NCBI GenBank assembly: GCA_043817075.1
Contig: JBDRHG010000023.1
Coordinates: forward strand, 11,315 to 75,314
Direction: 5' to 3'
DNA: 64,000 nucleotides
DNA from: an archaeon
Lineage (GTDB): Archaea; Nanobdellota; Nanobdellia; Woesearchaeales; JAADFO01
Below are positions 1 through 64,000 of this stretch, piece by piece. Within the stretch, counting starts at the first letter, position 1, and each line of letters opens with the position of its first letter. The position numbers and the translations under genes are program-made. The notes below the pieces were generated by a model. That model did not search any database and was not told the DNA's origin. It saw only the letters and a list, made by a program, of their open reading frames with translations.

Positions 1-311
1 AATCCGGCGGTGATGATCATGACGCCGGAGACGCATGCCTTGCCGCATTCCTCTACGATACTCGGTACAGTGGAGGCGGGAGTCACGATGATGGCGAGGT
101 CAATCGGATCAGGGATGTCGGCTATCTTCTTGTATGCCCGAACGCCCTGCACGCTGCGTCGCTTAGGGTTGACCGGGTAGACCACTCCCTCGAAGCCCTT
201 GCCGATGAGATTGCTCATCACGGCATAGCCGACCTTGCCCTTCGTGCCGCTGGCCCCGATGACGGCAATGGTCTGAGGGGAGAACATCCGTTCGAGCTTT
301 TTGCCGTACAT
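1..311 (-). CDS. ADP-forming acetyl-CoA synthetase / CoA-binding domain protein, N-terminal part (gene runs off the left edge)
   Basis: My own minus-strand translation from ATG at 311 gives MYGKKLERMFSPQTIAVIGASGTKGKVGYAVMSNLIGKGFEGVVYPVNPKRRSVQGVRAYKKIADIPDPIDLAIIVTPASTVPSIVEECGKACVSGVMIITAGF. This matches the conserved N-terminus (IAVIGAS..GK.GY, YPVNP, A(I/V)IV.PA) of archaeal ACD-alpha/CoA-binding proteins. It is missing from the ORF track because it is truncated. Confidence 0.7.
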   Translation of the reverse strand, partial: MYGKKLERMFSPQTIAVIGASGTKGKVGYAVMSNLIGKGFEGVVYPVNPKRRSVQGVRAYKKIADIPDPIDLAIIVTPASTVPSIVEECGKACVSGVMIITAG

Positions 312-314
312 CTC

Positions 315-1301
315 TCATGCACCTCCTCGGAGATCCCAGTATGGGCTGAGCAAATCCTTGGCCTGCGCCACGCGTTCCTGGTATTCTTCCATGACGATGA
401 TCCTTGAATCCGTCGCTTCCTCTTTGTATCTAATAGGCTTGCCGTTGATTCCGTCGATGAAGTTGAACAGGCATCTGGGGAACTCTTCTACGTTGTAGCC
501 TCCTTCGAGGGTCGCGAACATCGGCTTGTGGCCGAAATTTCCTGCCAATGTCTTGCCGATCTCATGGTAGGTCGGGGCGGTGACCCGGAGGTCGAGGAGG
601 AGATCGTGCTGATGCGCGTCGAAGCCCGCTGATATCGCGATGACGTCGGGGTTGAACTGCACCGCTGCCGGCATGAAGCTCCTGACCGCATCGAGGAAGA
701 TGTCGTCCCCGCTTCCGGGCGGGAGCGGCACGCATATGGTGTATCCCTTCCCTGCGCGATGTCCGATCTCGTCCGCTTCGCCTCCGCCTGGGAAAGCGGG
801 ATGCTGATGTATCGACCAGTACAGCACGCGGTCGGATTCAGAGAAGAAATCTACCGTGCCGTCGCCCAGATGGCCGTCGAAGTCGAAGATGAGAACGCGT
901 TTTCCATCGTCCACAAGACGTTGGGTGGCGATTGCGATATTGTTGAATATGCAGAAGCCGCTCGACTGGTCGCGATGCGCGTGATGGCCGGGCGGTCGGA
1001 CGAGAGCGAAGCCGTCCTGCTTCGATGCCAGGATGGTGGCGTTGACTGCGGCCACTGCCGCCTGGAATGAACCATTGGACGCCACAGTGTCTGGATCGAG
1101 GCGCGCTCCTCTATCGGTCGCTTTTTTAGATGCTTCCCGGACACGTGAGATGTATCCGGATGTGTGCACCAAGCTCAAGGGCTTTTCATCCTGCGGAAGC
1201 TTGGTCTCTGGCAAAGGCAGGCATGCCTCTAACCTCTTGCGGTTCTCCGGATGCATCCCAGTGTCATGTTCCAGGAAGATGCTGTTGTAGATTATGTCCA
1301 T
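315..1301 (-). CDS. Histone-deacetylase-family deacetylase (AcuC / acetylpolyamine amidohydrolase-like)
   Basis: ORF 315..1415 carries the HDAC-family signatures RPPGHHA, FCIFNN, FDFDGHLGDG, SAGFDAH and EGGY. I moved the start to ATG 1301 (MDIIYNSIFLEHDTG...). The 38 upstream codons are Cys/Trp-rich and overlap the neighbouring small ORF. Confidence 0.85.
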   Translation of the reverse strand: MDIIYNSIFLEHDTGMHPENRKRLEACLPLPETKLPQDEKPLSLVHTSGYISRVREASKKATDRGARLDPDTVASNGSFQAAVAAVNATILASKQDGFALVRPPGHHAHRDQSSGFCIFNNIAIATQRLVDDGKRVLIFDFDGHLGDGTVDFFSESDRVLYWSIHQHPAFPGGGEADEIGHRAGKGYTICVPLPPGSGDDIFLDAVRSFMPAAVQFNPDVIAISAGFDAHQHDLLLDLRVTAPTYHEIGKTLAGNFGHKPMFATLEGGYNVEEFPRCLFNFIDGINGKPIRYKEEATDSRIIVMEEYQERVAQAKDLLSPYWDLRGGA

Positions 1302-1323
1302 AGAGATTCCCTGATTCACTGGA

Positions 1324-1506
1324 CTATTCGAAATGGCGGTATCGTGAGAGCACCAGCACAGTCCCCACCAGGGAGACGCCGAGCGGGAGCCAGAACAGAT
1401 GGCCGATTGCCCCACAGCACTTGACTCCGAGATACAGCAGGAGTCCGCTTATGAGGAGCAGCACGAAGGAGTCCCCTCGCAGTCTCGTCGCGGTCTTGGG
1501 GTCCAT
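1324..1506 (-). CDS. Hypothetical small membrane protein (60 aa)
   Basis: ORF track entry with two hydrophobic stretches (FVLLLISGLLLYLGV, LPLGVSLVGTVLVL). No recognisable family. Confidence 0.3.
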   Translation of the reverse strand: MDPKTATRLRGDSFVLLLISGLLLYLGVKCCGAIGHLFWLPLGVSLVGTVLVLSRYRHFE

Positions 1507-1508
1507 GT

Positions 1509-1683
1509 CTAGATCACCCCTGCAAGGATATATCCTGCGATCACGGCTCCTAGAAGCTTGGTAGCCTCGGCCACTATCATGACTGATTTCGACTCCTTGC
1601 TCTTGGCGCCCGCGGCCAGCGCGAGGATATAATAGAGTATGACTCCGACAGTGAACAATATTGCCAGAATCGCTTTGTTCATG
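1509..1683 (-). CDS. Hypothetical small membrane protein (57 aa)
   Basis: My own translation gives MNKAILAILFTVGVILYYILALAAGAKSKESKSVMIVAEATKLLGAVIAGYILAGVI*. It falls below the ORF-track length cut-off and lies in tandem with the 1324..1506 ORF. Confidence 0.3.
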
Positions 1684-1740
1684 CCTTGACCTGTCGTTGT
1701 CAGCGTATTAAAACTTTTCCCTTTTCCTGGCCATTATAAA

Positions 1741-1753
1741 AAAGCTTTTATAT
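1741..1753 (+). promoter_or_regulatory. Putative BRE/TATA promoter of pheS (AAAGCTTTTATAT)
   Basis: A/T box centred ~26 nt upstream of ATG 1776. The same AAGCTTTT(T)A(A/T)A motif recurs before other first-in-operon genes in this window. Confidence 0.45.
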
Positions 1754-1775
1754 GCAGACCGAACACGTTTGCCCT

Positions 1776-3329
1776 ATGACCTCGTCGGTGAATGGCAAGG
1801 AGGACGTCAAGGACATCGTCCATAGCTTGTCTCCTGTGGAACGTGACCTCGCACCTCATCTTTCCTCCGGTTCGACCGCCACCGACCTGATGAAGTCTGC
1901 CAAGGCCGATTTCGTCACTGTGATGCGCGGTCTCGAATTCCTCTCGAACAAGGGCGCGGTCACGCTGCGCATCGAGACCGAGGACGTGGTGCAGCTCGAC
2001 ACCAACGGCAAGACCTATCTGAAGTCAGGTCTTCCCGAGCGCCGTTTCCTCACCGCCATACTCAAAGGTCCGGTGTCGAAAGGATCGCTCGTCAAGGACC
2101 ACGGTCTCTCTGAGGATGAGGTCACGGTCGCCATCGGACTCCTGAAGCGTCGTGCTGCGATCGAGATCACTCGCGACAAGGATCTCGTCTTCTCAATCAC
2201 CCCAGGAGGAAAGCAGGATCTGGAGAAGGAATCCCTCGAAGAGGCCTTCCTCAAGCAGCTGCCCCTCTCTGAAGGCGATATCAAAGAGGAGAAGAAATAC
2301 GCATACGACCAGTTGATCAAGCGGAAAGGCATCATCAAGCGGGACCGGGTCAAGACCGTCCATTACAAGGTCACTCCCCTTGGCAAGAAAGTGATGTCGG
2401 CCAAACATGACCACACGCTCCTCGAGCGGGTCACGCCTGGCATGCTCAAGACCGGAGGCTGGCGCGACAAGGAATTCCGCCGCTTCGACATCACCTCTCC
2501 TGTGCCGAAAGTGTCAGGCGGCAGGAGACATTTCGTCAAGCAGGCCGAGGATTATGCCCGCAGCATCTGGCTCGAGATGGGTTTCTGCGAGATGAGCGGT
2601 CCCATCGTCAACACGTCATTCTGGAATTTCGACGCTCTGTTCACGGCCCAGGACCATCCGGTGCGGGACCTGCAGGACACTTTCTATATGGACAAGCCTG
2701 AGAAAGGCAAGCTTCCTGATAAGCGATTCGTCGAGGGCGTCAAGCATGCCCATGAGGACGGAGGCAAGAGCGGTAGCTCAGGCTGGGGCGGTTCCTGGGA
2801 TCCAGAGGAGGCGCAACGTAATGTGCTGCGTACCCATACGACCGTCCTGTCGTCGCAGACGCTTTCCCGCATCAAGGAAGGCTGTATCCCGGCGAAGTAT
2901 TTCTCTTTCGGGCGATGCTTCCGTAATGAGGCCGTCGATTGGTCGCATCTCTTCGAGTTCAACCAGACCGAAGGCATCGTCATCGACGAGAATGCCAACT
3001 TCACCCATCTGCTCGGATATCTCAAGGAATTCTTCCGCAAGATGGGGTTCGACAAGGCGAGGTTCCGGCCCGCCCATTTCCCCTATACTGAACCGAGCGT
3101 CGAGATAGATGTCTATCATCCCGGCCACAAGAAGTGGATAGAGCTCGGCGGAGCAGGAATGTTCCGACCTGAGGTGACCGTACCGCTGCTCGGACGAGAG
3201 GTGCCTGTGCTCGCATGGGGACCGGGATTCGACCGTATCATCATGGATTATTACAAGCTCAAGGACCTTCGGGACCTGTACCGCAACAATTTGGATCAGA
3301 TGCGCCAGATGAAGGCGTGGATGCGATAG
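1776..3329 (+). CDS. pheS: Phenylalanine--tRNA ligase alpha subunit (archaeal type)
   Basis: ORF 1752..3329 shows class II aaRS motifs (FRNEAVDWSHLFEFNQTEG, GAGMFRPEV, WGPGFDR) and a long archaeal/eukaryal-type N-terminal region. I moved the start to ATG 1776 (MTSSVNGK) because the TATA-like box overlaps the ORF-track start. Confidence 0.9.
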   Translation: MTSSVNGKEDVKDIVHSLSPVERDLAPHLSSGSTATDLMKSAKADFVTVMRGLEFLSNKGAVTLRIETEDVVQLDTNGKTYLKSGLPERRFLTAILKGPVSKGSLVKDHGLSEDEVTVAIGLLKRRAAIEITRDKDLVFSITPGGKQDLEKESLEEAFLKQLPLSEGDIKEEKKYAYDQLIKRKGIIKRDRVKTVHYKVTPLGKKVMSAKHDHTLLERVTPGMLKTGGWRDKEFRRFDITSPVPKVSGGRRHFVKQAEDYARSIWLEMGFCEMSGPIVNTSFWNFDALFTAQDHPVRDLQDTFYMDKPEKGKLPDKRFVEGVKHAHEDGGKSGSSGWGGSWDPEEAQRNVLRTHTTVLSSQTLSRIKEGCIPAKYFSFGRCFRNEAVDWSHLFEFNQTEGIVIDENANFTHLLGYLKEFFRKMGFDKARFRPAHFPYTEPSVEIDVYHPGHKKWIELGGAGMFRPEVTVPLLGREVPVLAWGPGFDRIIMDYYKLKDLRDLYRNNLDQMRQMKAWMR

Positions 3330-3354
3330 TGAGACTGATTATGAGACTGACAAT

Positions 3355-5025
3355 ATGCCGACCGTCACACTGAACCGGAAAGTCTTCGAGGACCTCGTGG
3401 GCAAGAAGCTCAAAGAGGAGGAGCTCAAGGACCGCATCAGCATGCTCGGCACCGACCTGGAGAAGGTCGACGCCGCAGAGATCCAGGTAGAGATATTCCC
3501 CAACCGTCCTGACATGCTCTCGGAGCAAGGATTCGCCCGCGCATTCTCCTCGTTCATCGGCAAGGAGACAGGTTTGAGACGTTTCTCGCATAAGAAGTCG
3601 GGCTGCAAGCTCATCGTGGAGAAATCGTTACCCAAAGAGTGGCCATATGCGTTCGCCTGCATCGTGCGCGGTCTGCAGTTCAATGACGAGCGCATCCGTG
3701 AGGTCGTCCAGATCCAGGAGAAGCTGGGCATGACCCTGCTGCGGCAGCGCAAGAAAGGCGGTATCGGGCTCTATCCTCTTGAGAAGATAACTTTCCCGGT
3801 CCGCTTCGTCGGCATGGACCCGGACAAGATAGCGTTCCGGCCATTAGAGTATCCGAGCAAGATCAGCGGACGACAGATGCTGTCCAAGCATCCGACCGGC
3901 AGGAAATACGCTCAGATCTGCGAATCGTGGAAGCGCTTCCCGGTGTTCGTGGACGACAAGGGCGTCATCATGTCCATGCCGCCCATCATCAATTCCCACG
4001 ATGTGGGCAAGATCAGCGAGGATACCGAGGACGTCTTCGTCGAGGTCACCGGCAACGATCCCATCCAGACCCGGACCGCATTGACCATCATCGTCACCGC
4101 GCTCGCCGAGATGGGTGGGCAGATCGAGACCATCGATTGCGTCCAGCAGGACGGCTCGGTCTCGGCAATCCCTGACCTTGAGCCCAAGCGCATGAAGCTC
4201 GACATCGACTACTGCAACCGTTGGCTCGGTCTCGGCATATCGGAGAAGCAGGCAAAGGAGCTGCTCGCGAGGATGGGCTTCGGCTATGAGAGAGGTGAGG
4301 TGTTGATCCCTGCGTATCGCGCTGACATCATGCATCAGGTCGACCTGTTCGAAGACATCGCGATCGCCTATGGCTATGAGAATATCGCCGAGGAGATCCC
4401 TCGCATCACCACCATCGGCCATGAGGATCCGATGACCATCTTCAGACGACGGGTGGCGCATGTGCTCGGCGGCCTCGGTCTGCTCGAGCTCAACACCTAT
4501 CATCTCAGCAACGAGCAAGACCAGGGCGTGCGCATGAATGCCAAGATCCCTCTGCTCAAGGTCCGCAATGCGGTCAACCAGGACTATACTGCGCTGCGCG
4601 CATGGATGCTTCCGACCCTTCTCGATGTGTTGGGGCGAAATACCCATAATGAATATCCTCAAGAGATATACGATGCCGGCGTCGTGTTCTCACCGGACCC
4701 GTCCACCGAGACCGGTGTCGCGGAACGATTCTCCTTAGGGGTAGCGGTATGTGGCGCCGACGCAGGGTATACTCGTGCCAGACAGGTACTCGACTATCTC
4801 TTACGCATGCTCGGTCTCGAACATACCATCAAGGTGTCTGCCCATGGTTCTTTCATCCCTGGCAGGATCGGTAGGGTGTTGGTGGGCAAGAAGGACATCG
4901 GCATGATCGGCGAGATACACCCTCAGGTGCTGGAGAACTGGGGCATTGAGATGCCGGCTGCGGCATTCGAGATAGATCTTTCTGCATTGTTCTCTCTCGT
5001 TGAAAAACAACGGGACAGGAAGTAA
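3355..5025 (+). CDS. pheT: Phenylalanine--tRNA ligase beta subunit (archaeal type)
   Basis: 556 aa beginning MPTVTLNRKVFEDLVGKKL, typical of the archaeal PheT N-terminus. Directly downstream of pheS. Confidence 0.9.
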   Translation: MPTVTLNRKVFEDLVGKKLKEEELKDRISMLGTDLEKVDAAEIQVEIFPNRPDMLSEQGFARAFSSFIGKETGLRRFSHKKSGCKLIVEKSLPKEWPYAFACIVRGLQFNDERIREVVQIQEKLGMTLLRQRKKGGIGLYPLEKITFPVRFVGMDPDKIAFRPLEYPSKISGRQMLSKHPTGRKYAQICESWKRFPVFVDDKGVIMSMPPIINSHDVGKISEDTEDVFVEVTGNDPIQTRTALTIIVTALAEMGGQIETIDCVQQDGSVSAIPDLEPKRMKLDIDYCNRWLGLGISEKQAKELLARMGFGYERGEVLIPAYRADIMHQVDLFEDIAIAYGYENIAEEIPRITTIGHEDPMTIFRRRVAHVLGGLGLLELNTYHLSNEQDQGVRMNAKIPLLKVRNAVNQDYTALRAWMLPTLLDVLGRNTHNEYPQEIYDAGVVFSPDPSTETGVAERFSLGVAVCGADAGYTRARQVLDYLLRMLGLEHTIKVSAHGSFIPGRIGRVLVGKKDIGMIGEIHPQVLENWGIEMPAAAFEIDLSALFSLVEKQRDRK

Positions 5026-5066
5026 GATACGAATTCGAAAAAAAGAGAGAAAAAATAGCTGATTGC

Positions 5067-5555
5067 TTATTCAGCTTTCTCGACAGTCTTCTTGGGAGTT
5101 TCCTTGGGTTTCTCTATCTTCTCTTCGGGCTGCTCCTTTTCGACCGCTTTCTCGAGCGGAGACTCGTCCTCGGTCGGTGCCTTCTCCACTTTCTGGGGTG
5201 AGGCCACGGCGATCGGCTTGTCAGCTTTCTTCACGGGTGCTTTGGATTTGGGTTCAGGAGCCTTCTTCTCCTTCTTCTTGTGCTCCCGTTTGGGTCTTTC
5301 AGCCGCGTTTTTCGGCTTAGTGGACCAGACCTTGTAGCCTGCCTTCTCGAAAGCCTTGGCCACTTCCTCGTGGGAAGCGCCCTTCTTGATGTCAACTATT
5401 TCATCAATGGGCTCAAGATGGACGAGATTGCATTTACGTCGGCGGACTCCGCCGTCGATGAGAACGAATATATCGTCGATCTTCTCGACGATAGCACATT
5501 TCTGGCCAGCGTCACGGCCAGCGATCTTGACACAGATTCTTCCAATTTCGAACAT
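5067..5555 (-). CDS. rpl14e: 50S ribosomal protein L14e with long K/E/P/A-rich C-terminal tail
   Basis: N-terminal ~85 aa (MFEIGRICVKIAGRDAGQKCAIVEKIDDIFVLIDGGVRRRKCNLVHLEP...) is the KOW-type L14e fold. The remainder is low complexity (KREHKKKEKKAPEPKSKAPVKKADKP...). Confidence 0.85.
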   Translation of the reverse strand: MFEIGRICVKIAGRDAGQKCAIVEKIDDIFVLIDGGVRRRKCNLVHLEPIDEIVDIKKGASHEEVAKAFEKAGYKVWSTKPKNAAERPKREHKKKEKKAPEPKSKAPVKKADKPIAVASPQKVEKAPTEDESPLEKAVEKEQPEEKIEKPKETPKKTVEKAE

Positions 5556-5622
5556 GGTAACGACCTCCGTTAGGTTCTATCCCCTGCACGTCGCCGCACA
5601 GGTTCACATGGTTTTTGAGGTT

Positions 5623-5901
5623 TCAAACCTTCTTCTCAGCGACCGCGGCTTTGACGATGCGTTTCCTGGTGCATCTTGAGCAAAGCACGCCACCGAAGGG
5701 GCGCTCAGGCCTCTTCTGGGTCTTGGGCATATTCCGCAGCTCGGCTCGGCCAGCCCGCGGGATGCCATGCAGAATGGCGCGACATTCGCCACAATGTACC
5801 TGTTTTGGCCTTCTATCTTCGTAATGAGTAGTGTTACGTCCACCCGGCAAAGCCTTGTGCACGCGGGCCATTGATCGTGATTTCCTTCTTCCTTCAACCA
5901 T
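5623..5901 (-). CDS. rpl34e: 50S ribosomal protein L34e
   Basis: 92 aa with a CGEC...CSRC zinc-ribbon spacing and a basic composition typical of L34e (RRPKQVHCGECRAILHGIPR...). Confidence 0.85.
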   Translation of the reverse strand: MVEGRRKSRSMARVHKALPGGRNTTHYEDRRPKQVHCGECRAILHGIPRAGRAELRNMPKTQKRPERPFGGVLCSRCTRKRIVKAAVAEKKV

Positions 5902-6035
5902 TTGTTAACACCTACAGGAGGGGGAGGAACCGAGGGCCCTTTAAAAGCTTTTGGGTCTAGGGCGCTTCAAGAGGTCTTCAGGGACCGTTTCGCCTACTGC
6001 TGGTGATTCAAGGCTAGATGGCTAGTGCTTGTCTT

Positions 6036-7157
6036 TCATTTTGGAGCCGTATCCGGTTTATTCACGATCTGCATATGCGGGTATGCTATCTCGATGTCCT
6101 TCCCTTTCCTGATCTGGTCAAGAAATGCGATGTTTATCTCTGTCCGGTTCTTCCTGATCTCATCATAAGGACATTTATACTGGGCGATGAGCTCGATCGC
6201 AGAATCGAGCATCTCGATACGGATCAATGGCTTGAACTCTTCTTCCAGCTCTTTTAGGTCATGCTCCAACTCTTCTTTCTCGTTCTTGAGCTGTTCGATA
6301 TAGACCGATTCCTCATGTACCTGGGACTTTTCATCGCTTTTCGGATCGATCCATTTCGCGATGAGGTCGTTCAAGTCACTCTTCTGTTTGATTATCTTCT
6401 TGAAGTACTTGGATTTATTCATCTTGATCTGTTTGATGATGATGTCTCGCAGCAATCTTATCGCTTTATGATAGTCGCTCTCATACGTGATGGATATCCT
6501 CAGTTCGTTGACGATATAGTTTGATTCTTTCGTGAAATTCTCGACCTCAGTCGATAGTATGAACTCATTGGGGAACGAGATCGTCTTGCCGCTGAGCACA
6601 TCCGAGGATTGCAACAGCCCTTCTACGATCGTGTTCATGACTTGGATTTCCTTGACGTCGCCGATGACATCATGTATTTTTATCCTATCTCCTTCAGTAT
6701 AAAGCTCCTTGAACAGGATGACGAGCCAACCGACGAAGTTGAGTATGGGCTTCTGTAGCGCAAAGGTCAGACCGAAACCGACGAGTCCCAGTGACGCTAC
6801 CAGCGCGGTCAGGTCACCGATGAATATGGAGAGCGAGAATACGATGAAAACGGCCCAGATGAGGAATGACAGCAGCTTGTTGATGGTCGGGGTCTTGTCG
6901 CTCTTTCCCAGCTGGCTCATCAAGAATTTTATTGTCCTCCGTAGGATGTTCTCAGCTATTTTAAGCAAGAGGAAGACGCCGAATATCATGATCAATTTTT
7001 TTATACCCGATAACGCCAGGTTGAATATGAGTTCTTTGTTGTCGAGTACAACGGATAAGCAAAGATTCCTGCATGATAGCCAGAAATAACAGGCCAGCGC
7101 GATTGAAAGGCCGGAAAGGATCAGTCCGTACTTCACCAGATCTTTTTTTAGGATCAT
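6036..7157 (-). CDS. Mechanosensitive ion channel (MscS family) protein
   Basis: 373 aa with N-terminal TM helices followed by the MscS beta-domain pattern (GDRIKIHDVIGDVKEIQVMNTIVEG). The gene is visibly more AT-rich than its neighbours. Confidence 0.8.
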   Translation of the reverse strand: MILKKDLVKYGLILSGLSIALACYFWLSCRNLCLSVVLDNKELIFNLALSGIKKLIMIFGVFLLLKIAENILRRTIKFLMSQLGKSDKTPTINKLLSFLIWAVFIVFSLSIFIGDLTALVASLGLVGFGLTFALQKPILNFVGWLVILFKELYTEGDRIKIHDVIGDVKEIQVMNTIVEGLLQSSDVLSGKTISFPNEFILSTEVENFTKESNYIVNELRISITYESDYHKAIRLLRDIIIKQIKMNKSKYFKKIIKQKSDLNDLIAKWIDPKSDEKSQVHEESVYIEQLKNEKEELEHDLKELEEEFKPLIRIEMLDSAIELIAQYKCPYDEIRKNRTEINIAFLDQIRKGKDIEIAYPHMQIVNKPDTAPK

Positions 7158-7372
7158 TGTCTTAGCAGTATAGAAACACCATTTAAATAGTTAACGAAAA
7201 GGTATATTGGTATAGGATAATCTGGTCATGTTGGGTTGCGTAAGCAATCTTTAGGTTGTTTTTGCAATCGGTGTGGTGTTCTTTTATATTCTGCTGTCAG
7301 AAGGATTCGAATTAAGTTACTATTTTAGGGTGGTAAAATATCGAAACATTTATATGCTCGGTCTCCCTTAAG

Positions 7373-8056
7373 ATGCATATGCCTCAGCCCCGCTTCGCTA
7401 GGATTGGACTTTTCCATCATGATTGCTGGCATTCGAAGGTGATCAGCCGTTTCGGCGTCCTGGTCAGTGAGCTCAACCATCGTCTCGAGACCAGACAGGG
7501 CGATGTCAACAAGGTCACCGGTATGTTCACGATCGACGGTCCAAAGGCCGAGGTGCAACGAGCGCTGTCTTATGTACGCCGTCGGCCAAATATGCTCTCT
7601 TATACCCCCATCTCCATCGGTAAGACCAAGGCGTTTTCCGTCACCTGGAAAGCGAATAAGACTGCATTTGACTATGTCTTCGACGCCGGCTGCATCTATG
7701 CGTCCAAAGTGTATACTCGGGAGGGCTTCGAGGCCTTCGACGTCCTCACACCTGATCTCAATCGTGTGCGCAAGGAGATCGCGGATTCGCATGACGTCGG
7801 TCAGTTCCGTCTGTTCTCGGCGACCGACTCGATGTCTGATTTCTCTTCTCTCACCGAGGCCCAGCGCGAAGCAGTGGTGAGCGCCTATCAGCAGGGCTAT
7901 TATTCCTGGCCCCGAAAGAAGAATCTGGACGATGTCGCGACAGGCGCAGGCAAGAAACGTTCCGCATTCCACGAGACGCTGCGTAGGGCAGAGTCCAAGC
8001 TCATCCCGCGGGCGGTCGAGCAGATGCTGCGGGATCAGACCGACCCCAACGCATAG
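7373..8056 (+). CDS. HTH_10 (bacterio-opsin activator-type) DNA-binding regulator
   Basis: C-terminal LTEAQREAVVSAYQQGYYSWPRKKNLDDVATGAGKKRSAFHETLRRAESKL is the classic archaeal HTH_10 motif. An ATTTATAT box at 7348-7355 favours a leaderless start at ATG 7373 or 7379. Confidence 0.7.
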   Translation: MHMPQPRFARIGLFHHDCWHSKVISRFGVLVSELNHRLETRQGDVNKVTGMFTIDGPKAEVQRALSYVRRRPNMLSYTPISIGKTKAFSVTWKANKTAFDYVFDAGCIYASKVYTREGFEAFDVLTPDLNRVRKEIADSHDVGQFRLFSATDSMSDFSSLTEAQREAVVSAYQQGYYSWPRKKNLDDVATGAGKKRSAFHETLRRAESKLIPRAVEQMLRDQTDPNA

Positions 8057-8064
8057 AATTCTCT

Positions 8065-8472
8065 TCAGCCGGTGAGATCGCCTTTGACCATGCCTTCTTG
8101 CATCAGCTTGCCGACCTTGCTGTCGCCATGCTGGGCGAAGAAAGCTTGCATGAAGTCGCTCTCAGTGCCGCAGTGCTCGGAGATCGCGCCGATACCCCCG
8201 GGATGACGGGACACGTAATCGGTGATGTCATACGCATTGCCTTCGAATCCTACCCAGCAGTCTTCAGGAGTATCGTGTTCGCTTAGATTGGCCATGGTGA
8301 CTGTCGAATCCTGCATCTCGGGTTCGGATTCTTCGTTTGGTGCCGCATCAGGCACGATGATCTGGATCTGCTCGCTCTCTGTAGGGGCCGTTGTCGGTCG
8401 AGGAGTAGTTTCAGTGGTCGCGCACGCGCTGATAAGCACAAGCGTCGCAAGGATGAGATGCATAGCTTTCAT
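8065..8472 (-). CDS. Secreted/lipoprotein-type cytochrome b5-like heme/steroid-binding domain protein
   Basis: Signal peptide with a lipobox-like LISAC, a T/P/E-rich linker, then HDTPEDCWVGFEGNAYDITDYVSRHPGG (cyt-b5 family signature). Confidence 0.7.
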   Translation of the reverse strand: MKAMHLILATLVLISACATTETTPRPTTAPTESEQIQIIVPDAAPNEESEPEMQDSTVTMANLSEHDTPEDCWVGFEGNAYDITDYVSRHPGGIGAISEHCGTESDFMQAFFAQHGDSKVGKLMQEGMVKGDLTG

Positions 8473-8476
8473 TTTT

Positions 8477-9961
8477 CTACCCCCAACCCATCAGATGATA
8501 GGTCAACAGTCGCACCGGTATGCCGGTAGCGTTCTTGGGCACGTATGATTTCTGTTCAGGGAACCATGAGGTGTTGCCGATGTCGATGTGGGTGTGTGGC
8601 GTGTCCTTGATGTGGGCATTGATGAATGCGCCGCCGGCTGTCACGCCAGCCTCGAATCCCTTGCCTTTCGAGATGTTACGGATGTCAGCGATATCGGACT
8701 CGATCTCCTTTCGGAACTCGTCGTCTATTGGCATCTCCCAGACCCGTTCATGGCAGACATCGCCGGTCTTCTTGAGGGCCTCGATGGTCTCGCGGTCAGT
8801 GCCGAGGATCGGTGTCATGATGTAACCCAGTGTGCTGATGGCAGCGCCGGTCAGCGTCGCGACATCGATGATCCGGGCGGGTTTCAATGATTCTGCATAC
8901 GCGACAGCGTCAGCCAGGATGAGCCGTCCTTCGGCGTCGGTGTTGATGATCTCTATCGATACGCCTGAAAGGCCGGTCACGACGTCGCCAGGACGCATGG
9001 CCTTGCCGTTGATCATGTTCTCGCAGCTGGCCACGATGCCGAGCAGCCTGTCCGGGTATCCCAAGAGGGCTGCGTTCATCATGGTGGCCATCACCGCTGC
9101 CGCACCACCCATATCGGACTTCATGTAGTCCATCCACTGGGCGGGCTTGATGTCATAACCGCCGGCGTCGAATGTGATTCCCTTGCCCACCAATGCGGTC
9201 CCGCCTTCCTTCTTGGGATTGAGCTCCATGACGATGAAGCGGGGTTCCTCATCCGAGCCTTTTGCGACGGTGAGGAATGAGGCGAGGCCGAGCTTCTCAG
9301 CGCCCTTGCGATCATAGACCGTGACCTTGATGCCGGTCTCCTTACCGATCCTTTTCGCCTGTTCAGCGAGGAATGTCGGCGTTGCGTTATTGGCCGGTTC
9401 GTTGACCATGTCGCGGCACCACTTGACAGACTCGGCCACGACGAGTCCTTTCTCTGCGCCTTCGAGCGCCTTCTTCTCGGCCGTGAACAGCGTTATTGTG
9501 GCCACGGTCGGCGCGTCCTTCTTCTCGGCCTTGAACTTCTCGTAGAGATATTGTCCCAGTGATGCGCCTTCACCCATGGCAAGTCCGTTGAGGAAAGGGG
9601 TGCTTGGTTCATGGTGGAGCGTGCTATATGCGAATCCGACTGTCTTGAGCCTCAGCTTGTCGGCCGCTTTCCTACCGGTGTGCGCCGCCCGTCGGACGTT
9701 GTCCAGCGAGTGGTCGTCGCTCTTGCCTAGGCCCACGATCGCCACTTTTCTCGGCTTGCATGCGCCTTTTGTGTCGATGACGATGATGGAATCCTTCTTT
9801 CCTTTGAACTCCTCGTTCTTGATGGCCAAGCCTAGCTCGTCTGCGACGGGGTCCGCGATGTTGGCGACCTCTGGCGGAGCATGGTCTCCCTCGAACATGC
9901 CTGCGATGATCATATCGACTGCCGCTTCGTCCAACGGTCCTTGTGCGATCCGCGCTTTCAT
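8477..9961 (-). CDS. pepA: Leucyl aminopeptidase (M17 family)
   Basis: VGKGITFDAGGYDIKP and NTDAEGRLILAD catalytic signatures. 494 aa. Confidence 0.9.
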   Translation of the reverse strand: MKARIAQGPLDEAAVDMIIAGMFEGDHAPPEVANIADPVADELGLAIKNEEFKGKKDSIIVIDTKGACKPRKVAIVGLGKSDDHSLDNVRRAAHTGRKAADKLRLKTVGFAYSTLHHEPSTPFLNGLAMGEGASLGQYLYEKFKAEKKDAPTVATITLFTAEKKALEGAEKGLVVAESVKWCRDMVNEPANNATPTFLAEQAKRIGKETGIKVTVYDRKGAEKLGLASFLTVAKGSDEEPRFIVMELNPKKEGGTALVGKGITFDAGGYDIKPAQWMDYMKSDMGGAAAVMATMMNAALLGYPDRLLGIVASCENMINGKAMRPGDVVTGLSGVSIEIINTDAEGRLILADAVAYAESLKPARIIDVATLTGAAISTLGYIMTPILGTDRETIEALKKTGDVCHERVWEMPIDDEFRKEIESDIADIRNISKGKGFEAGVTAGGAFINAHIKDTPHTHIDIGNTSWFPEQKSYVPKNATGIPVRLLTYHLMGWG

Positions 9962-9994
9962 GGTATTTCCCTCCTCTGCGCTATTGACTGAGAA

Positions 9995-10252
9995 TCAGAT
10001 GATCTGTTCATCAGAATCCTTGTCGATGATGTGGATGACGTTGACCGGGCATGAGTCTGCCGCCTCTTTCTGCTTTTCGAATTGCTCCTCGGGAAAATCC
10101 ATATGTTCCCATTCTTTGTCGTCTGTGCTGCCGCCGATGATGGATGATTTGCCGTCGTCCTTCATCTCCCATGTCTCGGGAGCGACAGCGGCGCATGCAG
10201 CGCAGCCGATGCAATCCGGTCGATTGTGGTTGATCTTGAATGTCTTGCCCAT
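9995..10252 (-). CDS. Small ferredoxin (single [Fe-S] cluster type)
   Basis: CIGCAACAAVAP ... CPVNVI cysteine pattern in 85 aa. Confidence 0.75.
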   Translation of the reverse strand: MGKTFKINHNRPDCIGCAACAAVAPETWEMKDDGKSSIIGGSTDDKEWEHMDFPEEQFEKQKEAADSCPVNVIHIIDKDSDEQII

Positions 10253-10395
10253 AGAATCACCGCATGGGAGGACCTGATGCGTGTTTAAAAAACTTGTGAA
10301 AAAGGACTTGGAATAGGGGCTAGAACCCCTTGTCGCGGCCCATGACTGCTGTCCAGGCGATAGGTTTATATTGTCCCTGAACGGTCAAGCATCCA

Positions 10396-11463
10396 ATGGT
10401 GCTCGAGAAGCTCTTTGCCGTCAAGTGGGTGGAGCGACGACCGATCTACGCTCTGCTCATGGGTGTCCTCTTCTCGCTCTTCGCATTCTTCACCGCATCG
10501 GCCCTGTTCTGGAACAAGTCGCATCTCATCGGCATCACCTCCATCATCTTCATCGTGGTGCTCTGCATACGCGGGGTCAACGACCTCTTCGACATCGAAG
10601 AGAACGAGGAGGCCGAGGAATACGCCGGATTCTTCAAGGAGCATGAGGCATTGTTCGACTTCTTCCTCTACTTCTTCATCGGTGTCTTCATCACATTCTT
10701 CGTCATCGCCATCATCAATCCTACCCTGGTGTTCTCCCGGGCCGATTTCCTCAATATCCAGGATGAGACACCGTCCACCTTGCTCCGCATGGTCACCAAG
10801 GACAGCGATGGCAGCGGACTGCCGCCTCCACCCCCTCCGGACTTCGCTTTCCAAGGGGGTAGGCCCACGATCCTTCGTGAGATATCGGCCATATTCGTCA
10901 ATAATATCTATGTGATGATCATCTGTTTCCTCCTCAGCCTATTCTATAGCTCCGGCGCGCTCTTCCTCATCACCTTCAACGCTTCGATATTCGCCTCGGC
11001 ATTGGCACATGCGGTGCAGGCCAAGCTCGCATCGGCCGGGCTGATATCGCAGGTATCATTCCTCGCGTGCAACTTGGGCGTGATGTTCGTCCATACATTG
11101 CCTGAGCTTGCCGGATATTTCTTAGGAGCCATCGCAGGCGGAGTGCTGTCCAAGGCGTTCTTCAAGGAGAAATTCCGTTCGAAACGATTCCTGCGCGTGA
11201 TCAAGGACGCGGGGCTGTTGCTCGGTCTGTCGTTGGCAGTGCTGCTGTTCGCCGCGGTCATCGAGGTCACGGTATCGGGCAAGCTGCTCGTCGGAGACGC
11301 CTGTCTCTCTTCGCGGACCATGCTCATCGTGCTCGCAGGTTTGTTCCTCGTGATATTGGTGGCACTGGAATACCATCGCAAGCATGACTGGCTACACCGC
11401 ATGTGGCATGCGCTGATGGAGAGAAAGAAGAAGAAAAGCATCCCTCATTCGAGGGAGAAATAG
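10396..11463 (+). CDS. SpoIIM-like (DUF95) integral membrane protein
   Basis: Polytopic membrane protein. The segment FVNNIYVMIICFLLSLFYSSGALFLITFNASIFASA resembles the SpoIIM/DUF95 core. A TTTATATT box ~27 nt upstream of the ATG suggests a leaderless transcript. Confidence 0.5.
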   Translation: MVLEKLFAVKWVERRPIYALLMGVLFSLFAFFTASALFWNKSHLIGITSIIFIVVLCIRGVNDLFDIEENEEAEEYAGFFKEHEALFDFFLYFFIGVFITFFVIAIINPTLVFSRADFLNIQDETPSTLLRMVTKDSDGSGLPPPPPPDFAFQGGRPTILREISAIFVNNIYVMIICFLLSLFYSSGALFLITFNASIFASALAHAVQAKLASAGLISQVSFLACNLGVMFVHTLPELAGYFLGAIAGGVLSKAFFKEKFRSKRFLRVIKDAGLLLGLSLAVLLFAAVIEVTVSGKLLVGDACLSSRTMLIVLAGLFLVILVALEYHRKHDWLHRMWHALMERKKKKSIPHSREK

Positions 11464-12152
11464 ACGCGCCTGTTGTTCTTGCCTTTGTTCTCGGCCTTCA
11501 TGAACGTGATCTTGCCGACCTCGCCTGTCTTGTGGACATGGGTGCCGCCATCAGGCTGTCGGTCGAAGTCGACGATATCGATGATTCGCAATTCTTTGAT
11601 CGAAGGGGGGAGCACGTTTGCCAGCTTGAGCATCTCGGGTATGGCGAGCGCCTCTTCGCGGGGCATGGTGTAGACCTTGATCTCGTGGTCCTCTCGGACG
11701 ATGGCATTGGACTTGTCGAAGAATTCCTGCATACGCTCGCGATCGAAGTCCTCAAGATCGAAATCGATGCGGCCCTTGCCGATATCGAAGCCGCCGCCCG
11801 TGATCTTGGCACCTGCCTCCTTGTGGAACATGCCGGAAAGGATGTGGGCTGCGGTATGGTAGCGCATCAATTCGTATCTGCGTTCCCAATCTAGGACGCC
11901 GTGCACTTCGTCTCCTTCTTGGAGGCCCTCATGATCGACCTCATGGGAGATGTGGCCGTCGAATTTGCCGGCGAAGACCACCTTGAACTCCTCATCCCCT
12001 TTCTTGAGCACGCCGAGATCCTCGGGCTGGCCTCCGCTTTTGGGGTAGAAGATCGTCTTGTCCAATACGACGAATTTGCCGTCCTTTACGCTGACGACCT
12101 TGGCATCGAATTCCTTGAGATAACAATCATTGAGATAGAGCGCTTCATCCAT
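11445..12152 (-). CDS. alaX: Alanyl-tRNA editing protein AlaX
   Basis: HTAAHIL and GGTHV zinc-binding editing-domain motifs. I moved the start from 12329 to ATG 12152 (MDEALYLNDCYLKEF...), the conserved AlaX N-terminus. Confidence 0.85.
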   Translation of the reverse strand: MDEALYLNDCYLKEFDAKVVSVKDGKFVVLDKTIFYPKSGGQPEDLGVLKKGDEEFKVVFAGKFDGHISHEVDHEGLQEGDEVHGVLDWERRYELMRYHTAAHILSGMFHKEAGAKITGGGFDIGKGRIDFDLEDFDRERMQEFFDKSNAIVREDHEIKVYTMPREEALAIPEMLKLANVLPPSIKELRIIDIVDFDRQPDGGTHVHKTGEVGKITFMKAENKGKNNRRVYFSLE

Positions 12153-12316
12153 ATATATCCCTCCACTGCGTGTTTGATGTGGGTTGGTCGGGCCCAATAA
12201 AAGGGTTGTGGTCGGACCCATTCGTCCCTGCATGATTCTGATTCTCAGCGACCCGGACATCATATACAAAACTTTTATATACATGGTTTCAATAGGGGTA
12301 TGAGAGAGGGAAAACC

Positions 12317-12511
12317 ATGGGATACACACGCTGCCATAACTGCAGGAAGAAGGTGCCTATCGCCGGTCAGTGCAATATGTGCGGATTCATCAACGGATTG
12401 AACCGATTACCTTCCGATGATGAATACGTCGTTGCTAGACGGGTCAACGAGGCGCATGAATACGAGCAGTTCAACAACATTGACATGCGGGTCATCGAGC
12501 TCGGCAGGTGA
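12317..12511 (+). CDS. Hypothetical zinc-ribbon protein (64 aa)
   Basis: CHNC...CNMC four-cysteine ribbon at the N-terminus. No family recognised. Confidence 0.4.
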   Translation: MGYTRCHNCRKKVPIAGQCNMCGFINGLNRLPSDDEYVVARRVNEAHEYEQFNNIDMRVIELGR

Positions 12512-12530
12512 CTGCTTCTACAGTCCAAAA

Positions 12531-12540
12531 CATTTATTAA
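12531..12540 (+). promoter_or_regulatory. Putative TATA box of the ABCE1 gene (CATTTATTAA)
   Basis: Centred ~28 nt upstream of ATG 12564. Confidence 0.4.
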
Positions 12541-12563
12541 CAGCGTGAGCCCTCGAATCTTCC

Positions 12564-14318
12564 ATGACACGGATAGCGGTCGTCCATAGGGAGAAGTGCA
12601 ATCCCGTCAAATGCGGGAACCATCTATGCATCAGGCTATGCCCTATCAACCGCGAAGGAAAGGACTGCATCCTCGTAGGTGAGGACACGAAGGTCGTCAT
12701 CTCAGAAGAGCTATGCACCGGCTGCGGGATATGCCCCAACCGTTGTCCCTTCAACGCGATCCAGATCGTCAACCTTCCTGAGGCGCTTGATGGGGCGCCT
12801 ATCCACCGGTATGGCGAGAACATGTTCGCCATGTTCAACCTGCCCATCCCACAGTTCGGGAAAGTGGTCGGTATCCTGGGCAGGAACGGCATCGGAAAAT
12901 CGACCGCGGTCAAGGTGCTGTCCGGCATCATCAAACCCAACTTCGGTGAGCTCGGCAAAGAGGTCGAATATAAGGAGATCATCGAGCATTTCCGTGGTTC
13001 TGAGGCGCAGGGATTCTTCGAGCGTATGCGTGATGGGGGCATCACTGTGGCGTATAAGCCTCAGCACGTCGATATGATTCCCCGCAATAGTACCGGTACA
13101 GTCAAGGAGCTGCTCTTGAAGGTGGACGAACGTGGCGCACTCGACGAGATCGCAGAAAAGCTTGGCATCACTGGTGTTCTTGACCGCGATATCTCTCAGA
13201 TCTCCGGCGGGGAACTGCAGCGTGTCGCGATCGCCGCGACTGTCTTGAAGAAAGCCAATGTATACATCTTCGACGAACCCACCAGCTATCTCGACATCCA
13301 CCAACGTATCGAGGTGGCCAAGTTCATCCGCGGTTTGGCGGATGAAGAGACCGCGGTGATGGTCGTGGAGCACGATCTCGTGGTTCTTGACTATATGACT
13401 GATCTTCTTCACATCATGTACGGAAAGGTGGGGGTGTTCGGCGTGGTGTCGCAGCCCAAGGCGACGCGCGTCGGCATGAATGTGTACTTGTCTGGTTATC
13501 TCAAGGAAGAGAATGTCCGTTTCCGCGATTCCCATATCCGGTTCATCGCAGCGCCTCCGGTCAAGCGCAAGAAAAGCGAAGCATTGGTGTCGTGGAAAGG
13601 GATCCGCAAGAAGCTCGGTTCATTCTCGCTGTCCGCAACAGAGGGGGAGGTCCCCCGGGCAGAAGTCACCGGTGTGCTCGGCCAGAACGGCATCGGCAAG
13701 ACGACACTCGCCCGCATCCTCGCAGGAGATATCGAGGCCGACGGCGGAGAGATGTCCGACAATATCAAGGTGTCGTACAAGCCCCAGTATCTTGTTCCTG
13801 GAGACGAGCTGGTGATGAACGCACTGCATGATGCCATACGGAAATTCAAGGCCCAAATCATCGGTCCTCTCAAACTGGAGCCGTTGTTCATGCGGAAATT
13901 GGATGAGCTCTCTGGTGGTGAGTTGCAGCGTGTCGCGATTGCGCGATGCCTGTCGCAGGATGCGGAGCTTTTTTTGCTGGATGAGCCTTCCGCCTATCTC
14001 GATGTGGAGCAGCGTCTCCTGATGTCCAAGGTCATCCGCGACTTCGCGGAGACCGGCGAGAAGAGCGTGATCGTGGTGGACCACGATTTGATCTTCTTGG
14101 ATTATCTATCGGATTCACTCATGGTATTCGACGGCGAGCCATCGATATGGGGCGAGGTATCCGGGCCGTTCTCCATGGAGGACGGCATGAACCGGTTCTT
14201 GGACGGTCTGTCTATCACATTGCGGCGGGATCCGGAGAGCAAACGGCCCCGCATCAATAAGCCCGACTCGCAGAAGGACAAAGAGCAGCGTTCGAGCGGG
14301 AAACTGTATTATTCTTGA
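12564..14318 (+). CDS. abce1: ABCE1 / RNase L inhibitor-type ribosome recycling ATPase
   Basis: N-terminal double 4Fe-4S domain (CNPVKCGNHLCIRLCP, CTGCGICPNRCP). Two ABC cassettes (GILGRNGIGKST / GVLGQNGIGKTT, LSGGELQR twice). Confidence 0.95.
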   Translation: MTRIAVVHREKCNPVKCGNHLCIRLCPINREGKDCILVGEDTKVVISEELCTGCGICPNRCPFNAIQIVNLPEALDGAPIHRYGENMFAMFNLPIPQFGKVVGILGRNGIGKSTAVKVLSGIIKPNFGELGKEVEYKEIIEHFRGSEAQGFFERMRDGGITVAYKPQHVDMIPRNSTGTVKELLLKVDERGALDEIAEKLGITGVLDRDISQISGGELQRVAIAATVLKKANVYIFDEPTSYLDIHQRIEVAKFIRGLADEETAVMVVEHDLVVLDYMTDLLHIMYGKVGVFGVVSQPKATRVGMNVYLSGYLKEENVRFRDSHIRFIAAPPVKRKKSEALVSWKGIRKKLGSFSLSATEGEVPRAEVTGVLGQNGIGKTTLARILAGDIEADGGEMSDNIKVSYKPQYLVPGDELVMNALHDAIRKFKAQIIGPLKLEPLFMRKLDELSGGELQRVAIARCLSQDAELFLLDEPSAYLDVEQRLLMSKVIRDFAETGEKSVIVVDHDLIFLDYLSDSLMVFDGEPSIWGEVSGPFSMEDGMNRFLDGLSITLRRDPESKRPRINKPDSQKDKEQRSSGKLYYS

Positions 14319-14358
14319 TGTGCCCTTATTCTTCATTATCGGGTAGTGAAGAATCGAT

Positions 14359-14369
14359 AGCTTTTTAAA
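14359..14369 (+). promoter_or_regulatory. Putative BRE/TATA promoter (AGCTTTTTAAA) of the 14394 gene
   Basis: Starts 35 nt before ATG 14394. This 11-mer and the following GAAATCGGTC also occur upstream of tRNA-Arg at 28319. Confidence 0.45.
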
Positions 14370-14393
14370 CGGAAATCGGTCTCATCCTCTCCT

Positions 14394-16091
14394 ATGTCAG
14401 TCGAATCCAAGGTCAAATCCTATCTCGTGCACGGGACGGATACCCAGCATTCCCGGCCTCTGGACTATCGCGCAAAACCGGGCAAAAGGAGCATCGTCCG
14501 CACGCCAGTGGGCCACATCGCAAAGCTCTCCCGCGACATCCAGCCTGACGAGACGATCATTCCTATCAATCGGTATGTGCTGGAAGACGATCTTCTAGAT
14601 GACAAAGGGTACCGGGGTTTAGAAGAGCAGATATTTACAGAATCGCGTGGCGGCATGCGTATCACCCAATTCCGGGAGCAACTGCTCCTCGGGGTTTGGG
14701 AAAAGAATGCCGGAAGTCTAAAAGGAATTGGTGAGGCACAGTATCTCGATAAGCTCTATCGCGTCGGCGGCGCGGATTTCACGACAGATGAGGTCCATAC
14801 CCTTGTTGGCATCATCTACCCCTATGTGGAAGATGGCATCTCTGATGATGGGGTGCGGCAATGGATCGTCAGTGGTGCGGACCACAAGCTCGATGGCATC
14901 CGGGCCCCGCAGAATTGGGAGAACCTCAATCGCCTGGCCAAGCTCAATGATAGATTCGGCGAGTGGTACGCGAGCAAGGATCTCGGACCGGACGATCCAC
15001 CAGGCTTCTATGATGCGCTCATGGAGTATAACCTGTTCGGCAGGAGGCTGGCAGAGCCGTTGGCCACTGGTGGTGAGGGGAAACCTGTACGCAGTCCACG
15101 GGCACGATCACGTTCCGCCCGACTGCACATCGATACCGACTCAATCGCGGCCAAATCCCTGAAGTCATATCTGGAGAGCAATCCTCCGGGCGTGCGGGTC
15201 GAAAGCATCGTCTTGACCGATGATGCTGATCAGGCCATACCTGAGCTCTACCACGTCCGTGCCGAGGACGGAGTCACCCAAGACCTGACCTCGATCATGC
15301 AGGCGCAGATCGTGCTCGAAAGCGTAATCGACGCTGCCATCCTAGAATTCTTCTATGAGATCACCGAGACCTATGGCACCGAGAAACTTGGTGCAATCCC
15401 TGCGGCAGAGAAAGGCAGACTAATGAACACCTACTACGATTGGCTATTCCAACGGAAGGACTTTGTCCGGGATTCATTCATCCACACGCAGGTACCTGCG
15501 ATGCAGAGCCGTAGGACCATGGCTGATGTCCACCTCGATAGTGTGCTCCGGCCGTATGTCCATAGTTACTTCTCGGCATTGAATCAGAAAAACATATCGA
15601 TGAAAGAAAAGAGAGATTTTCGCAAGAGGGAGCGAAACCAGTCCACGAGCCTCGTATCAATATTCAATAACGCCTACGCTGGGGACCATCTTGATACGCT
15701 CTGCTCGACGCCTGTCGGCACCACGCATAAGGTCGTCAAAGCACTTGAGGAGGCCTACCGTTCCATGCCGTCAGCGTATGGCGACCTCTTGATCACCGCA
15801 GCCACTATTCAAAGGAGACGTGTCGATGCGGCTCATGAGAAACTCGGCTACATCGGAAGCAATAACCATCACCAGGCGGCTGCGCGGGAAAAGAAGATCA
15901 AGGAGCTGGAGACCCAGAACCAGCAGACCATGGCAGGGATCCTGGTCAACTATTCTGCTGAACTGGACGCACTCAAGAAACCGTTGCCTGATGAAGTAGT
16001 AGAGCGGATACTGTCGCTTCTCAGTCTCGAAGTCGATCCCCATCTGGTTACATTGGCGGGTGGACGGCCGACCTTCTCCAGTATGTCTTGA
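14394..16091 (+). CDS. Hypothetical protein (565 aa, soluble, no recognisable domain)
   Basis: Long ORF with its own promoter-like box and native composition. I recognise no motif (no P-loop, no metal-binding pattern). Confidence 0.6.
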   Translation: MSVESKVKSYLVHGTDTQHSRPLDYRAKPGKRSIVRTPVGHIAKLSRDIQPDETIIPINRYVLEDDLLDDKGYRGLEEQIFTESRGGMRITQFREQLLLGVWEKNAGSLKGIGEAQYLDKLYRVGGADFTTDEVHTLVGIIYPYVEDGISDDGVRQWIVSGADHKLDGIRAPQNWENLNRLAKLNDRFGEWYASKDLGPDDPPGFYDALMEYNLFGRRLAEPLATGGEGKPVRSPRARSRSARLHIDTDSIAAKSLKSYLESNPPGVRVESIVLTDDADQAIPELYHVRAEDGVTQDLTSIMQAQIVLESVIDAAILEFFYEITETYGTEKLGAIPAAEKGRLMNTYYDWLFQRKDFVRDSFIHTQVPAMQSRRTMADVHLDSVLRPYVHSYFSALNQKNISMKEKRDFRKRERNQSTSLVSIFNNAYAGDHLDTLCSTPVGTTHKVVKALEEAYRSMPSAYGDLLITAATIQRRRVDAAHEKLGYIGSNNHHQAAAREKKIKELETQNQQTMAGILVNYSAELDALKKPLPDEVVERILSLLSLEVDPHLVTLAGGRPTFSSMS

Positions 16092-16145
16092 CCCTCACTT
16101 TTTTATACCACCTCTTGATAGCCCGGGACGTAGGCAAGAACCACC

Positions 16146-16715
16146 ATGAACTCCTTTATAGCAGTCCTGATGATCGCATCCATCCTTCTTCTCGCTGGCT
16201 GCGGTGCTGATAGCCAAAACGTCCTGCTACCTTCAGGCACTTCTTATGCTCTCGAGAACCTCGATGTCGAGAATTTTCCTCCGGAAAAAGGAGAGCCAGG
16301 AGAGGTGCCGACCAAAATAGAGAAATTGTACTCGCCAGATTGCTCTTTGCTTGATGTGGAAGATATACTGACGGTATGCGGTGTAGAGGCGGTCGCCCGC
16401 GAAGAAGAGGTTCCTGCGGGACAGGCATGCGCAAAGCGATTCGACGCCGGTCAAGGAAGAGCGGTCTACCTGTCATACTCAGCCGTCGGCGGCGATTCTA
16501 AGATACAATACTCTCATTGCCTGAGGAATCTTGGCGGCGAGTCGGTCGGCGACTTCGCATGCTTCGCCCCTCGGGCTGGCGACACGGTCTATGTCTACAG
16601 CAAGGAGCACACCATCGTCCTCGTCAACACCGTCGCCATCGAAGACTATTGGCTGTGCAGCGCCGACGAGCTCAAGGAGCTCGGCAGGATCATCTCCGGG
16701 AAGATCTTCATCTGA
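16146..16715 (+). CDS. Hypothetical lipoprotein
   Basis: Signal peptide with a lipobox-like LLLAGC. 189 aa. Confidence 0.55.
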   Translation: MNSFIAVLMIASILLLAGCGADSQNVLLPSGTSYALENLDVENFPPEKGEPGEVPTKIEKLYSPDCSLLDVEDILTVCGVEAVAREEEVPAGQACAKRFDAGQGRAVYLSYSAVGGDSKIQYSHCLRNLGGESVGDFACFAPRAGDTVYVYSKEHTIVLVNTVAIEDYWLCSADELKELGRIISGKIFI

Positions 16716-17211
16716 GTTTCAAGGCCAGGGCGGTCGCCAGGATCAGGCCGATGACGATCGCGGTGATGGGCAACGCATCGAGAGATCGGCGGGAACCCAC
16801 CTTCTTCCTTACGACGTGATGGCCTGCTTGAGGAGCTTCATCTTCTTTTTCCTCCTTGACGTTTGAGAAAATCTTCATCGCTCCGATGTTCTCCCCTACC
16901 TTGACCACCGAGCCGGTGATCAGCCGTACACCCTCGTCTATACCTGTGACTTCCTGTATGATGATGTTGCCCTGGGCATCATGGTTACTTCCTGCGACCT
17001 CGATCTTCTCCACGCTCCTGGGCAATATGGATGAAAATCTCGGCCGCACCCGCAGATCGATGGAGTCGGGCAGCACCTCGAACGCGATCTCCTCATCGCT
17101 CGGATTGATCACCACGAATGATGACGCGCTGTGGCTATCCAGTTCGATGAGCGGCGGGCTCACGCCAAGCGTCGCTGCCGCTGCAGGGATGAGGAGCAGT
17201 GCGATCACCAT
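16708..17211 (-). CDS. Hypothetical secreted protein with C-terminal membrane anchor
   Basis: ORF 16708..17331. The likely start is ATG 17211 (MVIALLLIPAAAATLG..., a signal peptide), directly after the stop of the upstream LTD gene. The C-terminal hydrophobic helix is ITAIVIGLILATALALKLR. Confidence 0.5.
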   Translation of the reverse strand: MVIALLLIPAAAATLGVSPPLIELDSHSASSFVVINPSDEEIAFEVLPDSIDLRVRPRFSSILPRSVEKIEVAGSNHDAQGNIIIQEVTGIDEGVRLITGSVVKVGENIGAMKIFSNVKEEKEDEAPQAGHHVVRKKVGSRRSLDALPITAIVIGLILATALALKLR

Positions 17212-17212
17212 A

Positions 17213-18568
17213 TCAACCAGGCATCGCATGCACTCGCACCTGTCCAGAGTAGTTGCCTGGCATCGTGTCCTGCGGGACATCGAGCCTGAACGAGAGGGTG
17301 TTGAATGAATCCTCGCCAGGCAGCAGATCAAGGTCCTCTATCGTCATCCCTGTGCTGAAAACACCCGCCAATGAGCCCGCGAACACGTCGGAGAAAAGGG
17401 TGTAGCCCAGGATCTCTGGCGGGAGGCTGGCGCTATCGCTCGACAGCCCGGAGAACGACAGCCCGATGTCGAGGATTGTGTTGCCGGTGTTCCGGATGGT
17501 AGGATTGCTGGTTGAAGAGGCGTCGAGGTCGCCGATGATGTCGCTCTCCATGCCCGCTTCGGCGATGAAAGTCAGCGTCTCGCTGTCGATCGAGAGGGCG
17601 GCGACCTCCATATAGGAGAACGTAGCTTCTCCGGTCGTCTCCGTATCCTCATCTATGGTGATCTCCACGAGATGCTCGCCAGGTGATTCCCAGTAGTGCA
17701 TCGGCAGACTTCCGCGGAACATCATCTCGGACACGGAGAGATTGTCGATGTTTTCCATCTCTATGCTCTTGTTGTCCATCGATGCCCGCACAGTGACTGT
17801 TCCTGCATAGTTCGCGGGCAGCCCGATGTCAGCCTCCACCAACAGTTGCCGCGTGGTGGCGGGGAACGGGAAGAACTGTACGCCTACTTCATCAGATTCA
17901 TCCGGCGAGAGCCTCACTTCTGTGATCGAGAACAAGGGTCCGCTGATCACCGCGATGATCCCGATGATGGTCTCATTGTCGGATCCCTGGGGGCGGCTGC
18001 TACGGAGTGATGGGGCGGGGCTCTGCGAGAAGTCGCCAAGGTTGTCCCCTGTATCCGTATAGCCTTCCACCCCCAGGTTCCGGGAAAGCGCATGACCATT
18101 GTCGGTGTTGTTTGTTGGCGTGCCTTCATAGAGGCCGTCTTCTATCTCTGCCGGATCGCCCCAACCGACCGCATCAATAGTGGTATTCTCCAGTATGATG
18201 GCGATGCCGGAATCGCTGTTGTAGAGATTGAGCGTCTCTTCATGGTCGGCGTCCGGCCAAGTCGGGTCGTCCTTGTCGGTGAGGAAATCAGCATCCGCGA
18301 TGAGGAAATAGCCACCTGGTTGGATTATTGAGGCTTCAGGCAGGGTGGCGTCAGCGTCCTGGCTCTCGCTCCTGATGGTAAGTCCCGAGATATCGATCGC
18401 CGTATCGGTCGGGTTGTAGAGCTCCACCGCTTCGCTTCCTGATTCTTCGAAGGGATTGGCCAGCACCGTGGTGATGAGCAATTGGTCTGCTCCCGGTGGG
18501 AGCGCTGCGGTGATGGGCAGCAGTAGGACGGCAAGTGCCGTGATGAGGAATGTTGTGCGCGGTCTCAT
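17213..18568 (-). CDS. Secreted lamin-tail-domain (LTD) protein
   Basis: Signal peptide followed by LITTVLANPFEESGSEAVELYNPTDTAIDISGLTI...GGYFLIADADF...LYNSDSGIAI, which is the LTD pattern. Confidence 0.7.
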   Translation of the reverse strand: MRPRTTFLITALAVLLLPITAALPPGADQLLITTVLANPFEESGSEAVELYNPTDTAIDISGLTIRSESQDADATLPEASIIQPGGYFLIADADFLTDKDDPTWPDADHEETLNLYNSDSGIAIILENTTIDAVGWGDPAEIEDGLYEGTPTNNTDNGHALSRNLGVEGYTDTGDNLGDFSQSPAPSLRSSRPQGSDNETIIGIIAVISGPLFSITEVRLSPDESDEVGVQFFPFPATTRQLLVEADIGLPANYAGTVTVRASMDNKSIEMENIDNLSVSEMMFRGSLPMHYWESPGEHLVEITIDEDTETTGEATFSYMEVAALSIDSETLTFIAEAGMESDIIGDLDASSTSNPTIRNTGNTILDIGLSFSGLSSDSASLPPEILGYTLFSDVFAGSLAGVFSTGMTIEDLDLLPGEDSFNTLSFRLDVPQDTMPGNYSGQVRVHAMPG

Positions 18569-18713
18569 GGGTGGGACTGGTGATGCGACCTCTTAACCAC
18601 GCTTGCGGTCCTTTTTCCGGACAGCATTCATCTTTGTCGGAATCCATGACCTGTTCGCGTCATGCCTTCCGAGAAATATCACCTGCAAGAGAATTGTTTT
18701 GACTTACTCATAA

Positions 18714-19496
18714 TTACTCGTTATGGGTGAGCATACCGCGCTTCTTTGCGCCCTCGACCGCTTTATGCATCAGGAAGGTCGCTGCTATCAGGAGCACGAT
18801 GGTGACCGAGAACGCGTACCAGATGCTGCCGATATCCACCGGATTACCTGCCAGTATGGCGCGCATGGATTCGAAGATCCGGGTCGATGGCAGGACGCTG
18901 GCGAATCCTCGCGCCCATCCAGGCAGCGCTGATAGAGGATAGAAGATGCATGAGAAGGGCTGCAGCAGCCACACCGCGCTCCATGCGAAGACCTGGATAC
19001 GTTGGCCGAAGCGGAAGATGAGCGCTGAGATCAACAGGCCTAGCGCCCATCCGAAAAGGAGCAGAAGCGGGATGAATACCACCAGATAGATGCCTATCGT
19101 GAGTATCGAGAACTGGTACAGCAGGAAGGCCATGAGCCAGAGGAAGAAGAACGTTATGATTGAACGGCCCAATGCGAAGATGACGGTCGAGGCCACGAGC
19201 TCGCTGGTGCGTACCGGCGATGTGAACAGGTTGAAGAGGTTACGGCTCCAGAAATCCTCCAGCACGAATACGGTGATGTCCTGCGACGCCCGCCAGACGA
19301 AGACCCAGAGGATGACGCCGCCCATGAACATCGAGAGCAGGTTGACGTCGGCCAGGTCCTTGATGTAATATGTGGCGAAGCCCCAGAGCAGGATATCGAG
19401 CATGGGCCAGTAGAATACGTCGAAGAGACGGTCGAGACGGTTCTTGCTGATATACCAATATTTCAGCATCAGGGCGTTGACACGGTGCATCTTCAT
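18714..19496 (-). CDS. ABC-2 type transporter permease
   Basis: 260 aa with about 6 TM helices. Its ATG overlaps the stop of the upstream ABC ATPase gene (ATGA). Confidence 0.8.
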   Translation of the reverse strand: MKMHRVNALMLKYWYISKNRLDRLFDVFYWPMLDILLWGFATYYIKDLADVNLLSMFMGGVILWVFVWRASQDITVFVLEDFWSRNLFNLFTSPVRTSELVASTVIFALGRSIITFFFLWLMAFLLYQFSILTIGIYLVVFIPLLLLFGWALGLLISALIFRFGQRIQVFAWSAVWLLQPFSCIFYPLSALPGWARGFASVLPSTRIFESMRAILAGNPVDIGSIWYAFSVTIVLLIAATFLMHKAVEGAKKRGMLTHNE

Positions 19497-20428
19497 CTCT
19501 TGCCACCCCGCGCTATGGTGATGAAGATGTCGTCGAGAGTGGGGCGGTGGATGGAGAGCTCGCGCACCTTGTAACCGCGGGTGAAGAGCGAGTTGAGCAG
19601 CTTGTATAGCCGTTCGCTTCCTGCTTCGACCTCGAACCTCACCGCGTTCTCACCCACGAACATGATGTCGATACCTTTCTGGGAGAAGAAGGCCTTGAGC
19701 TTTGGGTCGGTCTTGACGAAGTCGATCTCGATCTGCTCGTTCTTGATCAATTTCTTTAGGTTGGTCGCGGTGTCGATCTTGACGATCTTTCCTGCGCTGA
19801 GGAAGGCGATGCGGTCGCAGAGTTCCTCTACCTCGTACATGTAATGCGACGTGAAGATGATGGTGGCCTTCTCGTTCTTCTGGTATTCTCGGATCGCTCT
19901 CCTTGTCTTCTCGGCGATGTCTGGATCAAGGCCGACTGTGCATTCGTCGAGGAGCAACACTTTGGGGGTGTTGAGCAGACCCTTGCAAAGGGTGAGGCGC
20001 GTGCGTTCCCCGCTGGAGAGCTGGTTTGACTTCTTATGCTTGAGATGGGAGAGCTCGAAGAGGGCGAGGAGATAGTCGATCCGTTTCTCTAATTCCTTGA
20101 CGTCGAATAGGCGGCCATAGACGCGGAGGTTCTCTGACACAGAGAGAATGTCCGATAGTCCGAAGTAGGCCGACGCCGTGTTCATCCGGTTGCGCACATA
20201 TTCCCAATCCATATCGGGATCCTTTCCGAGTATGCGGATGGTGCCGGCATCGCATTTCAGGAGTCCTGCGATGATGTTGATCGTCGTGCTCTTGCCAGCT
20301 CCATTCGGGCCGAGCAGGCCGAAGATCTCGCCTTCCTTGACCGAGAACGATATGCCGTCGACTGCCTTGATGCGCTTCTTCTTCGCGACATAGGTCTTCT
20401 CCAGGTCCTTGACGACAATCGCGTCCAT
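19493..20428 (-). CDS. ABC transporter ATP-binding protein
   Basis: Walker A GLLGPNGAGKST, signature LSSGERTRL, Walker B LLLDECT. I prefer the start MDAIVVKDL (20428) because a TATATAAAA box is centred ~24 nt upstream. Confidence 0.9.
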   Translation of the reverse strand: MDAIVVKDLEKTYVAKKKRIKAVDGISFSVKEGEIFGLLGPNGAGKSTTINIIAGLLKCDAGTIRILGKDPDMDWEYVRNRMNTASAYFGLSDILSVSENLRVYGRLFDVKELEKRIDYLLALFELSHLKHKKSNQLSSGERTRLTLCKGLLNTPKVLLLDECTVGLDPDIAEKTRRAIREYQKNEKATIIFTSHYMYEVEELCDRIAFLSAGKIVKIDTATNLKKLIKNEQIEIDFVKTDPKLKAFFSQKGIDIMFVGENAVRFEVEAGSERLYKLLNSLFTRGYKVRELSIHRPTLDDIFITIARGGKR

Positions 20429-20510
20429 GCGGGGCATTGGTCAAGATGTATATAAAAGGGTTTCCCATCATCGGAAAGGCATTTATGTGTCGACGTTTCC
20501 ACAATGGGTT

Positions 20511-21173
20511 ATGGTGCGTCTCATGCGGATCCTGGTTCCTGCCGTGTTGGCCATTCTGCTGTTCCTGACATTGTCTCTTGGCGTGATCATGGATATGGCC
20601 TTCGACCGGGATTTCTATGAAGAGCAGTTCTCCTTGAACGGGGCGACAGCGAGATTCGGTGATGGAGCCATGGCAGCGGCGGAGAATGTGATGGATTACC
20701 TCCGCGGGCAAGGATTGCTATCGGATTTCTTCAACGAAAGGGAGAAGGCGCATATGGTGGATGTCAAAGGATTGTTCGACACCGCAGAGATGATCGCGTT
20801 GATTTCGCTGGTACTGGCGGTGCTGATCGTGTTGTACCTCTATTGGAAGATGCCGCAGCAGGCGGTGCGCCTAGTAGGTCTCGGTCTCATCCTGGTGCTG
20901 CCGGTGGCAGGACTTGTCGCTCTGCTCATCATGGTCCAGGACTTCTCCACCTTCTGGAAGGGCTTTCATGAGCTGGTATTCTCCAACGATCTCTGGTTGT
21001 TGGATCCTGAGACGGACAACATGATCGTCTTGTTCGCTGGCGACTTCTTCTCCAACATGGTCGAGCGCATCATCGTCTCAATAGGATTGCTATCGCTGCT
21101 GTGTGCAGGTGTAGGAGTCGTCCTGTACAGATGGAAGGCTCAACTTAAGAAGGGACGCGGTTCCCGGGTCTGA
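20511..21173 (+). CDS. DUF1461/TIGR01906-like integral membrane protein
   Basis: FHELVFSNDLWLLDPETDNMIVLF plus the flanking TM helices resemble the TIGR01906 family. Start set at ATG 20511 (MVRLMRILV), 26 nt downstream of a CATTTATGTG box. Confidence 0.55.
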   Translation: MVRLMRILVPAVLAILLFLTLSLGVIMDMAFDRDFYEEQFSLNGATARFGDGAMAAAENVMDYLRGQGLLSDFFNEREKAHMVDVKGLFDTAEMIALISLVLAVLIVLYLYWKMPQQAVRLVGLGLILVLPVAGLVALLIMVQDFSTFWKGFHELVFSNDLWLLDPETDNMIVLFAGDFFSNMVERIIVSIGLLSLLCAGVGVVLYRWKAQLKKGRGSRV

Positions 21174-21178
21174 GTCTT

Positions 21179-21406
21179 TCACTTCGCCGAGATCAGGGTA
21201 GAAGTCAGCTTGATGCCGGGGATGTTCCTGACGTGGTCCACAACGAAGGCTCCAAGGGCCTCAGGATTCTCCGTCTCCACCTTGAGGATGATATCCCATT
21301 CTCCGAAGAGGATGTTACCCTCCTTGACGACCGGGTTGTCCAGAAGCATGCTGAGGATGTCCTGCTCGTTGGTGTTCTCCAAGCCGATGAGTATGTAGCC
21401 GATCAT
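21179..21406 (-). CDS. Stand-alone Lrp/AsnC ligand-binding (RAM) domain protein
   Basis: MIGYILIGLENTNEQDILSMLLDNPVVKEGNILFGEWDIILKVETENPEALGAFVVDHVRNIPGIKLTSTLI fits the AsnC_trans_reg fold pattern. Start at 21406 is supported by a TTTTTAAAC box ~26 nt upstream. Confidence 0.65.
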   Translation of the reverse strand: MIGYILIGLENTNEQDILSMLLDNPVVKEGNILFGEWDIILKVETENPEALGAFVVDHVRNIPGIKLTSTLISAK

Positions 21407-21479
21407 GGGAAACGGAGGCCTAACCGCGTTTAAAAACGTTTGGGCCAACTTTTTATAGTATAATTCGCATCCTCAGGAT

Positions 21480-21884
21480 ATGCCATTCGATGAGACATCC
21501 GCAGGCGTTGTCGTCTTCCAGGATGGGCCGGTCTATCTGCTTCTCCACTATGCTGAAGGACATTGGGGGTTTCCGAAAGGGCATGTGGAAGGGGATGAGA
21601 CCTTACGGCAGGCTGCGATCAGGGAGACGAAGGAGGAGACCGGCATAACAGATCTCGATTTCATCGAAGGATTCTCCCGAGAAGTAGAGTATGACTATGA
21701 ACGCGACGGGGTCTTGCGAACGAAGCAAGTCACCTTCTTCCTCGCCAAAACAGAAACTGAGCAGATCAAGTTGAGCGCTGAGCACCAGGGATGTCGGTGG
21801 CTATCCTTCGAGGATGCCGAGAAGCTGCTCACATTCGACAATGACCGGAATGTGCTCAAGGCTGTCCAAGAACGGCTCACTTGA
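21480..21884 (+). CDS. NUDIX hydrolase (Ap4A-hydrolase-like)
   Basis: Nudix box GHVEGDETLRQAAIRETKEETGI. A TATA-like CTTTTTATAG lies ~26 nt upstream. Confidence 0.85.
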   Translation: MPFDETSAGVVVFQDGPVYLLLHYAEGHWGFPKGHVEGDETLRQAAIRETKEETGITDLDFIEGFSREVEYDYERDGVLRTKQVTFFLAKTETEQIKLSAEHQGCRWLSFEDAEKLLTFDNDRNVLKAVQERLT

Positions 21885-21999
21885 GATGATCCACATGCAT
21901 CTCCGCATGCCATTTCTTGACGCATGGCTCGCAGCAATGTTGACCTTCCTCCTCGTTGTCGGTCCTCTTGCCGCAGAACGGGCAGCTCAAGTCGATCAT
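21877..21999 (-). CDS. Hypothetical 40-aa zinc-ribbon peptide
   Basis: My own translation gives MIDLSCPFCGKRTDNEEEGQHCCEPCVKKWHAEMHVDHLK*, with a CxxC...CxxC pattern. Below the ORF-track cut-off, so speculative. Confidence 0.3.
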   Translation of the reverse strand: MIDLSCPFCGKRTDNEEEGQHCCEPCVKKWHAEMHVDHLK

Positions 22000-22050
22000 A
22001 TGACGGTTAAAATGCGCAAGTTATAAAAATCAGTCGGCTACCGCAACATT

Positions 22051-22812
22051 ATGCACTATCATCGCGTATCCGAAGGACTGGTCATGGTCATCCTTCTCGT
22101 TTTAGTCCTTGCTCTCATCGGCTGCGCCCCTGAGCCTCCTCCTGAAGAGACCGTCACACCCATGCAGACAATGGATATCGACGGTATCACCTATACTGAG
22201 GTATCCGAGGTCTCACTCAAACCGAAGTATGATCCGGTCGTATACGAGAACGCGCAAGGTGATCGCATCATCATGATAGACGTCGAAGGTCATCGTCTGG
22301 TCTATCCCTATTCTGGTGAGAACGAAGCGGTCATGCGATATCTCGACCAGATGATGGCGGAAAACGAGACCGTGATCGCCTGGTGGTCTTTGGCAGGCCA
22401 GGTGATGGGACAGACCGGACGGACGATGCCTGTCATCGCACCGACCGACCAGCTCATCGAGGATGGCATAGGATACGCGGCCAGCTGGGACAGCGACGTC
22501 CGGGGGAATGCCGAAGAGCTCGCCCTTCTTGCCGCCGCGTTGGTCTCGAACAACTCGTTCCACACATACCAATACCTGGCATCCAAAGGGACGAGGCTCA
22601 TCGTCATCCCTGAACTCGATCCCGAACTCGTCTCTGCGCTGTTCGATGCGTCGGGTATCGACCCTCAGCCTTTCATGGCAGGGGAGACGTTCACTCAGGC
22701 CGGTAGGGACCTGGTCATCTACCGCATGATGCGTGGTCAAGGGCTGGCCAATTTCAAGAAGCTCTACCATGATGCGCATACACGGATATACCTGAGCGGG
22801 ACCACAGGCTGA
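22051..22812 (+). CDS. Hypothetical lipoprotein
   Basis: Signal/lipobox LALIGC. 253 aa. A GTTATAAAAAT box lies ~27 nt upstream. Confidence 0.55.
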   Translation: MHYHRVSEGLVMVILLVLVLALIGCAPEPPPEETVTPMQTMDIDGITYTEVSEVSLKPKYDPVVYENAQGDRIIMIDVEGHRLVYPYSGENEAVMRYLDQMMAENETVIAWWSLAGQVMGQTGRTMPVIAPTDQLIEDGIGYAASWDSDVRGNAEELALLAAALVSNNSFHTYQYLASKGTRLIVIPELDPELVSALFDASGIDPQPFMAGETFTQAGRDLVIYRMMRGQGLANFKKLYHDAHTRIYLSGTTG

Positions 22813-23550
22813 TCAGGCCCTTCTGCAGAAAGTCATGAAGCCGGAATGCCCGATTGCCTGACTTCTCGGACGTACCTTCCTACCGTCAACTTCCCATTCT
22901 CTCTCGATGAGCTCGATGGTCTTGAGGATGATGAAGTCACCTGATTCTTCCACCGCTTGGACGAAGTCGCTGACCTGCGGGGTGGTGGGGCTGTAGGAGA
23001 CGAAGAATCCGCCGGGCTTGATAGCCTTGGCCGCATGTTGCACCGCTCTCCATGGTTCAGGCAGGTCAAGCACCAGGAGGTCGACGTTCTTCTCGTCGAT
23101 GCCTTCATAGATGTCCTTGAGCTCGTGGGTGATGTTCTTGAGGCCCATATCCTCGGCGTTTCCCTTGGCTATCTTGTGGAAGTCCTCGCGGACCTCGTAG
23201 GAGACGACGCTCTTGACCACGTTGGCGAGCGCGATACCGAGCGCGCCTGATCCCGAACCCGCTTCAAAGCATACTGAATCCTTCCCGATGCCGGTCTCTG
23301 CGATGATGGCGCCGACGTCCTTTCTCGGGATGATCTGGGGGCCGCGTTTGATCTTGGCGTAGCGATCGCAGAAGGACGAAGGAAATATGGTCAATGCGAC
23401 TCCTGTATTGGTCTGGATATGACTGCCGGCACGCTTTCCGATGTCTTCCTTCTTCACCAAACCATGCTGGCAATGGTAGTCCTCGTCAGCGTTTCTGATG
23501 TAGAACCTTCTTCCTGCGCGGTCGATGAGGACCTTCTTTATCGGAGCCAT
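22813..23550 (-). CDS. trmI: tRNA (adenine-N1)-methyltransferase (TrmI/Trm61 family)
   Basis: SAM motif FEAGSGSGALGIALA and the GCD14-type layout (DLPEPW). Confidence 0.85.
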   Translation of the reverse strand: MAPIKKVLIDRAGRRFYIRNADEDYHCQHGLVKKEDIGKRAGSHIQTNTGVALTIFPSSFCDRYAKIKRGPQIIPRKDVGAIIAETGIGKDSVCFEAGSGSGALGIALANVVKSVVSYEVREDFHKIAKGNAEDMGLKNITHELKDIYEGIDEKNVDLLVLDLPEPWRAVQHAAKAIKPGGFFVSYSPTTPQVSDFVQAVEESGDFIILKTIELIEREWEVDGRKVRPRSQAIGHSGFMTFCRRA

Positions 23551-23575
23551 GCCAGAGGAGGACTGATGCTTCTAT

Positions 23576-23773
23576 TTAAAGATTCTCAAGAGATCTTCTT
23601 CGGGCCGATGCGGAATTGCCGGTGATGACCTTCAGGCTGATCGCTGCGGCGTAGATGATGATGACCCATGATTGGAATGATGATTCTGTGGTGAAGTACA
23701 GCCAATAGGGGAGCGTCCATGGCTGGAGGAATTGCGCGACGAAGACATAGGCGACCACCAAAGCGCTGAGCAC
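23576..23773 (-). CDS. Hypothetical small membrane protein (possibly a 3' remnant of a disrupted gene)
   Basis: 65-aa ORF with a GTG start lying exactly at the composition break with the AT-rich island. Two hydrophobic segments. Confidence 0.25.
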   Translation of the reverse strand: MLSALVVAYVFVAQFLQPWTLPYWLYFTTESSFQSWVIIIYAAAISLKVITGNSASARRRSLENL

Positions 23774-23774
23774 G

Positions 23775-25004
23775 TCACCTAAACTCTAACAAACATTTCT
23801 TTAGCGCACTTTTTATTTCTTTCTTCTCGAGCACTTTAGAAAAAGACACCCATTTTTTTTTCAATAGCAATAACTGGTCAAAAACATTGTACTTGGGTAG
23901 GTGTTCTTGTGATGCGAGTTTTGCATTTTCCAGACATTGTAATGCTGAAAAACTATCTCCTATACTCATATATTGCTCTGCCATTATCTTGCAGCTTCTC
24001 TCAATCTTGCTATCCAGATTTTTACCGATAAATGCGGATGTATACGGAGCCAGATTTTTCGTTTCAACCTTGACCATATTCATATGCGTTCTTTGTTGTC
24101 TAATCTTTTGTCTTTGATAAATAAATCTATATATGTCTGTTCTATGCATTTTCCATAAAGGGTGTCCGGAAGGGGATGGTGTATGTTTTATGAATATTTT
24201 TCTATCAAAGAATATATTGAACCCCCACATCTTAGAATTGATCAAATAATCGATATCTTCTCCTCTGGGTATTCTGATATCAAAAGGTATCTTCGTGAAA
24301 AGATTCCTATGGATCACAGAACATCCTCCAAGCATCCAATGTGCTTCTTTTAATCTGGGGCCTTTCTTGATAAATTGGTCGAACGCCGCATTCATTAATT
24401 TTACCTGATTCCAACTGGAGCGCCATTTGGATTTTTTATCAATTAAATTTATCCTATTATTCTCGTAAGTGTAGTATCCTGCAATTCCATCAACCATTTT
24501 TCCATTGTGTTCTTTTCCAATAAATTCCTTTGCCTTAAACAAGAAATCAGGATCTGTTATGATTTCATCATCATCGATCGATATCAGTATTTCCGCATCC
24601 AAAATTTGTGCAGCTATCAAGGAAAGGTTCCTAACTGGAGAATACCCTTTCATATGAAGAAAGACATTATATCTATCTTGATAATTTTTTTTAATAATCT
24701 TCTTGAATTTATCTACCTCAACTCGAGATAACAAATAAAGCTTAATTTTGCTATTTTTTGTATATTCTATAAGTTCTTTTTTTATTTTTTTATACATTTC
24801 TCCCATTACTTTCGCTGAAACAGCTGATGCAATAACAAGAACATCGAAATCAGTGTCCTTTAAGATTTTCAGGCTTTCAAGAGTCCTAATGAAAGTGCCT
24901 TTAGAATTGACAGGTGTCGGATGATCGAAAACTGGGAGTTTTTGTTCGTTTAAGCCATAATTCTCATGACTCCAATATGTGGGTATCACTATTAATGTTT
25001 TCAT
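23775..25004 (-). CDS. Putative GT-A fold glycosyltransferase (GT2-like)
   Basis: MKTLIVIPTYW start, a DXD-like ISIDDDE, then GGCSVIHRNLF and RGEDIDY, which together fit the GT2-type order of motifs. Sample lines are only ~22-27% G+C versus ~53% in the flanks. Confidence 0.5.
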   Translation of the reverse strand: MKTLIVIPTYWSHENYGLNEQKLPVFDHPTPVNSKGTFIRTLESLKILKDTDFDVLVIASAVSAKVMGEMYKKIKKELIEYTKNSKIKLYLLSRVEVDKFKKIIKKNYQDRYNVFLHMKGYSPVRNLSLIAAQILDAEILISIDDDEIITDPDFLFKAKEFIGKEHNGKMVDGIAGYYTYENNRINLIDKKSKWRSSWNQVKLMNAAFDQFIKKGPRLKEAHWMLGGCSVIHRNLFTKIPFDIRIPRGEDIDYLINSKMWGFNIFFDRKIFIKHTPSPSGHPLWKMHRTDIYRFIYQRQKIRQQRTHMNMVKVETKNLAPYTSAFIGKNLDSKIERSCKIMAEQYMSIGDSFSALQCLENAKLASQEHLPKYNVFDQLLLLKKKWVSFSKVLEKKEIKSALKKCLLEFR

Positions 25005-25046
25005 TTTAGGATAATAACTTAGGTCTTTATTAAATTATGTGATATG

Positions 25047-26057
25047 TAGTCGCCGACAAAAGTAAATTATAAATACTAGTTCTTCTCTTTTGTGGTTTAT
25101 GATATCCATCCAAGAACGCGAGTTAATAGTGAAATTACATCGACAAGGGAAGAAGCAGGAGTATATTGCTAATTTGATTGGTTGTAGTCAACCAACTGTA
25201 CACAACTGGATTCGCCGCGCGGAGCGTGGGCGAAGCCTTAAGACGTTGCCACGGAGTGGCAGGCCGACAAAACTAACCGATAAGAATCTGTCGCTGCTCA
25301 AGCAGCGAATTCTTGGACGAGTGAAGTCGGCGAATGAAGCGTTTTGTTCTGTTAGCACCAAGCAACTTGGTGAGCTTATTCGTCAGGAAATCGGCGAAAC
25401 ATACAGCATGCGTCATGTCGAACGTGTTATGCACAAGCTTGGATTCAGCCTCATAAAACCTCGATCACAACACTTGCGTCACGACCAAGAAAAAGTGGAT
25501 GCTTTTCGTGATGAATTTAAAAAAAACTCGTACAAGAATATGTGGACTATGAACTCGTCGCCATCGATGAGGTGAGCTTTCAGCTCACCACCAATTACAA
25601 ACGAATATGGTTTCCCAAGGGACAACGCCCACGAGGAGCATTCTTTTGGAGCAACAAAAAACTCATCACGTTTGCTGCATTAACCAGTAATCACGAGTTC
25701 TACTATGACTTTTATGACGTCCAGAACAGCTTGACGTTTCGCCATTTCTTGCGAAATTTGTTTGCTTGGCTTGACCCAAGCAAAAAATATATTCTCATCC
25801 TCGACAATGCAGGATGGCATAAAACACAAGTCGTCAAACAATTATACGATGAACAAGACTCCTGGATCAAAGTGGAATTCATCCCGCCATACAGCCCAGA
25901 ACTCAACCCCATTGAAACAAACTGGAAAGTCACGAGAAATGCCGTGACTAAGTCACAGCATTTCACAACTATCAACGACATGCAAAAAGCACTAGAAAAC
26001 TTCTGGACAACACATATTTTCACACAGAACTTTATAACTTATTTATGTCGTTGACTA
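25047..26057 (+). mobile_element. IS630/Tc1-mariner family insertion sequence (~1.0 kb)
   Basis: Imperfect 27-bp terminal inverted repeats, TAGTCGCCGACAAAAGTAAATTATAAA (25047-25073) versus the reverse complement of 26031-26057 (22/27 identical). TA dinucleotides at both tips. The transposase is encoded in two frames. Confidence 0.8.
25090..26054 (+). CDS. IS630-family transposase, orfA (25090..25575) plus orfB (25542..26054), joined by a -1 frameshift
   Basis: orfA has an HTH (CSQPTVHNWIRRAERG). orfB has DDE_3 motifs (LDNAGWHKT, PPYSPELNPIE). The slippery A AAA AAC lies within an A8 run at 25519-25526. A -1 slip there reads ...EFKKKLVQEYVDYELVAIDE... Confidence 0.8.
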
Positions 26058-26382
26058 ATGATTACTAGTCAGTCCAACTCTATGATAAAAAAGGTTTAAT
26101 ATAATAGTCATTAAGACTAATACTACAATCGCTCTTGAATTTTCAACATCTCTGATTTGTTTAAACCAATTGTTTTTCTTACTTGATACGAAATTGTCCT
26201 TGATGTATTTCCTTTAATGTTCTTCGAGCTCAATAAAGTATTCCTTAAACTTTAGTTTTCTTGCGAAGAATTGATTCGATTTAGTAACAAGCTCATCATC
26301 CATGGATTCACCCATATTAAAATTAGGAAAATAAGCGAAGGGAGGTTTGTGGAAATAGAATTTCCGAACCTCCCTCGCATCA

Positions 26383-26456
26383 AGCGAGGGGAGGGATTTG
26401 AACCCTCGAATATCCGCTCTGCAGGCGGACGCCTTAGACCACTTGGCTACCCTCGC
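26383..26456 (-). tRNA. tRNA-Cys (GCA)
   Basis: Hand-folded as GCGAGGG UA GCCA AGUGGUCUA AGGC G UCCGC CUGCAGA GCGGA UAUUC GAGGG UUCAAAU CCCUC CCCUCGC U. Acceptor, anticodon and T stems are perfect, and the discriminator is U73 as expected for Cys. No encoded CCA. Confidence 0.85.
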
Positions 26457-26504
26457 GCGGATGCTTGAGGAACCGAGGGGCTTTTAAATACTTTTCTGCC
26501 ACAA

Positions 26505-26515
26505 GGTTTATATAC
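26505..26515 (+). promoter_or_regulatory. Putative TATA box (GGTTTATATAC) of the SemiSWEET gene
   Basis: Centred 26 nt upstream of ATG 26536. Confidence 0.4.
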
Positions 26516-26535
26516 CTCAGTCATGGATTGCGGGG

Positions 26536-26844
26536 ATGCAATTCAACATCTTCCGGCTTCTCGATCACCATCAACACAAAGAAGATTGGGTCAAGATCCT
26601 CGACAAGACCGTCCTTATCGGAGGCATCTTGGGTCCGATGATGACCTTCCCGCAGATCATAAAGATTTTCATCACGCATCAAGCGGCAGGAGTCTCGGTG
26701 ATGACCTGGGGGCTATACTGTATCTTCAACACCCCCTGGATCATCTACGGCATCGTCCACAACCAGAAACCTATCGTTATATCCTACATTCTCTGGTTCA
26801 TCACCAACCTCTGTGTGATCGCAGGTGCGTTGCTGTACGGGTGA
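26536..26844 (+). CDS. SemiSWEET / PQ-loop (MtN3-like) 3-TM transporter
   Basis: 102 aa with three TM helices and the PQ motif (MTFPQIIKIF). Confidence 0.7.
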   Translation: MQFNIFRLLDHHQHKEDWVKILDKTVLIGGILGPMMTFPQIIKIFITHQAAGVSVMTWGLYCIFNTPWIIYGIVHNQKPIVISYILWFITNLCVIAGALLYG

Positions 26845-26845
26845 C

Positions 26846-27196
26846 TCACCCGACACGGGTGCCGGGAGGCACCTCTTTCTCAGGCACAGCCAAGACCGGC
26901 ACGATCTTGTCGGCATAGCCGATATCGAACAGCATACCTTCAGAAACCTGTCCCATCATCTCCTTGGGTGCCAGGTTGACTACGAAGAGCGCTTGCACAC
27001 CTTCGATCTCCTTCGGATTTTCCCTCTCCTTCTTCATGCCCACCAGGATGGTGCGCGAGAACTCGCCGAAATCAACGTTCAGCTTCATCAGCTTGTCGGA
27101 TCTCTCGATATCGTCGACCTTCTTGATGGTGCCGACGCGGATGTCTATCTTATCAAGATCCCCGAAAGAGATAGTGGGTTTGACCGGCGCGGTCAT
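26846..27196 (-). CDS. csaA: tRNA-binding domain protein (CsaA/Trbp111/EMAP-II-like)
   Basis: IDIRVGTI...LFVVNLAPKEMMG OB-fold signature. Its ATG overlaps the stop of the upstream MscS gene. Confidence 0.8.
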   Translation of the reverse strand: MTAPVKPTISFGDLDKIDIRVGTIKKVDDIERSDKLMKLNVDFGEFSRTILVGMKKERENPKEIEGVQALFVVNLAPKEMMGQVSEGMLFDIGYADKIVPVLAVPEKEVPPGTRVG

Positions 27197-28263
27197 TTGC
27201 TTTTCTCCACATGGAGCGTCTGGGTCGGGAACGCCATCTCGATGCCGGCCTTCTCGAACTCCTGCTTGATGCCGAGATTGATCTCCTGCTGTTTGTCCAT
27301 ATAGACTGCGTAGTCAGGCACGTCCATATAGTAGATGACCTCGAAGTTGAGGGAGAAATCGCCGAACTCCTTGAAGTGGGTCCGGTCCAGCTCGACCTTG
27401 GCCTGTTTTGCGATCTTCGTGACGATCTCATTGGCCTTCTTGAGCTTGGCGACCGACGTGTCATAGGTCAGTCCGAAGGTGAACGCGATGCGCCGTTTCT
27501 TCATGCGCTTGAAGTTGTTGACCCTCGTCGAGGTCAGCTCTTTGTTTGAGATGACGAGTTCCTCTCCCTGGAGAGTCTTTATCCTGGTGGTCTTGAGGCC
27601 GATCTGCTTGACGACGCCCTTATCGGCCCCGATCACGATGAAGTCTCCCTCTGTGAAGGGCTTATCGAAATAGATGGAGAAAGACGAGAAGATGTCCTCG
27701 AAGACATGTTGCAACGCGAACGCGATAGCCAGGCCGCCGATACCCAACCCCGCAATCAATGATGTGATCTGCACGCCGAAATTGGAGAGCAGGAAAAGCA
27801 AAGCCACGATCCAGACCACGATGCCTAGCGTCCGCTCGAGCACATGGAGATGGCCGACCGCGGTGTCTTCCGACTTCTTCCTTTTCTCGATCTCCTTATT
27901 GATCAGGTAGCCGATGACTTTCTGGATGCCTTTGATGCCGTAGAAGACCAGACAGATGACAAGGATATAGTTGAAGGCATTCGTCACCCATGGCGCGACC
28001 ACGATGAATCTCAGAGATATGTATACAGAGATGACCATGTAGAACGGCCACCCGATCTCGTCGATGAACTCGACGATGGCGTCGTCGATGTCGTTCTTGG
28101 TGCTCTTCGCGAACTTCTCGAGCCTTTTGAGCACGAAGAGCTTGAATATCTTGAGCAGGATGATAGTGCCGACGAAGATGCCCGCTGCCCAGAGGTAGTC
28201 GTTGCCTGAGTTCTGCGATAGGATCAGCATATCTGAGATCCATTGGTTGAAGTCGAATGCCAT
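27193..28263 (-). CDS. Mechanosensitive ion channel (MscS family) protein
   Basis: 356 aa with TM helices plus the MscS core (IAGLGIGGLAIAFALQ...GDFIVIGADKGVVKQIGLKTTRIKTLQGEELVISN). Confidence 0.85.
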   Translation of the reverse strand: MAFDFNQWISDMLILSQNSGNDYLWAAGIFVGTIILLKIFKLFVLKRLEKFAKSTKNDIDDAIVEFIDEIGWPFYMVISVYISLRFIVVAPWVTNAFNYILVICLVFYGIKGIQKVIGYLINKEIEKRKKSEDTAVGHLHVLERTLGIVVWIVALLFLLSNFGVQITSLIAGLGIGGLAIAFALQHVFEDIFSSFSIYFDKPFTEGDFIVIGADKGVVKQIGLKTTRIKTLQGEELVISNKELTSTRVNNFKRMKKRRIAFTFGLTYDTSVAKLKKANEIVTKIAKQAKVELDRTHFKEFGDFSLNFEVIYYMDVPDYAVYMDKQQEINLGIKQEFEKAGIEMAFPTQTLHVEKSK

Positions 28264-28318
28264 GTTGTATCCCCGATTTGTCCTGGTCCTGCTTCCTTAT
28301 AAACCTTTTGCTGGCACA

Positions 28319-28329
28319 AGCTTTTTAAA
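28319..28329 (+). promoter_or_regulatory. Putative BRE/TATA promoter (AGCTTTTTAAA) of tRNA-Arg
   Basis: Starts 40 nt before the mature 5' end. Same 11-mer as at 14359. Confidence 0.45.
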
Positions 28330-28358
28330 TCGAAATCGGTCACAGTCTCCATATTACT

Positions 28359-28433
28359 GGGTCTGTGGCCTAGTCTGGATATGGCGGCGGCCTTCTAAGC
28401 CGCAGGTCGTGGGTTCGAATCCCTCCAGACCCG
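28359..28433 (+). tRNA. tRNA-Arg (TCT)
   Basis: Hand-folded. Acceptor GGGTCTG/CAGACCC, anticodon stem GCGGC/GCCGC with loop CTTCTAA, T arm GTGGG-TTCGAAT-CCCTC (one U-U mismatch), discriminator G. Confidence 0.8.
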
Positions 28434-28460
28434 CGAACATAGTGAGTGGGGCTGGGGGCC

Positions 28461-28506
28461 CAGAAATCCGGAAGGATTTCTGTATGCCTCCAGACCCATC
28501 TTTTTT
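28461..28506 (+). terminator. Hairpin plus oligo-T downstream of tRNA-Arg
   Basis: Perfect 9-bp stem CAGAAATCC-GGAA-GGATTTCTG (28461-28482) followed by a T6 run at 28501-28506. Oligo-T tracts are the usual archaeal termination signal. Confidence 0.35.
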
Positions 28507-28610
28507 CAAAAAGCCTGGGGAACAGAAGGGGGCTGGGTTGGAGATCCAGGCCCTCGGATATCCCCTATACATTCCTTCATAGACATTTTCTTAATATGGA
28601 GTGGTGAAAC

Positions 28611-29702
28611 TCAGGGCAGCCAGCCCTTGTTGCTCTTGAGTTTCTTCGGCAGGTAGTCGGATATCACGAAATTCAGCCCCCACTTGGCCAAGGCCTGCTG
28701 TTCTGCCCTCACTTTCATCGTGATCATCTGCTTGAGTGCCACCTGCCACTCTTTGTGGGCCATGACGAATGGATCGTTCTTCAAGGCGTCCTTGGCACGT
28801 TTGATGTCGACATCCTTGAGCGGATGGGTCGGCAGCTTGTAGTCGATGACGTCCTGCGGGGTGACCCCGAGGAATTTGGCTTTCGGCACGCAGAAGAACT
28901 CATTGATGTGCGCTGCATTTCCCGATCCCACCTTCAGTGTCCGGTAGATATTCATGTGTCCGTATGGATCGTTATCGCAGAACACATACACGGGCAGCTC
29001 GTTCTCCTCGTTCAATTTGCGCATGAAGCGTCGGCATGAACGTGTCGGCACACCGCCCATGGAGATGAGGATGCAGTTGGAATTCTTCCAGAATTTATGC
29101 TTGTTGAGACGTTCGAACATACCTGCGGTCTCGATGGCCAGCACGAACGATGCCTTGGTCTCGAACTTGAGATGCTCCACGGATGATGGGACAGAGTAGG
29201 CGCCGCTGCCCATCTTGGTGCAGTCGATCTTGATCTCCTGGTCCGTGTCGGGATCGCGGTCGATGACGGTCAATTGACCAGCCACCGCTCCGCCATGCTC
29301 GCCAGGGATGAAGCCGATCTTCTCTCTGTTCACACGGAGCATGCCTTCGATGTCGTCCATGACGCTGTCTGACTCTGGCTGGTCCATGAACTTGGCGTCG
29401 CCCCAGTTCTTGCTGACATAGTACGCCTCCCTCTTCGTCGCGATGTCGTTCTGTTCGAGCAATTCCTTGGACAGTCCCATCATGCGTAGCGTCTGGGCGA
29501 AGGTCTTGATTGTGGATGCGGTGAGGGTACGTTCCTTCTCTTTTCCCACCAGTTCGAAGTAACCGTCCTTAGTGTCATAACGGACATTGGCAAGACTCCT
29601 GATAGGCATCTTCAGCGACGGTTGAACCTTCTTGATGATGCTCTTGTAGACATCTGTGGAGATGTCCTTGATCTGTTTGAGCGCATCACTCATCGTAATC
29701 AC
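28611..29702 (-). CDS. top6A: DNA topoisomerase VI subunit A (Spo11-like)
   Basis: 363 aa with the TOPRIM segment VFCDNDPYGHMNIY and the Top6A layout. Overlaps the top6B stop. Confidence 0.95.
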   Translation of the reverse strand: MITMSDALKQIKDISTDVYKSIIKKVQPSLKMPIRSLANVRYDTKDGYFELVGKEKERTLTASTIKTFAQTLRMMGLSKELLEQNDIATKREAYYVSKNWGDAKFMDQPESDSVMDDIEGMLRVNREKIGFIPGEHGGAVAGQLTVIDRDPDTDQEIKIDCTKMGSGAYSVPSSVEHLKFETKASFVLAIETAGMFERLNKHKFWKNSNCILISMGGVPTRSCRRFMRKLNEENELPVYVFCDNDPYGHMNIYRTLKVGSGNAAHINEFFCVPKAKFLGVTPQDVIDYKLPTHPLKDVDIKRAKDALKNDPFVMAHKEWQVALKQMITMKVRAEQQALAKWGLNFVISDYLPKKLKSNKGWLP

Positions 29703-31422
29703 CTAGTGCGGTCTGGCCCTTCTTCTCCTTCTCAGGTCCTGGCTCCTTGTCGTCTGCGGACGGAGCGTCCTCAGATTTCTTCTTACCCTTGTGGATGCCG
29801 ATCTTTGCCAGCTCTGGATCATAGTCTGGATTGTCGACCTCGAACTTCTCGAGCGTACCGCGCTTCTTCTCCAAGACGTCCTTCAAGGTCGACATGACTC
29901 GGCCTTCTTCCTGTTCGGAGAGGCCCAAGATATCCTTGAGCGCGCCCGCCACGTGAGGGATATACTTCTCGATGTAGGAACGTTTCTTGAACTCTTCGCC
30001 GACCCGCTTCTTCTTGTTGATGTAGGAGCCCAGCTTCCTGCCGACTTCCTGCAGTGCGAGACGGATGTCCTTGATGATCTCAGGATAGTGCGCGATGGCT
30101 TCCTTGCTCTCGCTGGTGAAGGGGACCCAGACGCTTGCGATGTGCACGACGATGGTGAGCGGACCGACCGGGATGGATCCCTGGCTCTGCGACAATCCGT
30201 AGCCGCGCCAGGACGTCCCGATGATTGATTTGGTCACGGCGCATGCGGACTGCTGGTACAGCAGCGGCACACGGTTTGCGAAGCGCATGATCCGTCCAGA
30301 CTCGTCGCCGGGCTGGTCGCCGCCGTAGGCCACACCGGCCTCGATGGCGAAGGGATTGCCCCTATACACATTGGGCGGTCTCGACACTGCGGCGTAGAAC
30401 TCTGCGTTGATCTCTTTTCGCATGCCTTTCTCCAGGAGTTCAGCACCTATGGGTGAGATGCAATCCGTCGGCGGCGAGATGATCTTTGTGTCGGCGATGC
30501 CCTTGATGAGTTTCTCTGCCATCTCGCGGGACACCACTTTTGGTTTTGTGTTGGGCAGGATGGCCGCTTCCTCGCAGATCTGTTTCGCCGTCCCTGGTCC
30601 CACGCGGGAGAACTCAGAGGTCAGGAAGGCTTGCAAGGTGCGGGCCTCGGTCACTTTCAGCATGCTCATGAGGCGGCCCAGCTCGACACCGTATGGATGC
30701 GGCTTGATCTCTTTGGACCTCGCCGGTATCTGGTCGGTCGATCGCGCGAATATCATCTGCGCGCCCTTCGGTGGCTGATAGATTATGGTGACGTGGGGAT
30801 TGACGATGGCGGTCTCCTTGAGGTATTCGTCGATGCTCTGTTTACCGCCGCTATAGGATGCCTCCAGGTCCAGTTCCACCCTGGTGCCGTGGTCCAGGGC
30901 GAACTCCACTATGTCCTCGGCCACGATCTCAGGCTTGTTCTTCTGGGTGTCCACATGCAGTTCATAGTAGTTAGCCGGATGGGTCTTGTCGATGCGCGAG
31001 ACTATCTTGGCAGGACGGCCTGTGGTCAGCTGCGCGTACATGACGGATGCGGAGATGCCGATTCCCTGTTGGCCTCGGGATTGTGAGAGCTTGAAGAATT
31101 TCGATCCATAGAGGAGCTTTGCGAAGATTTTGGGGATCTGTTCCTTGACGATGCCTGGACCGTTGTCCTCCACGATGACCCTGAACCGGTCATTGCCCAT
31201 GTCCACGACTTCGACCGTGATCTCGGGGAGTATGCCCACTTCCTCACATGCGTCGAGTGAGTTGTCCACCGCCTCCTTGATGGTGGTCATGAGGGCTTTC
31301 TTCTTGTTGTCGAAACCGAGGAGATGGCGGTTCTTCGAGAAGAATTCCGCGACGGAGATATCACGCTGTCCCTTTGCCAATTCCTGCGCTGCTATTGTCT
31401 TCTCTGCCATGTAGGCGATCAC
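29686..31422 (-). CDS. top6B: DNA topoisomerase VI subunit B (GHKL ATPase)
   Basis: Bergerat-fold motifs EAVDNSLDA and DNGPGI. 578 aa with an acidic/lysine-rich C-terminal tail. Confidence 0.95.
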   Translation of the reverse strand: MIAYMAEKTIAAQELAKGQRDISVAEFFSKNRHLLGFDNKKKALMTTIKEAVDNSLDACEEVGILPEITVEVVDMGNDRFRVIVEDNGPGIVKEQIPKIFAKLLYGSKFFKLSQSRGQQGIGISASVMYAQLTTGRPAKIVSRIDKTHPANYYELHVDTQKNKPEIVAEDIVEFALDHGTRVELDLEASYSGGKQSIDEYLKETAIVNPHVTIIYQPPKGAQMIFARSTDQIPARSKEIKPHPYGVELGRLMSMLKVTEARTLQAFLTSEFSRVGPGTAKQICEEAAILPNTKPKVVSREMAEKLIKGIADTKIISPPTDCISPIGAELLEKGMRKEINAEFYAAVSRPPNVYRGNPFAIEAGVAYGGDQPGDESGRIMRFANRVPLLYQQSACAVTKSIIGTSWRGYGLSQSQGSIPVGPLTIVVHIASVWVPFTSESKEAIAHYPEIIKDIRLALQEVGRKLGSYINKKKRVGEEFKKRSYIEKYIPHVAGALKDILGLSEQEEGRVMSTLKDVLEKKRGTLEKFEVDNPDYDPELAKIGIHKGKKKSEDAPSADDKEPGPEKEKKGQTALGDYDE

Positions 31423-31482
31423 CTCTGCTATCTACCGAACCTGGCTCAGTTTAAAAAAATTGTTGCCCTGCACTAGCGGCAT

Positions 31483-32073
31483 CTACCGTAGTTTGGCGAG
31501 AAGTAGGTCCTTATCCGTCTCGTCGACGATGCCGTCGAGGTTGAGGTCGGAGAGGTATAACTGGTCCATGTCCAGGGATGAGAATCCGTCAAGGAAGGAT
31601 GAGAGGAGCAAGGCATCGTCGGGGGTCACCCTCCGGTCGGCATCGAGGTCGCCAAACATGACGGGCACCCTCGAGATCTTGCCATGGAGATAGTCTTCGA
31701 GTATCTGACGGTCGCGGGAATCCAGCCTGCCGTTGTCGTCGACGTCACCATAGGCCTTGTGCTCGGGCGTCGCGCGGGTATCGCCTCGCTCGATAGATCG
31801 GAGCAGGGCTTCGTCATCAGGATCGATGAGGCCATCACCGTTGACATCGCCTATCTCCCTCGTATTGTCGACGAGACGCGTCATGGCCTGTGCGGCCAGA
31901 TTCTCGCGGGCGGCGCCTGCAGCAGGAGGCAGAGAATAGAACACTTCCTCATCAGAGGCAGCATCCTGATTGCTGAGCAGGGTGATGGTCGCGGCCGCGA
32001 TGAGAAACACGATGGTCAGGGCGAGGATGAGCTTGTCCTCTTTTCCCTTGGGTATATGGGTAGGCCTAGCCAT
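31483..32073 (-). CDS. Membrane-anchored protein with two dockerin-type (paired EF-hand-like) modules
   Basis: Four Ca-binding-type repeats: GDVNGDGLIDPDDEALL, GDVDDNGRLDSRDRQILEDYL, GDLDADRRVTPDDALLL, SDLNLDGIVDETDKDLLLAKL. Start set to ATG 32073 (MARPTHIPKGKEDKLILALTIVFLIAAATITLL), ~25 nt downstream of a TATTTAAA box. Confidence 0.65.
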   Translation of the reverse strand: MARPTHIPKGKEDKLILALTIVFLIAAATITLLSNQDAASDEEVFYSLPPAAGAARENLAAQAMTRLVDNTREIGDVNGDGLIDPDDEALLRSIERGDTRATPEHKAYGDVDDNGRLDSRDRQILEDYLHGKISRVPVMFGDLDADRRVTPDDALLLSSFLDGFSSLDMDQLYLSDLNLDGIVDETDKDLLLAKLR

Positions 32074-32130
32074 GCAGGTTCCATACCCTCCCCACTTTAA
32101 ATACTTTTTGGCGAGGCTGACTCTCAATTG

Positions 32131-32682
32131 TTAGTCATCTGTCGATAGGCCCATGCTGCGCATCTTGAGCGCAGAACGCATCTTCTCCAGCCAGGTATAG
32201 ACCTTCTTATGCGGGCTTCCCCGCACCAGCATCTCGATGGCCCTCCTGGCGATAGAGAGGTTGCTGGGATCACCGATGATGCAGACCGTCTTGCCGTATA
32301 CAGAGATGCTGGTCTCTGTCAGATCCTCGATGATGCGTCGGGTCTTTCCGTCCTGGCCGATGATGCGGCCCTTGATGCGCAGCAAATCGGTCTTGTTCCG
32401 TGAGAAATCCTGTATATTGATAGATTCGAACAGATAGTCTGATTTGAGCAGTTCCATGGCGGTCTCCGGATTGAAGCCCCGGGCTACTGCCAGGATGATC
32501 TCCCTTGTGGTATAAAGCTTTATCGCGTCCTCTCCCTCGACGAAGACGTCGCCCTCTTTGGAGTCGACCTTCAATCTGGTGTCGGTATCCTCTTCGAGGC
32601 GTTTCTTGATCTCGCCGTTCTTCCCGATCAGGACCGCGACCCTCTCCTTGGGGATCTTGAGCTCGTAGGAAAAAGTAGTCAT
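32131..32682 (-). CDS. KH-domain RNA-binding protein (archaeal Dim2/Pno1-like)
   Basis: Two KH motifs (VLIGKNGEIKKRLEE, GRIIGQDGKTRRIIED). Start set at ATG 32682 (MTTFSYELKIP), 28 nt downstream of a TATTTAAATA box. Confidence 0.8.
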   Translation of the reverse strand: MTTFSYELKIPKERVAVLIGKNGEIKKRLEEDTDTRLKVDSKEGDVFVEGEDAIKLYTTREIILAVARGFNPETAMELLKSDYLFESINIQDFSRNKTDLLRIKGRIIGQDGKTRRIIEDLTETSISVYGKTVCIIGDPSNLSIARRAIEMLVRGSPHKKVYTWLEKMRSALKMRSMGLSTDD

Positions 32683-32770
32683 AGCCTCGGAGGAGCCGGG
32701 GTTATATTTAAATACTTTTGCTGGAATACCGACCAAAAGGTATTTAAACGTCTAATATGAGAAAGGTAGC

Positions 32771-33109
32771 ATGCCAGAACATGATCCTCAAGCGGTCAAG
32801 CAGGAGTTCTCATCAGGTATGCGCCAGTTACGAGATTCGGTGATGCAACTCAATACCTTGCTCGAGCCCATGGCTGAGAAGAACATCTCGTCGCGAAATC
32901 CCCTGTTCGAGAAGAAGCTCGAGGTCCATAGGAGTCTTCTCGATCTCGTCCGGCAGCAGGAGGAACTGTCCGAGGGCATCATCGCTCTGCTCCAGGTCAT
33001 CGACGAATACGCGACCTCTCGTGTGCGGAGACCGCCTATGCCCCCTCCGCCCAGGCCGGCCAATAATCCATTCATCCTCGGCGAGGGAGCAACCCAAAAC
33101 TTTAAATAG
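32771..33109 (+). CDS. Hypothetical coiled-coil protein with proline-rich C-terminus
   Basis: 112 aa. A TATTTAAAC box lies 28 nt upstream of the ATG. It sits immediately upstream of the pilin-like cluster, and the cluster's TATA box is at its 3' end. Confidence 0.45.
   Translation: MPEHDPQAVKQEFSSGMRQLRDSVMQLNTLLEPMAEKNISSRNPLFEKKLEVHRSLLDLVRQQEELSEGIIALLQVIDEYATSRVRRPPMPPPPRPANNPFILGEGATQNFK
33100..33108 (+). promoter_or_regulatory. Putative TATA box (CTTTAAATA) of the pilin-like cluster
   Basis: ~60 nt upstream of ATG 33166. A GGTGAT Shine-Dalgarno-like element lies at 33154-33159. Confidence 0.4.
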
Positions 33110-33165
33110 TACAATAGTTATTGTCAGTTCGTTACGAAAATCGATAAAAAAAGCGGTGATTGTTG

Positions 33166-33738
33166 ATGATGTCCAAGAAGGCAGAAAAATCTCTCCAAAT
33201 GATATTCGGGCTCTTCATCCTTCTCATCATCTCTCTGGTGGTGCTGAGCCTTTTCTTCAAGTTCACTGAGAAATCCAGTTCGTCCATGGCCACGGCTTCG
33301 GACGAGTGGTTCTCCAAAGCGGCGATCGACAATGCCCAACAGGAATGTGAGGTGTTGTGCGAGAACATCAAGGATGTCAACACCGGCATCGAGTTCTGCA
33401 AACGGTATATGCGGATAGACTTCACTGGTGACAACCTCTTGGAGGATATGTACTCCTATGGTCAATGGGATATCTGTGAAGACAAGGTGCCGTGCTTCGT
33501 GCTCGTCGACAACTGCAAAGGTGGGACGTATGACGGCAACAAATGTCATGATCTGCTCGTTTCCCGACGGAATGACGCATACATAGCTCTCATCAATGAG
33601 ATGGACGTCGGGCAGGCTGATGCTGATGAAGGCACCTGTGGACTTGATGACGAGGATATCGCCATCACCAACAACTGGAAGATCAAGTTCGATTTCCTAG
33701 GTGGTGCCCTAATCGATCCGTATGCACCGATTCCCTAA
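33166..33738 (+). CDS. Cluster protein A: prepilin-like N-terminus, Cys-containing extracellular domain
   Basis: MMSKKAEKSLQMIFGLFILLIISLVVLSLFF (basic segment then hydrophobic helix). The ORF-track start at 33160 is TTG, and I prefer ATG 33166. SD-like GGTGAT upstream. Confidence 0.65.
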   Translation: MMSKKAEKSLQMIFGLFILLIISLVVLSLFFKFTEKSSSSMATASDEWFSKAAIDNAQQECEVLCENIKDVNTGIEFCKRYMRIDFTGDNLLEDMYSYGQWDICEDKVPCFVLVDNCKGGTYDGNKCHDLLVSRRNDAYIALINEMDVGQADADEGTCGLDDEDIAITNNWKIKFDFLGGALIDPYAPIP

Positions 33739-33753
33739 TTTTTTTTTCTTCTT

Positions 33754-35667
33754 ATGATTCCATCAAAACGGGCGGCGACCGTCATCAACATCGTGCTTCT
33801 TATCGCAGTCCTCGTCGTGTCCATCATCGTCATGTTCTCCCTGCAGAAGATATTCAACTGGCAGGCCCGCGCTGTCGAGACCGACACCGCATCCGCTATC
33901 GTCGAGATGATCCAGATCGAGATCGAGCGCGTGCTGCAGAAACGTGAGGACACGGATTTCTCCATCAGCATCCCTTACGCCGTAGACTACAAGGCCAACA
34001 TCTCACAGGGCAAGATCACCATGGAGTTCTTGGAGTCCGACATATCGGTCAAGAAGAATTTCATCATCCCCAACAGCCACGTGCTGCCGAGCGAATTCGA
34101 GAGCGCGGGCACGGTCCATATCTACAAGTTCGGCCGCACCATCCTCGTCACCAACAATCTCACCTGTGAGCCGCTCGACCAGCGATGCGATCCTGGCTGC
34201 GCGGTGTTAGGGATATGCGATCGGCAGTGCTACCGGGACAATACCGTCGACTTCGTGTGCAACCAGATATGCATCGACACCAATAATGACGGCAAGTCGG
34301 ACGGCAGGGATGCCGACGGCATCTGCGACCCCGACTGCTATGACAACGAAAAAGGCGGATTCTATTTCGACATCGATTGCATGCGGACAGACGACGGCAT
34401 CTGCGATCCTGACACCCATAATGTGCGGGATGGATTCTGCGACACCGATTGCGCCGGCACGAACGGCGTATGCGATGTGGACTGCACCGCTATCCTCGGC
34501 GCCTTCGATGCGGACTGCACCCATCGTCGCAACGGGGCATGCGAGACGCAGCTCGGCGAGAACTGCCTGTTCTATCCCGAGGATTGCGATTGCGGAGCCG
34601 GGCGGGCATGCAAGTACGGCTGCGCAAAGGACCCGCCCTATACCTTCGACCCGGATGGATGGGGTTGCGTGCCGGCGGCCGAGAATGTAGGCACCGGTCT
34701 GGAATGCGCTTCGTCCTGCCAATGCGGAGGGGACGACCGTTGCGACCATACCGGCCATTGCTGTCCTGAAGAGACATATTTCAACGGTGCAACGTGCGTG
34801 AGGTACGACAGCGACGGTACCTGCACTACGGATGATCCCTTGTTCCCGGCAGAGACCTGCCTGACGTCAACGATGGATTGCCTCTGCGCGACCGATCCGG
34901 ATAATCCGGTCTGCTGTCCAGGCGCAATCACCGGGACAAAGGACGGATGCGCACCGAAGATCGACGAAGGTGCATCGGCGGAGCCTTGTTGGTGCGACGG
35001 ACAATGCTCGGGCCAGGACAAATGTAAGAACAACCATTGTTGCGGTCCTGGATATATCTGGGATGACGTTGCCGGCGTTTGTGTGCTTGATCCAAGCGGC
35101 TGCGAGATACCTGAGCAGGCTCAGTTCCCTGGATGCAATTGTCAGAAGATGCCGAGCCTCTGTAGCGGTGGGCAGGTATGCTGTGCCTCAGGTCCGAACC
35201 TCAACGAGGATACCCTATGCTCCGACGGTTCCGGCAATAAGGGTACTGGTGAGGGTTGTGATTGCGGCACCGAGTGTTCGTCAGGCATCTGCTCACCTAT
35301 CCCCCGATATTCCCGTTGCGTGCCAACTCGTTGGTACCATTGCCGCGGGAGCGATTGCCAGCTGGAGTTCGTAGAGGACGTAACGATCAACATCGCGGAT
35401 CCCACGGCGTTCGGCCTCAACTGTGATGACCACAATACCTTGGACAATTTCGTGAGGAATGCCGCGGGCTATGAGGAGACCGATCCGATGACTGGTGCCG
35501 TCACACGGCCATACTCTGCGCTCGACGCTTGTCTCCCACTGAGTGACGGCATCATCTGCAATATCCAGAACACTGGTGGGGATATCTGCTATGCGACCCA
35601 AGGCAATCCTCTGAACCACTGGGAGCGTCATTTCCCCAATGATTGGGAGGTCAACTATTGGGATTAG
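33754..35667 (+). CDS. Cluster protein B: N-terminally anchored, extremely cysteine-rich surface protein (637 aa)
   Basis: N-terminal KRAATVINIVLLIAVLVVSIIVMF. About 62 Cys by my count. Repeated DG(I/V)CD(P/V/T)DC units and four C.C...C....CC(P/G) units. Confidence 0.75.
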   Translation: MIPSKRAATVINIVLLIAVLVVSIIVMFSLQKIFNWQARAVETDTASAIVEMIQIEIERVLQKREDTDFSISIPYAVDYKANISQGKITMEFLESDISVKKNFIIPNSHVLPSEFESAGTVHIYKFGRTILVTNNLTCEPLDQRCDPGCAVLGICDRQCYRDNTVDFVCNQICIDTNNDGKSDGRDADGICDPDCYDNEKGGFYFDIDCMRTDDGICDPDTHNVRDGFCDTDCAGTNGVCDVDCTAILGAFDADCTHRRNGACETQLGENCLFYPEDCDCGAGRACKYGCAKDPPYTFDPDGWGCVPAAENVGTGLECASSCQCGGDDRCDHTGHCCPEETYFNGATCVRYDSDGTCTTDDPLFPAETCLTSTMDCLCATDPDNPVCCPGAITGTKDGCAPKIDEGASAEPCWCDGQCSGQDKCKNNHCCGPGYIWDDVAGVCVLDPSGCEIPEQAQFPGCNCQKMPSLCSGGQVCCASGPNLNEDTLCSDGSGNKGTGEGCDCGTECSSGICSPIPRYSRCVPTRWYHCRGSDCQLEFVEDVTINIADPTAFGLNCDDHNTLDNFVRNAAGYEETDPMTGAVTRPYSALDACLPLSDGIICNIQNTGGDICYATQGNPLNHWERHFPNDWEVNYWD

Positions 35668-35676
35668 TGAGCACTC

Positions 35677-36270
35677 ATGAGACACACCCTCCTTTTGCTC
35701 GGAAGCTTTCTCATCCTCATCGCTACGGTCCACGCTCTCGGTTTCTGTGGGGACAACGATTGCGGTGGCACAGAATCATACTATTCTTGTCCGGATGATT
35801 GTCCGGAATCCGGCTGGGACCAGTCATGCAATCCTTCCAGGAATGGCGATTGCGATCCCGATTGCCGCGAGCGCGATCCTGACTGCAGGGAGTATCTCAT
35901 CGAGTCGGGCGCCATCCAGAAGGAAGAGCTCCCGCCATCCATGAGGCCGCCGAGCATCCAACGCGTGGTGTTATTCCTGCTCATGTTCACCATGATGGGT
36001 GTCTTTCTCTTCATCGTGGTGCATAAGATCAGGCACAAGGGACGGACGGAAGGCAGCCCTCGTCAGCCTGTGCAACCGCCGCCGTCTCAGCCACCTCTGC
36101 AGCAGATCGAGCAGCAGTACGTCCAGCAATACGCACAGCAGTATGCACGGCAATATTCTCAGAACCAGGCTGGACAATACAATAATCGACCGCAACCTCA
36201 GCAGCAACCTTTTCAACCGCCCCCTCAACAGCCCCAACGACCCCAACAGCAATGGAGGCAGAACCCATGA
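35677..36270 (+). CDS. Cluster protein C: signal peptide, CGDxxCG...CPDDC Cys module, TM helix, Q/P/Y-rich tail
   Basis: MRHTLLLLGSFLILIATVHA signal. FCGDNDCGGTESYYSCPDDC...GDCDPDCRERDPDC. TM VVLFLLMFTMMGVFLFIVV. Tail QQIEQQYVQQYAQQYARQYSQNQ...PQQQPFQPPPQQPQRPQQQ. Confidence 0.7.
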   Translation: MRHTLLLLGSFLILIATVHALGFCGDNDCGGTESYYSCPDDCPESGWDQSCNPSRNGDCDPDCRERDPDCREYLIESGAIQKEELPPSMRPPSIQRVVLFLLMFTMMGVFLFIVVHKIRHKGRTEGSPRQPVQPPPSQPPLQQIEQQYVQQYAQQYARQYSQNQAGQYNNRPQPQQQPFQPPPQQPQRPQQQWRQNP

Positions 36271-37028
36271 TCTGGACCAAGAAGGGTTCGACGTCGCTGA
36301 CCACCAAGACGCTCTACGCGGTCTTCCTCGTCATCTTCCTCTCTTTCATCGCGTTTACCGTGGTCAACTCCAGGTCGTCGGTCCTGTCACAGAAAGAATT
36401 CTTCGATTCCCATAGGCATGTCGACAATTTCTTCGCCGCGCTCCTGACCAGTCCCTGTACTGTCCAGGAGCATTATCCTGTCATCGATGGCCGGACGAGC
36501 GACCGAAACTACCAGATCGAGACCGAGGGCTATCTCATGGTGGACAAGCTGACCTATCTCGACAAGGAGAACAAGGACATCTATTGCGTCGACAGCTACC
36601 ATTTCCTCTATACGGTCATCATCGAGGACCTCATGAACAAGAAGGAATGGGTGTTGGGGCTCCGTGGTGAGCCGAACTGGGCCTATGGCGACCAGGGGAC
36701 GCATGTGATCTCCCGGTCTTACCCGGTCGCGCTCAACTATAATTTCGCTGAGATCCATCCTGGATATGCCACCATATATGCCTATGTCGGAGACATCCCG
36801 CGGCTGTACGGCACCATCAAGATGGCCTGCGTCGCCCGTGATCAGCGGTCATTGTCGCTCGATCTGCCAGTGGATATCAAGTTCACGACCGAATATGGGG
36901 AATTCTGCATAGGCGCGGAATGCTTCTTCGCTTTCTTTCCCTGCAGGGTGAAGGAATTCTCCATCCCTGCTGGAGAAAGGCTCGTTCTCATCACACCGAA
37001 GGATGACGGCGTCGAGGTGATGGTCTGA
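36267..37028 (+). CDS. Cluster protein D: prepilin-like N-terminus
   Basis: MIWTKKGSTSLTTKTLYAVFLVIFLSFIAF. I chose ATG 36267, which forms an ATGA overlap with the stop of protein C and has GGAGG 8 nt upstream. Confidence 0.7.
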   Translation: MIWTKKGSTSLTTKTLYAVFLVIFLSFIAFTVVNSRSSVLSQKEFFDSHRHVDNFFAALLTSPCTVQEHYPVIDGRTSDRNYQIETEGYLMVDKLTYLDKENKDIYCVDSYHFLYTVIIEDLMNKKEWVLGLRGEPNWAYGDQGTHVISRSYPVALNYNFAEIHPGYATIYAYVGDIPRLYGTIKMACVARDQRSLSLDLPVDIKFTTEYGEFCIGAECFFAFFPCRVKEFSIPAGERLVLITPKDDGVEVMV

Positions 37029-37516
37029 TGAAGAAGGCCCAGATGCAAGAATTCATAGGTATCGTCCTCCTGATCCTCGCACTCGTCATGTTCGTCATGT
37101 TCGATCGCGTCAGCTCGACGGATTCAGCCCTCTCGAGGGCTGAGAGTATAGCGGAAGGGCGTGGAAGAGGGAATATCTGGGCAGGAGCCAATATCATGCT
37201 CTATTCCACGTTGGAGGGTGTCATGCTCATCAATCTGCTTGGAGACCATGTCTGCAAGAATGTGACCGAGGTGACTTATGGTAGGAATAGAAACATTAAT
37301 ATATCCAATTTTCTCATGACGGTATTAACTGCCTATTACGGGGAAGGACACTGGTCTTTCGAGCTCCGCTCGGTGAACGGGACCAAGTGCTATAATCCTG
37401 GGCTCTTCCATCGCTCATGCGCCTTCCCCGACGAGCTCGATTACAGGGCATACGACATTACACATCCAATGCCCTGCACAAGAAGCTTTGGAGAGGGGAC
37501 GCTCTATGTCTATTAA
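37028..37516 (+). CDS. Cluster protein E: prepilin-like N-terminus
   Basis: MKKAQMQEFIGIVLLILALVMFVMF. Its ATG overlaps the preceding stop (TGATG). Confidence 0.7.
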   Translation: MKKAQMQEFIGIVLLILALVMFVMFDRVSSTDSALSRAESIAEGRGRGNIWAGANIMLYSTLEGVMLINLLGDHVCKNVTEVTYGRNRNINISNFLMTVLTAYYGEGHWSFELRSVNGTKCYNPGLFHRSCAFPDELDYRAYDITHPMPCTRSFGEGTLYVY

Positions 37517-39371
37517 AAAAAGAGGACAGATGTTTACCTTGATTTTCTTTATTGCCATCATCATCGGCATATTCGTGCTGGTGCAATACACACGACAGGA
37601 CTACGAGGTCCAGTTGCAGGACGGTCAGACGGCTGAAGAAGCCGCCCGTCTCGTGCTGGATTCTGTGATCAACGCTCTCAAGGGCGAGGTCACTGCCGTG
37701 TTGCGGGACTCGGCTGAGCAGGCCGTGTTCGATTCGGCTGCCGCAGCCATCGATGCTGAGAACGGTTATCTCGTATCGTATGGTCTGAGCTCTATGCCTC
37801 CTTTGGCTGAGGCCAAGGACAACCTTGAGGCGCGCACGCTCGATTATTGCAATGCGTGGTTGTCTGACCTCAACGGCAAGGAGCTCAACGGCGCGGTGAT
37901 CGAATCCGAGGGGACGCTCTCACAGATCACTGTATGGGTCGACGAGCTCGACCTGGTGAGCGGCGACCGTGACGAGGCCTTCAATATCAGCGGAGAGGCA
38001 GCGACCGGTCCCATCATCGCGGTGGAGCCGTCGGTCGTCGAGATGAATGTGGATGATGAGTTCACCTTCGACATCACGTTGAACAATGTGGAAGGCGCCA
38101 ACGTCGCATTCTATGTGCTCACCTATGATCCTGCCAAGCTGCAGATCGTCAACCCTGCTCTGGACATATCGGAAGGATTGTTCTTCAAGGAAGCCGGTTC
38201 GACCACCACTTTTACCCCTTATAGTGAAGCGGTGGGTAAATATGAGATCCTGCTCGCCATGATGGATGAGACCTCCGGAGCTTCCGGCAAGGGCAACATC
38301 ACCACCATCAAGTTCAAGGCGCTCGAGCTGGGTGAGACCTACATCACCATCGAGTCCGGCAGGGTCGGCCTCAACACGGACCAGGTCTTCAACACGGAAG
38401 ACAATTCGCTCAGCGTCAACAGGGCCCAAGTCGTCATCAAGGACGGCGAGCTCGCCGATCCGGTCTATCCCAAATACGGTGAGGCAGGCAAGCTGACCAG
38501 CAGTTTCGAGATCACCTCTGGCAACGGTCAGGGTCTCAGAGAGGAAGTGGAAGTCCCCTACTCCTTCACCACCCAAGTCCAGGGTCTTCGCTATTGGTAT
38601 GTGTATCGACACCTGTACGGATGGGTCCAGCAGGACGTCATCTCTGAGAAGACCTGCGCCCACATGCCTATCGTCAAGGGCAATGCCTCCAATGAGCCGG
38701 ACAATCCGACTCCTGGATGGCTCGAATGCTATGCGCCCGGCATGACCGACGAAGTGGTCGATACGATCGTCGACGAGAGCATGGCTGATCTCATGGCAAG
38801 AATGGACGGCGACGTCCAATGCACTTGGGACATCCCCTGCAGGTTCGTCGAGACTGAATTCATCTGGAAGGATCCTTGCGAAGGCGAGGATGTCGACTAC
38901 GCCACATGCGTGGGTTGGCCTTGCCAGGCCTACGAATCGAATGACAGCTGCTTTGCCGGCGGTTGCAGGACTGATGAGAACTGTGAGGCCTATGGAGATT
39001 ATGGTAGTCCGGGTTGCCAGGACCCCAAACCGATTAACTACACTGGTCAATACGTGAGGAAGACCGGGACACCGGTCATCGCCAATAACTACCATCCCTC
39101 GGGATCGATCACGTATTCGGAGAAGCACCATATCCGTTTCCTCGTCGATGTCCAATGCGTCGACAGGGCCAGTGTGGACACCAATCTGGGTGAGTTGACC
39201 TGGGATTTCAAGCTGCATGTGTCCATGGACAGAGGCGATGAGCCTGACGATCCGCCATGCCCCTGCGAAATCGGTGGCGGCGGTGGCGGTGGTACTGCGC
39301 CTGAGCCTGAAGACCCAGATAATGATAACAGCGACAACACGCAGTCAAAGACCAAGACTACAACCAATTAG
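37506..39371 (+). CDS. Cluster protein F: prepilin-like N-terminus plus cohesin-like module
   Basis: MSIKKRGQMFTLIFFIAIIIGIFVLV (ATG 37506; the ORF-track start 37488 is TTG). The segment IIAVEPSVVEMNVDDEFTFDITLNNVEGANVAFYVLTYDPAKLQIV...GKGNITTIKFKALELGETYITIESGRV follows the cohesin pattern. C-terminal Cys-rich part and a G7 tract. Confidence 0.7.
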   Translation: MSIKKRGQMFTLIFFIAIIIGIFVLVQYTRQDYEVQLQDGQTAEEAARLVLDSVINALKGEVTAVLRDSAEQAVFDSAAAAIDAENGYLVSYGLSSMPPLAEAKDNLEARTLDYCNAWLSDLNGKELNGAVIESEGTLSQITVWVDELDLVSGDRDEAFNISGEAATGPIIAVEPSVVEMNVDDEFTFDITLNNVEGANVAFYVLTYDPAKLQIVNPALDISEGLFFKEAGSTTTFTPYSEAVGKYEILLAMMDETSGASGKGNITTIKFKALELGETYITIESGRVGLNTDQVFNTEDNSLSVNRAQVVIKDGELADPVYPKYGEAGKLTSSFEITSGNGQGLREEVEVPYSFTTQVQGLRYWYVYRHLYGWVQQDVISEKTCAHMPIVKGNASNEPDNPTPGWLECYAPGMTDEVVDTIVDESMADLMARMDGDVQCTWDIPCRFVETEFIWKDPCEGEDVDYATCVGWPCQAYESNDSCFAGGCRTDENCEAYGDYGSPGCQDPKPINYTGQYVRKTGTPVIANNYHPSGSITYSEKHHIRFLVDVQCVDRASVDTNLGELTWDFKLHVSMDRGDEPDDPPCPCEIGGGGGGGTAPEPEDPDNDNSDNTQSKTKTTTN

Positions 39372-39420
39372 GCCCTCAGGGCCATTTTTTATCTTTCTTT
39401 TCCTTCTCTCTTTTTGCAAA

Positions 39421-39430
39421 CCTTTAAATA
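39421..39430 (+). promoter_or_regulatory. Putative internal TATA box (CCTTTAAATA) before the FlaJ/TadC-like gene
   Basis: Lies in the 83-nt gap after protein F, which also holds T-rich runs (CCATTTTTTATCTTTCTTTTCC). Centred ~29 nt upstream of ATG 39455. Confidence 0.4.
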
Positions 39431-39454
39431 GCCACCTTGCGGGAAAACAGTCAG

Positions 39455-41620
39455 ATGGTCGACGGTTACGGTAACATCTCGGACATCGAAAAAGAGGTGG
39501 CGGCAAAGCTCCGGTCCATGGAGACCGATGGGACCAACGAGCTCGATATCTTCTCTGGCTCATACAAAGAGTTCAAGGAGGAGGAGCGAAAGGAGTATGC
39601 CCTAAATACCTTCTTCGAGCGCTACTGCAAGTTCGCTTCTGGCTACCTCAACTTCTTCAAGCTCAAGGACAAGACCAAAGAGGAGATGCAAGAGAGCATC
39701 GACATCGCCGGATTCACCCGCATCACACCTGAGGATGTGTTGGCATCGAGCGTGTTCACCTTGATCGCAGGACTCTTCCTGGCGTTGCCCTTCTTCATCA
39801 TGTCTTTCCGAGACTTCTCCTATTTCCTTGTCGCCAGCGGCATGTTCATGGCATATGCCGGATTCTCCTATCCCGCTTTCTTCGCCCAGATCACCAAGAT
39901 GAAGGCGCAAGAGGAATCGATCCTGGCCATCCTCTACATCACTATCTACATGCGGGTCAGTCCGGTGTTGGAGAACGGCATGTATTTCGCCATCCAGCAT
40001 CTCAACGGGCCTTTGGGCAAGGACATCAAGGCCATGCTCTGGATGCTGGACATGGGAAAAGCGTCTTCTGTGGAGACTGCCATGAAGCCTTTCATGGACT
40101 TATGGATCAAGCGTAATCCCGACTTCGTCAAGGCCTTCTTGACCCTTCACTCTGTTCTCGACCAGGACAGCGAAGCGGAGCGCGAGAAGATCCTGGAGAA
40201 GTCGTTGCACACCATCCTGGACAACACCTTCATCAAGATGAAGCACTATTCGCATGACCTCAAGACGCCGGTACTGCTGCTGCACACCTTCGGGATGATG
40301 CTGCCGCTGATCGGACTCATCGCTTTCCCCATGGTCAGCGTGTTCATGTCCGACTCCATCAGGATCGAATACCTCTTCTTCGGCTACATCGTGGTGCTGC
40401 CATTATTGCTCTTCTTCCTGACCAAGCGCATCCTTGCCAAACGTCCGGGCGCGTTCTCCTTTCCAGACCTCAAGGAGAATCCCTATCTCCCTCCTGAAGG
40501 GATGTACATGCTCACCTTCAACAACAAGCGGTACTATATCCCTGTGTTCAGGGTCGCGATCGCCATCGGCATCATCATCATGCTGCCTGGGATCGCTTGG
40601 GTGATCACCCACACCATCCCGGAGACCATGATGGTCATGCAGCAGGCCGCCGACGTAGGTATGCAGGGCGTCGGCCAGATAGCAGCAGAAGGCGAATACA
40701 CATTCGTCGCGATGATGTTCACTCTGCTCATCCCGCTCGGGCTCGCGCTCACGTTCTCCATATACTTCTACTTCCGAAGCATCCAACGGCTAAGGGTGAG
40801 GAATTCCATCGTAGAGATCGAAGAGGACCTCGATGAGGCGCTGTTCCAGCTCGGCCAACAGTTCACTGACGAGGTGCCCATAGAGATTGGACTGCAGAAC
40901 TATATCCGAGACGCTCAGATGCTCAACCTCAAGCAACGTAGCATCTTCCATTTCTTCAAGCTGACCATGGACCGTATCCAGGAAGAGGGGGTGACGTTCT
41001 CCAACGCCGTGTTCGACAAGACCAATGGCATCATCATCCGATACCCGTCGATCCTGATGCAGGAGATCATGTGGATCGTGGTGGAGGGCACCAAGAAAGG
41101 CGCCAAGACGCTGTACACAATCATGACCAAGATCAGCGTCTACCTCAACAACACCAAGAAGATCAAAGAGCTCATCTACGACCTGCTCACCGAGACCGTA
41201 TCCTCCATCAATGTCCAGGCGAAGTTCTTCTCGCCCTTCCTGTCCGCCATCGTAGGAAGCCTTACGTTCATCATCGTCCAGGTGCTCTGGCAGATGGCGA
41301 AACGGTTGGAGAACATCATGAAGATCCTCAACTTCGGGTCGGGAGACGACACGTCGTTCTTCTCCGACCTCATCAACTTCACCCGCATCATCCCGCCCAC
41401 TGTCTTCCAGATATTGGTCGGCATCTATCTCGTCGAGACCGTGATGCTGCTCTCTGTGCTCGCCAGCGGAGTGGAGAGCGGATTCGACAAGGTGAATAGG
41501 GACGTGACCATTGGGAAGAACCTATTGTATGCCATCATCACCTATATGGTGCTCACCATCATGGGCATCATCGCACTGCAGGGACTCATAGAGAGCGGCA
41601 TCGCATCGACAGGAGCGTGA
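39455..41620 (+). CDS. Cluster protein G: polytopic membrane protein, FlaJ/TadC/T2SS-F-like platform (tentative)
   Basis: 721 aa from ATG 39455 (the ORF-track start 39437 is TTG). It contains two copies of a soluble helical segment followed by TM helices. The segments GPLGKDIKAMLWMLDMGKASSVETAMKPF and EEDLDEALFQLGQQFTDEVPIEIGLQNYI resemble the T2SS-F repeat. This is assigned by pattern only. Confidence 0.5.
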   Translation: MVDGYGNISDIEKEVAAKLRSMETDGTNELDIFSGSYKEFKEEERKEYALNTFFERYCKFASGYLNFFKLKDKTKEEMQESIDIAGFTRITPEDVLASSVFTLIAGLFLALPFFIMSFRDFSYFLVASGMFMAYAGFSYPAFFAQITKMKAQEESILAILYITIYMRVSPVLENGMYFAIQHLNGPLGKDIKAMLWMLDMGKASSVETAMKPFMDLWIKRNPDFVKAFLTLHSVLDQDSEAEREKILEKSLHTILDNTFIKMKHYSHDLKTPVLLLHTFGMMLPLIGLIAFPMVSVFMSDSIRIEYLFFGYIVVLPLLLFFLTKRILAKRPGAFSFPDLKENPYLPPEGMYMLTFNNKRYYIPVFRVAIAIGIIIMLPGIAWVITHTIPETMMVMQQAADVGMQGVGQIAAEGEYTFVAMMFTLLIPLGLALTFSIYFYFRSIQRLRVRNSIVEIEEDLDEALFQLGQQFTDEVPIEIGLQNYIRDAQMLNLKQRSIFHFFKLTMDRIQEEGVTFSNAVFDKTNGIIIRYPSILMQEIMWIVVEGTKKGAKTLYTIMTKISVYLNNTKKIKELIYDLLTETVSSINVQAKFFSPFLSAIVGSLTFIIVQVLWQMAKRLENIMKILNFGSGDDTSFFSDLINFTRIIPPTVFQILVGIYLVETVMLLSVLASGVESGFDKVNRDVTIGKNLLYAIITYMVLTIMGIIALQGLIESGIASTGA

Positions 41621-41991
41621 AGAGAATCGAAACTGGAATATTCAGGTACGGCATGATCCTTCTCGGCTTCATCATGGCCGGGCTCCTGATAGCATTCGCC
41701 CTCAAGGCGTCCTACACCATCGACATCGACATCGACCATCGGGAACAGCATGTCGAGGGCGACTCTGAGACGATCATTACGGTGATACCTAAGTTGTGTG
41801 ATGCCTGCATGAGCAAGAGAGATGTGGACAGGGACTGCTATCTCCTGTACGCGACCATCACCGACGGTCAGATAACGGCTGATGATCTCAGTATATACAA
41901 TATGGAAGACCTCGATGTGCCCGGGGCCGGAAATTATATATTCAAGATACAATCAGAAGAGAACAACTGCACGGTGAGGCAAATTGGCTAG
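41617..41991 (+). CDS. Cluster protein H: small prepilin-like protein
   Basis: GTG start in a GTGA overlap with the stop of G. (V)KRIETGIFRYGMILLGFIMAGLLIAFAL. Its C-terminal Cys pattern is related to I/J/L. Confidence 0.55.
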   Translation: MKRIETGIFRYGMILLGFIMAGLLIAFALKASYTIDIDIDHREQHVEGDSETIITVIPKLCDACMSKRDVDRDCYLLYATITDGQITADDLSIYNMEDLDVPGAGNYIFKIQSEENNCTVRQIG

Positions 41992-42931
41992 GAAAAGACG
42001 CAACAAGAAGGAAGGAGACATCGCGATCAACACCATCTTCGTCATATTCGTCGCGGCGATCAGCATCCTGTTGCTCATCGCGCTGTTCGCAGGCAAACTG
42101 CCGACGTTCGCCAAGACCATCTATTGCAAGACCTTCTTCCGCATCCAGTCATCGACGTATTTCCCTGAAGCCATCCGCGTGGACACCGATTTCTGCGCCT
42201 CGGAAGGGCGTATGGGAAGCCATTACATTTTCAAGCAGGAAGATGTGCTGCGGGAATTCTCTGACGGGCAACAGGTGTTCAGGCACCAAGGAAGTGGTGT
42301 GGATGGTTATCTTTCAGCTCCGTTGACCGTTCCGAACAGCGAGATCCTCGACGCGACCGCTGAGGTGGTGGTTCTGGAATCGATCGGATTGGGTGATCCA
42401 GTCACCCTCAGCTTCAACGTGGGGGACCGCACAATCCCACCACGTTCTATCCTAGCATTCCCTGTGAACGAACCTATACGGGTGAACTTCGCCACTTTCC
42501 TCGAAACAGCCATGGCTGCATGCACAGGTCCTGAATGCGAGTTCGACCTAAATTTCTGGTATGGATCAACCAATCCAGCATATGGGATCCGTTACGCGGT
42601 CCAGAATCTTGAGATCACCTATGAGCGCTGCTTCGTAAAGGAGGAAATCATCGCGGGTATGTTGGCCTGCTATGAGAAGGCCTCCTACGGCGAGCGCAGA
42701 ACGAGCCTCATCTGCGACGAGCTCACGCTCGATCCTAGCTGTGAGGAAAGCTATCCGATCACAGATGCTACGGTGGCGACGACGCTTTGGGAGAACGGTC
42801 TCTGCGAGGTCCTCACGAATGGCGATGTTTGTCTCGGGGACAATGTGGATTTCGAGCTGGACGAGGTCACGAAACGCACCAATGTCCTGATTGAATATAT
42901 AGGCGATACGCGCCATATCCGGGTGAGCTAA
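41984..42931 (+). CDS. Cluster protein I: prepilin-like N-terminus plus shared C-terminal module
   Basis: TTG start with GGTGAGG 5 nt upstream and no in-frame ATG before the TM. ARKRRNKKEGDIAINTIFVIFVAAISILLLIALF. Ends ...TNVLIEYIGDTRHIRVS. Confidence 0.65.
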   Translation: MARKRRNKKEGDIAINTIFVIFVAAISILLLIALFAGKLPTFAKTIYCKTFFRIQSSTYFPEAIRVDTDFCASEGRMGSHYIFKQEDVLREFSDGQQVFRHQGSGVDGYLSAPLTVPNSEILDATAEVVVLESIGLGDPVTLSFNVGDRTIPPRSILAFPVNEPIRVNFATFLETAMAACTGPECEFDLNFWYGSTNPAYGIRYAVQNLEITYERCFVKEEIIAGMLACYEKASYGERRTSLICDELTLDPSCEESYPITDATVATTLWENGLCEVLTNGDVCLGDNVDFELDEVTKRTNVLIEYIGDTRHIRVS

Positions 42932-42947
42932 GATCAAGAAAGGAGAC

Positions 42948-45005
42948 ATGTCCATACAATTCATCGCGGCGATACTCATCACTATAGTCGGCATCACCTT
43001 AGCGCTAGGGAGCGGGCTCCGCTACATGAGCTCAGACAATGTCTACTGCGACACCTATTACAAGGTCAAGGGCGGCCTCTGGGCCAACAAGCGAGATGTG
43101 AACTGCGCACAGAACGTCAGGCTCGGCATCTTGAGCATCGAGATGCTCCAGGAACAGCAGAAACTCTTCGCCTCCAATGTCCCGGAAATGTCGTTCGATT
43201 TCCGGGAGGCCGATTCTTACACGTTCGACTTCTCTGTCCCTGGAGGTTCACTCATCACCGAGGCGGTGATAGGCATCGAGCTGCAGAAGGCGAAGATACA
43301 GAACTTCTCCACACCCAATGTCAACAATGTGCCCAGCGACATCCTCAACTTCCCCCGTGAAGGCGGGGAGCGGACCATGACAGTACGGGTACCGAAAGAT
43401 GCCCATATCACCAATGCCAAGATGCGGCTGACCGGCGTCGATATCCCTGGCATGGCAGACATCGTGTTCATCATCGACACCTCCGGAAGCATGACCGATG
43501 AATGGGCCTCGGTCTGCACCGCTATCGGAGAAGTGGCCGAAGCAGTAAGTGAGACCACAGACCTCGTGGTATGGGTCTATTCCCTTGCCGATAACGGCAA
43601 GAACTGTCCGCTGATAGACGGTATCCAGATGCATAATGCGGATCTTGACCAGAACCTTCTTGGAAGATATTGGGGTGAATGGTGTATAGGAGGCAACCCT
43701 GATTGCGTGTTCGTCAACATACCAGAATATGTGGAAGACATGGTTCCCCATGACCTATACAAGGAGGCCTGGGGGATAGGGACTTATTACATCATCCGGC
43801 AGCGACCTGGTCTGCGGGATAATTCCAAGATCATCCTCGTCCCCGTCTCGGACTCTGATCCGACGGGTGGTGGCGCATTGGATGACTATCTGTTGATCAC
43901 TGATTCTTGGCAAGGTATAGGTCCTTGGGGTCCGGAGGGAATCTTCCGAGGAACAGAGCAACGCGTCATCGACATGATCAGAGGGGATCCTCCTACCATC
44001 ACAGGAGTCCTGACTCCATACGATTATATCTTTCCTGTCTATGGGAATCTCGTCAACCGCAACAAGCCTGAGCCGGATCCCTATGAAGGCTATGAGGTGG
44101 GTTATTCGCGGGCTGACTGTTTCGCATCGCATCCGCGTTGTGCCCAGGTGCTCACCTGGATGGATCAGTTGGCCGATGCGTCTGGGGGAACGGTCAGCGG
44201 GTATACCGACACTGCTTTGCTCATCCAGGCTGTGCAGACCGCCATCAACACGTCTTACCCTGAGGATCTCCGAGGTGATATCGATGGCTTCGAATTCTTC
44301 TTCCATGCCGACGAGCTCAACCGGACCAATTCACCCATCTTCGCTGAGTTCTGGAAACAGCTGGATTTAGCCCTTGATGTTTGCATACCCGACGGGAATG
44401 GCTGGTGCGACCTTGAGATCACTTTCTACTCCTCGAACGAGGGGAGTCTTGCCATCGATAGTCTCATCATAGAATACGTGCTTCCTATCGATGAGGTGAC
44501 CGTCCGTCTTAACGGAGTCGATTTCCGTGCTGGACCGATAGGTGTCGATGATGAGGTATTCGTCGACTTCACGGACCTTCTCCGGAGGATGATCAATGAG
44601 ACCTGCGATGTGAGAGAGTGTCCGGTGGAGCTTTCTATCCGGACGACTAACTACGAATCCCTTCTCAAGGTCACAGACCTTTCTGTTGACTACGATCTCT
44701 ACCTGTTGGAGGAGACCTTGGTTTCACGTATCTTCGACTGCTGGGACAAGGCGTCCCGTGGTCAGTCCCGCAAAGACATCCTGTGTGAGGAGTTCGTCGT
44801 GCCGCATGACTACAAATTCATCGAGCCCATCACCGAGGCGAGGCTGACATCCATCATCCTAGACAGGAACAGCTGTCATATCATCCCAAACGAGCCGCAT
44901 GGTTGCGGTCGAGGGGATACTTTTGACATGACGAAAGATATAAATAGCGTCACCAACATTTTGATAGAATACGACACCGACGCAAAACGCATCATCGTAA
45001 GCTGA
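42948..45005 (+). CDS. Cluster protein J: N-terminal anchor, vWA (MIDAS) domain, shared C-terminal module
   Basis: MSIQFIAAILITIVGITLALG. MIDAS motif DIVFIIDTSGSMTDEW. Ends ...TNILIEYDTDAKRIIVS. AAGGAGA Shine-Dalgarno upstream. Confidence 0.75.
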   Translation: MSIQFIAAILITIVGITLALGSGLRYMSSDNVYCDTYYKVKGGLWANKRDVNCAQNVRLGILSIEMLQEQQKLFASNVPEMSFDFREADSYTFDFSVPGGSLITEAVIGIELQKAKIQNFSTPNVNNVPSDILNFPREGGERTMTVRVPKDAHITNAKMRLTGVDIPGMADIVFIIDTSGSMTDEWASVCTAIGEVAEAVSETTDLVVWVYSLADNGKNCPLIDGIQMHNADLDQNLLGRYWGEWCIGGNPDCVFVNIPEYVEDMVPHDLYKEAWGIGTYYIIRQRPGLRDNSKIILVPVSDSDPTGGGALDDYLLITDSWQGIGPWGPEGIFRGTEQRVIDMIRGDPPTITGVLTPYDYIFPVYGNLVNRNKPEPDPYEGYEVGYSRADCFASHPRCAQVLTWMDQLADASGGTVSGYTDTALLIQAVQTAINTSYPEDLRGDIDGFEFFFHADELNRTNSPIFAEFWKQLDLALDVCIPDGNGWCDLEITFYSSNEGSLAIDSLIIEYVLPIDEVTVRLNGVDFRAGPIGVDDEVFVDFTDLLRRMINETCDVRECPVELSIRTTNYESLLKVTDLSVDYDLYLLEETLVSRIFDCWDKASRGQSRKDILCEEFVVPHDYKFIEPITEARLTSIILDRNSCHIIPNEPHGCGRGDTFDMTKDINSVTNILIEYDTDAKRIIVS

Positions 45006-45008
45006 AAA

Positions 45009-45524
45009 ATGACATTCGTGGTCACGAACAACAAGGTCTTCAAGGAGTTCAATACCTTGAAGGGTGCTGTCGCATTCCTCGAGAAATCCAACGAATTCGG
45101 GCTGCGTATCGCCGAGCGTGACGCATTCGGCAACCTTGCCGACGTCGACGAGAGCGCAGTCGCTGAGGTGCGTGAGGAGGTCAAGGCCCAGATCATGGCC
45201 GCGCAAGAGGCCGAGGAGATAGAGGGTGTGGTCAGTCCGCCGAAAACCATTCCGGCGGCAACAGGCACAGCAGCGGTCGGGGTGACAGGAACAGCTCCAG
45301 GACAACCTGTCCCTCAGACAGGAGCCGCTGCTTCGACCGCTGTACCTGCATCCACAAAACCTGTTCCAGAGAAGCAGGAAGAGAAGACGCCCGTGGACAA
45401 GCCTACGCTCTTCATCAAACTCGGAGCCTTGGCCGTGATCGGTACCATATTGGTCGTGGTGTTCCTCCGTATCGTGCTTCCTATCATCATCGATTTCATG
45501 CGGACATGGAGGTCGATCCCATGA
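45009..45524 (+). CDS. Cluster protein K: small soluble N-domain, P/T/A-rich linker, C-terminal TM (tail-anchored)
   Basis: MTFVVTNNKVFKEFNTLKGAVAFLEK...; linker PAATGTAAVGVTGTAPGQPVPQTGAAAS; TM LGALAVIGTILVVVFLRIVLPIII. Confidence 0.6.
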   Translation: MTFVVTNNKVFKEFNTLKGAVAFLEKSNEFGLRIAERDAFGNLADVDESAVAEVREEVKAQIMAAQEAEEIEGVVSPPKTIPAATGTAAVGVTGTAPGQPVPQTGAAASTAVPASTKPVPEKQEEKTPVDKPTLFIKLGALAVIGTILVVVFLRIVLPIIIDFMRTWRSIP

Positions 45525-45985
45525 CAGCAAAAAGAGGAAACCTGGGTATAAACTACATCTTCGCTATATTCGTCTCGCTCATCGTCGTGTTCGTCATCAT
45601 CGCCTTGGTGTCGAACTGGGCCTTCGACGCCAACAAGCTCTTCGCCAAGATCTTCCCCAGCGAAGACGACAGCAACCTCCTGGACCGGCAGATCATCGAA
45701 GTCCCTCCCGCTGACTGCGACCGGCTTGAGAGCGAAGTGGCAAAGCACGGTAAGATATGCTACACCAAGGCCCGTCAGGGCAAGGTCGAGGGAACGGACT
45801 GGGCGTTGTGCTATGGTATCGTCAGCGATTGCCCCGCTTCCGCTGGACAGACCTATGCGGGAGTCGAGACGCTCTTGGGTGACACCCTCGCAACGGATGA
45901 GATGGACATCCAGAGCACGGGTCGCCTCTCCAACAATGTCCTCGTAGGCTATGATTATAGCGAGAAACGGGTCACGATCAGTTAG
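45521..45985 (+). CDS. Cluster protein L: prepilin-like N-terminus plus shared C-terminal module
   Basis: ATG 45521 in an ATGA overlap with the stop of K and GGAGG 8 nt upstream. MTAKRGNLGINYIFAIFVSLIVVFVIIAL. Ends ...NNVLVGYDYSEKRVTIS. Confidence 0.65.
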   Translation: MTAKRGNLGINYIFAIFVSLIVVFVIIALVSNWAFDANKLFAKIFPSEDDSNLLDRQIIEVPPADCDRLESEVAKHGKICYTKARQGKVEGTDWALCYGIVSDCPASAGQTYAGVETLLGDTLATDEMDIQSTGRLSNNVLVGYDYSEKRVTIS

Positions 45986-46498
45986 GTGGTATCTATCGAC
46001 AAGAAAGGCACGGAATCGGTCGAAGTGTGGATGTGGGTCATCGCAGGCATGGTGATAGGCAGCCTTATCTTCGTCGGCGGCTTCAAGCTGCTCACCAACT
46101 ATGTGCAGTCCGCCGAGAGCAACCAGGCGAATGAGAACGTCAATATGCTCTACTCCATGATTACCCAAGTCTGTTTCGGTGGTCGCGGGGAACGTGAGAT
46201 CGATTCGTTGCGTTTCCCGTCCATGATCGAGAAGATCTATATTGAGGACGAAGAGGGTATCGAGAACTTAGGGAAGAACCTCTGCTACGATCCTGTCGAC
46301 GACACACCGAATTGCATGGACCTCAAGGCCTGCACTGTCATGATGAACTCCATCTCCACCAAGGAGAAGCGAGGCGTGTTCTATGCGGTGGAGAAGTTCC
46401 TCGGCAAGCGACGTCCGCAGCAGTTCCGCTTCAGGGTACAGAAGAAGAGCGTAGATGTCGTCGAGGTCAATTGGACCCGGGAACTGCTCAAGGACTGA
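45986..46498 (+). CDS. Cluster protein M: prepilin-like N-terminus
   Basis: GTG start immediately after the stop of L. (V)VSIDKKGTESVEVWMWVIAGMVIGSLIFVGGF. Confidence 0.6.
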   Translation: MVSIDKKGTESVEVWMWVIAGMVIGSLIFVGGFKLLTNYVQSAESNQANENVNMLYSMITQVCFGGRGEREIDSLRFPSMIEKIYIEDEEGIENLGKNLCYDPVDDTPNCMDLKACTVMMNSISTKEKRGVFYAVEKFLGKRRPQQFRFRVQKKSVDVVEVNWTRELLKD

Positions 46499-46501
46499 TC
46501 A

Positions 46502-48406
46502 TCACAGTTGCTGAAGCGGCCTAGAATTGATGTAAGAGTAGATGCGCACCATCTTGATCTTCGGTGGCTTCTTGTCCTTCTTGTTCTCCTTGCAGGTCTT
46601 CATCGCTTGCGCGATCCCTGCCTGGAGGTCGGTGCCGTCATAATAGAATGCCTCAGGCCTCGATCCATGCTCATCGAAGAACTCTTCCCAGAACATGAGC
46701 TGGGTTTTGGGTGCGACGATGATGCCACGATCGATAGGGATGTCTAAGGTGGCATTCTTCTCGAACCGTTTGGCGTCCTTGAGCAGGGCGTCATAGTTCT
46801 CCCTGATCTCTTTTATCGTGCTGACGAATTCTTCCATGGTCATGCGCTGCATCTCTTCGAGGTAGTCCTTCTCGCTCTTGTTGTCTGGGTCATCGAAGAA
46901 CATCTTCTGGTCCCGGAAGAAGAGGTGGTTGGACAACGAAGTGAAGAACCGCTGTTCTGTGAGGAATTTGACGATGTCGAAGGAGAGCTTGTTGGCGACG
47001 TTGAACGTGCCTGACTCCTCCTTGATCCACCGTTTCGTGAAATCATCCTCGATGTGGTGCTTCGCGGTCACATCCCATTTGATCTCGAACCGGCTATTGA
47101 GCTTCTTCGCGTCCTCGAACCAGCGCTTGAATGTGAAACGGATGTTCCGGATCAGCTCGCCGCAATGCCGTCTGGTCTGCTCGACCTCCTTGATGAATGC
47201 GCTCTGGTCCGGCGCGCGGTCGAAGATGAGGAGATCGCCTGTGGTGAAATCTTCTATCTGGAAATAGCGCCCTTTCATGACGCTCTCCACCGGGAAGAGG
47301 ATGCATACCGCGTTCTTCGGATCTATCTTGGTCCTGTCGACGGTATTGATCCGGTAGGGGATGCATGCGAGATCGTCGTGATGGGAACCGATGACAAGCT
47401 CCTTCTTGTTGACCCTCCCTGTCTCTTTCGAGATCATGCCTTTTCTGATGATGGCTTTCATCTCGTTCGGATTGGCAGGATACGTCGCGTAGTTGCCTGA
47501 TGGGAAAGTCAGGACGGGCAAGATGAATTGGTGGAGGAACCATTTGGACCGCTTGGTGTTCTCCTGTTCCTGGTCCTCGAGCCAGTATACCTGGCGGATG
47601 CGTTCGTCCTCTTCTGCTAACTGGAGTTTGTGGTAGTATTCGCGAACGACGTCCAGCACCTGGGTCTTCTCTTTCTGTACGCTCTCGGATAACGCTGCTA
47701 TCCTCTGATGGATGGCTGTGCTGTTCCTCTTCGCTTTGGCCGGGTCAGTGATGAGACTTTTTATGATGGAGAGATCGGTCTCCTGCGATCCTACGATGCC
47801 GTCCAGTGGTTGGAGGCCGAGGAGAAGCTGAGACAATGCGGTCATGGTCTCGCCGTCCACTTCGATGATCTTGTCGAGGCGTTTTTCCACCTCCTGGATG
47901 CCGGCGACGCCTTTGCCGATGAAGGTCTCGAGGCCGATGGCGTCCTGTTGGTCCTTGGGCAGCATCTTCTTCATCGCGGAGATGACCTGCTCTGCGTGCT
48001 TGTCGTTCTTAATCTCCATCTTCTCTAGCGTCGTTCCTTCCTGGCCTTCTTTGACCAGGCTCTGGATCTTGGTGCGGAACCTCGTTGCGGTATCCTTGAT
48101 GCGGGAATTCAGGTTGGATATCGCGGTGAGGCAATCCTTGGCCCTGCGGAGATCATCTTCGGTGGGACTGGGGTCCTGGAGTGCCTGGGCAAGTCCTGCG
48201 AGAGACTTGGCCTTGGCCTGCTCGATGCTCGCGCAGCCGTCCTTTCCTAGGACCTCTTTGGAGAATGAGTTGATATCGAGGAGATGCTGGCGGTCGACCT
48301 TTGTCGAAACCTGTTCATCCTGTTCTCTGGCGGCCTCCTGATCCTCATCTTTGAGAAGCTCGTGGACCCACTGAGGGATCTTCTCTTTAGGCATACAGGT
48401 CGTCAA
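46502..48406 (-). CDS. Hypothetical protein (634 aa, soluble, coiled-coil-rich N-half)
   Basis: Long ORF convergent with the cluster, with stop codons 3 nt apart. I can see no P-loop or other catalytic motif. The start may be M5 (48394), given a TTTTTTATAC box. Confidence 0.6.
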   Translation of the reverse strand: MTTCMPKEKIPQWVHELLKDEDQEAAREQDEQVSTKVDRQHLLDINSFSKEVLGKDGCASIEQAKAKSLAGLAQALQDPSPTEDDLRRAKDCLTAISNLNSRIKDTATRFRTKIQSLVKEGQEGTTLEKMEIKNDKHAEQVISAMKKMLPKDQQDAIGLETFIGKGVAGIQEVEKRLDKIIEVDGETMTALSQLLLGLQPLDGIVGSQETDLSIIKSLITDPAKAKRNSTAIHQRIAALSESVQKEKTQVLDVVREYYHKLQLAEEDERIRQVYWLEDQEQENTKRSKWFLHQFILPVLTFPSGNYATYPANPNEMKAIIRKGMISKETGRVNKKELVIGSHHDDLACIPYRINTVDRTKIDPKNAVCILFPVESVMKGRYFQIEDFTTGDLLIFDRAPDQSAFIKEVEQTRRHCGELIRNIRFTFKRWFEDAKKLNSRFEIKWDVTAKHHIEDDFTKRWIKEESGTFNVANKLSFDIVKFLTEQRFFTSLSNHLFFRDQKMFFDDPDNKSEKDYLEEMQRMTMEEFVSTIKEIRENYDALLKDAKRFEKNATLDIPIDRGIIVAPKTQLMFWEEFFDEHGSRPEAFYYDGTDLQAGIAQAMKTCKENKKDKKPPKIKMVRIYSYINSRPLQQL

Positions 48407-48622
48407 TTGCCAATGAGGTATAAAAAAGTATTGGCGATTTATCGATTTACTCCCTTTTACAGGCTAAGCCGTCATAAAACTGAAAAATCGACAACTTTAT
48501 GTAACTACTGTACTGGAGTATAGAAATGTTTATTAGGTAGCTATGTATCTACTATCTAAGCGACCAAGACAGTTGTTTTGCGACTGGCTAGGAATACCTT
48601 CCTACTTGGTCGCTTCCTTTTC

Positions 48623-49405
48623 ATGCATCTCATGTATGTTGATGAATCTGGCGATGATGGCTTTTCTCGTTCTGGATATGAACGAGGTCAAACACCTACG
48701 CAATTTTATGTTCGTGTCGGTCTAATTCTACATGATTGGAAATGGAAAAAATTTGATCGAGACTTTAAGGACTATAAGCAATCAGAACGGATTCCACCGA
48801 GAGAAGAAATACACGCAACGGATATTAGATGTGGTAGGAAAAAGGTACATGATCCTAGTTTGATGAGGAGGCGAAGCATTAGAAATTGGTTTGGACGTGA
48901 ATATCCCTCGACGGAGGATAGGGTTGCACTTTTACAAAGGATCTGTGAAAAGATTTCTAGTCTTGATGTAACAATTATCTGTATCGCAATTGACAAATTA
49001 AAAATCAGAACGAATGTTCATAACTTTCAATCACTCCCTAAAGAAAAAAGCTGGGAATTTTTAATCGAGAGATACAATTTGTATTTATCTCATGAAAGAG
49101 ATAAAAAAGGTATGATCATCTCAGACGCAGTCGAGCATTCTCTGGAAAAAAACCAACGGTTATTTGCGAGTGCACTAATTTCTCAATCAATGTATATTGA
49201 TGAATTTCATTTCATTGAATCAATACTATTTGAACCGTCTGAATCATCAAATTTCCTTCAGATGGCAGATGTGGTTGCATATGCCTTTAATCGGAAGTTT
49301 AACTCAAATGATGATTCCTTGGCTTCGTTATTATCTAGTCGAATGCTTTGTCGCAGAGAAGGGGGTGTTGATGGGGTTGGTTTAAAAATTTGGCCATCTG
49401 AGTAA
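48623..49405 (+). CDS. DUF3800-family protein
   Basis: N-terminal (MHL)MYVDESGDDG and C-terminal LQMADVVAYAF match the DUF3800 hallmarks. The ORF-track start 48578 was trimmed. Sample line ~30% G+C. Confidence 0.6.
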   Translation: MHLMYVDESGDDGFSRSGYERGQTPTQFYVRVGLILHDWKWKKFDRDFKDYKQSERIPPREEIHATDIRCGRKKVHDPSLMRRRSIRNWFGREYPSTEDRVALLQRICEKISSLDVTIICIAIDKLKIRTNVHNFQSLPKEKSWEFLIERYNLYLSHERDKKGMIISDAVEHSLEKNQRLFASALISQSMYIDEFHFIESILFEPSESSNFLQMADVVAYAFNRKFNSNDDSLASLLSSRMLCRREGGVDGVGLKIWPSE

Positions 49406-49945
49406 ATTTTAACTTCTTTGAATACTTGTGTTTTTGTGATTGGGTGAACTTCTAAGTCTGTTTTGTTATGGTGATTTATTTGCCATATGGTAAATAATGA
49501 AATCGAAAGTGTTATAAACTGGCGAGTCTTTTCTGATTTTTAACCAAACGGTATGCAAATGGGTCCTCTTATGAGCTGAAACGTCTGTTTTGGCCTTGAA
49601 TTTGAGACACCCTTGCGTATCTCAGCCCGTCACGAGAGTACTCAATGGAGCTTACGACGATAGTCAAGCAATGAGCTTGGGAGTTAGTGTTACGGGCGAC
49701 AAACATTTTCATACTCACAATCGGCATAAGGAACAAGAAAAGGCTTTCAAATGATCACTTTCATTCATTTCACGCTTCATTCGATAAAAGGAGATTCTTT
49801 TAGGCTCCTTTACAGTTAGCCAACCTTGTTCTGACAAGGCGGCAAAGGCATTGAATCCCAGTTTCCCACTAGAGGGGCTTGGGGACGCCAGCGCTGCCTC
49901 CTGCTGATTGCCATAGATTAATACACGCACGGAGGATTGAGATCA

Positions 49946-51190
49946 ATGGCAAAAATCAGCCCAGTCTCAGCTAAATATATCGTTCATTCAACCATCGAGA
50001 TCGACGGGGTGGTCGATAGGCCCGATGTCATCGGAGCCATCTTCGGCCAGACCGAAGGCCTGCTCGGCAGTGACCTGGAGCTCCGTGAGCTTCAGCGGTC
50101 CGGCCGGATCGGCCGCATCGAGGTCAATGTCGACACAAGGAGCGGCAAGACCAAAGGCGCAATCATCGTACCGTCAAGCCTGGACAAGGCCGAGACGTCG
50201 ATCATCGCAGCCGCTCTGGAGATCATCCAGCGGATCGGTCCTTGCAATGCCAAGATCAAGGTCGAACGCATCGAGGATGTCCGCGTATCCAAGCGTAAGT
50301 TCGTCATTGAACGCGCAAAGGAGCTGCTCAAACATATGATCGATTCGGTCATGCCTGATTCCCAGGAGCTCGCCGACGAAGTGGCCTATTCGGTCCGCGT
50401 CATGGAGATCCAGGAGTACGGCAAGGATCGTCTGCCTGCAGGTCCCCAGATCGACGACGCCGACGAGGTCATCATCGTTGAAGGGCGCGCAGACGTACTG
50501 AACCTGCTCAAGCATGGATTCAAGAACGTCGTGTCCATGAACGGCACGAGCGTTCCCGAGACCATCATCGATCTGACCAAGCGTAAGATCGTGACCGTTT
50601 TCGTCGACGGAGACCGCGGAGGAGACCTCATCATCAAGGAGCTCTCAGGCGTGGCAGAGATGGACTACGTGACCAAGGCGCCCGACGGCAAAGAGGTCGA
50701 AGAGCTCACCAAGAAGGAGATCCACAAGGCGCTCCGAAGCCGCATCTCGGCTGAACAAGCGAAGGCAGAGATGAGCAGGGGTGGAAGCAACGAATATCGC
50801 AGTCAGCGGCCCCAGCTGAGAAGCAATGACCGGTTCCCACCTAGGCGTCCTGTTCCTGCACCGAGTCCATCTGTCGGCGCACGCCCCAAGCTGCCCAGCG
50901 AATCCGAGAAGAAGTCCTTCAAGGAGATGCTGGAAGACCTGATCGGCACGCGAGGCGCATACATCCTGGACCCTAAGCTCAACATCCTGGGCAAGGTGCC
51001 GTTCTCTGAATTGGCCACCACGATCAAGAGCCTGTCTTCGGGAGTGTATGCCATCGTCTTCGACGGCGAGATCGACAAGACCCTGGTGCAGACTGCGGAG
51101 AAGGTCAATGTGACCTACCTCGTCGGTATGGACACAAAGGTCAAGACCACCGATACCACGATTTCGTTGCTGACGATCAATAACCTGTAA
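49946..51190 (+). CDS. dnaG: Archaeal DnaG (TOPRIM) primase/exosome-associated protein
   Basis: [41 protein letters not shown] is the conserved archaeal DnaG N-terminus. TOPRIM motifs [12 protein letters not shown] and [16 protein letters not shown] lies 9 nt before ATG 49946 (the ORF-track start is TTG 49937). Confidence 0.9.
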
Positions 51191-51198
51191 ATTTTTTT

Positions 51199-51440
51199 AT
51201 TGAAAATCTCGTCATGAGGTTTTCGTGGGTTTGATACCCCGTCCTTCAGGACGGGATTTTCAATTCATGAAAAACCTTCAGATTTTTTTCAGAACAGAAA
51301 GCTGTTGGCTTTCTTGTTCCAAAAACCTGTCTATCGATGCGAGGAGCGTAATACCTCGGCCTTTAGGCCGAGGATAGTTTCCGCTAGGAAACTTCAGAAG
51401 TCCGTATGGACTTTTGTTAGCTCCGAGTGACAGGTTTTTG
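51199..51440. ncRNA. Candidate structured RNA or MITE-like element in the dnaG / PPIase convergent spacer
   Basis: Two long-range helices, 51199-51208/51255-51264 (10 bp) and 51320-51331/51429-51440 (12 bp), enclose several perfect tetraloop hairpins (see finding). Strand and class unknown. Confidence 0.25.
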
Positions 51441-51573
51441 TTATCTCTCTTTTTCTATTGTTCTGCTTCGAGGATATTAGATATCTCTATGCCGATGAAG
51501 TATCTCCTAAGTCCAGAGCCATCTCTATCCATTATCTGAGAAAATAAGAATAATAAAAAAGAGAATATAATAT

Positions 51574-53097
51574 CTAAGCGATGAGCGCTTCGATGACGGC
51601 GCGGAACTCAGCCTCTTCCTGGGCGAGGCCGTCTTCTGCAGTCTCGAAAGCATTGCCGATGCGCACGTATTCGCAGCCGAACACGAAGGTCGGGACAGAC
51701 GAGCGCGGATTGGCCTTGGAGAACAGTTCCCTGTCGGCCTGTGTCAGGTATTCCTCGACTTCCTCGCTCAGTGTATTGTCGCCGGTGTCGAATTCCCAAT
51801 GCTCAGCCACGATCTGCCCTGCGTCGACATACTCCTGCACGACCGACTCATAGGTCTCGCCGACCCACTTGCAGTGGGGGCAGGTCGTGGTGGAGAACAT
51901 CTTGACGACGGGTTTGCCGTCCTGTTCGCAGCGCTCGATGCCGCTGGCCGAAAATGTGGAGAACGTGGGCATCGTGACCTCGACCTCAGTCTCAGTCGCG
52001 ATGGGCTCTACCTCGTCAGCAGGTTCTGTGGGTTCCATGGTGCCCTCGCTGGTCTCGGCGGGCTCTTCAGCGTCTTTGGTCTCGTCCTCACCCTCAGGCG
52101 TCTCGTCCGTCACCTTTACTATGGATGACTTAGGTTCGCTGGGCTCGGGCTCTTCCTCGACCGCGATATCCGCGGCGATCCAGAAGACCTTGATTTCAGC
52201 CTTTTCTGTGAGCTTCTCGACAACACCAGGGACACCTGCGCTGATGAGTTGGCGCTTGATAGCAGGAGCGACCTCTTCGTAGGGAAGCACTCCTTCCTCG
52301 CGCTTGATGATGTGGAATCCGAACTGGCTCTGGACAGGCTCTGAGATATCGCCGACCTCGAGCGCGAAAGCCGCATTGGAGAACTCCTCCACCATGACCT
52401 CGCGTGAGAACAGTCCCAGGTCTCCGCCATTGACCTTGTCGCCGGAAAGCGAATACTGTGCCGCGAGCTCGGCGAAGTCCTCGCCTGCATCGATGCGGTC
52501 CAGCATGTCAAGAGCCTCTTCCTCGGTCTCGACGAGGATGTGCCTCGCACGGATCTCGCCCTCGCCGGCGGTGAATGTGCCGATGTTGGCGTCGTAGTAT
52601 GCGAACGCGGCCGTATCGCTGGCCACTTCGCTCTCGAAATAGGAATTGAGCACAATCTGCTCACGGATCTCCTGCTTGGCCTGCTCAAGGGTCATGCCCT
52701 GTTGCGCCAAGACCTGCTCCAGCGTCATGCCGGGCTGCATCTGGCTCTCGAGCTGGGCGAACATGGCGTCCACATCAGACTCGTTGGGGACATATCCCTT
52801 CTTGGCTGCATCCTGCAGGAGGAGAGTTCGTGCGATGGTCTGGTTGAGGATGACCATCTTATCGACTGGTTGGCCATACAGCCCGCTCAGTCTCGCGACG
52901 ACGCCTTCGACGTCGGCGCCGTAGATCGGTTCGCCATTGACCATCGCGGCCACATCATCATCTATGGCGGCCGGGAAGATCTGGTCTCGATATGCATAGA
53001 GAAGCACGGCAAGGATGACCACAAGACCCACAAGAATCGTCACATAGGTCGCGGTCTGGTCCTTCCCTTTCTTCCCTCGTTTATGATTCGGTTTCAT
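51574..53097 (-). CDS. Membrane-anchored parvulin-type PPIase (SurA/PrsA-like) fused to a C-terminal thioredoxin-fold CPHC domain
   Basis: N-terminal TM (VTILVGLVVILAVLLYAY). Parvulin core ARHILV...GGDLGLF...FGFHIIK. Acidic linker (EEEPEPSEP...ETKDAEEPAETSEG). Then STTTCPHCKW...VPTFVFG. Confidence 0.75.
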   Translation of the reverse strand: MKPNHKRGKKGKDQTATYVTILVGLVVILAVLLYAYRDQIFPAAIDDDVAAMVNGEPIYGADVEGVVARLSGLYGQPVDKMVILNQTIARTLLLQDAAKKGYVPNESDVDAMFAQLESQMQPGMTLEQVLAQQGMTLEQAKQEIREQIVLNSYFESEVASDTAAFAYYDANIGTFTAGEGEIRARHILVETEEEALDMLDRIDAGEDFAELAAQYSLSGDKVNGGDLGLFSREVMVEEFSNAAFALEVGDISEPVQSQFGFHIIKREEGVLPYEEVAPAIKRQLISAGVPGVVEKLTEKAEIKVFWIAADIAVEEEPEPSEPKSSIVKVTDETPEGEDETKDAEEPAETSEGTMEPTEPADEVEPIATETEVEVTMPTFSTFSASGIERCEQDGKPVVKMFSTTTCPHCKWVGETYESVVQEYVDAGQIVAEHWEFDTGDNTLSEEVEEYLTQADRELFSKANPRSSVPTFVFGCEYVRIGNAFETAEDGLAQEEAEFRAVIEALIA

Positions 53098-53296
53098 GGA
53101 ACATCACCCTGAATGCCTTATAGTCTAATCCCCTCTTCTAGTATAAATCGAGAACCCCTTTTTTACAATTGATAACCTGGTGACCTTAATAAATGTTTTC
53201 CCTCTCCGGTCACTATTTGTTCGTCAAACAGCCCGTTGTTCGATTATCCATTACATTTATAAAACCCTCATTCCCCCTCGTCGTAGGTGATATATC

Positions 53297-53611
53297 ATGC
53301 TTGAACTGACAAAAGACAACTTTGAGGCCGAGGTGAAGAACGCTGATACCCCCGTCCTCGTCGATTTCTGGGCTGATTGGTGCGGTCCCTGCAAGATGCT
53401 GGGTCCCGTGTTCGAGGAGCTATCAGGCGAGTACGAGGGCAAGGTCAAGTTCGCCAAGGTCAATGTCGACTCTGAGCAGGACCTGCCGAGCGAGTTCGGC
53501 GTCCAGGGCATCCCCACACTCATCCTTTTCAAAGGTGGTGAGGAAGCAGGACGTATGGTCGGCGCGCTTCCCAAAGAGTCGCTGAAGGAGAAGATCGAGG
53601 AATTGATCTGA
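53297..53611 (+). CDS. trxA: Thioredoxin
   Basis: 104 aa with a WCGPC active site. Confidence 0.9.
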   Translation: MLELTKDNFEAEVKNADTPVLVDFWADWCGPCKMLGPVFEELSGEYEGKVKFAKVNVDSEQDLPSEFGVQGIPTLILFKGGEEAGRMVGALPKESLKEKIEELI

Positions 53612-53639
53612 TCCGCTTTTTTCCTCTTCTTTTCTGCCG

Positions 53640-54059
53640 ATGGCTCCTCTCGAGAGACGGAAAGTGGTCTCCAGCTTCATCCGTCATGACGGCAGGCTAT
53701 TGTTGCTCAAGCGTTCTGAGAACGTCGGCACTTACCAAGGCAAATGGGGGATCGCCGCAGGACACGTCGAGCCGGAAGACACATCGATGGAGGCCCGTGC
53801 CCGCATCGAGATCGAGGAGGAGCTGGGCATCCCTCGGGATACGCCGGTATTGGTCAAATCTGGTGAATCCCTGGTATTGGATGACCATGACATAGGCATA
53901 TCCTGGGAGATTCATCCCTTCCTCTTCGACGTGCCATCTGATGAGATCACATTGGACTGGGAGCATACCGACTACCGATGGATAGACCCGTCAGAACTGA
54001 GTTCTCATGATATCGTGCCGATGCTGGATCGCAGCCTTGAAACCGTCTGGCCTCAATAG
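53640..54059 (+). CDS. NUDIX hydrolase
   Basis: Nudix box GHVEPEDTSMEARARIEIEEELGI. Confidence 0.8.
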   Translation: MAPLERRKVVSSFIRHDGRLLLLKRSENVGTYQGKWGIAAGHVEPEDTSMEARARIEIEEELGIPRDTPVLVKSGESLVLDDHDIGISWEIHPFLFDVPSDEITLDWEHTDYRWIDPSELSSHDIVPMLDRSLETVWPQ

Positions 54060-54871
54060 ACCTTCAGCAGTTTCCTGATCCCGATCGAGAACAGGAGGGA
54101 GAAAAGGATATACGTCCCCAGCCATCCGGGGCGCCAGCCGAAGAGGGAGAACGGCAGGGGCTTTACTGGCTTGTAGTCCACATGGATGCGCTGGGCGCTG
54201 CTCTCCTTGGATAGGGAATCCTCCCTGCTGGAATAGATGAAATCGAAGAATGTCCTGGTGTTCTTGTCTGCCCGGGCGTATGACCCCAGCTCTTCTGATA
54301 TGAGCACACGTTTCTGCAGCTTCTCGTTATTGTAGTCGAAGTAGACCGTATACTCACCTTCCGGGCCTGACAATGTCCACGTCGCCCGATTGTCGGTGAT
54401 CAGGGCATTCGGTGCAGTGAGCAACGTCATCCCGTCAGGGACGAGTATACCGACATCTCCGGCAGCACCCTTATGGAACTGGATCGAGATGTTGAAGGCC
54501 TCGCCGGGCACGATCGGGATGAAAGCGAAATGCGACGCAAGCCAACCGAAGATGATGATGATGGGGATGAAGGTGTACAGCGTCGGCTTCATGGAGTGTT
54601 TCATGAGCTCCATGTTCGTCGCCATCATCTTCTGCTGTTCCTTCATCATCTTCTGAGGCTCGTCTTTGAGCGTCTTCATCCTGTCCTGGAACTTCTTCAT
54701 CTCCTCGCGGAGATGTCGCATACGGTCCTGGTCAGTGACCATGCGGTAGATGAAGACGATAGAAAGCGAAATGACAAACGTGATGATGATAAGACCCCAT
54801 GCGATGCCGATTTTGGTCAGGGGGAGGAGAACAGCGTCAAGTACAGGATCGATTATGTTGAATAGACCCAT
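54053..54871 (-). CDS. DUF106 / EMC3-TMCO1-like (archaeal YidC/Oxa1-type) membrane insertase with an inserted domain
   Basis: MGLFNIIDPVLDAV...TM1, a coiled coil RHLREEMKKFQDRMKTLKDEPQKMMKEQQKMMATNMELMK, then TM helices. Conserved position directly after secY. ATG 54871 follows the secY stop. Confidence 0.7.
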   Translation of the reverse strand: MGLFNIIDPVLDAVLLPLTKIGIAWGLIIITFVISLSIVFIYRMVTDQDRMRHLREEMKKFQDRMKTLKDEPQKMMKEQQKMMATNMELMKHSMKPTLYTFIPIIIIFGWLASHFAFIPIVPGEAFNISIQFHKGAAGDVGILVPDGMTLLTAPNALITDNRATWTLSGPEGEYTVYFDYNNEKLQKRVLISEELGSYARADKNTRTFFDFIYSSREDSLSKESSAQRIHVDYKPVKPLPFSLFGWRPGWLGTYILFSLLFSIGIRKLLKVY

Positions 54872-54873
54872 TT

Positions 54874-56268
54874 TCACTCCATCATCTTGCGCAACGCAGG
54901 ATGCATGTCCATCATGTGGTCCCGCGCGATCTCCTCGTACAGCTTGTACACGATCATGACCGTGAGCAAGATACCAGTGCCGTTGCCCAACGCTCCTGAG
55001 AGGTCTGCGATAGCCGCGAGGATACCGATGGCGATTCCACCAAGCACAGTCAAGGGCTTGATATATCTGTCGAGCAGACGTTCCAGCACGCGCTGGTCCT
55101 TACGGAAGCCAGGGATCTGCAGGCCCGATGACATGATCTGCTTCGCCTGGCTCTTTGCGTCCATGCCCGCGGTCTGCATCCAGAACCATGAGAAGACAAC
55201 AGCGCCGATCACCATGATGACCAGGTAGCCCAAGCCCCGTATGAGCACGTCCGTCGTCAACGAAGACGTGATGATGGACTTTACAAGGTTCGGTGGAGAG
55301 AGGAATGTGACCAGTCCGGTGTCAGGCGAATTGCCCACATATGTCCCCAATAGAGGCAATCCCCAGTTCTGCAAGAGCCGTCCCCAAAGCTGGAGATTGG
55401 CCATGAGAGCCGCGATGAGGATGACCGGGATATTAGAGGTGTACAGGAAATTCAGCGGCCAACGCATACCATAACCGCGGATGCGACCGAAAGACAGAGG
55501 GATCTCTATCTTCATGGCCTGGCTATACACTGACAACATGAAAACCAGTATGGTCGAGGCGACAGCTGCGAACATGAGCCCTGCATTGATGGGATCGCCC
55601 TCGCCAAGATAGATGAAGAGCGCAGGGATCGCGCCTGTAGGGATGCCTGAACCAGGAAGGTTGGGAGCCTCGAGCGGAGAGAGCGCTCTTATGAAGATGC
55701 TTTGTGAGACTCCTGCAGCGATGAACAACGAGATGCCGGAGCCGAAGCCCCATTTGCTGACCACCTCGTCCATGAACATGATGAGCACGCCGCCTACGAA
55801 CAGTTGGAAGACAAGCATCAGCTCGATATGGAAGAATGCGGCCGTACCCGCGAGAGCCGGCGGCGGCGCGAGGCCACCCATGAACACATAGATGAATGCC
55901 TCGAAGATGATGAAGAATATCGCCAGCATCTTCTGGAGTCCCTGGAACCTCCTCTTGCCCTCGTGGCTGGTGAGGTCCAGTTTCATGATGCCTGATCCGT
56001 TGAGCAGCTGCAACACGATGGATGCCGTGACCAGAGGTCCGATACCGAGCGATATGATGCTGCCGAAGCTTGCGCCCAGGATGATCGACAGTATCTCGAA
56101 CTGGTCAAGCTGGTTCTGGCCCAATCCGAACAATGGGACGAGGCCGAGCACGAAGAATATGAGTAGGATGCTCCCGGTCCACTTGAGCTTTTCCTTGAAC
56201 GATAGGCGCTTCTGCTTAGGGGGCGCCACTTCCGGGAGATTGTTGAGGATGTTGTCGAAAAATGACAT
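54874..56268 (-). CDS. secY: Preprotein translocase subunit SecY
   Basis: 464 aa, 10-TM SecY pattern, in the canonical position after L15. Confidence 0.95.
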   Translation of the reverse strand: MSFFDNILNNLPEVAPPKQKRLSFKEKLKWTGSILLIFFVLGLVPLFGLGQNQLDQFEILSIILGASFGSIISLGIGPLVTASIVLQLLNGSGIMKLDLTSHEGKRRFQGLQKMLAIFFIIFEAFIYVFMGGLAPPPALAGTAAFFHIELMLVFQLFVGGVLIMFMDEVVSKWGFGSGISLFIAAGVSQSIFIRALSPLEAPNLPGSGIPTGAIPALFIYLGEGDPINAGLMFAAVASTILVFMLSVYSQAMKIEIPLSFGRIRGYGMRWPLNFLYTSNIPVILIAALMANLQLWGRLLQNWGLPLLGTYVGNSPDTGLVTFLSPPNLVKSIITSSLTTDVLIRGLGYLVIMVIGAVVFSWFWMQTAGMDAKSQAKQIMSSGLQIPGFRKDQRVLERLLDRYIKPLTVLGGIAIGILAAIADLSGALGNGTGILLTVMIVYKLYEEIARDHMMDMHPALRKMME

Positions 56269-56279
56269 GGTTGACCGCC

Positions 56280-56804
56280 TTACGAGTCGGATTCCTGGTC
56301 GGGAGTCTTTTTCTCGGCAGTCTCCTTCTCAGGTGCTGAGGACTCCTTTGCCTTGAGAGCCTGTTCAGTGAGTGTGACCTTGCCGCCGGCCTTCTCTATG
56401 GCCTCGATCGCCTTTTGGCTGGCCATGCCAACCGTCACATTGATCTTGAAACTGACCGGACCTGCGGCGATGAGCTTGGTGTAATGCAATGAACTGAGAT
56501 CCACGCTGAACACGCCGCCCTTCTCTTCCGCTTTGCCTTTCGTGGTCCATGTCTGGATGCTGGAGGAAAGTGTCTTGGTGGTGAGAGGATTCTTGGCTGT
56601 CCTGCTCTTGGAGGAGAAACCATGCTTGCCGAAATAGCCTTTGATCTTCTCGCTCGACGGTTTCTTCACATCTGCACGCTTACCTGAGCCTGCCATTCCA
56701 CGACCGCCACGGCTACCCGCTCCGCGTCGCTTCTTCTTGTGGCCGCCACCATGAGTATGCGATCCTCGCATGCGGGTGTCTTTCTTGCGCTTTGTCGGTG
56801 CCAT
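56280..56804 (-). CDS. rpl15: 50S ribosomal protein L15 (uL15)
   Basis: MAPTKRKKDTRMRGSHTHGGGHKKKRRGAGSRGGRGMAG... Operon position. Acidic/lysine C-terminal tail. Confidence 0.9.
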   Translation of the reverse strand: MAPTKRKKDTRMRGSHTHGGGHKKKRRGAGSRGGRGMAGSGKRADVKKPSSEKIKGYFGKHGFSSKSRTAKNPLTTKTLSSSIQTWTTKGKAEEKGGVFSVDLSSLHYTKLIAAGPVSFKINVTVGMASQKAIEAIEKAGGKVTLTEQALKAKESSAPEKETAEKKTPDQESDS

Positions 56805-56810
56805 GTGAGA

Positions 56811-57311
56811 TTACCACATCTTCTCTATGAGATTTGCGATCTTGTCTTTCCTGTCGCCGAGCACGCCGCCGGTCGTAAAAGGCTTCTTGATCCCTTTACG
56901 TTCGAAACCTCCTCGGGGAGGACTGAGGCGGAAGAATCGCTTGTACTTCTTTCCACCCATCTCGATGAACTTACGATAGGTATAGATGCCTTTGCTGTCC
57001 TGCTCGCGGCCGGCATAGAGCTCTCCGCGCTTGTCGACGAGCTCCTTGAAAGTCGCCTCGTCAATAGTGCCAAAGGTGATGAAATCCTTGACTTTCCGCA
57101 ACATACCCTTGACCGAGACCGAGTCGTCATAGACCGAGCAAAAGTTCTGACGGTGGAGGCGGAGCATATCAAGTGTCCTCCTGACCTCCTCTTTCATGCC
57201 GATCTTCCCTCGGATGCGGACCGCAGCCAGCATGGTCTTTCCTGCATTCTTTTGGGTATCGGCAACGGGCTTCTCAGCCTTAGGTGCCTCTTCACTGCTC
57301 ATCTTCAGCAC
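56811..57311 (-). CDS. rpl30: 50S ribosomal protein L30 (uL30)
   Basis: MLAAVRIRGKIGMKEEVRRTLDMLRLHR core. Operon position. Confidence 0.9.
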   Translation of the reverse strand: MLKMSSEEAPKAEKPVADTQKNAGKTMLAAVRIRGKIGMKEEVRRTLDMLRLHRQNFCSVYDDSVSVKGMLRKVKDFITFGTIDEATFKELVDKRGELYAGREQDSKGIYTYRKFIEMGGKKYKRFFRLSPPRGGFERKGIKKPFTTGGVLGDRKDKIANLIEKMW

Positions 57312-58185
57312 CTCCGATCTCCTCAGCGAAATTCTCCATCGTTGAGCCGTCCACGATGTTCATCTTCTTCCTGTCATCAGGGAGCACTTTCGTCGTGGAG
57401 AGTTTCTTGAGCGCGGCGAAGCACGCATTGAGTAGGTTGGTCTTCGTCTTTGTCTTGCCACGGGTCCTGGACCAGATGTTCTGGATGCCGGCAAGCGTCA
57501 GCAACTTCTGGCACTCGGGCTCGATGCACAGCCCTTTACCTTTAGGTGCCGGCATCAGCTTGATCTCGCATGAACCGCACTTGCCAGAAACCGCGAACGG
57601 GATGGAATGGGGCTCCTTGGAATTGTCTTCCCATGAACCGGTGCCCCTTCTGATCTTGATGATGTTGAGCTTGGCACGTCTGATCGCCTTCTCACGCGCA
57701 GGCACGGTCTCCTTGCTCTTGCCCCCGCCGACGCCGATATAGCCATCCTGATTGCCCACGACGGCGAACGTCATGAACTTCGGCTTGTTACCCTCTCGCG
57801 TCTTCTTCTGAGTCTGTTTGAATATACGTCGTTGGCCACCGCCGAACTTACCTTTCGACTGGCCCACAAGCAGAAGGTCGATCTCCATGTCAGGGAGCAA
57901 GGCATCGACGATCTCGGCCTCGAGGATCTTGGTGCCTCGGTCGAGTATCTCAGATAGGCTCCTGATCTTACCGTTCTTGACATCTGTTCCCAGAGCGGTC
58001 TTCGGTGTCCAGTCTAGTGCGTCGATGCGTGCCTTGCGGGCGGCCTCACGTTCCTCATGCTCTTCGTCGCCTGATTCGATGACCTCTATGTCTTCGGGAG
58101 CGGCGGTGATCGGAGTGGCCTCCTCAATGACTTCGACCTCTTCCTCTGGAGCCTTTTCGTCCTTCTTCTCTTCTGCCATGAACAT
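57292..58185 (-). CDS. rps5: 30S ribosomal protein S5 (uS5) with acidic N-terminal extension
   Basis: Core ...FMTFAVVGNQDGYIGVGGGKSKETVPAREKAIRRAKLNII... The first ~60 aa are E/D-rich. Confidence 0.9.
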   Translation of the reverse strand: MFMAEEKKDEKAPEEEVEVIEEATPITAAPEDIEVIESGDEEHEEREAARKARIDALDWTPKTALGTDVKNGKIRSLSEILDRGTKILEAEIVDALLPDMEIDLLLVGQSKGKFGGGQRRIFKQTQKKTREGNKPKFMTFAVVGNQDGYIGVGGGKSKETVPAREKAIRRAKLNIIKIRRGTGSWEDNSKEPHSIPFAVSGKCGSCEIKLMPAPKGKGLCIEPECQKLLTLAGIQNIWSRTRGKTKTKTNLLNACFAALKKLSTTKVLPDDRKKMNIVDGSTMENFAEEIGGAEDEQ

Positions 58186-58198
58186 AACCTCGAATCAT

Positions 58199-58768
58199 TT
58201 ATGAGAGCGCGTTGATCTTCTTCTCGGTGGCGACGAACTCCTCGCCGATCTTACTGGGGTCAGAGCCACGCTTCTTGACCACATCGAACTGCGCCTTGTT
58301 CTTGACGTCCTTTGCGAACGCCGCGATATGCGCGCCCTTGATGCGGTCCTCATCAGGCAGGACCACTTCGTCGACAGGGATATTGAGACCTGCGGCCCTT
58401 GCGCCAGCGACAGTCGCGAACAGCCGTCCTTTGGCCCTGGCATTTTGCAGACCCAGATCGAGTATGGCCTCTTTGACGCCGGCCTTGATGGCCTTCTTGC
58501 CGAGCAGGAGACCGGTGAGGTAGGCTGCCGGCAGATTGCCGTTGGCGGCTTTCCATCCATGTGCCTTGAGCTCGGACGAGCGCGCCGCCACGACGACCTT
58601 GTCGCCTGCGGCCTGGTACTCGACGATCTGGCATGAGATGTTGCTTAGGCTCTTCCTCACGACCAGTCTGGCCTTTCCGCCTCGAAGCATCAAGAGCCGG
58701 CCCTTATAGTCCGTCCGCCCTTCCCGCTTCCTGCGGTACTCCATCGTCTTTCGTCTCCTTGTCGCCAT
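58199..58768 (-). CDS. rpl18: 50S ribosomal protein L18 (uL18)
   Basis: MATRRRKTMEYRRKREGRTDYKGRL... ATG 58768 lies 3 nt after the L19e stop (the ORF-track start 58774 is GTG). Confidence 0.9.
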   Translation of the reverse strand: MATRRRKTMEYRRKREGRTDYKGRLLMLRGGKARLVVRKSLSNISCQIVEYQAAGDKVVVAARSSELKAHGWKAANGNLPAAYLTGLLLGKKAIKAGVKEAILDLGLQNARAKGRLFATVAGARAAGLNIPVDEVVLPDEDRIKGAHIAAFAKDVKNKAQFDVVKKRGSDPSKIGEEFVATEKKINALS

Positions 58769-58770
58769 TT

Positions 58771-59205
58771 TCACTTAGCCTTGCTGATGAACATGTTATG
58801 CTCTTCCATGAAGAGCTTGATGTGGCGTCTGCTACGGAAGTAGCCGCCCTTTATCTTTCGATACAAAGATTGGAAATCTTTGCGGGACAGAATCTCCTTC
58901 TCACGGAATTCCTTGATCATGCCACGTTGCGCACGTGCTCGTGCCATCCAGACATCCTTCGGCCTCTCTCTTGCCGAGGCCTTGCCCTTTCGGGAACCAT
59001 GGCCGGATCTCTTCCTGGGAGCCTTCCTCGCGATGCCTTTCTTCTGAAGCCTGATGATGCCCTTGTCCTTGATGAGGCCTCGGACATCTGCCTTGGTGAT
59101 GGCCTCCCTGATATCCTCGAGCGCCTCTTGATCGAATTTGATACGTTTGGGGGAGACCTTGAGCAGCGACGCCGCCATCCGCTTCTGGATTCTGCTTGCC
59201 ATCAC
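58771..59205 (-). CDS. rpl19e: 50S ribosomal protein L19e
   Basis: MASRIQKRMAASLLKVSPKRIKFD... is the typical L19e N-terminus. Confidence 0.9.
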   Translation of the reverse strand: MMASRIQKRMAASLLKVSPKRIKFDQEALEDIREAITKADVRGLIKDKGIIRLQKKGIARKAPRKRSGHGSRKGKASARERPKDVWMARARAQRGMIKEFREKEILSRKDFQSLYRKIKGGYFRSRRHIKLFMEEHNMFISKAK

Positions 59206-59804
59206 ATACCGCCTTCCTTGGTGACAAGGACCTTGTCCTTCTCTTTCTTCTCTGCCTTCTCCTTGTCTTCGGAGCTCTCAGGTTTCTCCTTTTCGCTGTC
59301 TTTCTTCTCTTTCTCTTCGGCCTTCTTCTTCTTCTCTTCTTCCTTGGATTTCTTGTTCTGTTCTCGCTTGGCCTTGATGTCCTTCTTCTTCTGCAGCGTC
59401 TCCTCTACCGCCTTGAGATAGGCGTCAGGAGAGGGGATGTTGAGTATCGTGATGCCCTTCTCTATGAGAACGCGGACGAGTTCGACACGCTTGCGTTGGC
59501 CGAGCTGACCTGAAAGGATGGCGCCGTCCTTCTTGGGATCGAGAGTAGCGACATCGGTCGCATTTTCCACGATGACCTGAACCAGACCCTCATGGGACAG
59601 ACCTCTCGCTTCAGCAGGGCTGCGATAACCCTTACCGGGGCTCTTTCTATGCCCTTTGAGATGGAGGCGGAGCTTGGAGTCTATTCCCCTCGGCCGCTTC
59701 CAATTGGATCCGACACGCTTCTTCTTATGAGCGTCCTGCCTGATGAATCTCGGCTTCTTGGCCTTGGCCTCATTCCTTTTGTCCACTATGTCTTTTGATA
59801 CCAT
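59202..59804 (-). CDS. rpl32e: 50S ribosomal protein L32e with K/E-rich C-terminal extension
   Basis: Start set at ATG 59804 (MVSKDIVDKRNEAKAKKPRFIRQDAHKKKRVGSNWKRPRGIDSK...). The last ~70 aa are KKKDIKAKREQNKKSKEEEKKKKAEEKEKKDSEKEK... Confidence 0.85.
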   Translation of the reverse strand: MVSKDIVDKRNEAKAKKPRFIRQDAHKKKRVGSNWKRPRGIDSKLRLHLKGHRKSPGKGYRSPAEARGLSHEGLVQVIVENATDVATLDPKKDGAILSGQLGQRKRVELVRVLIEKGITILNIPSPDAYLKAVEETLQKKKDIKAKREQNKKSKEEEKKKKAEEKEKKDSEKEKPESSEDKEKAEKKEKDKVLVTKEGGM

Positions 59805-59805
59805 T

Positions 59806-60354
59806 TTATACGATGGACTTGCCGTCCTTCTTTGTGATATAGATGCCGTCCTGGAAGATCCGCTTGTCGAAACCGGGTCGCTTGCAGAGGCGTTCGATCG
59901 CTCCTGCGACCATGCCCGCCACCTCTTTGGAGGCGGACGTGACGCCGATGATGTCGCCGTCGACCGTGACTTTCGCGTCCTTATGGATCTTGAGGGTGCG
60001 AGCGATCTTCTCACCGATGAAATTCTTGACCGATAATTTGTCGCCCTGTAGCGCCACGTTCATCGGGAAATGCCCAGAGCAGACCTTGAGCGCGTAGACA
60101 TGGTTCTCGATGACACCTCTCATCATGTTGAGGATGTGGGCACGGTAGGTGTTGAGGCGCATCTTCTCCCTTTTGGTGGCTTGGGCCGAGGTGAGCACGA
60201 TCTCGTTGCCTTCCAGTCTGACCTGGATGCGCGCATCCTTGAAGATGCGCTTGACCTCTCCTGCTTTCCCTTTTATCTCCACGAGGTTGTCAGCGCCGAC
60301 ACTGGCTGTGACTCCTTCGGGAATCGCCATTTTCTGAGTGAGATCTGCCTTCAT
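59806..60354 (-). CDS. rpl6: 50S ribosomal protein L6 (uL6)
   Basis: 182 aa, operon position, two-domain L6 pattern. Confidence 0.9.
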   Translation of the reverse strand: MKADLTQKMAIPEGVTASVGADNLVEIKGKAGEVKRIFKDARIQVRLEGNEIVLTSAQATKREKMRLNTYRAHILNMMRGVIENHVYALKVCSGHFPMNVALQGDKLSVKNFIGEKIARTLKIHKDAKVTVDGDIIGVTSASKEVAGMVAGAIERLCKRPGFDKRIFQDGIYITKKDGKSIV

Positions 60355-60372
60355 GTTGGTTCACTTGTTGTA

Positions 60373-60765
60373 TTAATAGCAGTATGCGAGCAGCTTGCCG
60401 CCGATGGCCTTCTTCTTCGCCGCATGGTGGCTCATCACGCCCTGTGATGTGGACACGATGAGGATGCCCATGTGGACAGAGGGCAGGTAACGCTTCTCGA
60501 AGCGCGTGTAGGTCTCCATGGAGACCGGGAATCTCGGTTTGATCGCGTTGCACTTGTTGATCGCGCTGAGCAGGTTGACCTTGAACATGTTTCCGCGGCC
60601 ATCCTCGATCAGCGTGATCTCTCCGAGGAGCCTTGCGTCCCTGATCACACCGAGGACTTCGGCGATGAGCTTAGAAGCAGGCTTGACGATAAGCTCCTTC
60701 TTGCCCAACTGCTCGTACTGGTTGATCTTGGACAGGGCGTTTGCGAGTGGGTCGTTGAGTGACAT
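60373..60765 (-). CDS. rps8: 30S ribosomal protein S8 (uS8)
   Basis: [22 protein letters not shown]... is the typical S8 N-terminus. Confidence 0.9.
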
Positions 60766-60777
60766 TTTATCATCCTT

Positions 60778-61008
60778 CTATGAAAATTTCTTGAATCCCA
60801 GCTTGGTGGCGATCTCACGGAAGCATTGGCGGCAGAGCTCGAGGTTGTACTTGGAGATATGGGCCTTGGTCCTTCCGCAGCGTCTGCAGCGTTTGAGGTT
60901 GACACCGCATGTCCGCTTCTTGGGCGCGTTGTTCTTCTTGTACTTGGCGAGCACAGCCGGCTTGACCTTGAGCTGTTTGAACACCTTACGGAAATCGCTA
61001 TATGTCAT
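60778..61008 (-). CDS. rps14: 30S ribosomal protein S14 (uS14, zinc type)
   Basis: CRRCGRTKAHISKYNLELCRQCFRE zinc-ribbon core. Operon position. 76 aa, which is longer than I would expect for the archaeal zinc-type S14. Confidence 0.85.
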   Translation of the reverse strand: MTYSDFRKVFKQLKVKPAVLAKYKKNNAPKKRTCGVNLKRCRRCGRTKAHISKYNLELCRQCFREIATKLGFKKFS

Positions 61009-61010
61009 GA

Positions 61011-61529
61011 TTATGCCTCCTCCTCGCCGAAGGACACGCCGAACTCGGCCTTGAGGAGGTCGATGACCTCCTCTTTCGTGACCTTCTGCTTGGTAGGCAC
61101 CTTCCTGGTGAGCAGGCGCCTCTTCTTGATGCGATAGCCCGGGCGCTCGAATGTCACAGCCACTTCGAGGCCGATGATGCCGATGTCCGGGTCGTATTTG
61201 GTATCAGGAATGTCGATGCACTCTGCGATGCCGAATGACATGTTGGCCTGAGTGTCGATCATCTTCTCGGAGAGGACATTATCCTTGGCCGCGATCAGTC
61301 TCTTGAGCATGGTCTTGGCATCCTCACCACGCATCGTGACCTTTGCACCGATAGGCAGGCGGGGGCGCAGGCCCCACGAGGCGATACGCTTCATGGTCGT
61401 GGTCTTGATCGGCTTCTTGTCGGTAAGGCTCTCGAGTAGCTTGAAGCCTTTCTCGAGCATGCCCGGATGCTTGCCAGCACCGATGTTGAGCGTGATCTTC
61501 TCTATCCTTACCTGTCTGTTGGCGTTCAT
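61011..61529 (-). CDS. rpl5: 50S ribosomal protein L5 (uL5)
   Basis: 172 aa, operon position, ...IRIEKITLNIGAG... Confidence 0.9.
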   Translation of the reverse strand: MNANRQVRIEKITLNIGAGKHPGMLEKGFKLLESLTDKKPIKTTTMKRIASWGLRPRLPIGAKVTMRGEDAKTMLKRLIAAKDNVLSEKMIDTQANMSFGIAECIDIPDTKYDPDIGIIGLEVAVTFERPGYRIKKRRLLTRKVPTKQKVTKEEVIDLLKAEFGVSFGEEEA

Positions 61530-61530
61530 C

Positions 61531-62229
61531 CTATTCTCCTATGAGTGTAATGATCGGTTTGTCCTTGCCGATGGGGAAAGCGAATTCTTTCTTCGTCTCG
61601 AAGAGCTCCTTGTCCGCCGTGCTGATCATGATCTTACCTTCCTTGACCTCTTCGACGACACCGACCCTGCCAGTGTGCTTGCCGGAGATGAGGTAGACCA
61701 GGTTTTTCTTGGCGAGCGGGATGTCCTGGTTGATCTTGCCTTCAGGGACATCGAAGACGAGGGTGTCGCCCGTGGCATACGCATTCTTGTCCAGCCGGAA
61801 ATTCCTGCCGTCTCCCATGTTGATCTGAAACTTGCCGCCAGGGATCAATGTCTTTCCGATGACCCTGCTCGGCTTGATCTTGGCCTCTTTCTCATCGATC
61901 TCGATGGCCTGGAGCTTGCCTTTAGTGTTGATGAGGATCCGGTAATGCTTCTTGCTTGCCGGAAGCGTCACGGTGTCGAACAATCCAACGAGGAAGCGTC
62001 GCTCTTTACGGCGGACGCCGTTGACGAACAGCTCCTTGTTGAAGAGGATATATTCGACTTCCCTGGTGCTGCTCGCTACATGGAGCATGTCCTTGAGCAG
62101 TGTGTCAATCGACACGCCATGCTCTAGGCTATGGCTGCCAGGTTTGGGCCTAGTGATGAAGGTGAGTCCCTTCTTCTTGACCGGCCATGATTTTGGGGTA
62201 TTAAGCCTCTTGAGGTGCTGCTTTACCAA
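61531..62229 (-). CDS. rps4e: 30S ribosomal protein S4e
   Basis: MVKQHLKRLNTPKSWPVKKKG... is the typical S4e N-terminus. Confidence 0.9.
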   Translation of the reverse strand: MVKQHLKRLNTPKSWPVKKKGLTFITRPKPGSHSLEHGVSIDTLLKDMLHVASSTREVEYILFNKELFVNGVRRKERRFLVGLFDTVTLPASKKHYRILINTKGKLQAIEIDEKEAKIKPSRVIGKTLIPGGKFQINMGDGRNFRLDKNAYATGDTLVFDVPEGKINQDIPLAKKNLVYLISGKHTGRVGVVEEVKEGKIMISTADKELFETKKEFAFPIGKDKPIITLIGE

Positions 62230-62617
62230 TTTTTGTCTCTCCTTTCTTGATAGTTTTGAGCCGTCGCTTATCTGATGAATCGAGCTCGATGATCATGAGG
62301 CTCGAGGCCTTGAGGGGCTGCATGTTCTTCGTGCCGTCCTTCTTGATGGTCTCGATCTTGGTGACGAACACGGCCTCATGGGACACGTTGACGCGTTCGA
62401 CCTTGCCGGACTGTCCTTTGAACTGGCCACGGAGCACCTTGACCTTGTCTCCTTTCCGCACTTTCACCGTCCTGGTGCCGTGCTTCTCGCGGAGCTCTTT
62501 GGACAGATGGCAACCGAGGAATGAGCGCTTGACATGATCGGGTGCGTTGGCCCGATACTTGCGCTGCTTCCGCGGCTGCGTGCTCGCCTTCCAGCTCTTT
62601 GACCAGTCTTGCTTCAT
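62201..62617 (-). CDS. rpl24: 50S ribosomal protein L24 (uL24)
   Basis: Start set at ATG 62617 (MKQDWSKSWKASTQPRKQRKYRANAP...). KOW motif VRKGDKVKVLRGQFKGQSGKV. The 3' end overlaps the rps4e start by 29 nt. Confidence 0.85.
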   Translation of the reverse strand: MKQDWSKSWKASTQPRKQRKYRANAPDHVKRSFLGCHLSKELREKHGTRTVKVRKGDKVKVLRGQFKGQSGKVERVNVSHEAVFVTKIETIKKDGTKNMQPLKASSLMIIELDSSDKRRLKTIKKGETKIGKAAPQEA

Positions 62618-62628
62618 CTTTTTTACCT

Positions 62629-63030
62629 CTATAGTATGATATTGGCGACCTTTGCTACCGCAGGCCATCTGGTGGCGGCCTCCTTTGCGATCGGGCCCTT
62701 GAACATGGTCCCTTTCGGATTGCCCTTGTCGTCCTTGAGCACGATTGCTGCGTTATCCTCGAACTGCACTCTGCTGCCGTCGGGACGCCTATACTCTTTC
62801 TTCTGCCGTACGACGACCGCGTACACGATCTGTTTACGCATATCAGGCCTTCCCTTGACGACGCTGGCATGGATCATATCGCCGACACCTGCGGCGGGGA
62901 GACGGCCCTTGACCGTCTTGAGATTCTTGACATTGAACACTCTGAGGACTTTGGCGCCGGAGTTGTCACAGGCCTCTATATTGGCGCCTACATTAATCCC
63001 GCGAGTTACCGCAGCATTAACTCCTTTCAT
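62629..63030 (-). CDS. rpl14: 50S ribosomal protein L14 (uL14)
   Basis: Start set at ATG 63030 (MKGVNAAVTRGINVGANIEACDNSGAKVLRV...). 133 aa. Confidence 0.9.
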   Translation of the reverse strand: MKGVNAAVTRGINVGANIEACDNSGAKVLRVFNVKNLKTVKGRLPAAGVGDMIHASVVKGRPDMRKQIVYAVVVRQKKEYRRPDGSRVQFEDNAAIVLKDDKGNPKGTMFKGPIAKEAATRWPAVAKVANIIL

Positions 63031-63463
63031 CCTGTTTCTCCTCGGTCCCCTTCTTAGGAGGGGTCCTTTTCTCAACTCTGACGTGATCCTTCTCTTTGTC
63101 CATGCTCTGCTCCCTGACCTGTGCATCGATGTCGACGCCGAGTTTCTTGACGATGACGAAACTCTTGGTCTTGGAAAGCGGCCTGGTCTCCATAATGAGC
63201 ACGCGATCGCCCTTCTGGGCGTTGATGGATGGCGGGTTATGGGCGTGAACCTTAGTCTTGCGTCTCTCTGCACGCTCGTACTTGGGGATCGTCGTCGTTC
63301 GTTCCCATCTGACCGTAGCAGTCTTGGTCATCTTGGCGCTCTCGACAGTCCCTTCGAAGGTGCGTCCTCTGACTGTGACATTGCCGAAGAACGGATCGTT
63401 ACGATCGTCATTCTTCTCTTTGGGCATCTCCACGTCGATGCCGATTCCCTTCTTCTTCGCCAT
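63017..63463 (-). CDS. rps17: 30S ribosomal protein S17 (uS17) with charged C-terminal tail
   Basis: Start set at ATG 63463 (MAKKKGIGIDVEMPKEK...FFGNVTVRGRTFEGTVESAKMTKTATV...). Tail REQSMDKEKDHVRVEKRTPPKKGTEEKQDERS. Confidence 0.85.
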   Translation of the reverse strand: MAKKKGIGIDVEMPKEKNDDRNDPFFGNVTVRGRTFEGTVESAKMTKTATVRWERTTTIPKYERAERRKTKVHAHNPPSINAQKGDRVLIMETRPLSKTKSFVIVKKLGVDIDAQVREQSMDKEKDHVRVEKRTPPKKGTEEKQDERS

Positions 63464-63483
63464 TGGACATTTCACCTTGATTG

Positions 63484-63756
63484 TCAGTTCGTTTTTGTGC
63501 GATCCATCAGTCGACCCTTGAGCACACGCGCCTCGACCTCCACCTCTCTGTCCCGCCAATGCATGCGGAACACGAGACTCTCCTTGAGGAATCTCTTCCT
63601 TCCGGGGATGTCGATGGTAAATGTGTACCTTGTCTCGTCCTTGATCACACCTCGAGTCTCTCTCTTCTCTCCTTGGTATCTGATGATGATGATGTGCCTT
63701 CCGATGAGGTTGCTCTTTTCGATGCGCGGTGTCGCTGCCATCGTCAGTAGCCTCAT
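63484..63756 (-). CDS. rnp1: RNase P protein component 1 (Rpp29/Pop4)
   Basis: NLIGRHIIIIRYQGEKRETRGVIKDETRYTFTIDIPGRKRFLKESLVF fits the Rpp29 Sm-like core. Canonical position between L29 and S17. ATGA overlap with the L29 stop. Confidence 0.8.
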   Translation of the reverse strand: MRLLTMAATPRIEKSNLIGRHIIIIRYQGEKRETRGVIKDETRYTFTIDIPGRKRFLKESLVFRMHWRDREVEVEARVLKGRLMDRTKTN

Positions 63757-63983
63757 TCAGCCTTGGGCTCTCCTCCTTCCTTCTCTTCGGCAGCCTTCTT
63801 CTTGAGCATGGACATTACGGTCTTGGCCTGAGCGATGGACTTCTTGATCTTGCTAAGCTGTCCCACGTTCTTCCCAGCAGACTTGGATGCGAGCTCGGAG
63901 TTAAGTTTCATGGTCTGCATACGCAGGTCCGCGACCTTCTTCTCCAGCTCTTCCATGCCCATATTCGTAAACGGTGATTTCAT
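63753..63983 (-). CDS. rpl29: 50S ribosomal protein L29 (uL29)
   Basis: MEELEKKVADLRMQTMKLNSELA... helical L29 pattern. Operon position. Confidence 0.85.
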   Translation of the reverse strand: MKSPFTNMGMEELEKKVADLRMQTMKLNSELASKSAGKNVGQLSKIKKSIAQAKTVMSMLKKKAAEEKEGGEPKAE

Positions 63984-64000
63984 GATTGTTATTCCTTCTT

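Follow-up and report, generated by a model that had tools for sequence, protein, structure and literature searches.

The DNA described here encodes a cohesin module on a pilin-like protein and, about 5.4 kb away, two dockerin modules on a small membrane protein. The question it raises is whether these modules belong to each other, as the initial annotation supposed in proposing a plug-and-socket way of loading cargo onto a surface filament. The window, meaning the whole stretch analyzed, is 64 kb of a metagenome-derived contig and is the visible part of the genome. Judged by sequence, its source is an uncultured, ultra-small archaeon of the Woesearchaeota (DPANN); its TopoVI-B is 66-74% identical to those of MAGs of Woesearchaeota/Nanoarchaeota. 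No glycoside hydrolase was found in the 38 long ORFs of the window scanned against Pfam, and no cellulosome context is seen for the host. The cohesin-bearing protein, F, and its inserted segment are as follows.

37506..39371, + strand: F, 621 aa; leader MSIKKRG (followed by Q) plus helix, N-domain, cohesin, C-domain and tail
38004..38489, + strand: inserted segment with the cohesin, about 160 aa, F residues ~167-328; the Pfam part is nt 38028-38378

Residues 175-291 of F match the Pfam cohesin model PF00963 with an E-value of 1.9e-10 and 41.5 bits, where the gathering score is 24.1 bits, so the HMM check bears out the cohesin first recognized by eye. A profile built from the F segment and 25 phmmer matches recovers 30 solved cohesins, among them 2xdh from Archaeoglobus fulgidus, with the best score going to 3l8q (ScaB; E 7e-19). 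About 120 further proteins, among the phmmer matches listed, align to F only at residues ~165-300, through their cohesin modules. Outside the insertion, F has an N-domain (1-166) and a Cys-rich C-domain (329-~610), both of them family domains, and ends in a tail rich in Gly, Pro and Asp. Members of the F family combine these two domains with a conserved [KR][GA][ST] prepilin-like N-terminus (motif [KR][GA][ST]xF). Database entries name them hypothetical proteins, with Ca. Woesearchaeota as the source, and the family is specific to that group. Beyond the N-terminus, the carrier domains show no detectable similarity to known pilins.

The insertion lies between the family-conserved motifs DxxF and GE..RYWYxYR, where all 16 relatives aligned with F have a clean gap. 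Segment-wise phmmer against 1.84 billion representatives found the cohesin missing from 27 F-family clusters (best 150 matches listed), and it is likewise missing from 8 of 8 syntenic loci. These comparisons show a module that was gained by domain insertion between two conserved F domains and that is unique to this genome.

F sits in a run of genes on one strand. The cluster is taken to begin at 32771, with orf112, since in locus L090 this gene is conserved together with the cluster, its ortholog (E 2e-22) lying directly upstream of the B ortholog. In the stretch from B to E2, a prepilin-like N-terminus was defined as [KR][KR]?[GA] with a hydrophobic helix after it. The genes other than F are these.

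32771..33109, + strand: orf112, small soluble protein, first conserved operon gene
33160-33738, + strand: B192, prepilin-like N-terminus
33754-35667, + strand: C637, Cys-rich, prepilin-like N-terminus
35677-36270, + strand: D197, the exception in the B-E2 stretch, without prepilin-like N-terminus
36252-37028, + strand: E258, prepilin-like N-terminus
37028-37516, + strand: E2_162, prepilin-like N-terminus
39437..41620, + strand: G727, polytopic membrane protein with ~8-9 hydrophobic segments and two large soluble regions
41617-41991, + strand: H124, pilin-like
41984-42931, + strand: I315, pilin-like, KKEG at the N-terminus
42948-45005, + strand: J685, pilin-like, vWA-like MIDAS motif DTSGS
45009-45524, + strand: K171, the exception in the H-M stretch, not pilin-like
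45506-45985, + strand: L159, pilin-like
45986-46498, + strand: M170, pilin-like

We infer that the genes from 32771 to 46498 make up a conserved operon of about 14 genes for a putative type-IV-pilus-like surface assembly. Gene order is kept in loci L081 and L082 and in part in L083, L084, L086, L087 and L090. The B-E2 stretch (33160..37516) has orthologs in the same order in L081, L082, L083, L087 and L090, while the H-M stretch (41617..46498) has syntenic orthologs in L081 and L082. One N-terminal helix occurs in 10 of 13 operon proteins, and in seven of those ten (B, C, E, E2, F, L and M) [KR]-[GA] directly precedes it. Both the family motif of F and its operon context agree with the earlier description of a cohesin carried on a prepilin-like N-terminus within a pilin-like cluster. 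C637 carries Ca-type and Cys-rich repeats such as DTNNDGKSDGRD.

G727 is the best-conserved gene of the operon, with orthologs at 720-800 bits in L081-L086; in L043, L005 and L029 a paralog, 28% identical, comes right after the gene for a T2SSE ATPase. We regard G727 as a candidate platform (FlaJ/TadC-like) component. Archaeal type IV pilus-like clusters combine class-III-signal-peptide proteins with a TadC/FlaJ-type membrane protein, and vWA proteins and adhesins are associated with such systems (Makarova 2016, PMC4858521). Unlike these systems, G727 is without detectable T2SSF/FlaJ homology (no Pfam T2SSF match, no PDB sequence match, no internal repeat), neither a secretion ATPase nor a prepilin peptidase was found in the window by Pfam scans of 38 of its long ORFs, and the operon proteins match no Pfam or NCBIfam family, the cohesin of F excepted. 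Archaeal ATPase/TadC modules can serve, in trans, pilins encoded elsewhere (PMC4858521). We infer that the pilin-like proteins of the operon may build a filament. Comparison across genomes shows its large pilin-like subunits to be carriers of variable extracellular modules, operon orthologs elsewhere bearing Peptidase_C1 (papain-like peptidase) or Hint modules. Class III signal peptides are also found on large functional proteins in the Sulfolobus bindosome.

The dockerin-bearing protein, Doc, is encoded on the other strand.

31483..32073, - strand: Doc, 196 aa; N-terminal hydrophobic helix, ~40-aa linker and two tandem dockerin modules
31975..32031, - strand: hydrophobic helix, residues 15-33, with IPKG before it
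31669..31857, - strand: dockerin module 1, residues 73-135; loops DVNGDGLIDPDD and DVDDNGRLDSRD
31486..31659, - strand: dockerin module 2, residues 139-196; loops DLDADRRVTPDD and DLNLDGIVDETD

Doc matches Dockerin_1 (PF00404) in two stretches with E 4.3e-13 and 49.7 bits against a cut-off of 22.9 bits, in agreement with the two dockerins claimed for this gene. Its best PDB sequence match is 8x3a/8x39 (E 5e-15), covering both modules at residues 73-190; from the matching molecule name, 'Serine protease', this entry is taken to be dDoc_0689 of C. thermocellum. The initial annotation had read four canonical Ca-binding repeats. All four loops are indeed present, with the ligands at loop positions 1, 3, 5 and 12 intact in each, but the third has R in place of the usual G. 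A regular expression for the loop, run on six frames of the 64 kb, returns the Doc loops only. A hydropathy scan finds a single segment, at residues 15-31 (mean 2.66); the KG before it, at residues 9-10, is laid out as in cluster proteins E, I, L and M. Two roles fit this N-terminus, that of a signal anchor and that of a class-III-like signal peptide. No domain besides helix, linker and dockerins was found in Doc, which thus has no cargo domain.

Doc had been taken for the immediate divergent neighbor of the pilin-like cluster, which is incorrect, for a KH gene stands between. KH, Doc, TopoVI-B and TopoVI-A form a string on one strand, and the junction that holds Doc is bounded as follows.

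32131..32736, - strand: KH-domain housekeeping gene (Pfam KH_1 / KH_KRR1_2nd)
29686-31422, - strand: TopoVI-B

The gap from KH to TopoVI-B has a median of 33 bp in 73 related loci, compared to 709 bp here. Doc is missing from all 73 of these junctions, which in ~10 other genomes carry unrelated inserted genes. The comparison shows Doc to be a lineage-specific gene, inserted between KH and TopoVI-B. The compositions of Doc (GC 0.587, GC3 0.716) and of the F insertion (GC3 0.762) are both genome-like, that is, native, and the two are therefore regarded as established residents.

A chimeric contig or a mis-called ORF could in principle create such an insertion or dockerin gene; the contig is metagenome-derived, and in the public annotation F (P0001, 613 aa) has another start, MFTLIFF, which leaves out the KKRGQ leader. 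This explanation is highly improbable. The F insertion is in frame in a 621-aa ORF with family-conserved motifs on both sides, its composition fits the genome, and synteny with relatives is seen in the genes on either side. The ORF of Doc is clean, and inspection by eye shows promoter-like and RBS-like signals before its ATG (TATA-like TATTTAAA and GGAGG) and a T-run after its stop.

The reading we prefer, held tentatively and at somewhat short of an even chance, is that Doc couples to the F cohesin at the cell surface in a Ca-dependent way. By predicted topology, both sets of modules would be extracytoplasmic. Both are lineage-specific gains, absent from 27 F-family clusters, 8 syntenic operons and 73 junctions, and a functional pair is favored for that reason. 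The case rests on one genome, and AlphaFold2 single-sequence models (n=2) gave pLDDT values of 33 and 41, too low for use.

Alternatively, the cohesin and the dockerins could both be functional without being mutual partners, the F cohesin capturing dockerin-bearing proteins that come from another part of the genome or are present on a different organism, and the Doc dockerins plugging into other cohesins. Doc lies outside the operon, on the opposite strand, among housekeeping genes and at a junction known to host unrelated insertions, and its proximity to F could therefore be coincidence. With only 64 kb of genome visible, further cohesins or dockerins may exist, and the large sets in ANME archaea and in locus L088 illustrate how many pairings are possible. 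Type I and type II cohesins and dockerins of clostridia do not cross-bind; here the F cohesin profile is nearest to type II cohesins and Doc to type I dockerins, a typing that is unreliable at such divergence. We consider separate partners the less likely reading. The rest of the window and 1.24 Mb of related loci from Woesearchaeota contain neither module, a single gene of each kind would come to lie within ~6 kb of the other by chance in ~1% of cases (an estimate that assumes a ~1 Mb genome), and both modules were gained in the same lineage.

The modules might instead have lost, or never had, any pairing, with the cohesin serving as a spacer or general adhesive domain and Doc as a small membrane protein that binds Ca, such as an envelope stabilizer or sensor dependent on Ca. 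Cohesin- and dockerin-like modules occur widely outside cellulosomes, mostly with unknown functions (Peer 2009), and the solved double dockerin from C. thermocellum has a second dockerin described as 'functionally ambiguous'. The R in the third Ca loop fits this account, as do the Ca-type and Cys-rich repeats of other operon proteins, DTNNDGKSDGRD in C637 being an example. It is improbable, more so than separate partners, in that both modules score well above Pfam cut-offs with Ca ligands intact in four of four loops, tested archaeal cohesin-dockerin pairs do bind, and the joint arrival of complementary modules in one lineage is left unexplained.

Under the preferred coupling of Doc to F, about ten proteins with prepilin-like N-termini would form, together with G727, a pilus-like assembly, with ATPase and prepilin peptidase supplied from elsewhere in the genome. 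After export, one Doc dockerin would bind the F cohesin in a Ca-dependent manner, coupling the F-containing assembly to membrane-proximal Doc. The second dockerin would be free for a further cohesin, whether that of another F molecule, of a different surface protein of the cell or of a protein belonging to a partner cell. The idea of cargo loading is supported only in part, through its real cohesin and double dockerin. Having no cargo domain, Doc cannot exemplify such loading; its role would be that of an anchor or adaptor, or it would be a small pilin in its own right. Should the pairing be real, it is possible, though we lean against it, that the PKG-plus-helix N-terminus of Doc is itself processed as a prepilin, in which case plug and socket would both ride on the same kind of filament.

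Tandem dockerins have a precedent in C. thermocellum dDoc_0689, the solved double dockerin of an S8 protease (Chen 2024). The first dockerin targets a cell-bound scaffoldin, an anchoring role, and stand-alone double dockerins 'with no partner' domain also exist. The C. thermocellum double dockerin is secreted and usually fused to an S8 protease, unlike Doc, which has a membrane or prepilin-like helix, dockerins and nothing else. Modular type IV pilins offer the parallel for F, as a carrier pilin module presenting a grafted functional module, and for the vWA-like J685 and the peptidase- or Hint-bearing orthologs. The bacterial catalogue (Raynaud 2021, PMC8179133) lists >1,200 examples in 264 architectures, including peptidase and vWA, with Streptococcus sanguinis PilB (vWA) and PilC (lectin), GspK with a domain inserted inside the pilin, and two proteins with two dockerin repeats (Dataset S1); no cohesin (IPR002102) architecture was found in the part of the catalogue searched. 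Unlike modular pilins with appended modules, F has its module inserted between two domains.

Cohesin-dockerin pairs of archaea bind specifically (Bayer 1999; Haimovitz 2008), the Archaeoglobus fulgidus pair AF2375/AF2376 among them, which has been used in designer cellulosomes. ANME (anaerobic methanotrophic) archaea carry tens to >100 such domains, and the statement that these pairs are only sporadically reported in archaea was an understatement. The present proteins resemble those of A. fulgidus and ANME as archaeal extracellular proteins with single cohesin or dockerin modules unconnected to cellulose degradation. They differ in that the cohesin of F was inserted into the interior of a pilin-like subunit encoded by a conserved pilus-like operon, Doc carries its tandem dockerins on a membrane helix and has no cargo, and the host is a DPANN archaeon. 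In the literature searched, neither DPANN archaea nor archaeal pilins were reported to have cohesin-dockerin modules. Non-cellulosomal pairs and modular pilins are each of a known kind; the present proteins would be a new form of both and, if they bind, have the look of a connector of the cellulosome type put to new use on a pilus-like surface machine. Proteins unrelated to the F family and outside the conserved operon described here, whose N-termini may be plain signal anchors, provide a further comparison. Five consecutive genes in L088 encode an N-terminal hydrophobic helix with cohesin and/or dockerin modules, and P0049 begins MKRGQ followed by ISSNVFVYIL... and has three cohesins; such N-termini, anchor or prepilin-like, are thus joined to cohesins elsewhere as well.

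Protein F, the 621-residue pilin-like product of the operon described below, matches the Pfam Cohesin model PF00963 at residues 175-291, with an E-value of 1.9e-10 and 41.5 bits against a gathering score of 24.1. A profile made from the F segment plus 25 cohesin segments taken from its phmmer matches finds 30 solved cohesins among PDB sequences, with 3l8q the best (E 7e-19) and Archaeoglobus fulgidus cohesin 2xdh also included. F alone, searched against PDB sequences by phmmer, has no match. The cohesin that the initial annotation recognized in F from the spacing of motifs is therefore confirmed. Exhaustive phmmer search with F against 1.84 billion representatives gives 171 matches; of the 150 listed, about 120 align only to residues ~165-300, through cohesin modules of their own, while 27 align to the N-terminal part of F (1-165) and/or the Cys-rich C-terminal part (345-610), and none of those 27 matches the cohesin segment. 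A single-sequence AlphaFold2 model of F (pLDDT 32.8) shows residues 186-272 as all beta strands, at low confidence. The genes that bear on F and its possible partner are these:

29686-31422, minus strand: TopoVI-B
31483-32073, minus strand: Doc, a 196-residue double-dockerin protein
32131-32736, minus strand: KH gene
32771-46498, plus strand: operon that includes F
32771-33109, plus strand: orf112, first gene of the operon
37506-39371, plus strand: F
39437-41620, plus strand: G727
41984-42931, plus strand: I315
42948-45005, plus strand: J685
45506-45985, plus strand: L159

Doc matches Dockerin_1 (PF00404) in two stretches, with E 4.3e-13 and 49.7 bits against a threshold of 22.9, and its residues 73-190 align with PDB entries 8x3a/8x39, a "Serine protease" fragment, with E 5e-15. 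All four loop-helix segments of Doc align with the 8x3a double dockerin, so the two dockerin modules initially assigned to this gene stand. A double dockerin from an S8 protease of C. thermocellum, dDoc_0689, is listed as solved in a 2025 review (citing Chen et al. 2024); from the matching molecule name alone, we take 8x3a/8x39 to be dDoc_0689. Three of the four Doc calcium loops are canonical (D-x-[DN]-x-[DN]-G-x-x-x-x-x-D), and the third, DLDADRRVTPDD, keeps the acidic ligands and has R at the G position. A regular expression for the dockerin calcium loop, run over six frames of the 64 kb, matches only loops of the Doc gene, which makes the observation real and far beyond chance. Neither Pfam searches of 38 long ORFs nor motif scans find a further cohesin or dockerin in the window. 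At the level of sequence, both modules are bona fide members of the cohesin and dockerin families.

The Doc protein begins with MARPTHIPKG-KEDK, followed by a 19-residue hydrophobic helix (15-33), a linker of about 40 residues and dockerins at 73-135 and 139-196; no domain other than the dockerin modules is found in it. Its N-terminus, KG plus polar residues plus helix, is similar to those of operon proteins E, I, L and M, and could be a prepilin-type signal instead of a plain anchor. Both the double dockerin and the cohesin of F are predicted to face outward. The single-sequence AlphaFold2 model of Doc has a pLDDT of 41.3. Inspection by eye shows a TATA-like TATTTAAA and GGAGG ahead of the Doc ATG and a T-run after the stop, signals by which Doc looks like an independent gene, and its GC and GC3 are native to the genome. 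That the modules are an artefact of assembly or annotation deserves next to no credence.

Doc was initially described as a divergent neighbor 1 kb upstream of the cluster. The gene is indeed there, but the KH gene intervenes before the cluster is reached, and Doc is co-directional with KH, TopoVI-B and TopoVI-A. The gap between KH and TopoVI-B has a median of 33 bp in the 73 related loci that hold both genes; here it is 709 bp and contains Doc. Neither a Doc homolog nor a cohesin occurs in 87 related loci totaling 1.24 Mb. Doc as a conserved member of the operon is rejected, as it is absent from 8 of 8 syntenic loci and sits on the opposite strand, beyond the KH gene. The same junction holds other, unrelated genes in about 10 of the 73 Woesearchaeota loci (L072, L074, L039, L032, L071, L077 and others), and a recurrent insertion spot of this kind weakens the argument from the position of Doc. 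The inserted genes in L072 and L074 encode Cys-rich secreted or lipoprotein-like proteins.

Relatives of F outside the cohesin segment are 380-600 residues long, and those with names are all "hypothetical protein [Candidatus Woesearchaeota archaeon]". Full-length members share a short basic leader ending in [KR]-[GA]-[ST] and then about 20 hydrophobic residues, with the consensus MxxxKxGSxFxTxFFIAxV. F itself begins MSIKKRG, then QMFTLIFFIAIIIGIFVLV, and this charged leader with hydrophobic helix is kept across the family. This layout matches archaeal class III (prepilin-type) signal peptides, and the leader motif departs from the strict FlaFind pattern. The earlier suggestion of a cohesin on a prepilin-like N-terminus thus gains support from a motif conserved in the family. 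P0001 (613 aa), the public call for the F gene, begins at MFTLIFF (37530), after the KKRGQ leader, a start that would keep automated annotation from seeing the prepilin-like signal; when homologs are compared, they favor a start at 37506 or 37488.

In a MAFFT alignment, F residues ~167-328 face a clean gap in all 16 relatives, between a conserved "DxxF" motif and a conserved "GE...RYWYLYR" motif. The cohesin is therefore a domain insertion of about 160 residues into a conserved two-domain pilin-like protein, and the relatives without the module indicate that it was grafted onto F. A profile of the F family finds no relative among PDB sequences. The insert has a GC3 of 0.76, similar to the remainder of the F gene and to the genome. 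Recent horizontal transfer of either the insert or Doc was considered and rejected, since GC and GC3 match the genome. Comparison of the loci shows that the cohesin insert and Doc are lineage-specific gains 5.4 kb apart.

A metagenome scan with a six-sequence F-family alignment gave seven loci, whose ORFs were then compared by profile searches. L081/L082 have the whole gene order seen in the window, B-C-D-E-E2-F-G-H-I-(extra paralog)-J-K-L-M, and L083, L084, L086 and L087 have part of it. This shared order identifies 32771-46498 as a conserved Woesearchaeota operon. Between I and J, L081/L082 have one extra paralog, of 742 residues. The closest of the available genomes is GCA_016926055.1, which supplies the best match to TopoVI-A (77%); its contig JAFGPE010000047.1 (L090) has orf112-B-C-D-E-E2-F and then unrelated genes. 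The orf112 ortholog there marks orf112 as the real first gene of the operon, and, as the operon ends after the F ortholog, the G-M half must lie elsewhere in that genome. That F ortholog (P0002, 455 aa) has no cohesin, and the genes after it encode an amino-acid kinase and, on the opposite strand, EamA.

A single N-terminal hydrophobic helix is present in 10 of the 13 larger operon proteins. Seven of the ten (B, C, E, E2, F, L and M) have [KR]-[GA] directly before the helix, and I315 has KKEG. A C-terminal module that ends in "...N[VI]L[IV]EY....[KR].I.VS" is common to I315, J685 and L159. The best-conserved member is G727 (720-800 bits, about 50% identity), a polytopic protein with two large soluble regions. 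Searches of G727 against Pfam (PF00482, T2SSF, included), NCBIfam and PDB sequences, with the solved PilC/FlaJ proteins in view, give no match, and hhalign of its two halves finds no internal duplication (probability 0.2%). A paralog 28% identical to G727 lies directly after a 761-aa T2SSE-family ATPase in L043, L005 and L029. From context only, namely its topology and the position of the paralog next to the ATPase, we infer that G727 may act as a platform protein. No type II/IV secretion ATPase is found by tblastn in the 64-kb window, nor any prepilin peptidase (A24, FlaK/PibD) among the 38 long ORFs scanned against Pfam. Archaeal T4P ATPase/TadC modules act in trans on pilins encoded elsewhere (Makarova 2016, PMC4858521), so an operon without its own ATPase is not anomalous. 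The operon proteins presumably build a filament.

The extra modules on several operon subunits vary from genome to genome. In L083 (139-1272, plus strand), the C ortholog has a papain-like Peptidase_C1 domain (E 1e-40), and the one in L082 (5757-7808, plus strand) has a weak match to Peptidase_M64; C637, the C protein of the window, has neither. C637 contains Cys-rich stretches and a calcium-loop-like motif, DTNNDGKSDGRD. Two F orthologs, L083:3564-5417 (plus strand, 617 aa) and P0004 (600 aa), have a C-terminal Hint module (Pfam E 5e-9), an intein-like module (CFPAGT...VHN) placed between the Cys-rich domain and the Pro-rich tail, whose presence suggests that a pilin-like protein of the cell surface is autoprocessed or ligated. 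In L086 the E2 ortholog is double the length of E2, and J685 carries a MIDAS motif of the vWA type (IIDTSGSM; Pfam VWA, E 0.011). Judged by these domain assignments, the operon subunits exchange extracellular modules between genomes.

Such swapping matches the "modular pilin" principle described for bacteria, where more than 1,200 proteins are reported in 264 architectures that include peptidase and vWA modules (Raynaud 2021, PMC8179133). F likewise combines the two defining features, a prepilin-like N-terminus and a Pfam-defined module, here a cohesin. F differs from the catalogued modular pilins in that its module is an insertion and its host is archaeal; a domain inserted within the pilin module is described for GspK in the same work. 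The portion of the dataset text covered here lists no cohesin (IPR002102) architecture, and it includes two proteins with a prepilin N-terminus and two dockerin type I repeats, IPR012902-IPR002105-IPR002105, whose InterPro identities were confirmed from PMC5244752. Non-cellulosomal cohesin and dockerin modules are established in archaea, both in A. fulgidus and in ANME genomes, which contain 50-150 of these domains, and so are archaeal T4P-like loci with adhesins and vWA proteins (Makarova 2016, PMC4858521). Literature searches that paired cohesins and dockerins with archaeal pilins or with DPANN turned up no paper describing these modules in DPANN or on archaeal pilins. What is new is the combination, a cohesin inserted in a pilin-like subunit of a conserved DPANN operon, with a cargo-less, membrane- or pilin-borne double dockerin gained alongside. 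Cohesins on N-termini like that of F occur in other uncultured organisms as well. P0049 (L089; 1446 aa) has a prepilin-like start (MKRGQ), three cohesins, DUF4215 Cys repeats and a C-terminal TM helix, and L088, a 6.2-kb ENA contig (ERZ23878311), has five consecutive genes, each encoding an N-terminal hydrophobic helix with cohesin and/or dockerin modules; P0069, within this run, has both together.

As the most probable reading, though at slightly less than even odds, we propose that one dockerin of Doc binds the cohesin of F in a calcium-dependent manner at the cell surface. Doc would act as an anchor close to the membrane or as a bivalent adaptor, and its second dockerin would stay free for another cohesin. 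Specific binding has precedent in archaeal cohesin-dockerin pairs, and stand-alone double dockerins of C. thermocellum, with one dockerin targeting a cell-bound scaffoldin, are described in the 2025 review. Several points argue against pairing. The pair is seen in one genome only, Doc is not part of the operon and sits at a junction open to other insertions, the view is of 64 kb of the genome, and the nearest solved relatives are type II-like for the cohesin versus type I-like for the dockerins. The two modules may instead each have independent partners elsewhere, a possible but rather unlikely arrangement for gains placed so near one another. It is improbable that they do not pair at all and serve structural or calcium-binding roles. 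A plug-and-socket connection, as the initial annotation imagined it, is a reasonable reading of F and Doc, but the neighboring Doc gene does not show cargo loading. A cellulosome is rejected, since only one cohesin is present, Doc lacks an enzyme domain, and Pfam detects no glycoside hydrolase in 38 window ORFs.

DPANN archaea probably live attached to other cells, and hardly any of the molecules that make the contact have been described. It is conceivable, though we consider it a long shot, that a DPANN symbiont carries the cohesin and the spare dockerins on a pilus-like structure as a device for attaching to its host. They would latch onto surface proteins rich in dockerins and cohesins on another archaeon, for example Methanosarcinales or ANME-type cells, whose genomes hold tens to hundreds of these modules. 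In that case connectors of the cellulosome type would serve as docking hardware between species, and the Woesearchaeota operon as a whole would be a display system that swaps effector modules (peptidase, Hint, vWA, cohesin) between lineages. The conserved, otherwise unannotated operon has pilin-like subunits with interchangeable extracellular modules, to which one lineage adds a cohesin and a nearby matching double dockerin, and the two small domains make a concrete candidate for a protein-protein interaction. If the pair binds, the cohesin-dockerin connector extends from enzyme scaffolding to archaeal pilus-like machinery and a new orthogonal pair becomes available for synthetic biology. If it does not, the operon still provides a useful, newly defined family set of modular pilin-like proteins from archaea.

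TopoVI-B is 66-74% identical to the TopoVI-B of 80 MAGs titled Woesearchaeota, Nanoarchaeota or Nanoarchaeia. Among TPA MAG records, dozens labeled "uncultured Methanosarcinales archaeon" (L002-L004, L007, L012 and others) have a TopoVI-B 70-74% identical and the same KH-TopoVI synteny; these labels are probably wrong. The remaining window is ordinary archaeal chromosome, with PheRS alpha and beta, ABCE1, an M17 peptidase, SecY, a DnaG-type primase, MscS channels and tRNA-Cys/Arg. Five further features were noted:

17213-18568, minus strand: 451-aa protein with a Lamin Tail Domain (LTD), E 4e-14
23775-25004, minus strand: low-GC island (GC 0.34, GC3 0.33), a 409-aa ORF with no Pfam match
46502-48406, minus strand: unannotated 634-aa gene
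48578-49405, plus strand: low-GC island (GC 0.38, GC3 0.30), a DUF3800 protein
51574-53097, minus strand: 507-aa protein with SurA-like N-terminal, PPIC rotamase and thioredoxin-like domains

Both islands, set against a window GC of 0.535, are likely foreign DNA, and the DUF3800 island lies just past the operon and the 634-aa gene. About 5 kb from the operon, which is rich in Cys-rich surface proteins, the 507-aa product could, by its domains, be an extracytoplasmic foldase or disulfide catalyst; a Rotamase_2 isomerase is reported to adjoin T2SS-like loci of Omnitrophota (bioRxiv 10.1101/2023.11.21.568195). The LTD protein is probably another surface protein.

Follow-up and report, generated by a model that had tools for sequence, protein, structure and literature searches.

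A 13-gene operon from an archaeal genome probably encodes the envelope-facing half of a Woesearchaeota type IV filament (TFF) machine, whose motor and prepilin peptidase would be encoded elsewhere; we put the probability of this reading at about 0.7. The reading draws on the gene set and its synteny, the family of the central protein G, the domain content, and the linkage to ATPase and peptidase genes in relatives. The source is a Woesearchaeota/DPANN MAG from a small archaeon of the symbiotic type, and the window referred to below is the whole 64-kb stretch of DNA (64,000 nucleotides) that was analysed.

Organization of the operon

The operon comprises 13 tightly coupled ORFs on the + strand (A–M, 33166–46498). 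A sequence-only reading had outlined these genes, and re-reading every junction recovered each ORF and boundary as described. ATGA overlaps join C to D and K to L and a GTGA overlap joins G to H, while the D/E junction is TGATG, E and F share 11 nt, H and I share 8 nt, and L and M are separated by no spacer at all. Non-ATG starts are obligatory for H (GTG 41617), I (TTG 41984) and M (GTG 45986). Colinearity extends over the entire operon in a second Woesearchaeota genome (L005/L016) and over part of it in about 12 others, so the ORFs are not chance. The sole real intergenic gap lies at 39372–39454. Putative transcription signals upstream of A and at this gap are:

33101..33108, + strand: TTTAAATA box upstream of A, putative archaeal promoter of unit A–F
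39371..39393, + strand: terminator-like hairpin at the end of unit A–F, GGCCCTCAGGGCC with a T-run behind it
39423..39430, + strand: TTTAAATA box, putative promoter of unit G–M (from motif count and position)

The hairpin is the one strong terminator-like structure on the + strand of the region, and the second box ends 24 nt 5' of the G start codon (32 nt from the start of the box). The window contains 12 copies of TTTAWATA, where 0.66 would be expected. Together, the hairpin and T-run in the gap, the two boxes and the motif excess give good support to two predicted, promoter-defined transcription units, A–F and G–M, which had previously been raised as a possibility. Ten products (A, B, D, E, F, H, I, J, L and M) feature an N-terminal basic stretch followed by one hydrophobic helix, as identified by a Kyte-Doolittle scan for the first eight and by direct reading for L and M.

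A divergent platform protein at the center of the operon

39455..41620, + strand: G, 721-aa polytopic platform protein, assigned to a divergent two-domain branch of the T2SSF (TadC/FlaJ/PilC) superfamily

G has approximately nine TM segments and, searched directly, has no match in Pfam, NCBIfam or PDB sequences. Its full-length homologues number 48, with PF00482 present in relatives at 27–34% identity; this model was matched by five of 42 homologues (best 8.7e-8), with stretches falling in both halves of the protein (~170–301 and ~470–576). A search with the G family profile returned 1354 representative clusters; when ten distant members were tested, six matched PF00482 (three above the gathering score) and two matched Spore_III_AB. 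Foldseek analysis of an AF2 model of G (pLDDT 82.5) provided a local match to SpoIIIAB, which has a GspF-like fold (prob 0.98), as well as to PilC in 3jc8 (prob 0.47), and one relative of G is named 'Flp pilus assembly protein TadB' by JGI. As judged from its homologues and its predicted structure, G is a very divergent two-domain platform of the T2SSF superfamily, and its earlier description as T2SSF/FlaJ/TadC-like is upheld by PF00482 in the homologues and the SpoIIIAB match. Counting against the filament reading are the lack of a direct match for G itself and a comparison of its two halves by hhalign, which detected no relationship (E 0.12).

ATPase and peptidase genes in related loci

No T2SSE ATPase was found in the 64-kb window, either by tblastn with a related ATPase or by a Walker A scan, which identified ABCE1 and an ABC ATPase as the only Walker A proteins. 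Likewise, no A24 peptidase was found in the window by tblastn, nor by Pfam among its polytopic ORFs, and the coiled-coil companion genes x152 and x248 were not found there.

The neighborhoods of G orthologues show a different arrangement. In relatives whose G is of this clade (L004, L006/L012, L013 and L023), a T2SSE ATPase of ~765 aa is encoded convergently just after G-H-I, 1 kb away in L004, L006, L013 and L023. L004 carries, within 20 kb, homologues of F, J, L, M, a 634-aa flanking protein (described below), A, G, H and I, and then the ATPase and coiled-coil genes; L006, L013 and L023 are similarly arranged. Genes for three small membrane proteins and a pair of coiled-coil proteins adjoin the ATPase gene in relatives, and a G homologue directly follows the ATPase in ~50 other DPANN loci. 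The ATPase is 65–75% identical across very many Woesearchaeota, which implies strong constraint. The operon of L021 includes a PF01478 (A24) peptidase gene, which lies ~150 nt downstream of M in the same orientation, and PF01478 peptidases are also found at the end of pilin-like arrays in 17 other loci.

The sequence-only reading had proposed a type IV filament-like gene set around a T2SSF/TadC/FlaJ platform, which is borne out by PF00482 in G relatives together with the linkage to the ATPase in four related genomes and the ~50 DPANN loci. It had also described the system as lacking an ATPase and a peptidase. This holds for the whole 64 kb but not as a trait of the system, since relatives pair G-H-I with the ATPase and M with the peptidase; judged from these loci, the absence reflects gene placement in this genome, and we assume that both genes are present elsewhere in it. 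Given these pairings, the locus is a lineage-specific elaboration of DPANN type IV pilus-like loci.

Small pilin-like proteins and their leaders

33166..33738, + strand: A, 190-aa pilin-like protein with 8 Cys
36267..37028, + strand: D, 253-aa pilin-like or N-anchored protein (KKG-STSLT + helix), alternative start 36252
37028..37516, + strand: E, 162-aa pilin-like protein (KKA-QMQEF; orthologues K[KG]A-QS[SA]EF)
41617..41991, + strand: H, 124-aa N-anchored or pilin-like protein, encoded behind G in almost all related loci
45521..45985, + strand: L, 154-aa pilin-like protein (KRG-NLGIN + helix), alternative start 45506
45986..46498, + strand: M, 170-aa pilin-like protein (KKG-TESVEVWMW), orthologues 27–45% identical

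Protein A, which NCBI also calls as 190 aa from 33166, has 58 homologues, exclusively in Woesearchaeota and Nanoarchaeota. Column identity is 88% over residues 8–35 and 43–57% over the remainder. An AF2 model (pLDDT 83) predicts a 61-residue helix (residues 6–66) followed by a small Cys-rich α/β head, which has no match in the PDB by Foldseek and, in the model, is not the β-sandwich usual in archaeal pilins. A adjoins G in L001, L004, L010, L011, L022 and L088 and is less than 2 kb from it in L013. Its conservation and modeled helix single A out as the leading candidate for the principal subunit of the filament or for a core partner of G. Among the other small proteins, D orthologues are 28–35% identical and L looks like a short form of I.

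The motif [KR][KR][GA] ahead of the hydrophobic helix is kept among the orthologues of nine families, and the longer pattern [KR][KR][GA]-x-x-[ST]-x-[NQE]-hydrophobic recurs in orthologues of A, B, D, I, J, L and M. Seven of ten M orthologues have no leader and begin exactly M-E-S/T-V-E, the predicted +1 position. The predicted mature N-termini of M and E (Q/x-x-S-x-E-like) resemble the QxSxE of Epd-type pilins. Processing of these N-termini as class III signals is likely on this evidence, and the conserved motif and the register of leaderless M favor the class III layout that had been suggested. Counting against it, a strict FlaFind-type pattern (checked by eye) is matched by only two of the ten N-termini, B and I, and the Pfam class III, N_methyl and pilin models provided no match to them. 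In addition, a PPIase and a dockerin protein, both anchored products of the window without relation to the operon proteins, begin with a similar KG-polar-hydrophobic stretch, so the motif alone is weakly specific. An archaellum was rejected, as A–M have no matches to archaellin or Fla-family models in Pfam or NCBIfam.

Modular proteins, accessory proteins and flanking genes

33754..35667, + strand: B, 637 aa, KRA-ATVIN + helix; acidic ectodomain containing 62 Cys and CDxDC-type repeats
35677..36270, + strand: C, 197 aa, Sec-type signal, Cys-rich ectodomain, TM and Q/P-rich cytoplasmic tail
37506..39371, + strand: F, modular pilin-like protein of 621 aa (KRG-QMF + helix), cohesin in its middle part (Pfam)
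41984..42931, + strand: I, 315-aa pilin-like protein (KEG-DIAIN + helix) with a C-terminal Cys module
42933..45005, + strand: J, ~685–690-aa modular pilin-like protein with a putative vWA/MIDAS module and the C-terminal module shared by I, J and L
45009..45524, + strand: K, 171-aa tail-anchored protein: soluble N-domain, then an A/P/T-rich linker, then the C-terminal TM
31483..32127, − strand: dockerin protein, 214 aa, basic segment + TM and three Ca-loop repeats (Pfam Dockerin_1)
46502..48406, − strand: 634-aa cytoplasmic coiled-coil protein without a P-loop, convergent with the operon and a conserved neighbor

Residues 175–291 of F match Pfam Cohesin above threshold (1.9e-10, 41.5 bits). Orthologues of F keep the N- and C-terminal parts while the middle module is exchanged, being Hint-like in L005. 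The Cys module is common to the C-termini of I, J and L (I 47–315 aligns to J 419–685 at 2e-14), and in relatives I is encoded downstream of H in short and long forms. J starts at ATG 42948 or ATC 42933; as an in-frame AKIKKGD precedes the ATG after the upstream stop, J may begin at ATC 42933 with a KKGD leader like that of its orthologues. The Pfam VWA match of J is weak and below threshold (E 0.011 over 36 residues), and its DxSxS and SDSDPTG motifs are kept in five of seven orthologues. B, with orthologues in L005, L013, L019 and L021, has no match in Pfam or PDB sequences, and the Cys-rich part of C (orthologues in L005, L014, L015, L021 and L088) is related to it. Orthologues of K are present in L005, L018 and L020. 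The cohesin of F, the vWA of J (a weak Pfam match) and the 62 Cys of B agree with the earlier impression of unusual cargo for archaeal pili, and the tail-anchored protein and Q/P-rich tail then noticed correspond to K and C, respectively.

The dockerin gene lies ~1 kb upstream of A and encodes the only dockerin-loop protein of the window, with a Dockerin_1 match above the Pfam threshold (5.4e-13, 49.4 bits). It was found in none of 88 related loci by tblastn and is specific to this window. From their domain matches, the dockerin protein is a possible docking partner of the F cohesin. The 634-aa protein has no match in Pfam or the PDB, and in L004, L009, L010, L020 and L088 its homologues adjoin M, A or G.

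Comparison with known filament systems

The bacterial Tad/Flp pilus is built with a TadA ATPase, a TadB/TadC platform, a TadV peptidase and TadE/F pseudopilins. It shares with this locus a PF00482 platform, numerous small pilin-like proteins and an adhesive role, which is putative here. In contrast, the two domains of G are fused in one 721-aa chain rather than split between two ~300-aa proteins, and no Flp-type G/xxxxEY pilin, secretin, TadZ or TadG was found here. Archaeal TFF are reportedly divided into classes in the Makarova 2016 classification. Epd/'system 1' archaeal pili (Sivabalasarma & Albers 2026, preprint, 10.64898/2026.04.22.720090) likewise combine an ATPase, a platform, an A24 peptidase and many diverse pilins whose leaders end in [KR][G/A], but they have two platform genes where this system has one ~720-aa platform. 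Here, moreover, the pilin and class III models of Pfam and NCBIfam give no match, the accessory genes are unrelated, the subunit heads are Cys-rich and the A head is not β-sandwich-like.

The closest likeness is to loci of DPANN archaea. In cluster-2 DPANN, CpaF, TadC and coiled-coil proteins are encoded together in conserved type IV pilus-like loci (Hamm 2024, PMC11291902), and DPANN 'dark-matter islands' combine diverged pilins with FlaI and TadC (Makarova, Wolf & Koonin 2019, PMC6393860). A ~715-aa platform follows a ~765-aa ATPase in ~50 loci from Pace-, Woese-, Aenigm-, Nanohalo- and Nanoarchaeota, and G is homologous to it over its full length (27–34%, E about 1e-80 to 1e-125). Small proteins with [KR][KR]G leaders are likewise encoded in arrays at these loci, as is an A24 peptidase, and the ATPase and two coiled-coil genes adjoin G-H-I in relatives of the window. 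Compared with the Hamm 2024 locus definition, platform homology is present here whereas the ATPase and coiled-coil genes lie outside the window; in relatives such as L004 both gene sets are contiguous. The present locus differs in that its platform is uncoupled from the ATPase and conserved at ~28% identity versus ~66% for the ATPases, and in that the 12 other families (A–F, H–M) have no detectable homologues in ancestral-type loci.

Modular vWA pilins are an established bacterial adhesion device, as in Streptococcus sanguinis PilB, where a pilin module is joined to a vWA/MIDAS adhesin (PMC8179133). J similarly joins a pilin-like N-terminus to a putative vWA module with a conserved DxSxS, and the cohesin of F and the Cys-rich domain of B are grafted on the same type of N-terminus. 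However, the system here is archaeal and without sequence relationship to PilB, its adhesion role is putative, and the vWA of J sits between the N-terminal part and the conserved Cys module that I and L also carry at their C-termini.

Neither PMC11291902 nor PMC6393860 contains the operon or its vWA, cohesin and Cys-rich modules. The kind of system itself is already known coarsely from these two studies. Apparently new, in that they look undescribed, are the uncoupled, fast-evolved platform, the Cys-rich, non-canonical pilin-like A, the modular pilin-like J (vWA/MIDAS), F (cohesin) and B (62-Cys), and the conserved convergent 634-aa cytoplasmic partner.

Proposed function and alternative explanations

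In the proposed machine, G would be the polytopic platform and A, D, E, H, L and M small pilin-like subunits, while B, F, I and J would be modular pilin-like proteins, each inserted by its N-terminal helix into the filament or its tip. Accessory roles in the membrane or cytoplasm are likely for C, K and the convergent 634-aa protein. Precursors would enter the membrane via the N-terminal helix, and an A24 peptidase from another locus would cut the short [KR][KR][G/A] leader. The ~765-aa T2SSE ATPase, also from another locus, would then drive G, such that subunits are extracted and polymerised into a pilus or short pseudopilus. The 62-Cys domain (B), cohesin (F) and vWA/MIDAS (J) could be displayed on it as adhesins that attach the cell to a host or a surface. 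Leader cleavage, filament formation, adhesion and cohesin-dockerin pairing are steps that we infer.

A–F and H–M could instead be uncleaved type II anchored proteins that form, with G as a hub, a static surface or adhesion complex and no filament. Eight of ten N-termini fail the strict FlaFind-type pattern, none of the ten has a Pfam class III or pilin match, the KG-polar-TM layout extends to the PPIase and dockerin protein outside the operon, the A head is not of a known pilin fold, and C and K are clearly non-pilin. We nevertheless consider such a complex unlikely, given the A24 leader peptidase in the L021 operon and at the ends of homologous arrays in 17 loci, the register of leaderless M orthologues with the predicted cleavage site, an 88% conserved TM helix in A that would be odd for a passive anchor, and the T2SSE ATPase beside the gene set in four relatives.

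The filament might also be a short pseudopilus of a T2SS-like device, which pushes or presents dockerin-bearing or Cys-rich cargo across the S-layer, rather than a long adhesive pilus. This would accommodate the many different minor-pilin-like genes without an obvious major pilin, the bulky, divergent platform, and the F cohesin with a neighboring dockerin, which suggest cargo docking. It is quite improbable, however, as no secretin-like or S-layer pore component was identified, the dockerin gene is not conserved among related loci, and the large proteins own a pilin-like N-terminus, which makes them subunits rather than free cargo. Least probable is the strong version of the sequence-only reading, an apparatus with an orphan platform that works without a FlaI/PilB-type motor or prepilin peptidase. 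Both genes do lie outside the 64-kb window, and no ATPase was found within ~5–10 kb on each side of G in L005/L016, L017, L018 and L021; yet relatives of the same G clade (L004, L006, L013 and L023) have the ATPase 1 kb away, the peptidase is inside the L021 operon, and the ATPase is tightly conserved across Woesearchaeota.

Beyond the TFF machine itself, we offer a more specific and doubtful scenario, in which a DPANN-wide machine was rebuilt as a Woesearchaeota host-attachment organelle. The uncoupled, fast-evolved platform would polymerise A as a disulfide-rich and non-canonical pilin, interchangeable vWA, Hint-like, cohesin and 62-Cys adhesins would sit at the tip or along the filament, and the F cohesin would recruit the dockerin protein. 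If true, this would be the first cohesin-dockerin scaffold borne on a type IV filament, and in an archaeal episymbiont.

Organisation and transcription of the operon

Re-reading of each junction confirmed that 33166-46498 carries the 13 forward-strand ORFs, A to M, as first described, with the same tight junctions and with non-ATG starts required for H (GTG), I (TTG) and M (GTG). NCBI gene calls agree with this arrangement (A is ABIC95_06325 and G is ABIC95_06355, six consecutive tags).

Junctions of the A-M operon
A/B: 15-nt spacer
B/C: 9-nt spacer
C/D: ATGA overlap
D/E: TGATG, 1-nt overlap
E/F: 11-nt overlap
F/G: 83-nt gap
G/H: GTGA overlap
H/I: 8-nt overlap
I/J: 16-nt spacer
J/K: 3-nt spacer
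K/L: ATGA overlap
L/M: 0 nt

The F/G gap holds GGCCCTCAGGGCC followed by a T-run, the only strong forward-strand terminator-like hairpin in the region, and a TTTAAATA box that begins 32 nt upstream of the ATG of G and has its 3' end 24 nt before it. A second box of this kind lies 68 nt before A, and the window contains 12 copies of TTTAWATA where 0.66 would be expected. The hairpin, the boxes and this excess therefore bear out the earlier suggestion of two transcription units, each of coupled genes, A-F and G-M.

Two further ORFs touch the operon:
45314-46168 (-): 284-aa antisense ORF across K, L and M
32771-33109 (+): 112-aa ORF between the KH gene and A, predicted helical protein with a Pro-rich tail

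The antisense ORF is almost certainly spurious, because the forward-strand genes that it overlaps have conserved orthologues. The 112-aa ORF, whose 3' end contains the TATA box of A, has no homologue among the 88 related loci (L001-L088) from other DPANN genomes that were compared with the window.

Conservation and genomic surroundings

The gene-neighbourhood search proposed in the sequence-only reading showed that a second Woesearchaeota genome (L005/L016) keeps the entire operon in colinear form, in the order A, B, C, D, E, F, G, H, I, an extra I/J paralogue, J, K, L, M, and that large portions are also present in L014, L015, L017, L018, L020, L021 and L088. The A-M ORFs are genuine, selectively maintained genes that form a conserved module. 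All of the closest homologues of G come from Woesearchaeota or Nanoarchaeota MAGs, and archaeal housekeeping genes, such as those for Topo VI B and a KH protein, flank the operon. We rejected a mobile element or virus as an explanation, because GC is uniform across the operon and because of these housekeeping flanks, which also include a Toprim-domain protein.

The conserved neighbourhood extends to a convergent gene just after M:
46502-48406 (-): 634-aa cytoplasmic protein

Homologues of this protein adjoin M, A or G in L004, L009, L010, L020 and L088. No match was obtained for it among PDB sequences (phmmer), or for three of its orthologues in a Pfam scan. A degenerate ATPase was considered and rejected, since the protein has neither a Walker A motif nor similarity to the T2SSE ATPase.

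Other features of the window were recorded separately:
24001-26000: low-GC patch (0.38, versus ~0.54)
48001-50000: low-GC patch (0.42, versus ~0.54)
48578-49405: DUF3800 gene inside the second patch, right after the convergent 634-aa gene
20409-21173 (+): archaeal homologue of Lit (lipoprotein intramolecular transacylase; PF07314, 1.6e-29)

Both low-GC patches may be acquired DNA. Several bacterial-style lipobox-like N-termini (..LIGC, ..LAGC, ..ISAC) occur near the Lit homologue (with 22051-22812, 16146-16715 and 8065-8472).

G is a divergent platform protein

The 721-aa protein G itself had no match in Pfam or NCBIfam, and neither G nor its family profile retrieved anything meaningful from PDB sequences (phmmer, hmmsearch). 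Nevertheless, ~715-aa DPANN proteins could be aligned with 93-97% of the chain (27-34% identity, E 1e-71 to 1e-125). Several of these proteins match PF00482 in two stretches, ~170-301 and ~470-576, which is the two-domain layout of PilC/GspF/FlaJ. The family profile found 1354 representative clusters; among ten distant members tested, PF00482 was present in six (three above the gathering score) and Spore_III_AB in two. The AF2 model of G (pLDDT 82.5) consists of helices only, ~9 of them TM helices and others forming two bundles in the cytoplasm. Whole-chain Foldseek gave no significant global match for this model, while local matches were to SpoIIIAB, which has a GspF-like fold (probability 0.98), and to PilC of the T4aP model 3jc8 (probability 0.47). 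A comparison of the N- and C-terminal halves with hhalign gave no significant sign of internal duplication (E 0.12). The original assignment of G to the T2SS-F/FlaJ/TadC platforms is thus upheld by its PF00482-matching homologues and its local GspF-like structural matches, although G has no direct Pfam match, and on its relatives and its model G is a divergent T2SSF-type platform.

Pilin-like N-termini and the candidate main subunit

Orthologues of A, B, D, I, J, L and M share the pattern [KR][KR][G/A]-x-x-[S/T]-x-[N/Q/E] followed by a hydrophobic helix, and E and F carry [KR][G/A]-Q/S immediately before the helix. Of ten M orthologues, seven are leaderless and start exactly at M-E-S/T-V-E, in register with the KKG followed by T-E-S-V-E in the window and by Q-E-S-V-E in L013, as would be expected if cleavage falls after G. 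In J, the sequence at 42924-42950, following an in-frame stop, encodes AKIKKGD ahead of the annotated ATG. Starting J at ATC 42933, 1 nt past the I stop, would restore the KKGD leader of J orthologues, although a good AGGAG precedes the annotated ATG.

Per-column conservation in A (190 aa) is 88% over residues 8-35, which span the leader end and helix, and 43-57% elsewhere; a helix more conserved than the head is the usual pilin pattern. Its AF2 model (pLDDT 83) is a 61-residue helix bearing a small Cys-rich head, and Foldseek returned zero matches for the model, head included.

The claim that these are class III signals stood only in part. It gains from the basic-G/A-helix pattern conserved among orthologues and from the in-register M starts, but Pfam searches of the 52-residue N-termini at E up to 10 returned no class III, N_methyl or pilin model, and a strict FlaFind-type pattern (checked by eye) was passed by B and I only. 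Similar KG-polar-TM N-termini occur in the window's PPIase and dockerin protein. Judged from these sequences, class III processing of the pilin-like products is likely but unproven.

The ATPase and peptidase are linked to the gene set in relatives

Apart from ABCE1 and one ABC ATPase, no protein of the window has a Walker A motif, and tblastn of the 64 kb with the relevant ATPase, its companion genes and an A24 peptidase found no match. In L004, L006/L012, L013 and L023, a convergent gene for a 765-772-aa PF00437 ATPase follows G-H-I. The ~17 kb of L004 reads F, J, L, M, the 634-aa homologue, A, G, H, I, ATPase, the coiled-coil genes x152 and x248, and three genes for ~190-aa membrane proteins; a gene for an Rce1-like/CPBP intramembrane protease (L004:980-1834), of a kind not seen in the window, lies ~430 nt upstream of its F-J-L-M block. 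Around 50 Pace-, Woese-, Aenigm-, Nanohalo- and Nanoarchaeota loci have the order x192-x191-x203 / x248-x152 / ATPase, then a G homologue. The ATPase is steady at 65-75% identity across Woesearchaeota while window-type G and the ATPase-adjacent type share only ~28%, which therefore points to fast evolution of the platform in the lineage that acquired A-F and H-M. L032, where G is at 34% identity and an A-like gene lies downstream, looks intermediate.

Among the small genes downstream of G homologues, one encodes a polytopic protein with QD(I/L)(R/K)KRE and GGGD motifs, which Pfam identifies as Peptidase_A24 (PF01478; 7.7e-14, 1.3e-13 and 4.9e-11). In 17 loci, many from Pace- and Woesearchaeota, this gene ends arrays of pilin-like genes with [KR][KR]G leaders, downstream of the ATPase and platform.

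Examples of the A24 peptidase gene
L041:17849-18673
L046:16089-16934
L021:14621-15547

In L021, which has a window-type operon, the peptidase gene lies ~150 nt after M on the same strand. With ATPase and peptidase beside this gene set in relatives, all four core functions of a type IV filament (TFF) are thus genetically linked there. The reported lack of both genes therefore holds for the whole 64-kb window but not for the system, and we infer that they are displaced rather than absent and that this genome encodes them.

Across cluster-2 DPANN, the ~765-aa T2SSE ATPase is flanked by two coiled-coil proteins (~150 and ~250 aa) and by three multi-TM paralogues of ~190 aa in which the motif (F/I)xILEKTK(L/I)xGE is conserved. 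Such sets, found at L004:16066-19380 and at equivalent positions in ~40 loci (e.g. L006, L007, L013, L023, L024 and L030), are probably the 'CCP' loci of Hamm 2024. In another DPANN MAG, a giant surface protein (>3000 aa; L008:1-539) that contains cadherin and Big_9 repeats is encoded ~10 kb from the ATPase-platform pair.

Swapped modules in the large surface proteins

The cohesin of F scores above the Pfam threshold. F orthologues retain the parts on either side and swap the middle module, which is Hint-like in the L005 orthologue (L005:8180-9982). The window encodes a single dockerin protein, ~1 kb upstream of A on the opposite strand:
31483-32127 (-): dockerin protein

This gene is not conserved in the other loci compared, and a cohesin-dockerin pairing specific to this genome is plausible. 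J carries a vWA-like insert, whose DxSxS and SDSDPTG are kept by five of seven orthologues; the L017 and L018 orthologues have a different insert in its place. The swapped modules of F and J might be host-specificity cassettes. I, J and L are alike in their N-terminal helix and in a C-terminal Cys module that ends ...NILIEY....V.VS. B is an acidic protein with 62 Cys, C a Sec-type type I membrane protein, and K is tail-anchored; J, F and B had no match among PDB sequences (phmmer). A pilin module with a functional module grafted onto it is also the design of bacterial modular pilins; in S. sanguinis PilB, for example, the vWA/MIDAS module is a proven adhesin (PMC8179133).

A probable type IV filament with a displaced motor

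This kind of system is already known. The ATPase-platform order of the ~50 relatives matches the conserved type IV pilus-like loci with coiled-coil proteins of cluster-2 DPANN (PMC11291902), and also the FlaI/TadC/pilin 'dark matter islands' (PMC6393860). An architecture with an uncoupled divergent platform, families A-F/H-M, a 634-aa partner and swappable adhesin modules was not described in the literature searched, and the recent Nanobdellota literature searched does not mention pili.

We favour, with a probability of about 0.68, the reading that the window encodes the platform and the subunit/adhesin repertoire of a Woesearchaeal type IV filament used for attachment, with the ATPase and A24 peptidase encoded elsewhere. 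That ATPase would power the filament and that peptidase would process its subunits. It is unlikely that the A-M products instead form a static complex of uncleaved anchored proteins: the negative Pfam searches of the N-termini would suit such a complex, and the leaderless M orthologues are what cleavage would lead one to expect. A T2SS-like pseudopilus for display or secretion seems more doubtful still. An apparatus that is truly independent of an ATPase would agree with the content of the window and is very improbable, the relatives having the ATPase linked to the same genes.

As a group, DPANN archaea are generally viewed as host-attached, and to our knowledge no Woesearchaeota representative has been cultivated and imaged. 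On the filament reading, the operon provides a conserved and specific inventory of components for what is likely an attachment filament: the platform G, the candidate main subunit A, the modular adhesins B, F and J, the paralogous I/J/L module and the cytoplasmic 634-aa partner. TFF finders that require a co-located ATPase, platform and peptidase would miss this system, a caution for locus-based detection. Comparison between genomes separates the constant parts from the swapped ones, and such module swapping is the pattern expected of host-range determinants.

Follow-up and report, generated by a model that had tools for sequence, protein, structure and literature searches.

The gene cluster described here raises the question of why several neighbouring proteins of very different lengths end alike, and whether they are the subunits of a filament or of a tip complex. 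The cluster lies in the window, i.e. the whole stretch of 64,000 nucleotides of an uncultured, ultra-small Woesearchaeales archaeon that was analysed (Table 1), and the original prediction assigned its proteins I, J, L and, more weakly, H to a locus-specific family built by duplication, a pattern that it likened to that of such subunits. All the peptides quoted in its support were located in the open reading frames, where the prediction had placed them.

Table 1. Genes of the cluster and parts of their products, with nucleotide positions in the window.
Feature	Residues	Position	Strand	Description	Evidence
Gene G	727 aa	39437-41620	+	Polytopic; conserved neighbour, presumed assembly platform	
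Gene H	124 aa	41617-41991	+	Small, N-terminal TM helix; no module	
Gene I		41984-42931	+	Module carrier	
I, N-terminal core	1-71	41984-42196	+	Leader KKEG/D, hydrophobic helix, helix extension, YCxT Cys48, Cys71	
I, unit	158-213	42455-42622	+	Beta-alpha-beta-beta, CxxxxC pair	hhalign vs J units
I, module	214-315	42623-42928	+	Alpha-beta-alpha-beta-beta; ends NVLIEY...IRVS	BLASTP vs J, AF2
Gene J	685 or 690 aa	42933-45005	+	Listed from ATG 42948 (685 aa); probable start ATC 42933 (690 aa)	
J, MIDAS-type motif DIVFIIDTSGSM	171-182	43458-43493	+	Putative diverged vWA domain	
J, unit 1	456-510	44313-44477	+		hhalign vs unit 2
J, unit 2	529-582	44532-44693	+		hhalign vs I unit
J, module	583-685	44694-45002	+	Two core Cys pairs; without optional third pair	
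Gene K	171 aa	45009-45524	+	No module	hhalign vs module 0.1%
Gene L		45506-45985	+	Diverged module at C-terminus	
L, diverged module	73-159	45722-45982	+	CYTKAxQG...LCYG...VLVGYDY..RVTIS	hhalign, shuffles, AF2

The relationship between I and J was ascertained by pairwise BLASTP (E 3e-15; 24% identity over 281 columns, about 280 residues), and the near-gapless match of their C-termini was confirmed, a single 1-residue gap occurring across the last ~100 residues. An exhaustive HMMER search, which was needed as the word-indexed homologue searches gave just two and four matches, retrieved 89 module-bearing proteins among 1.84 billion representatives, all of them with the module at the C-terminus or within a few residues of it. 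The family is therefore lineage-wide but rare, and calling it locus-specific was too narrow. It is worth noting that the module cysteines vary in pairs among the 88 aligned family sequences. First, Cys229 and Cys244 (numbered as in I) co-occur in 85 of them. Second, 81 have both Cys274 and Cys283, and three have neither. Third, the optional Cys216 and Cys253 are both present in 33, both absent in 50 and found singly in five. From this covariation we infer three disulfides, which would stabilise the module and point to its being extracellular. As to its fold, the module had no match in Pfam or NCBIfam; a profile search of the PDB sequences returned nothing significant (best, azurin, E 0.74); and Foldseek with the model of L did not go below E 0.76, its non-significant matches including IF3-C-like beta-alpha-beta-alpha-beta-beta domains. 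The proposal of a known domain was rejected on these four grounds.

Upstream of the module, the 55-residue Cys..Cys unit announced by the original prediction proved to be a genuine repeat, with a single copy in I and two in J. The hhalign probabilities of 94-97% comprise 96.5% between the two J units (E 1e-9), 94% between J unit 1 and the I unit, and 97% between J unit 2 and the I unit (E 3e-11). Among the family representatives, sorted by length into short, I-like and J-like classes, the unit HMM found two copies in 19 of the 26 J-length proteins, one copy in 14 of the 28 I-length proteins and none in 24 of the 28 short ones. In the AF2 model of I (pLDDT 75, pTM 0.62; built, as that of L, on a shallow alignment, of 13 rows for I and 6 for L), a kinked N-terminal helix (residues 8-37 and 41-59) is followed by a beta-sandwich and the alpha/beta module. 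The unit (strand 164-168, helix 170-177, strands 184-194 and 201-216) forms the C-terminal part of this sandwich, which covers approximately residues 78-216 and gave weak Foldseek matches of jelly-roll or CBM type (BcsB, CBM6, MAM; E 2e-4 to 5e-3, TMq below 0.3). J possesses in addition a putative vWA/MIDAS region, which scored below the Pfam VWA cut-off (16.4 bits for a cut-off of 23.8; E 0.011). Its motif hhFhhDxSxSMxxEW (DTSGS in J) occurs in approximately 20 of the 27 J-length representatives, and SDSDP is conserved as well.

The other constant part of these proteins is at the N-terminus. A core with nearly invariant Y47, C48 and C71 is common to the short, I-like and J-like members, so that the first ~70 and the last ~100 residues are the conserved parts and the extra domains lie between them. 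Three architectures were distinguished: the short form (pilin-type leader, helix and module), the I-like form, which adds the beta-sandwich, and the J-like form, which adds the vWA/MIDAS region and two units. The leaders are short, with basic residues ahead of the helix, and the [KR]-[GA] site is directly followed by about 20 hydrophobic residues, as in I (KKEG/DIAINTIFVIF...), L (KRG/NLGINYIF...) and J, if read from the ATC (KKG/DMSIQFIAAIL). Sixty of the 71 TM-bearing representatives have [KR][GAS] before the hydrophobic helix, and 36 have D or E at +1. The in-frame codons upstream of the listed ATG of J read KIKKGD, the leader consensus of the family, which makes the ATC the probable start. 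We take I, J, L and their relatives to make up one rare family of pilin-like archaeal surface proteins, with leaders of the class III signal peptide type.

These proteins belong to a conserved surface cluster of 11-13 genes. A metagenome search with a narrowed alignment yielded five loci and the genome contigs one, and the search for related loci found none in viral contigs. The order D-E-F-G-H-I-(J')-J-K-L-M is kept in loci L016-L018, and its G/H/I part in L011, L012 and L033. In all related loci H stands beside G (between G and I in L011, L012, L013, L016, L018 and L033), and K, whose conserved N-terminal domain of ~60 residues is joined by a variable, charged linker to a TM helix at the C-terminus, stands between J and L. 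Relatives encode between one and three I/J-type carriers of the module, and L in addition. Minimal loci were also found, with the order G-S-L-like-A-like (L029 and L030) or ATPase-G-S (L028). A G-like polytopic membrane gene, for whose co-occurrence with the module the original prediction had proposed a check, is present at every locus with enough context; its identity to G is 46-63% in five related loci (L012, L013, L016, L018 and L033) and 21-30% in the minimal ones. Taking G for a clear T2SSF protein had to be given up, since the Pfam match was not significant (one of nine members, E 0.093). A T2SSE ATPase gene adjoins G in two relatives, G010 and G151. In G010 this gene (Pfam 3.4e-14; product of 772 residues) is within ~1 kb of I'-H-G, where I' encodes a 200-residue protein consisting of the N-terminal 75 residues and the module. 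A dedicated ATPase was looked for in the window's own genome, and none was found: the window has no T2SSE ATPase in or beside the cluster, the genome (90% complete) contains no close orthologue of the G010 enzyme, and its two T2SSE ATPases each have their own platform genes. This genome does encode a prepilin peptidase (Peptidase_A24, E 9.6e-15, contig C5).

On balance, we favour the proposal that the proteins are minor pilin-like subunits, whose core would be the N-terminal helix plus the C-terminal module, with the adhesion domains lodged between these parts; the analogy is with the modular pilins of bacteria. The prediction of a filament or tip complex is consistent with the leaders, the conserved G, the T2SSE gene beside G in two relatives and the peptidase, but no pilin fold was matched. 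Indeed, the curated pilin and class III signal models of Pfam and NCBIfam found nothing in H, I, J and L at E values up to 0.1; H to M bear no Pfam or NCBIfam pilin signature, the sole hit being T4SS_pilin in M, below the cut-off (E 0.072); and Foldseek retrieved no pilin from the PDB for I or L. Together with the ATPase result in the window's genome and the lack of a significant T2SSF match in G, these findings would suit membrane-anchored surface adhesins that are not filament subunits. In such proteins the helix would be an uncleaved signal anchor and the module would dock to a partner that they share, be it K, G, the S-layer or F (the protein of the cluster that bears a cohesin part), to form a static surface complex; a module at or near the C-terminus, ending in [VIL]S in 66 of 91 family sequences, would make a suitable docking end. 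We regard this alternative as rather unlikely, because the [KR][GA][DE] leaders fit prepilin peptidase sites, a T2SSE ATPase gene directly adjoins G in two relatives, and almost every small protein encoded in the cluster has the same type of leader, as is typical for sets of minor pilins.

The module might also be a functional head, ligand-binding or enzymatic, duplicated for several specificities and carried by N-terminal parts that are mere stalks. In proteins that otherwise evolve fast, the module is indeed what is conserved best, and it has conserved polar residues (E246, E261, which is D in I itself, N279, D281, D286, N300 and E304). However, in adhesin paralogues it is usually the ligand-binding heads that change most rapidly, and in this family the module stays constant while the vWA and beta-sandwich domains vary and are the plausible binding parts. 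As the module resembles no known binding or catalytic domain either, we consider this possibility improbable.

The module was predicted in I, J, L and H; BLASTP sufficed for I and J, L was brought in by profiles only, and H fell out. The membership of L rests on profiles because BLASTP, run pairwise, aligned L with I and J in the TM helices and in a tail of 29 residues only, and the tail match was not significant (E 0.041). The I+J module profile aligned with the L family at 85-93% (hhalign E 4e-7 to 7e-6, 77-85 columns), up to the C-termini of both, and this result was stable when the L profile grew from 5 to 17 sequences. The observed score was 39.8 and the highest of 148 valid column shuffles 18.8; the other two of the 150 shuffles gave absurd hhalign scores of ~130 over 5-12 columns, and were inspected and set aside as a program artefact. 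The control families M, K, D and E reached at most 0.3% against the module. In its AF2 model, L displays the alpha-beta-alpha-beta-beta order of the I module (helix 68-90, strand 99-107, helix 117-125, strands 144-150 and 155-158), with a short strand before it (62-66). The short S family of the minimal loci also matched the module (hhalign 97%, E 4.5e-11). H gave nothing by BLASTP and at most 0.6% by hhalign against the module (1% against the S family), and it was dropped from the family, every similarity test having failed. M was rejected as a module carrier (0.2-0.3% against the module). The S family aligned with M at 89%, in an alignment that takes in the TM helix, and this is a lead only.

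That only I and J are paralogues, and that L (and H) came to look like them by convergence or chance, as small secreted proteins with cysteines might, would agree with the BLASTP result, with the failure of H, with the absence of L-like proteins among the matches of the module profile in the 1.84 billion proteins and with that of an S family match to L (hhalign 0.5-1.6%), but is very improbable in view of the end-to-end profile alignment of L, its stability, its score far above the valid shuffles and five control families, and the common secondary-structure order of the I and L models.

I, J and, as judged from the profiles, L end in one undescribed domain of ~100 residues. The alignment statistics are significant for the three proteins and the module is no known widespread domain, so that neither of the outcomes named by the original prediction as speaking against it occurred. 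A family built by duplication is thus supported, with a module common to I, J and L and a unit duplicated within J.

Returning to the proposal of minor pilin-like subunits, we suggest the following history and mode of action. The core, a leader and long hydrophobic helix (~70 residues) joined to the presumably disulfide-stabilised module of ~100 residues, constitutes on its own the short proteins of 140-210 residues, which are probably the ancestral form. Gene duplication would have generated the larger paralogues, with extra extracellular domains between helix and module: one Cys-stapled beta-sandwich unit of jelly-roll or CBM type in I, and the vWA/MIDAS region and two units in J. The direction supposed is insertion into a short ancestor, not loss from a long one. 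The proteins would insert N-in/C-out in the membrane, the A24 prepilin peptidase of the genome would cut them after [KR][GA], and the G platform with a T2SSE-type ATPase would assemble them through their N-terminal helices, presumably by polymerisation. I and J, because they are bulky, would act as adhesins at the tip or on the periphery, and the paralogues would make contact with each other through the module that they share. The family thus probably carries adhesion domains on a putative pilus-like structure. More tentatively, and with a lower probability, the helix and the module could form a new 'split' archaeal pilin fold, with the adhesion domains (jelly-roll units, vWA) in the alpha-beta loop, and the paralogues I, J, J' and L, perhaps with M, which the short S form would link to them, could make up a heteromeric tip complex by which DPANN archaea of the Woesearchaeales type attach to their hosts. 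Woesearchaeota and other DPANN archaea are thought to spend their lives attached to other cells, and to our knowledge their contact molecules are largely unknown. A family that is rare, undescribed and tied to a conserved surface cluster is a concrete candidate for the attachment apparatus. The 88 aligned sequences, the conserved motifs and the three proposed disulfides suffice for a family model, which would allow the annotation of these genes in metagenomes.

The C-terminal module is not described by Makarova et al. (2016, PMC4858521). The vWA proteins that they link to archaeal T4P loci belong to the ArnB subfamily (arCOG02900); these act with MoxR/GvpN ATPases, as regulatory or cytoplasmic partners, and unlike J are not pilin-leader proteins (PMC4858521). 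With its putative vWA region, J resembles both these proteins and the TadG-type pseudopilins of bacterial Tad pili, systems in which a pilin-like or pilus-associated protein bears a vWA domain and the locus encodes a TadC/FlaJ-type membrane protein. The clustering of class III signal peptide proteins by a platform gene, with conserved cysteines expected to form disulfides in a fold that is unknown, is shared with the archaeal minor pilins EpdA-E of Methanococcus maripaludis and the multi-Cys T4P components of Thermoproteales (PMC3875500, PMC4858521). These components have no sequence relationship to the family, and none is reported to have a C-terminal module that recurs in both short and very long paralogues (PMC3875500, PMC4858521).

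Similarly to the minor pseudopilins GspK-GspI-GspJ of type II secretion systems, the family comprises related small and large minor subunits; in the former, the large one has a domain inserted inside the pilin domain, and a heteromeric tip is supposed (PMC8179133). Homology between the two groups is not detectable, the domains inserted in I and J are of another kind, and a complex of I, J and L is putative. The closest parallel in design is with PilB (pilin plus vWA/MIDAS) and PilC (pilin plus concanavalin-A-like lectin) of Streptococcus sanguinis, which are tip-located adhesins (PMC8179133, PMC9934059). In both cases a pilin-type N-terminus goes with bulky domains of the adhesion type (in J the putative vWA with DxSxS, in I the jelly-roll-like beta-sandwich), neighbouring genes encode several paralogous minor subunits, and for steric reasons these would be expected at the tip. 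In contrast to PilB and PilC, the family comes from an archaeal (DPANN) lineage, lacks an N-methylation motif of the IPR012902 type and has neither sequence nor significant fold similarity to them. PilB and PilC have the extra module after a complete canonical pilin module and a short linker, an order that the family does not follow, its extra domains lying between the helix and the C-terminal module (PMC8179133, PMC9934059). With a constant core and exchangeable adhesion-type domains (vWA/MIDAS, CBM-like beta-sandwich), the family would thus be an archaeal counterpart of the bacterial modular pilins, with a different domain topology.

Using pairwise (BLASTP) and profile-profile (hhalign) comparisons, we found that I and J, two proteins of the surface-protein cluster, are homologous, as claimed in the original prediction (BLASTP E 3e-15, 281 columns, 24% identity). 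Their C-terminal module, said to align without gaps over most of its length, shows a single 1-residue gap across the last ~100 residues. A second BLASTP segment spans the N-terminal ~140 residues (E 6e-4), so that I and J share both ends. The proposal that L keeps the core of the module held at the profile level and failed in pairwise BLASTP, where L matched I and J only in the transmembrane helix (1e-5) and a 29-residue tail (0.041). The profile evidence is as follows. First, hhalign aligned the I+J module profile with the L family along 77-85 columns, up to both C-termini, at a probability of 85-93% and an E of 4e-7 to 7e-6. Second, this match was stable with module profiles of 9 or 88 sequences and L profiles of 5, 8 or 17. 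Third, the control families M, K, D and E scored at most 0.3% against the module, and the reversed L profile 0.06%. Fourth, the real module-L pair scored 39.8, and none of 148 valid column shuffles exceeded 18.8 (median 10.5; two further shuffles, with artefactual scores over 5-12 columns, were left out). H, put forward as a carrier of a weaker copy, was negative in every similarity test (BLASTP, hhalign).

The module is an undescribed, rare and lineage-restricted domain. Pfam, NCBIfam and PDB sequence searches for it were negative, word-indexed homologue searches with the family returned almost no matches, and none was found in the viral contigs searched. When 1.84 billion representative proteins were searched exhaustively with HMMER, 89 matched at E <=1e-3 (71 at E <=1e-10), and in these the module match stops at the C-terminus or a few residues short of it; [VIL]S are the final residues in 66 of 91 family sequences. 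Module matches occur in 22 of the 401 genomes sampled in the phylum, and about 13 of these 22, nearly all within the window's own order, hold strong matches in 2-3 copies each. The proteins fall into a short class (168-209 aa; leader, helix, YCxT and module), an I-like class (260-335 aa) and a J-like class (620-770 aa). The ~55-residue Cys..Cys unit preceding the module, predicted to occur once in I and twice in J, is indeed duplicated, the three copies being mutually related in hhalign (J-unit1 and J-unit2, 96.5%; J-unit1 and the I unit, 94%; J-unit2 and the I unit, 97%; E 1.5e-7 to 3e-11). With a unit HMM, 19 of 26 J-length proteins proved to have two copies and 14 of 28 I-length proteins a single one, and 24 of 28 short proteins gave no match.

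H, I, J, K and L are tightly packed in one direction, in a cluster whose neighbours we take, from their translations, to be the archaeal housekeeping genes for topoisomerase VI A, topoisomerase VI B and DnaG. All the peptides quoted beforehand were found in the window translations. K, a protein of tail-anchored topology lying between J and L in every case, has a conserved N-terminal domain of ~60 residues, joined to its C-terminal transmembrane helix by an acidic/Ala-Pro-rich linker that varies between homologues. A 634-aa orphan protein abuts the cluster; it has a scored homologue in the related genome G010 (26% identity, E 3e-60), ORFs of similar size and C-terminus (…KPLQ…) adjoin the cluster in G001 and G002, and it appears to be a member of the conserved neighbourhood. 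Elsewhere in the window, a low-GC patch (0.38) carries a 409-aa minus-strand ORF and two overlapping ORFs; this overlapping pair resembles a frameshift-split helix-turn-helix/DDE transposase of the IS630/Tc1 type.

Coordinates of the cluster genes and of the related features discussed in the text
Feature	Sequence	Position	Strand
13-gene cluster (H-L, distal part)	window	33160-46498	+
H (ORF)	window	41617-41991	+
I (ORF)	window	41984-42931	+
J, as listed (ORF)	window	42948-45005	+
K (ORF)	window	45009-45524	+
L (ORF)	window	45506-45985	+
M	window	45986-46498	
634-aa orphan	window	46502-48406	-
Low-GC patch	window	23775-26054	
Overlapping ORF 1	window	25090-25575	
Overlapping ORF 2	window	25542-26054	
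J'	L016	6028-8256	
J'	L018	6220-8310	
J'	L015	62-2224	
772-aa T2SSE ATPase	L013 (G010)	5121-7439	
Type IV pilus-like locus	C9, own genome	~300-7742	
Type IV pilus-like locus	C26, own genome	~76200-86965	
Peptidase_A24 gene	C5, own genome	66976-67977	

The leaders of the family ([KR][GA], then D/E, then a hydrophobic helix of ~20 residues) fit archaeal class III signal peptides, judging from their sequences. J as listed begins with MSIQF; in its frame, window positions 42924-42950 hold a TGA stop followed, before the listed ATG, by AKIKKGD, which agrees with the pilin-type leader of the family. The sole table-11 start in this upstream stretch is the ATC at 42933, 2 nt past the stop of I, and J probably starts at this non-canonical codon, which would give a protein of 690 aa.

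The AF2 model of I, built on 13 sequences (pLDDT 75.4, pTM 0.62), shows a kinked N-terminal helix (residues 8-37 and 41-59), a beta-sandwich (78-216), the last beta-alpha-beta-beta of which is the unit, and the module (H218-232, E242-249, H261-270, H274-277, E288-290, E300-306, E311-314). In the model of L, built on 6 sequences (pLDDT 68), the order of elements after the helix matches that of I. Foldseek returned for I weak jelly-roll/CBM-type matches to the sandwich only (BcsB, CBM6, MAM; best E 2e-4, TMq <0.3), and for L no significant match (best E 0.76), IF3-C-like beta-alpha-beta-alpha-beta-beta domains being among the noise. The putative vWA region of J carries DIVFIIDTSGSM and a conserved SDSDP, and its Pfam VWA match reaches only E 0.011. 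Among 88 module sequences, the C229/C244 pair is complete in 85, absent from 2 and reduced to one cysteine in 1; the corresponding numbers are 81, 3 and 4 for C274/C283, and 33, 50 and 5 for C216/C253, a pair present in I and missing from J. This covariation points to disulfides, which the module cysteines would form in an extracellular fold.

The original prediction had asked whether the module accompanies a gene like G (polytopic membrane protein, presumed assembly platform), and this co-occurrence was found wherever the locus context sufficed; the short pieces L026 and L027 have no G inside 5 kb. The metagenome loci L016-L018 keep the order D-E-F-G-H-I-J'-J-K-L-M, where J', not present in the window, is a third module carrier (696-742 aa) lacking the DxSxS motif. 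The G-H-I-J part was seen in L011 (same genus), L012/L014 (same family) and L033, while L001 has H-I-K-L-M without J. The label Candidatus Woesearchaeota is borne by one same-family genome and also by the source of one L homologue. G010 belongs to another family of the order, and its gene set is split: next to I'-H-G stands a T2SSE ATPase of 772 aa (Pfam 3.4e-14), and I' (200 aa) consists only of the N-terminal ~75 residues and the module. More distant genomes have minimal loci, G-S-L-like-A-like in L029 and L030, and ATPase-G-S in L028, the ATPase being a fragment homologous to that of G010. S (137-153 aa) is a helix followed by a module (hhalign against the module profile 97%, E 4.5e-11). 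The S proteins of L028-L030 (genomes G151, G411 and G264) start with ME(V/T)xE and M with MESVE; S matches M at 89% in hhalign, in part due to the transmembrane helix, and M may itself carry the module in very diverged form.

Across the family, about 70 residues at the N-terminus and about 100 at the C-terminus are constant; the short proteins comprise these ends and nothing else, and in I and J additional domains lie between them. We therefore interpret the module as the globular half of a core that resembles a pilin, with I and J as insertion variants bearing adhesion-type domains. Such subunits would need G and a T2SSE ATPase for their assembly, and also the A24 peptidase, whose gene lies elsewhere in this genome. 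The main rival reading, which we regard as rather unlikely, would make the module a docking domain within an adhesion complex that is static and anchored in the membrane. The pilin-like reading has weak points: no pilin signature (Pfam, NCBIfam) or pilin fold match was found, the similarity of G to T2SSF was not significant, and in the window's genome, which is 90% complete, the cluster lacks an ATPase, there is no close orthologue of the 772-aa ATPase (best identity 27%), and the two T2SSE ATPases present each have their own platform genes. This genome holds two more type IV pilus-like loci, in each of which one T2SSE ATPase (484 or 539 aa) is accompanied by two half-size polytopic proteins and by several ORFs with pilin leaders.

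Pilin-like proteins bearing adhesion domains are already known in bacteria. In S. sanguinis, the modular pilins PilB, with a vWA domain, and PilC, with a lectin domain, are placed at the pilus tip in models (PMC8179133, PMC9934059). Since I and J have no sequence or fold match to PilB/PilC or GspK, and differ from them in domain order, we do not claim membership in these families. As pilin-like insertion variants, I and J would be functionally similar to PilB and PilC by analogy, whereas their insertion topology is nearer to that of GspK.
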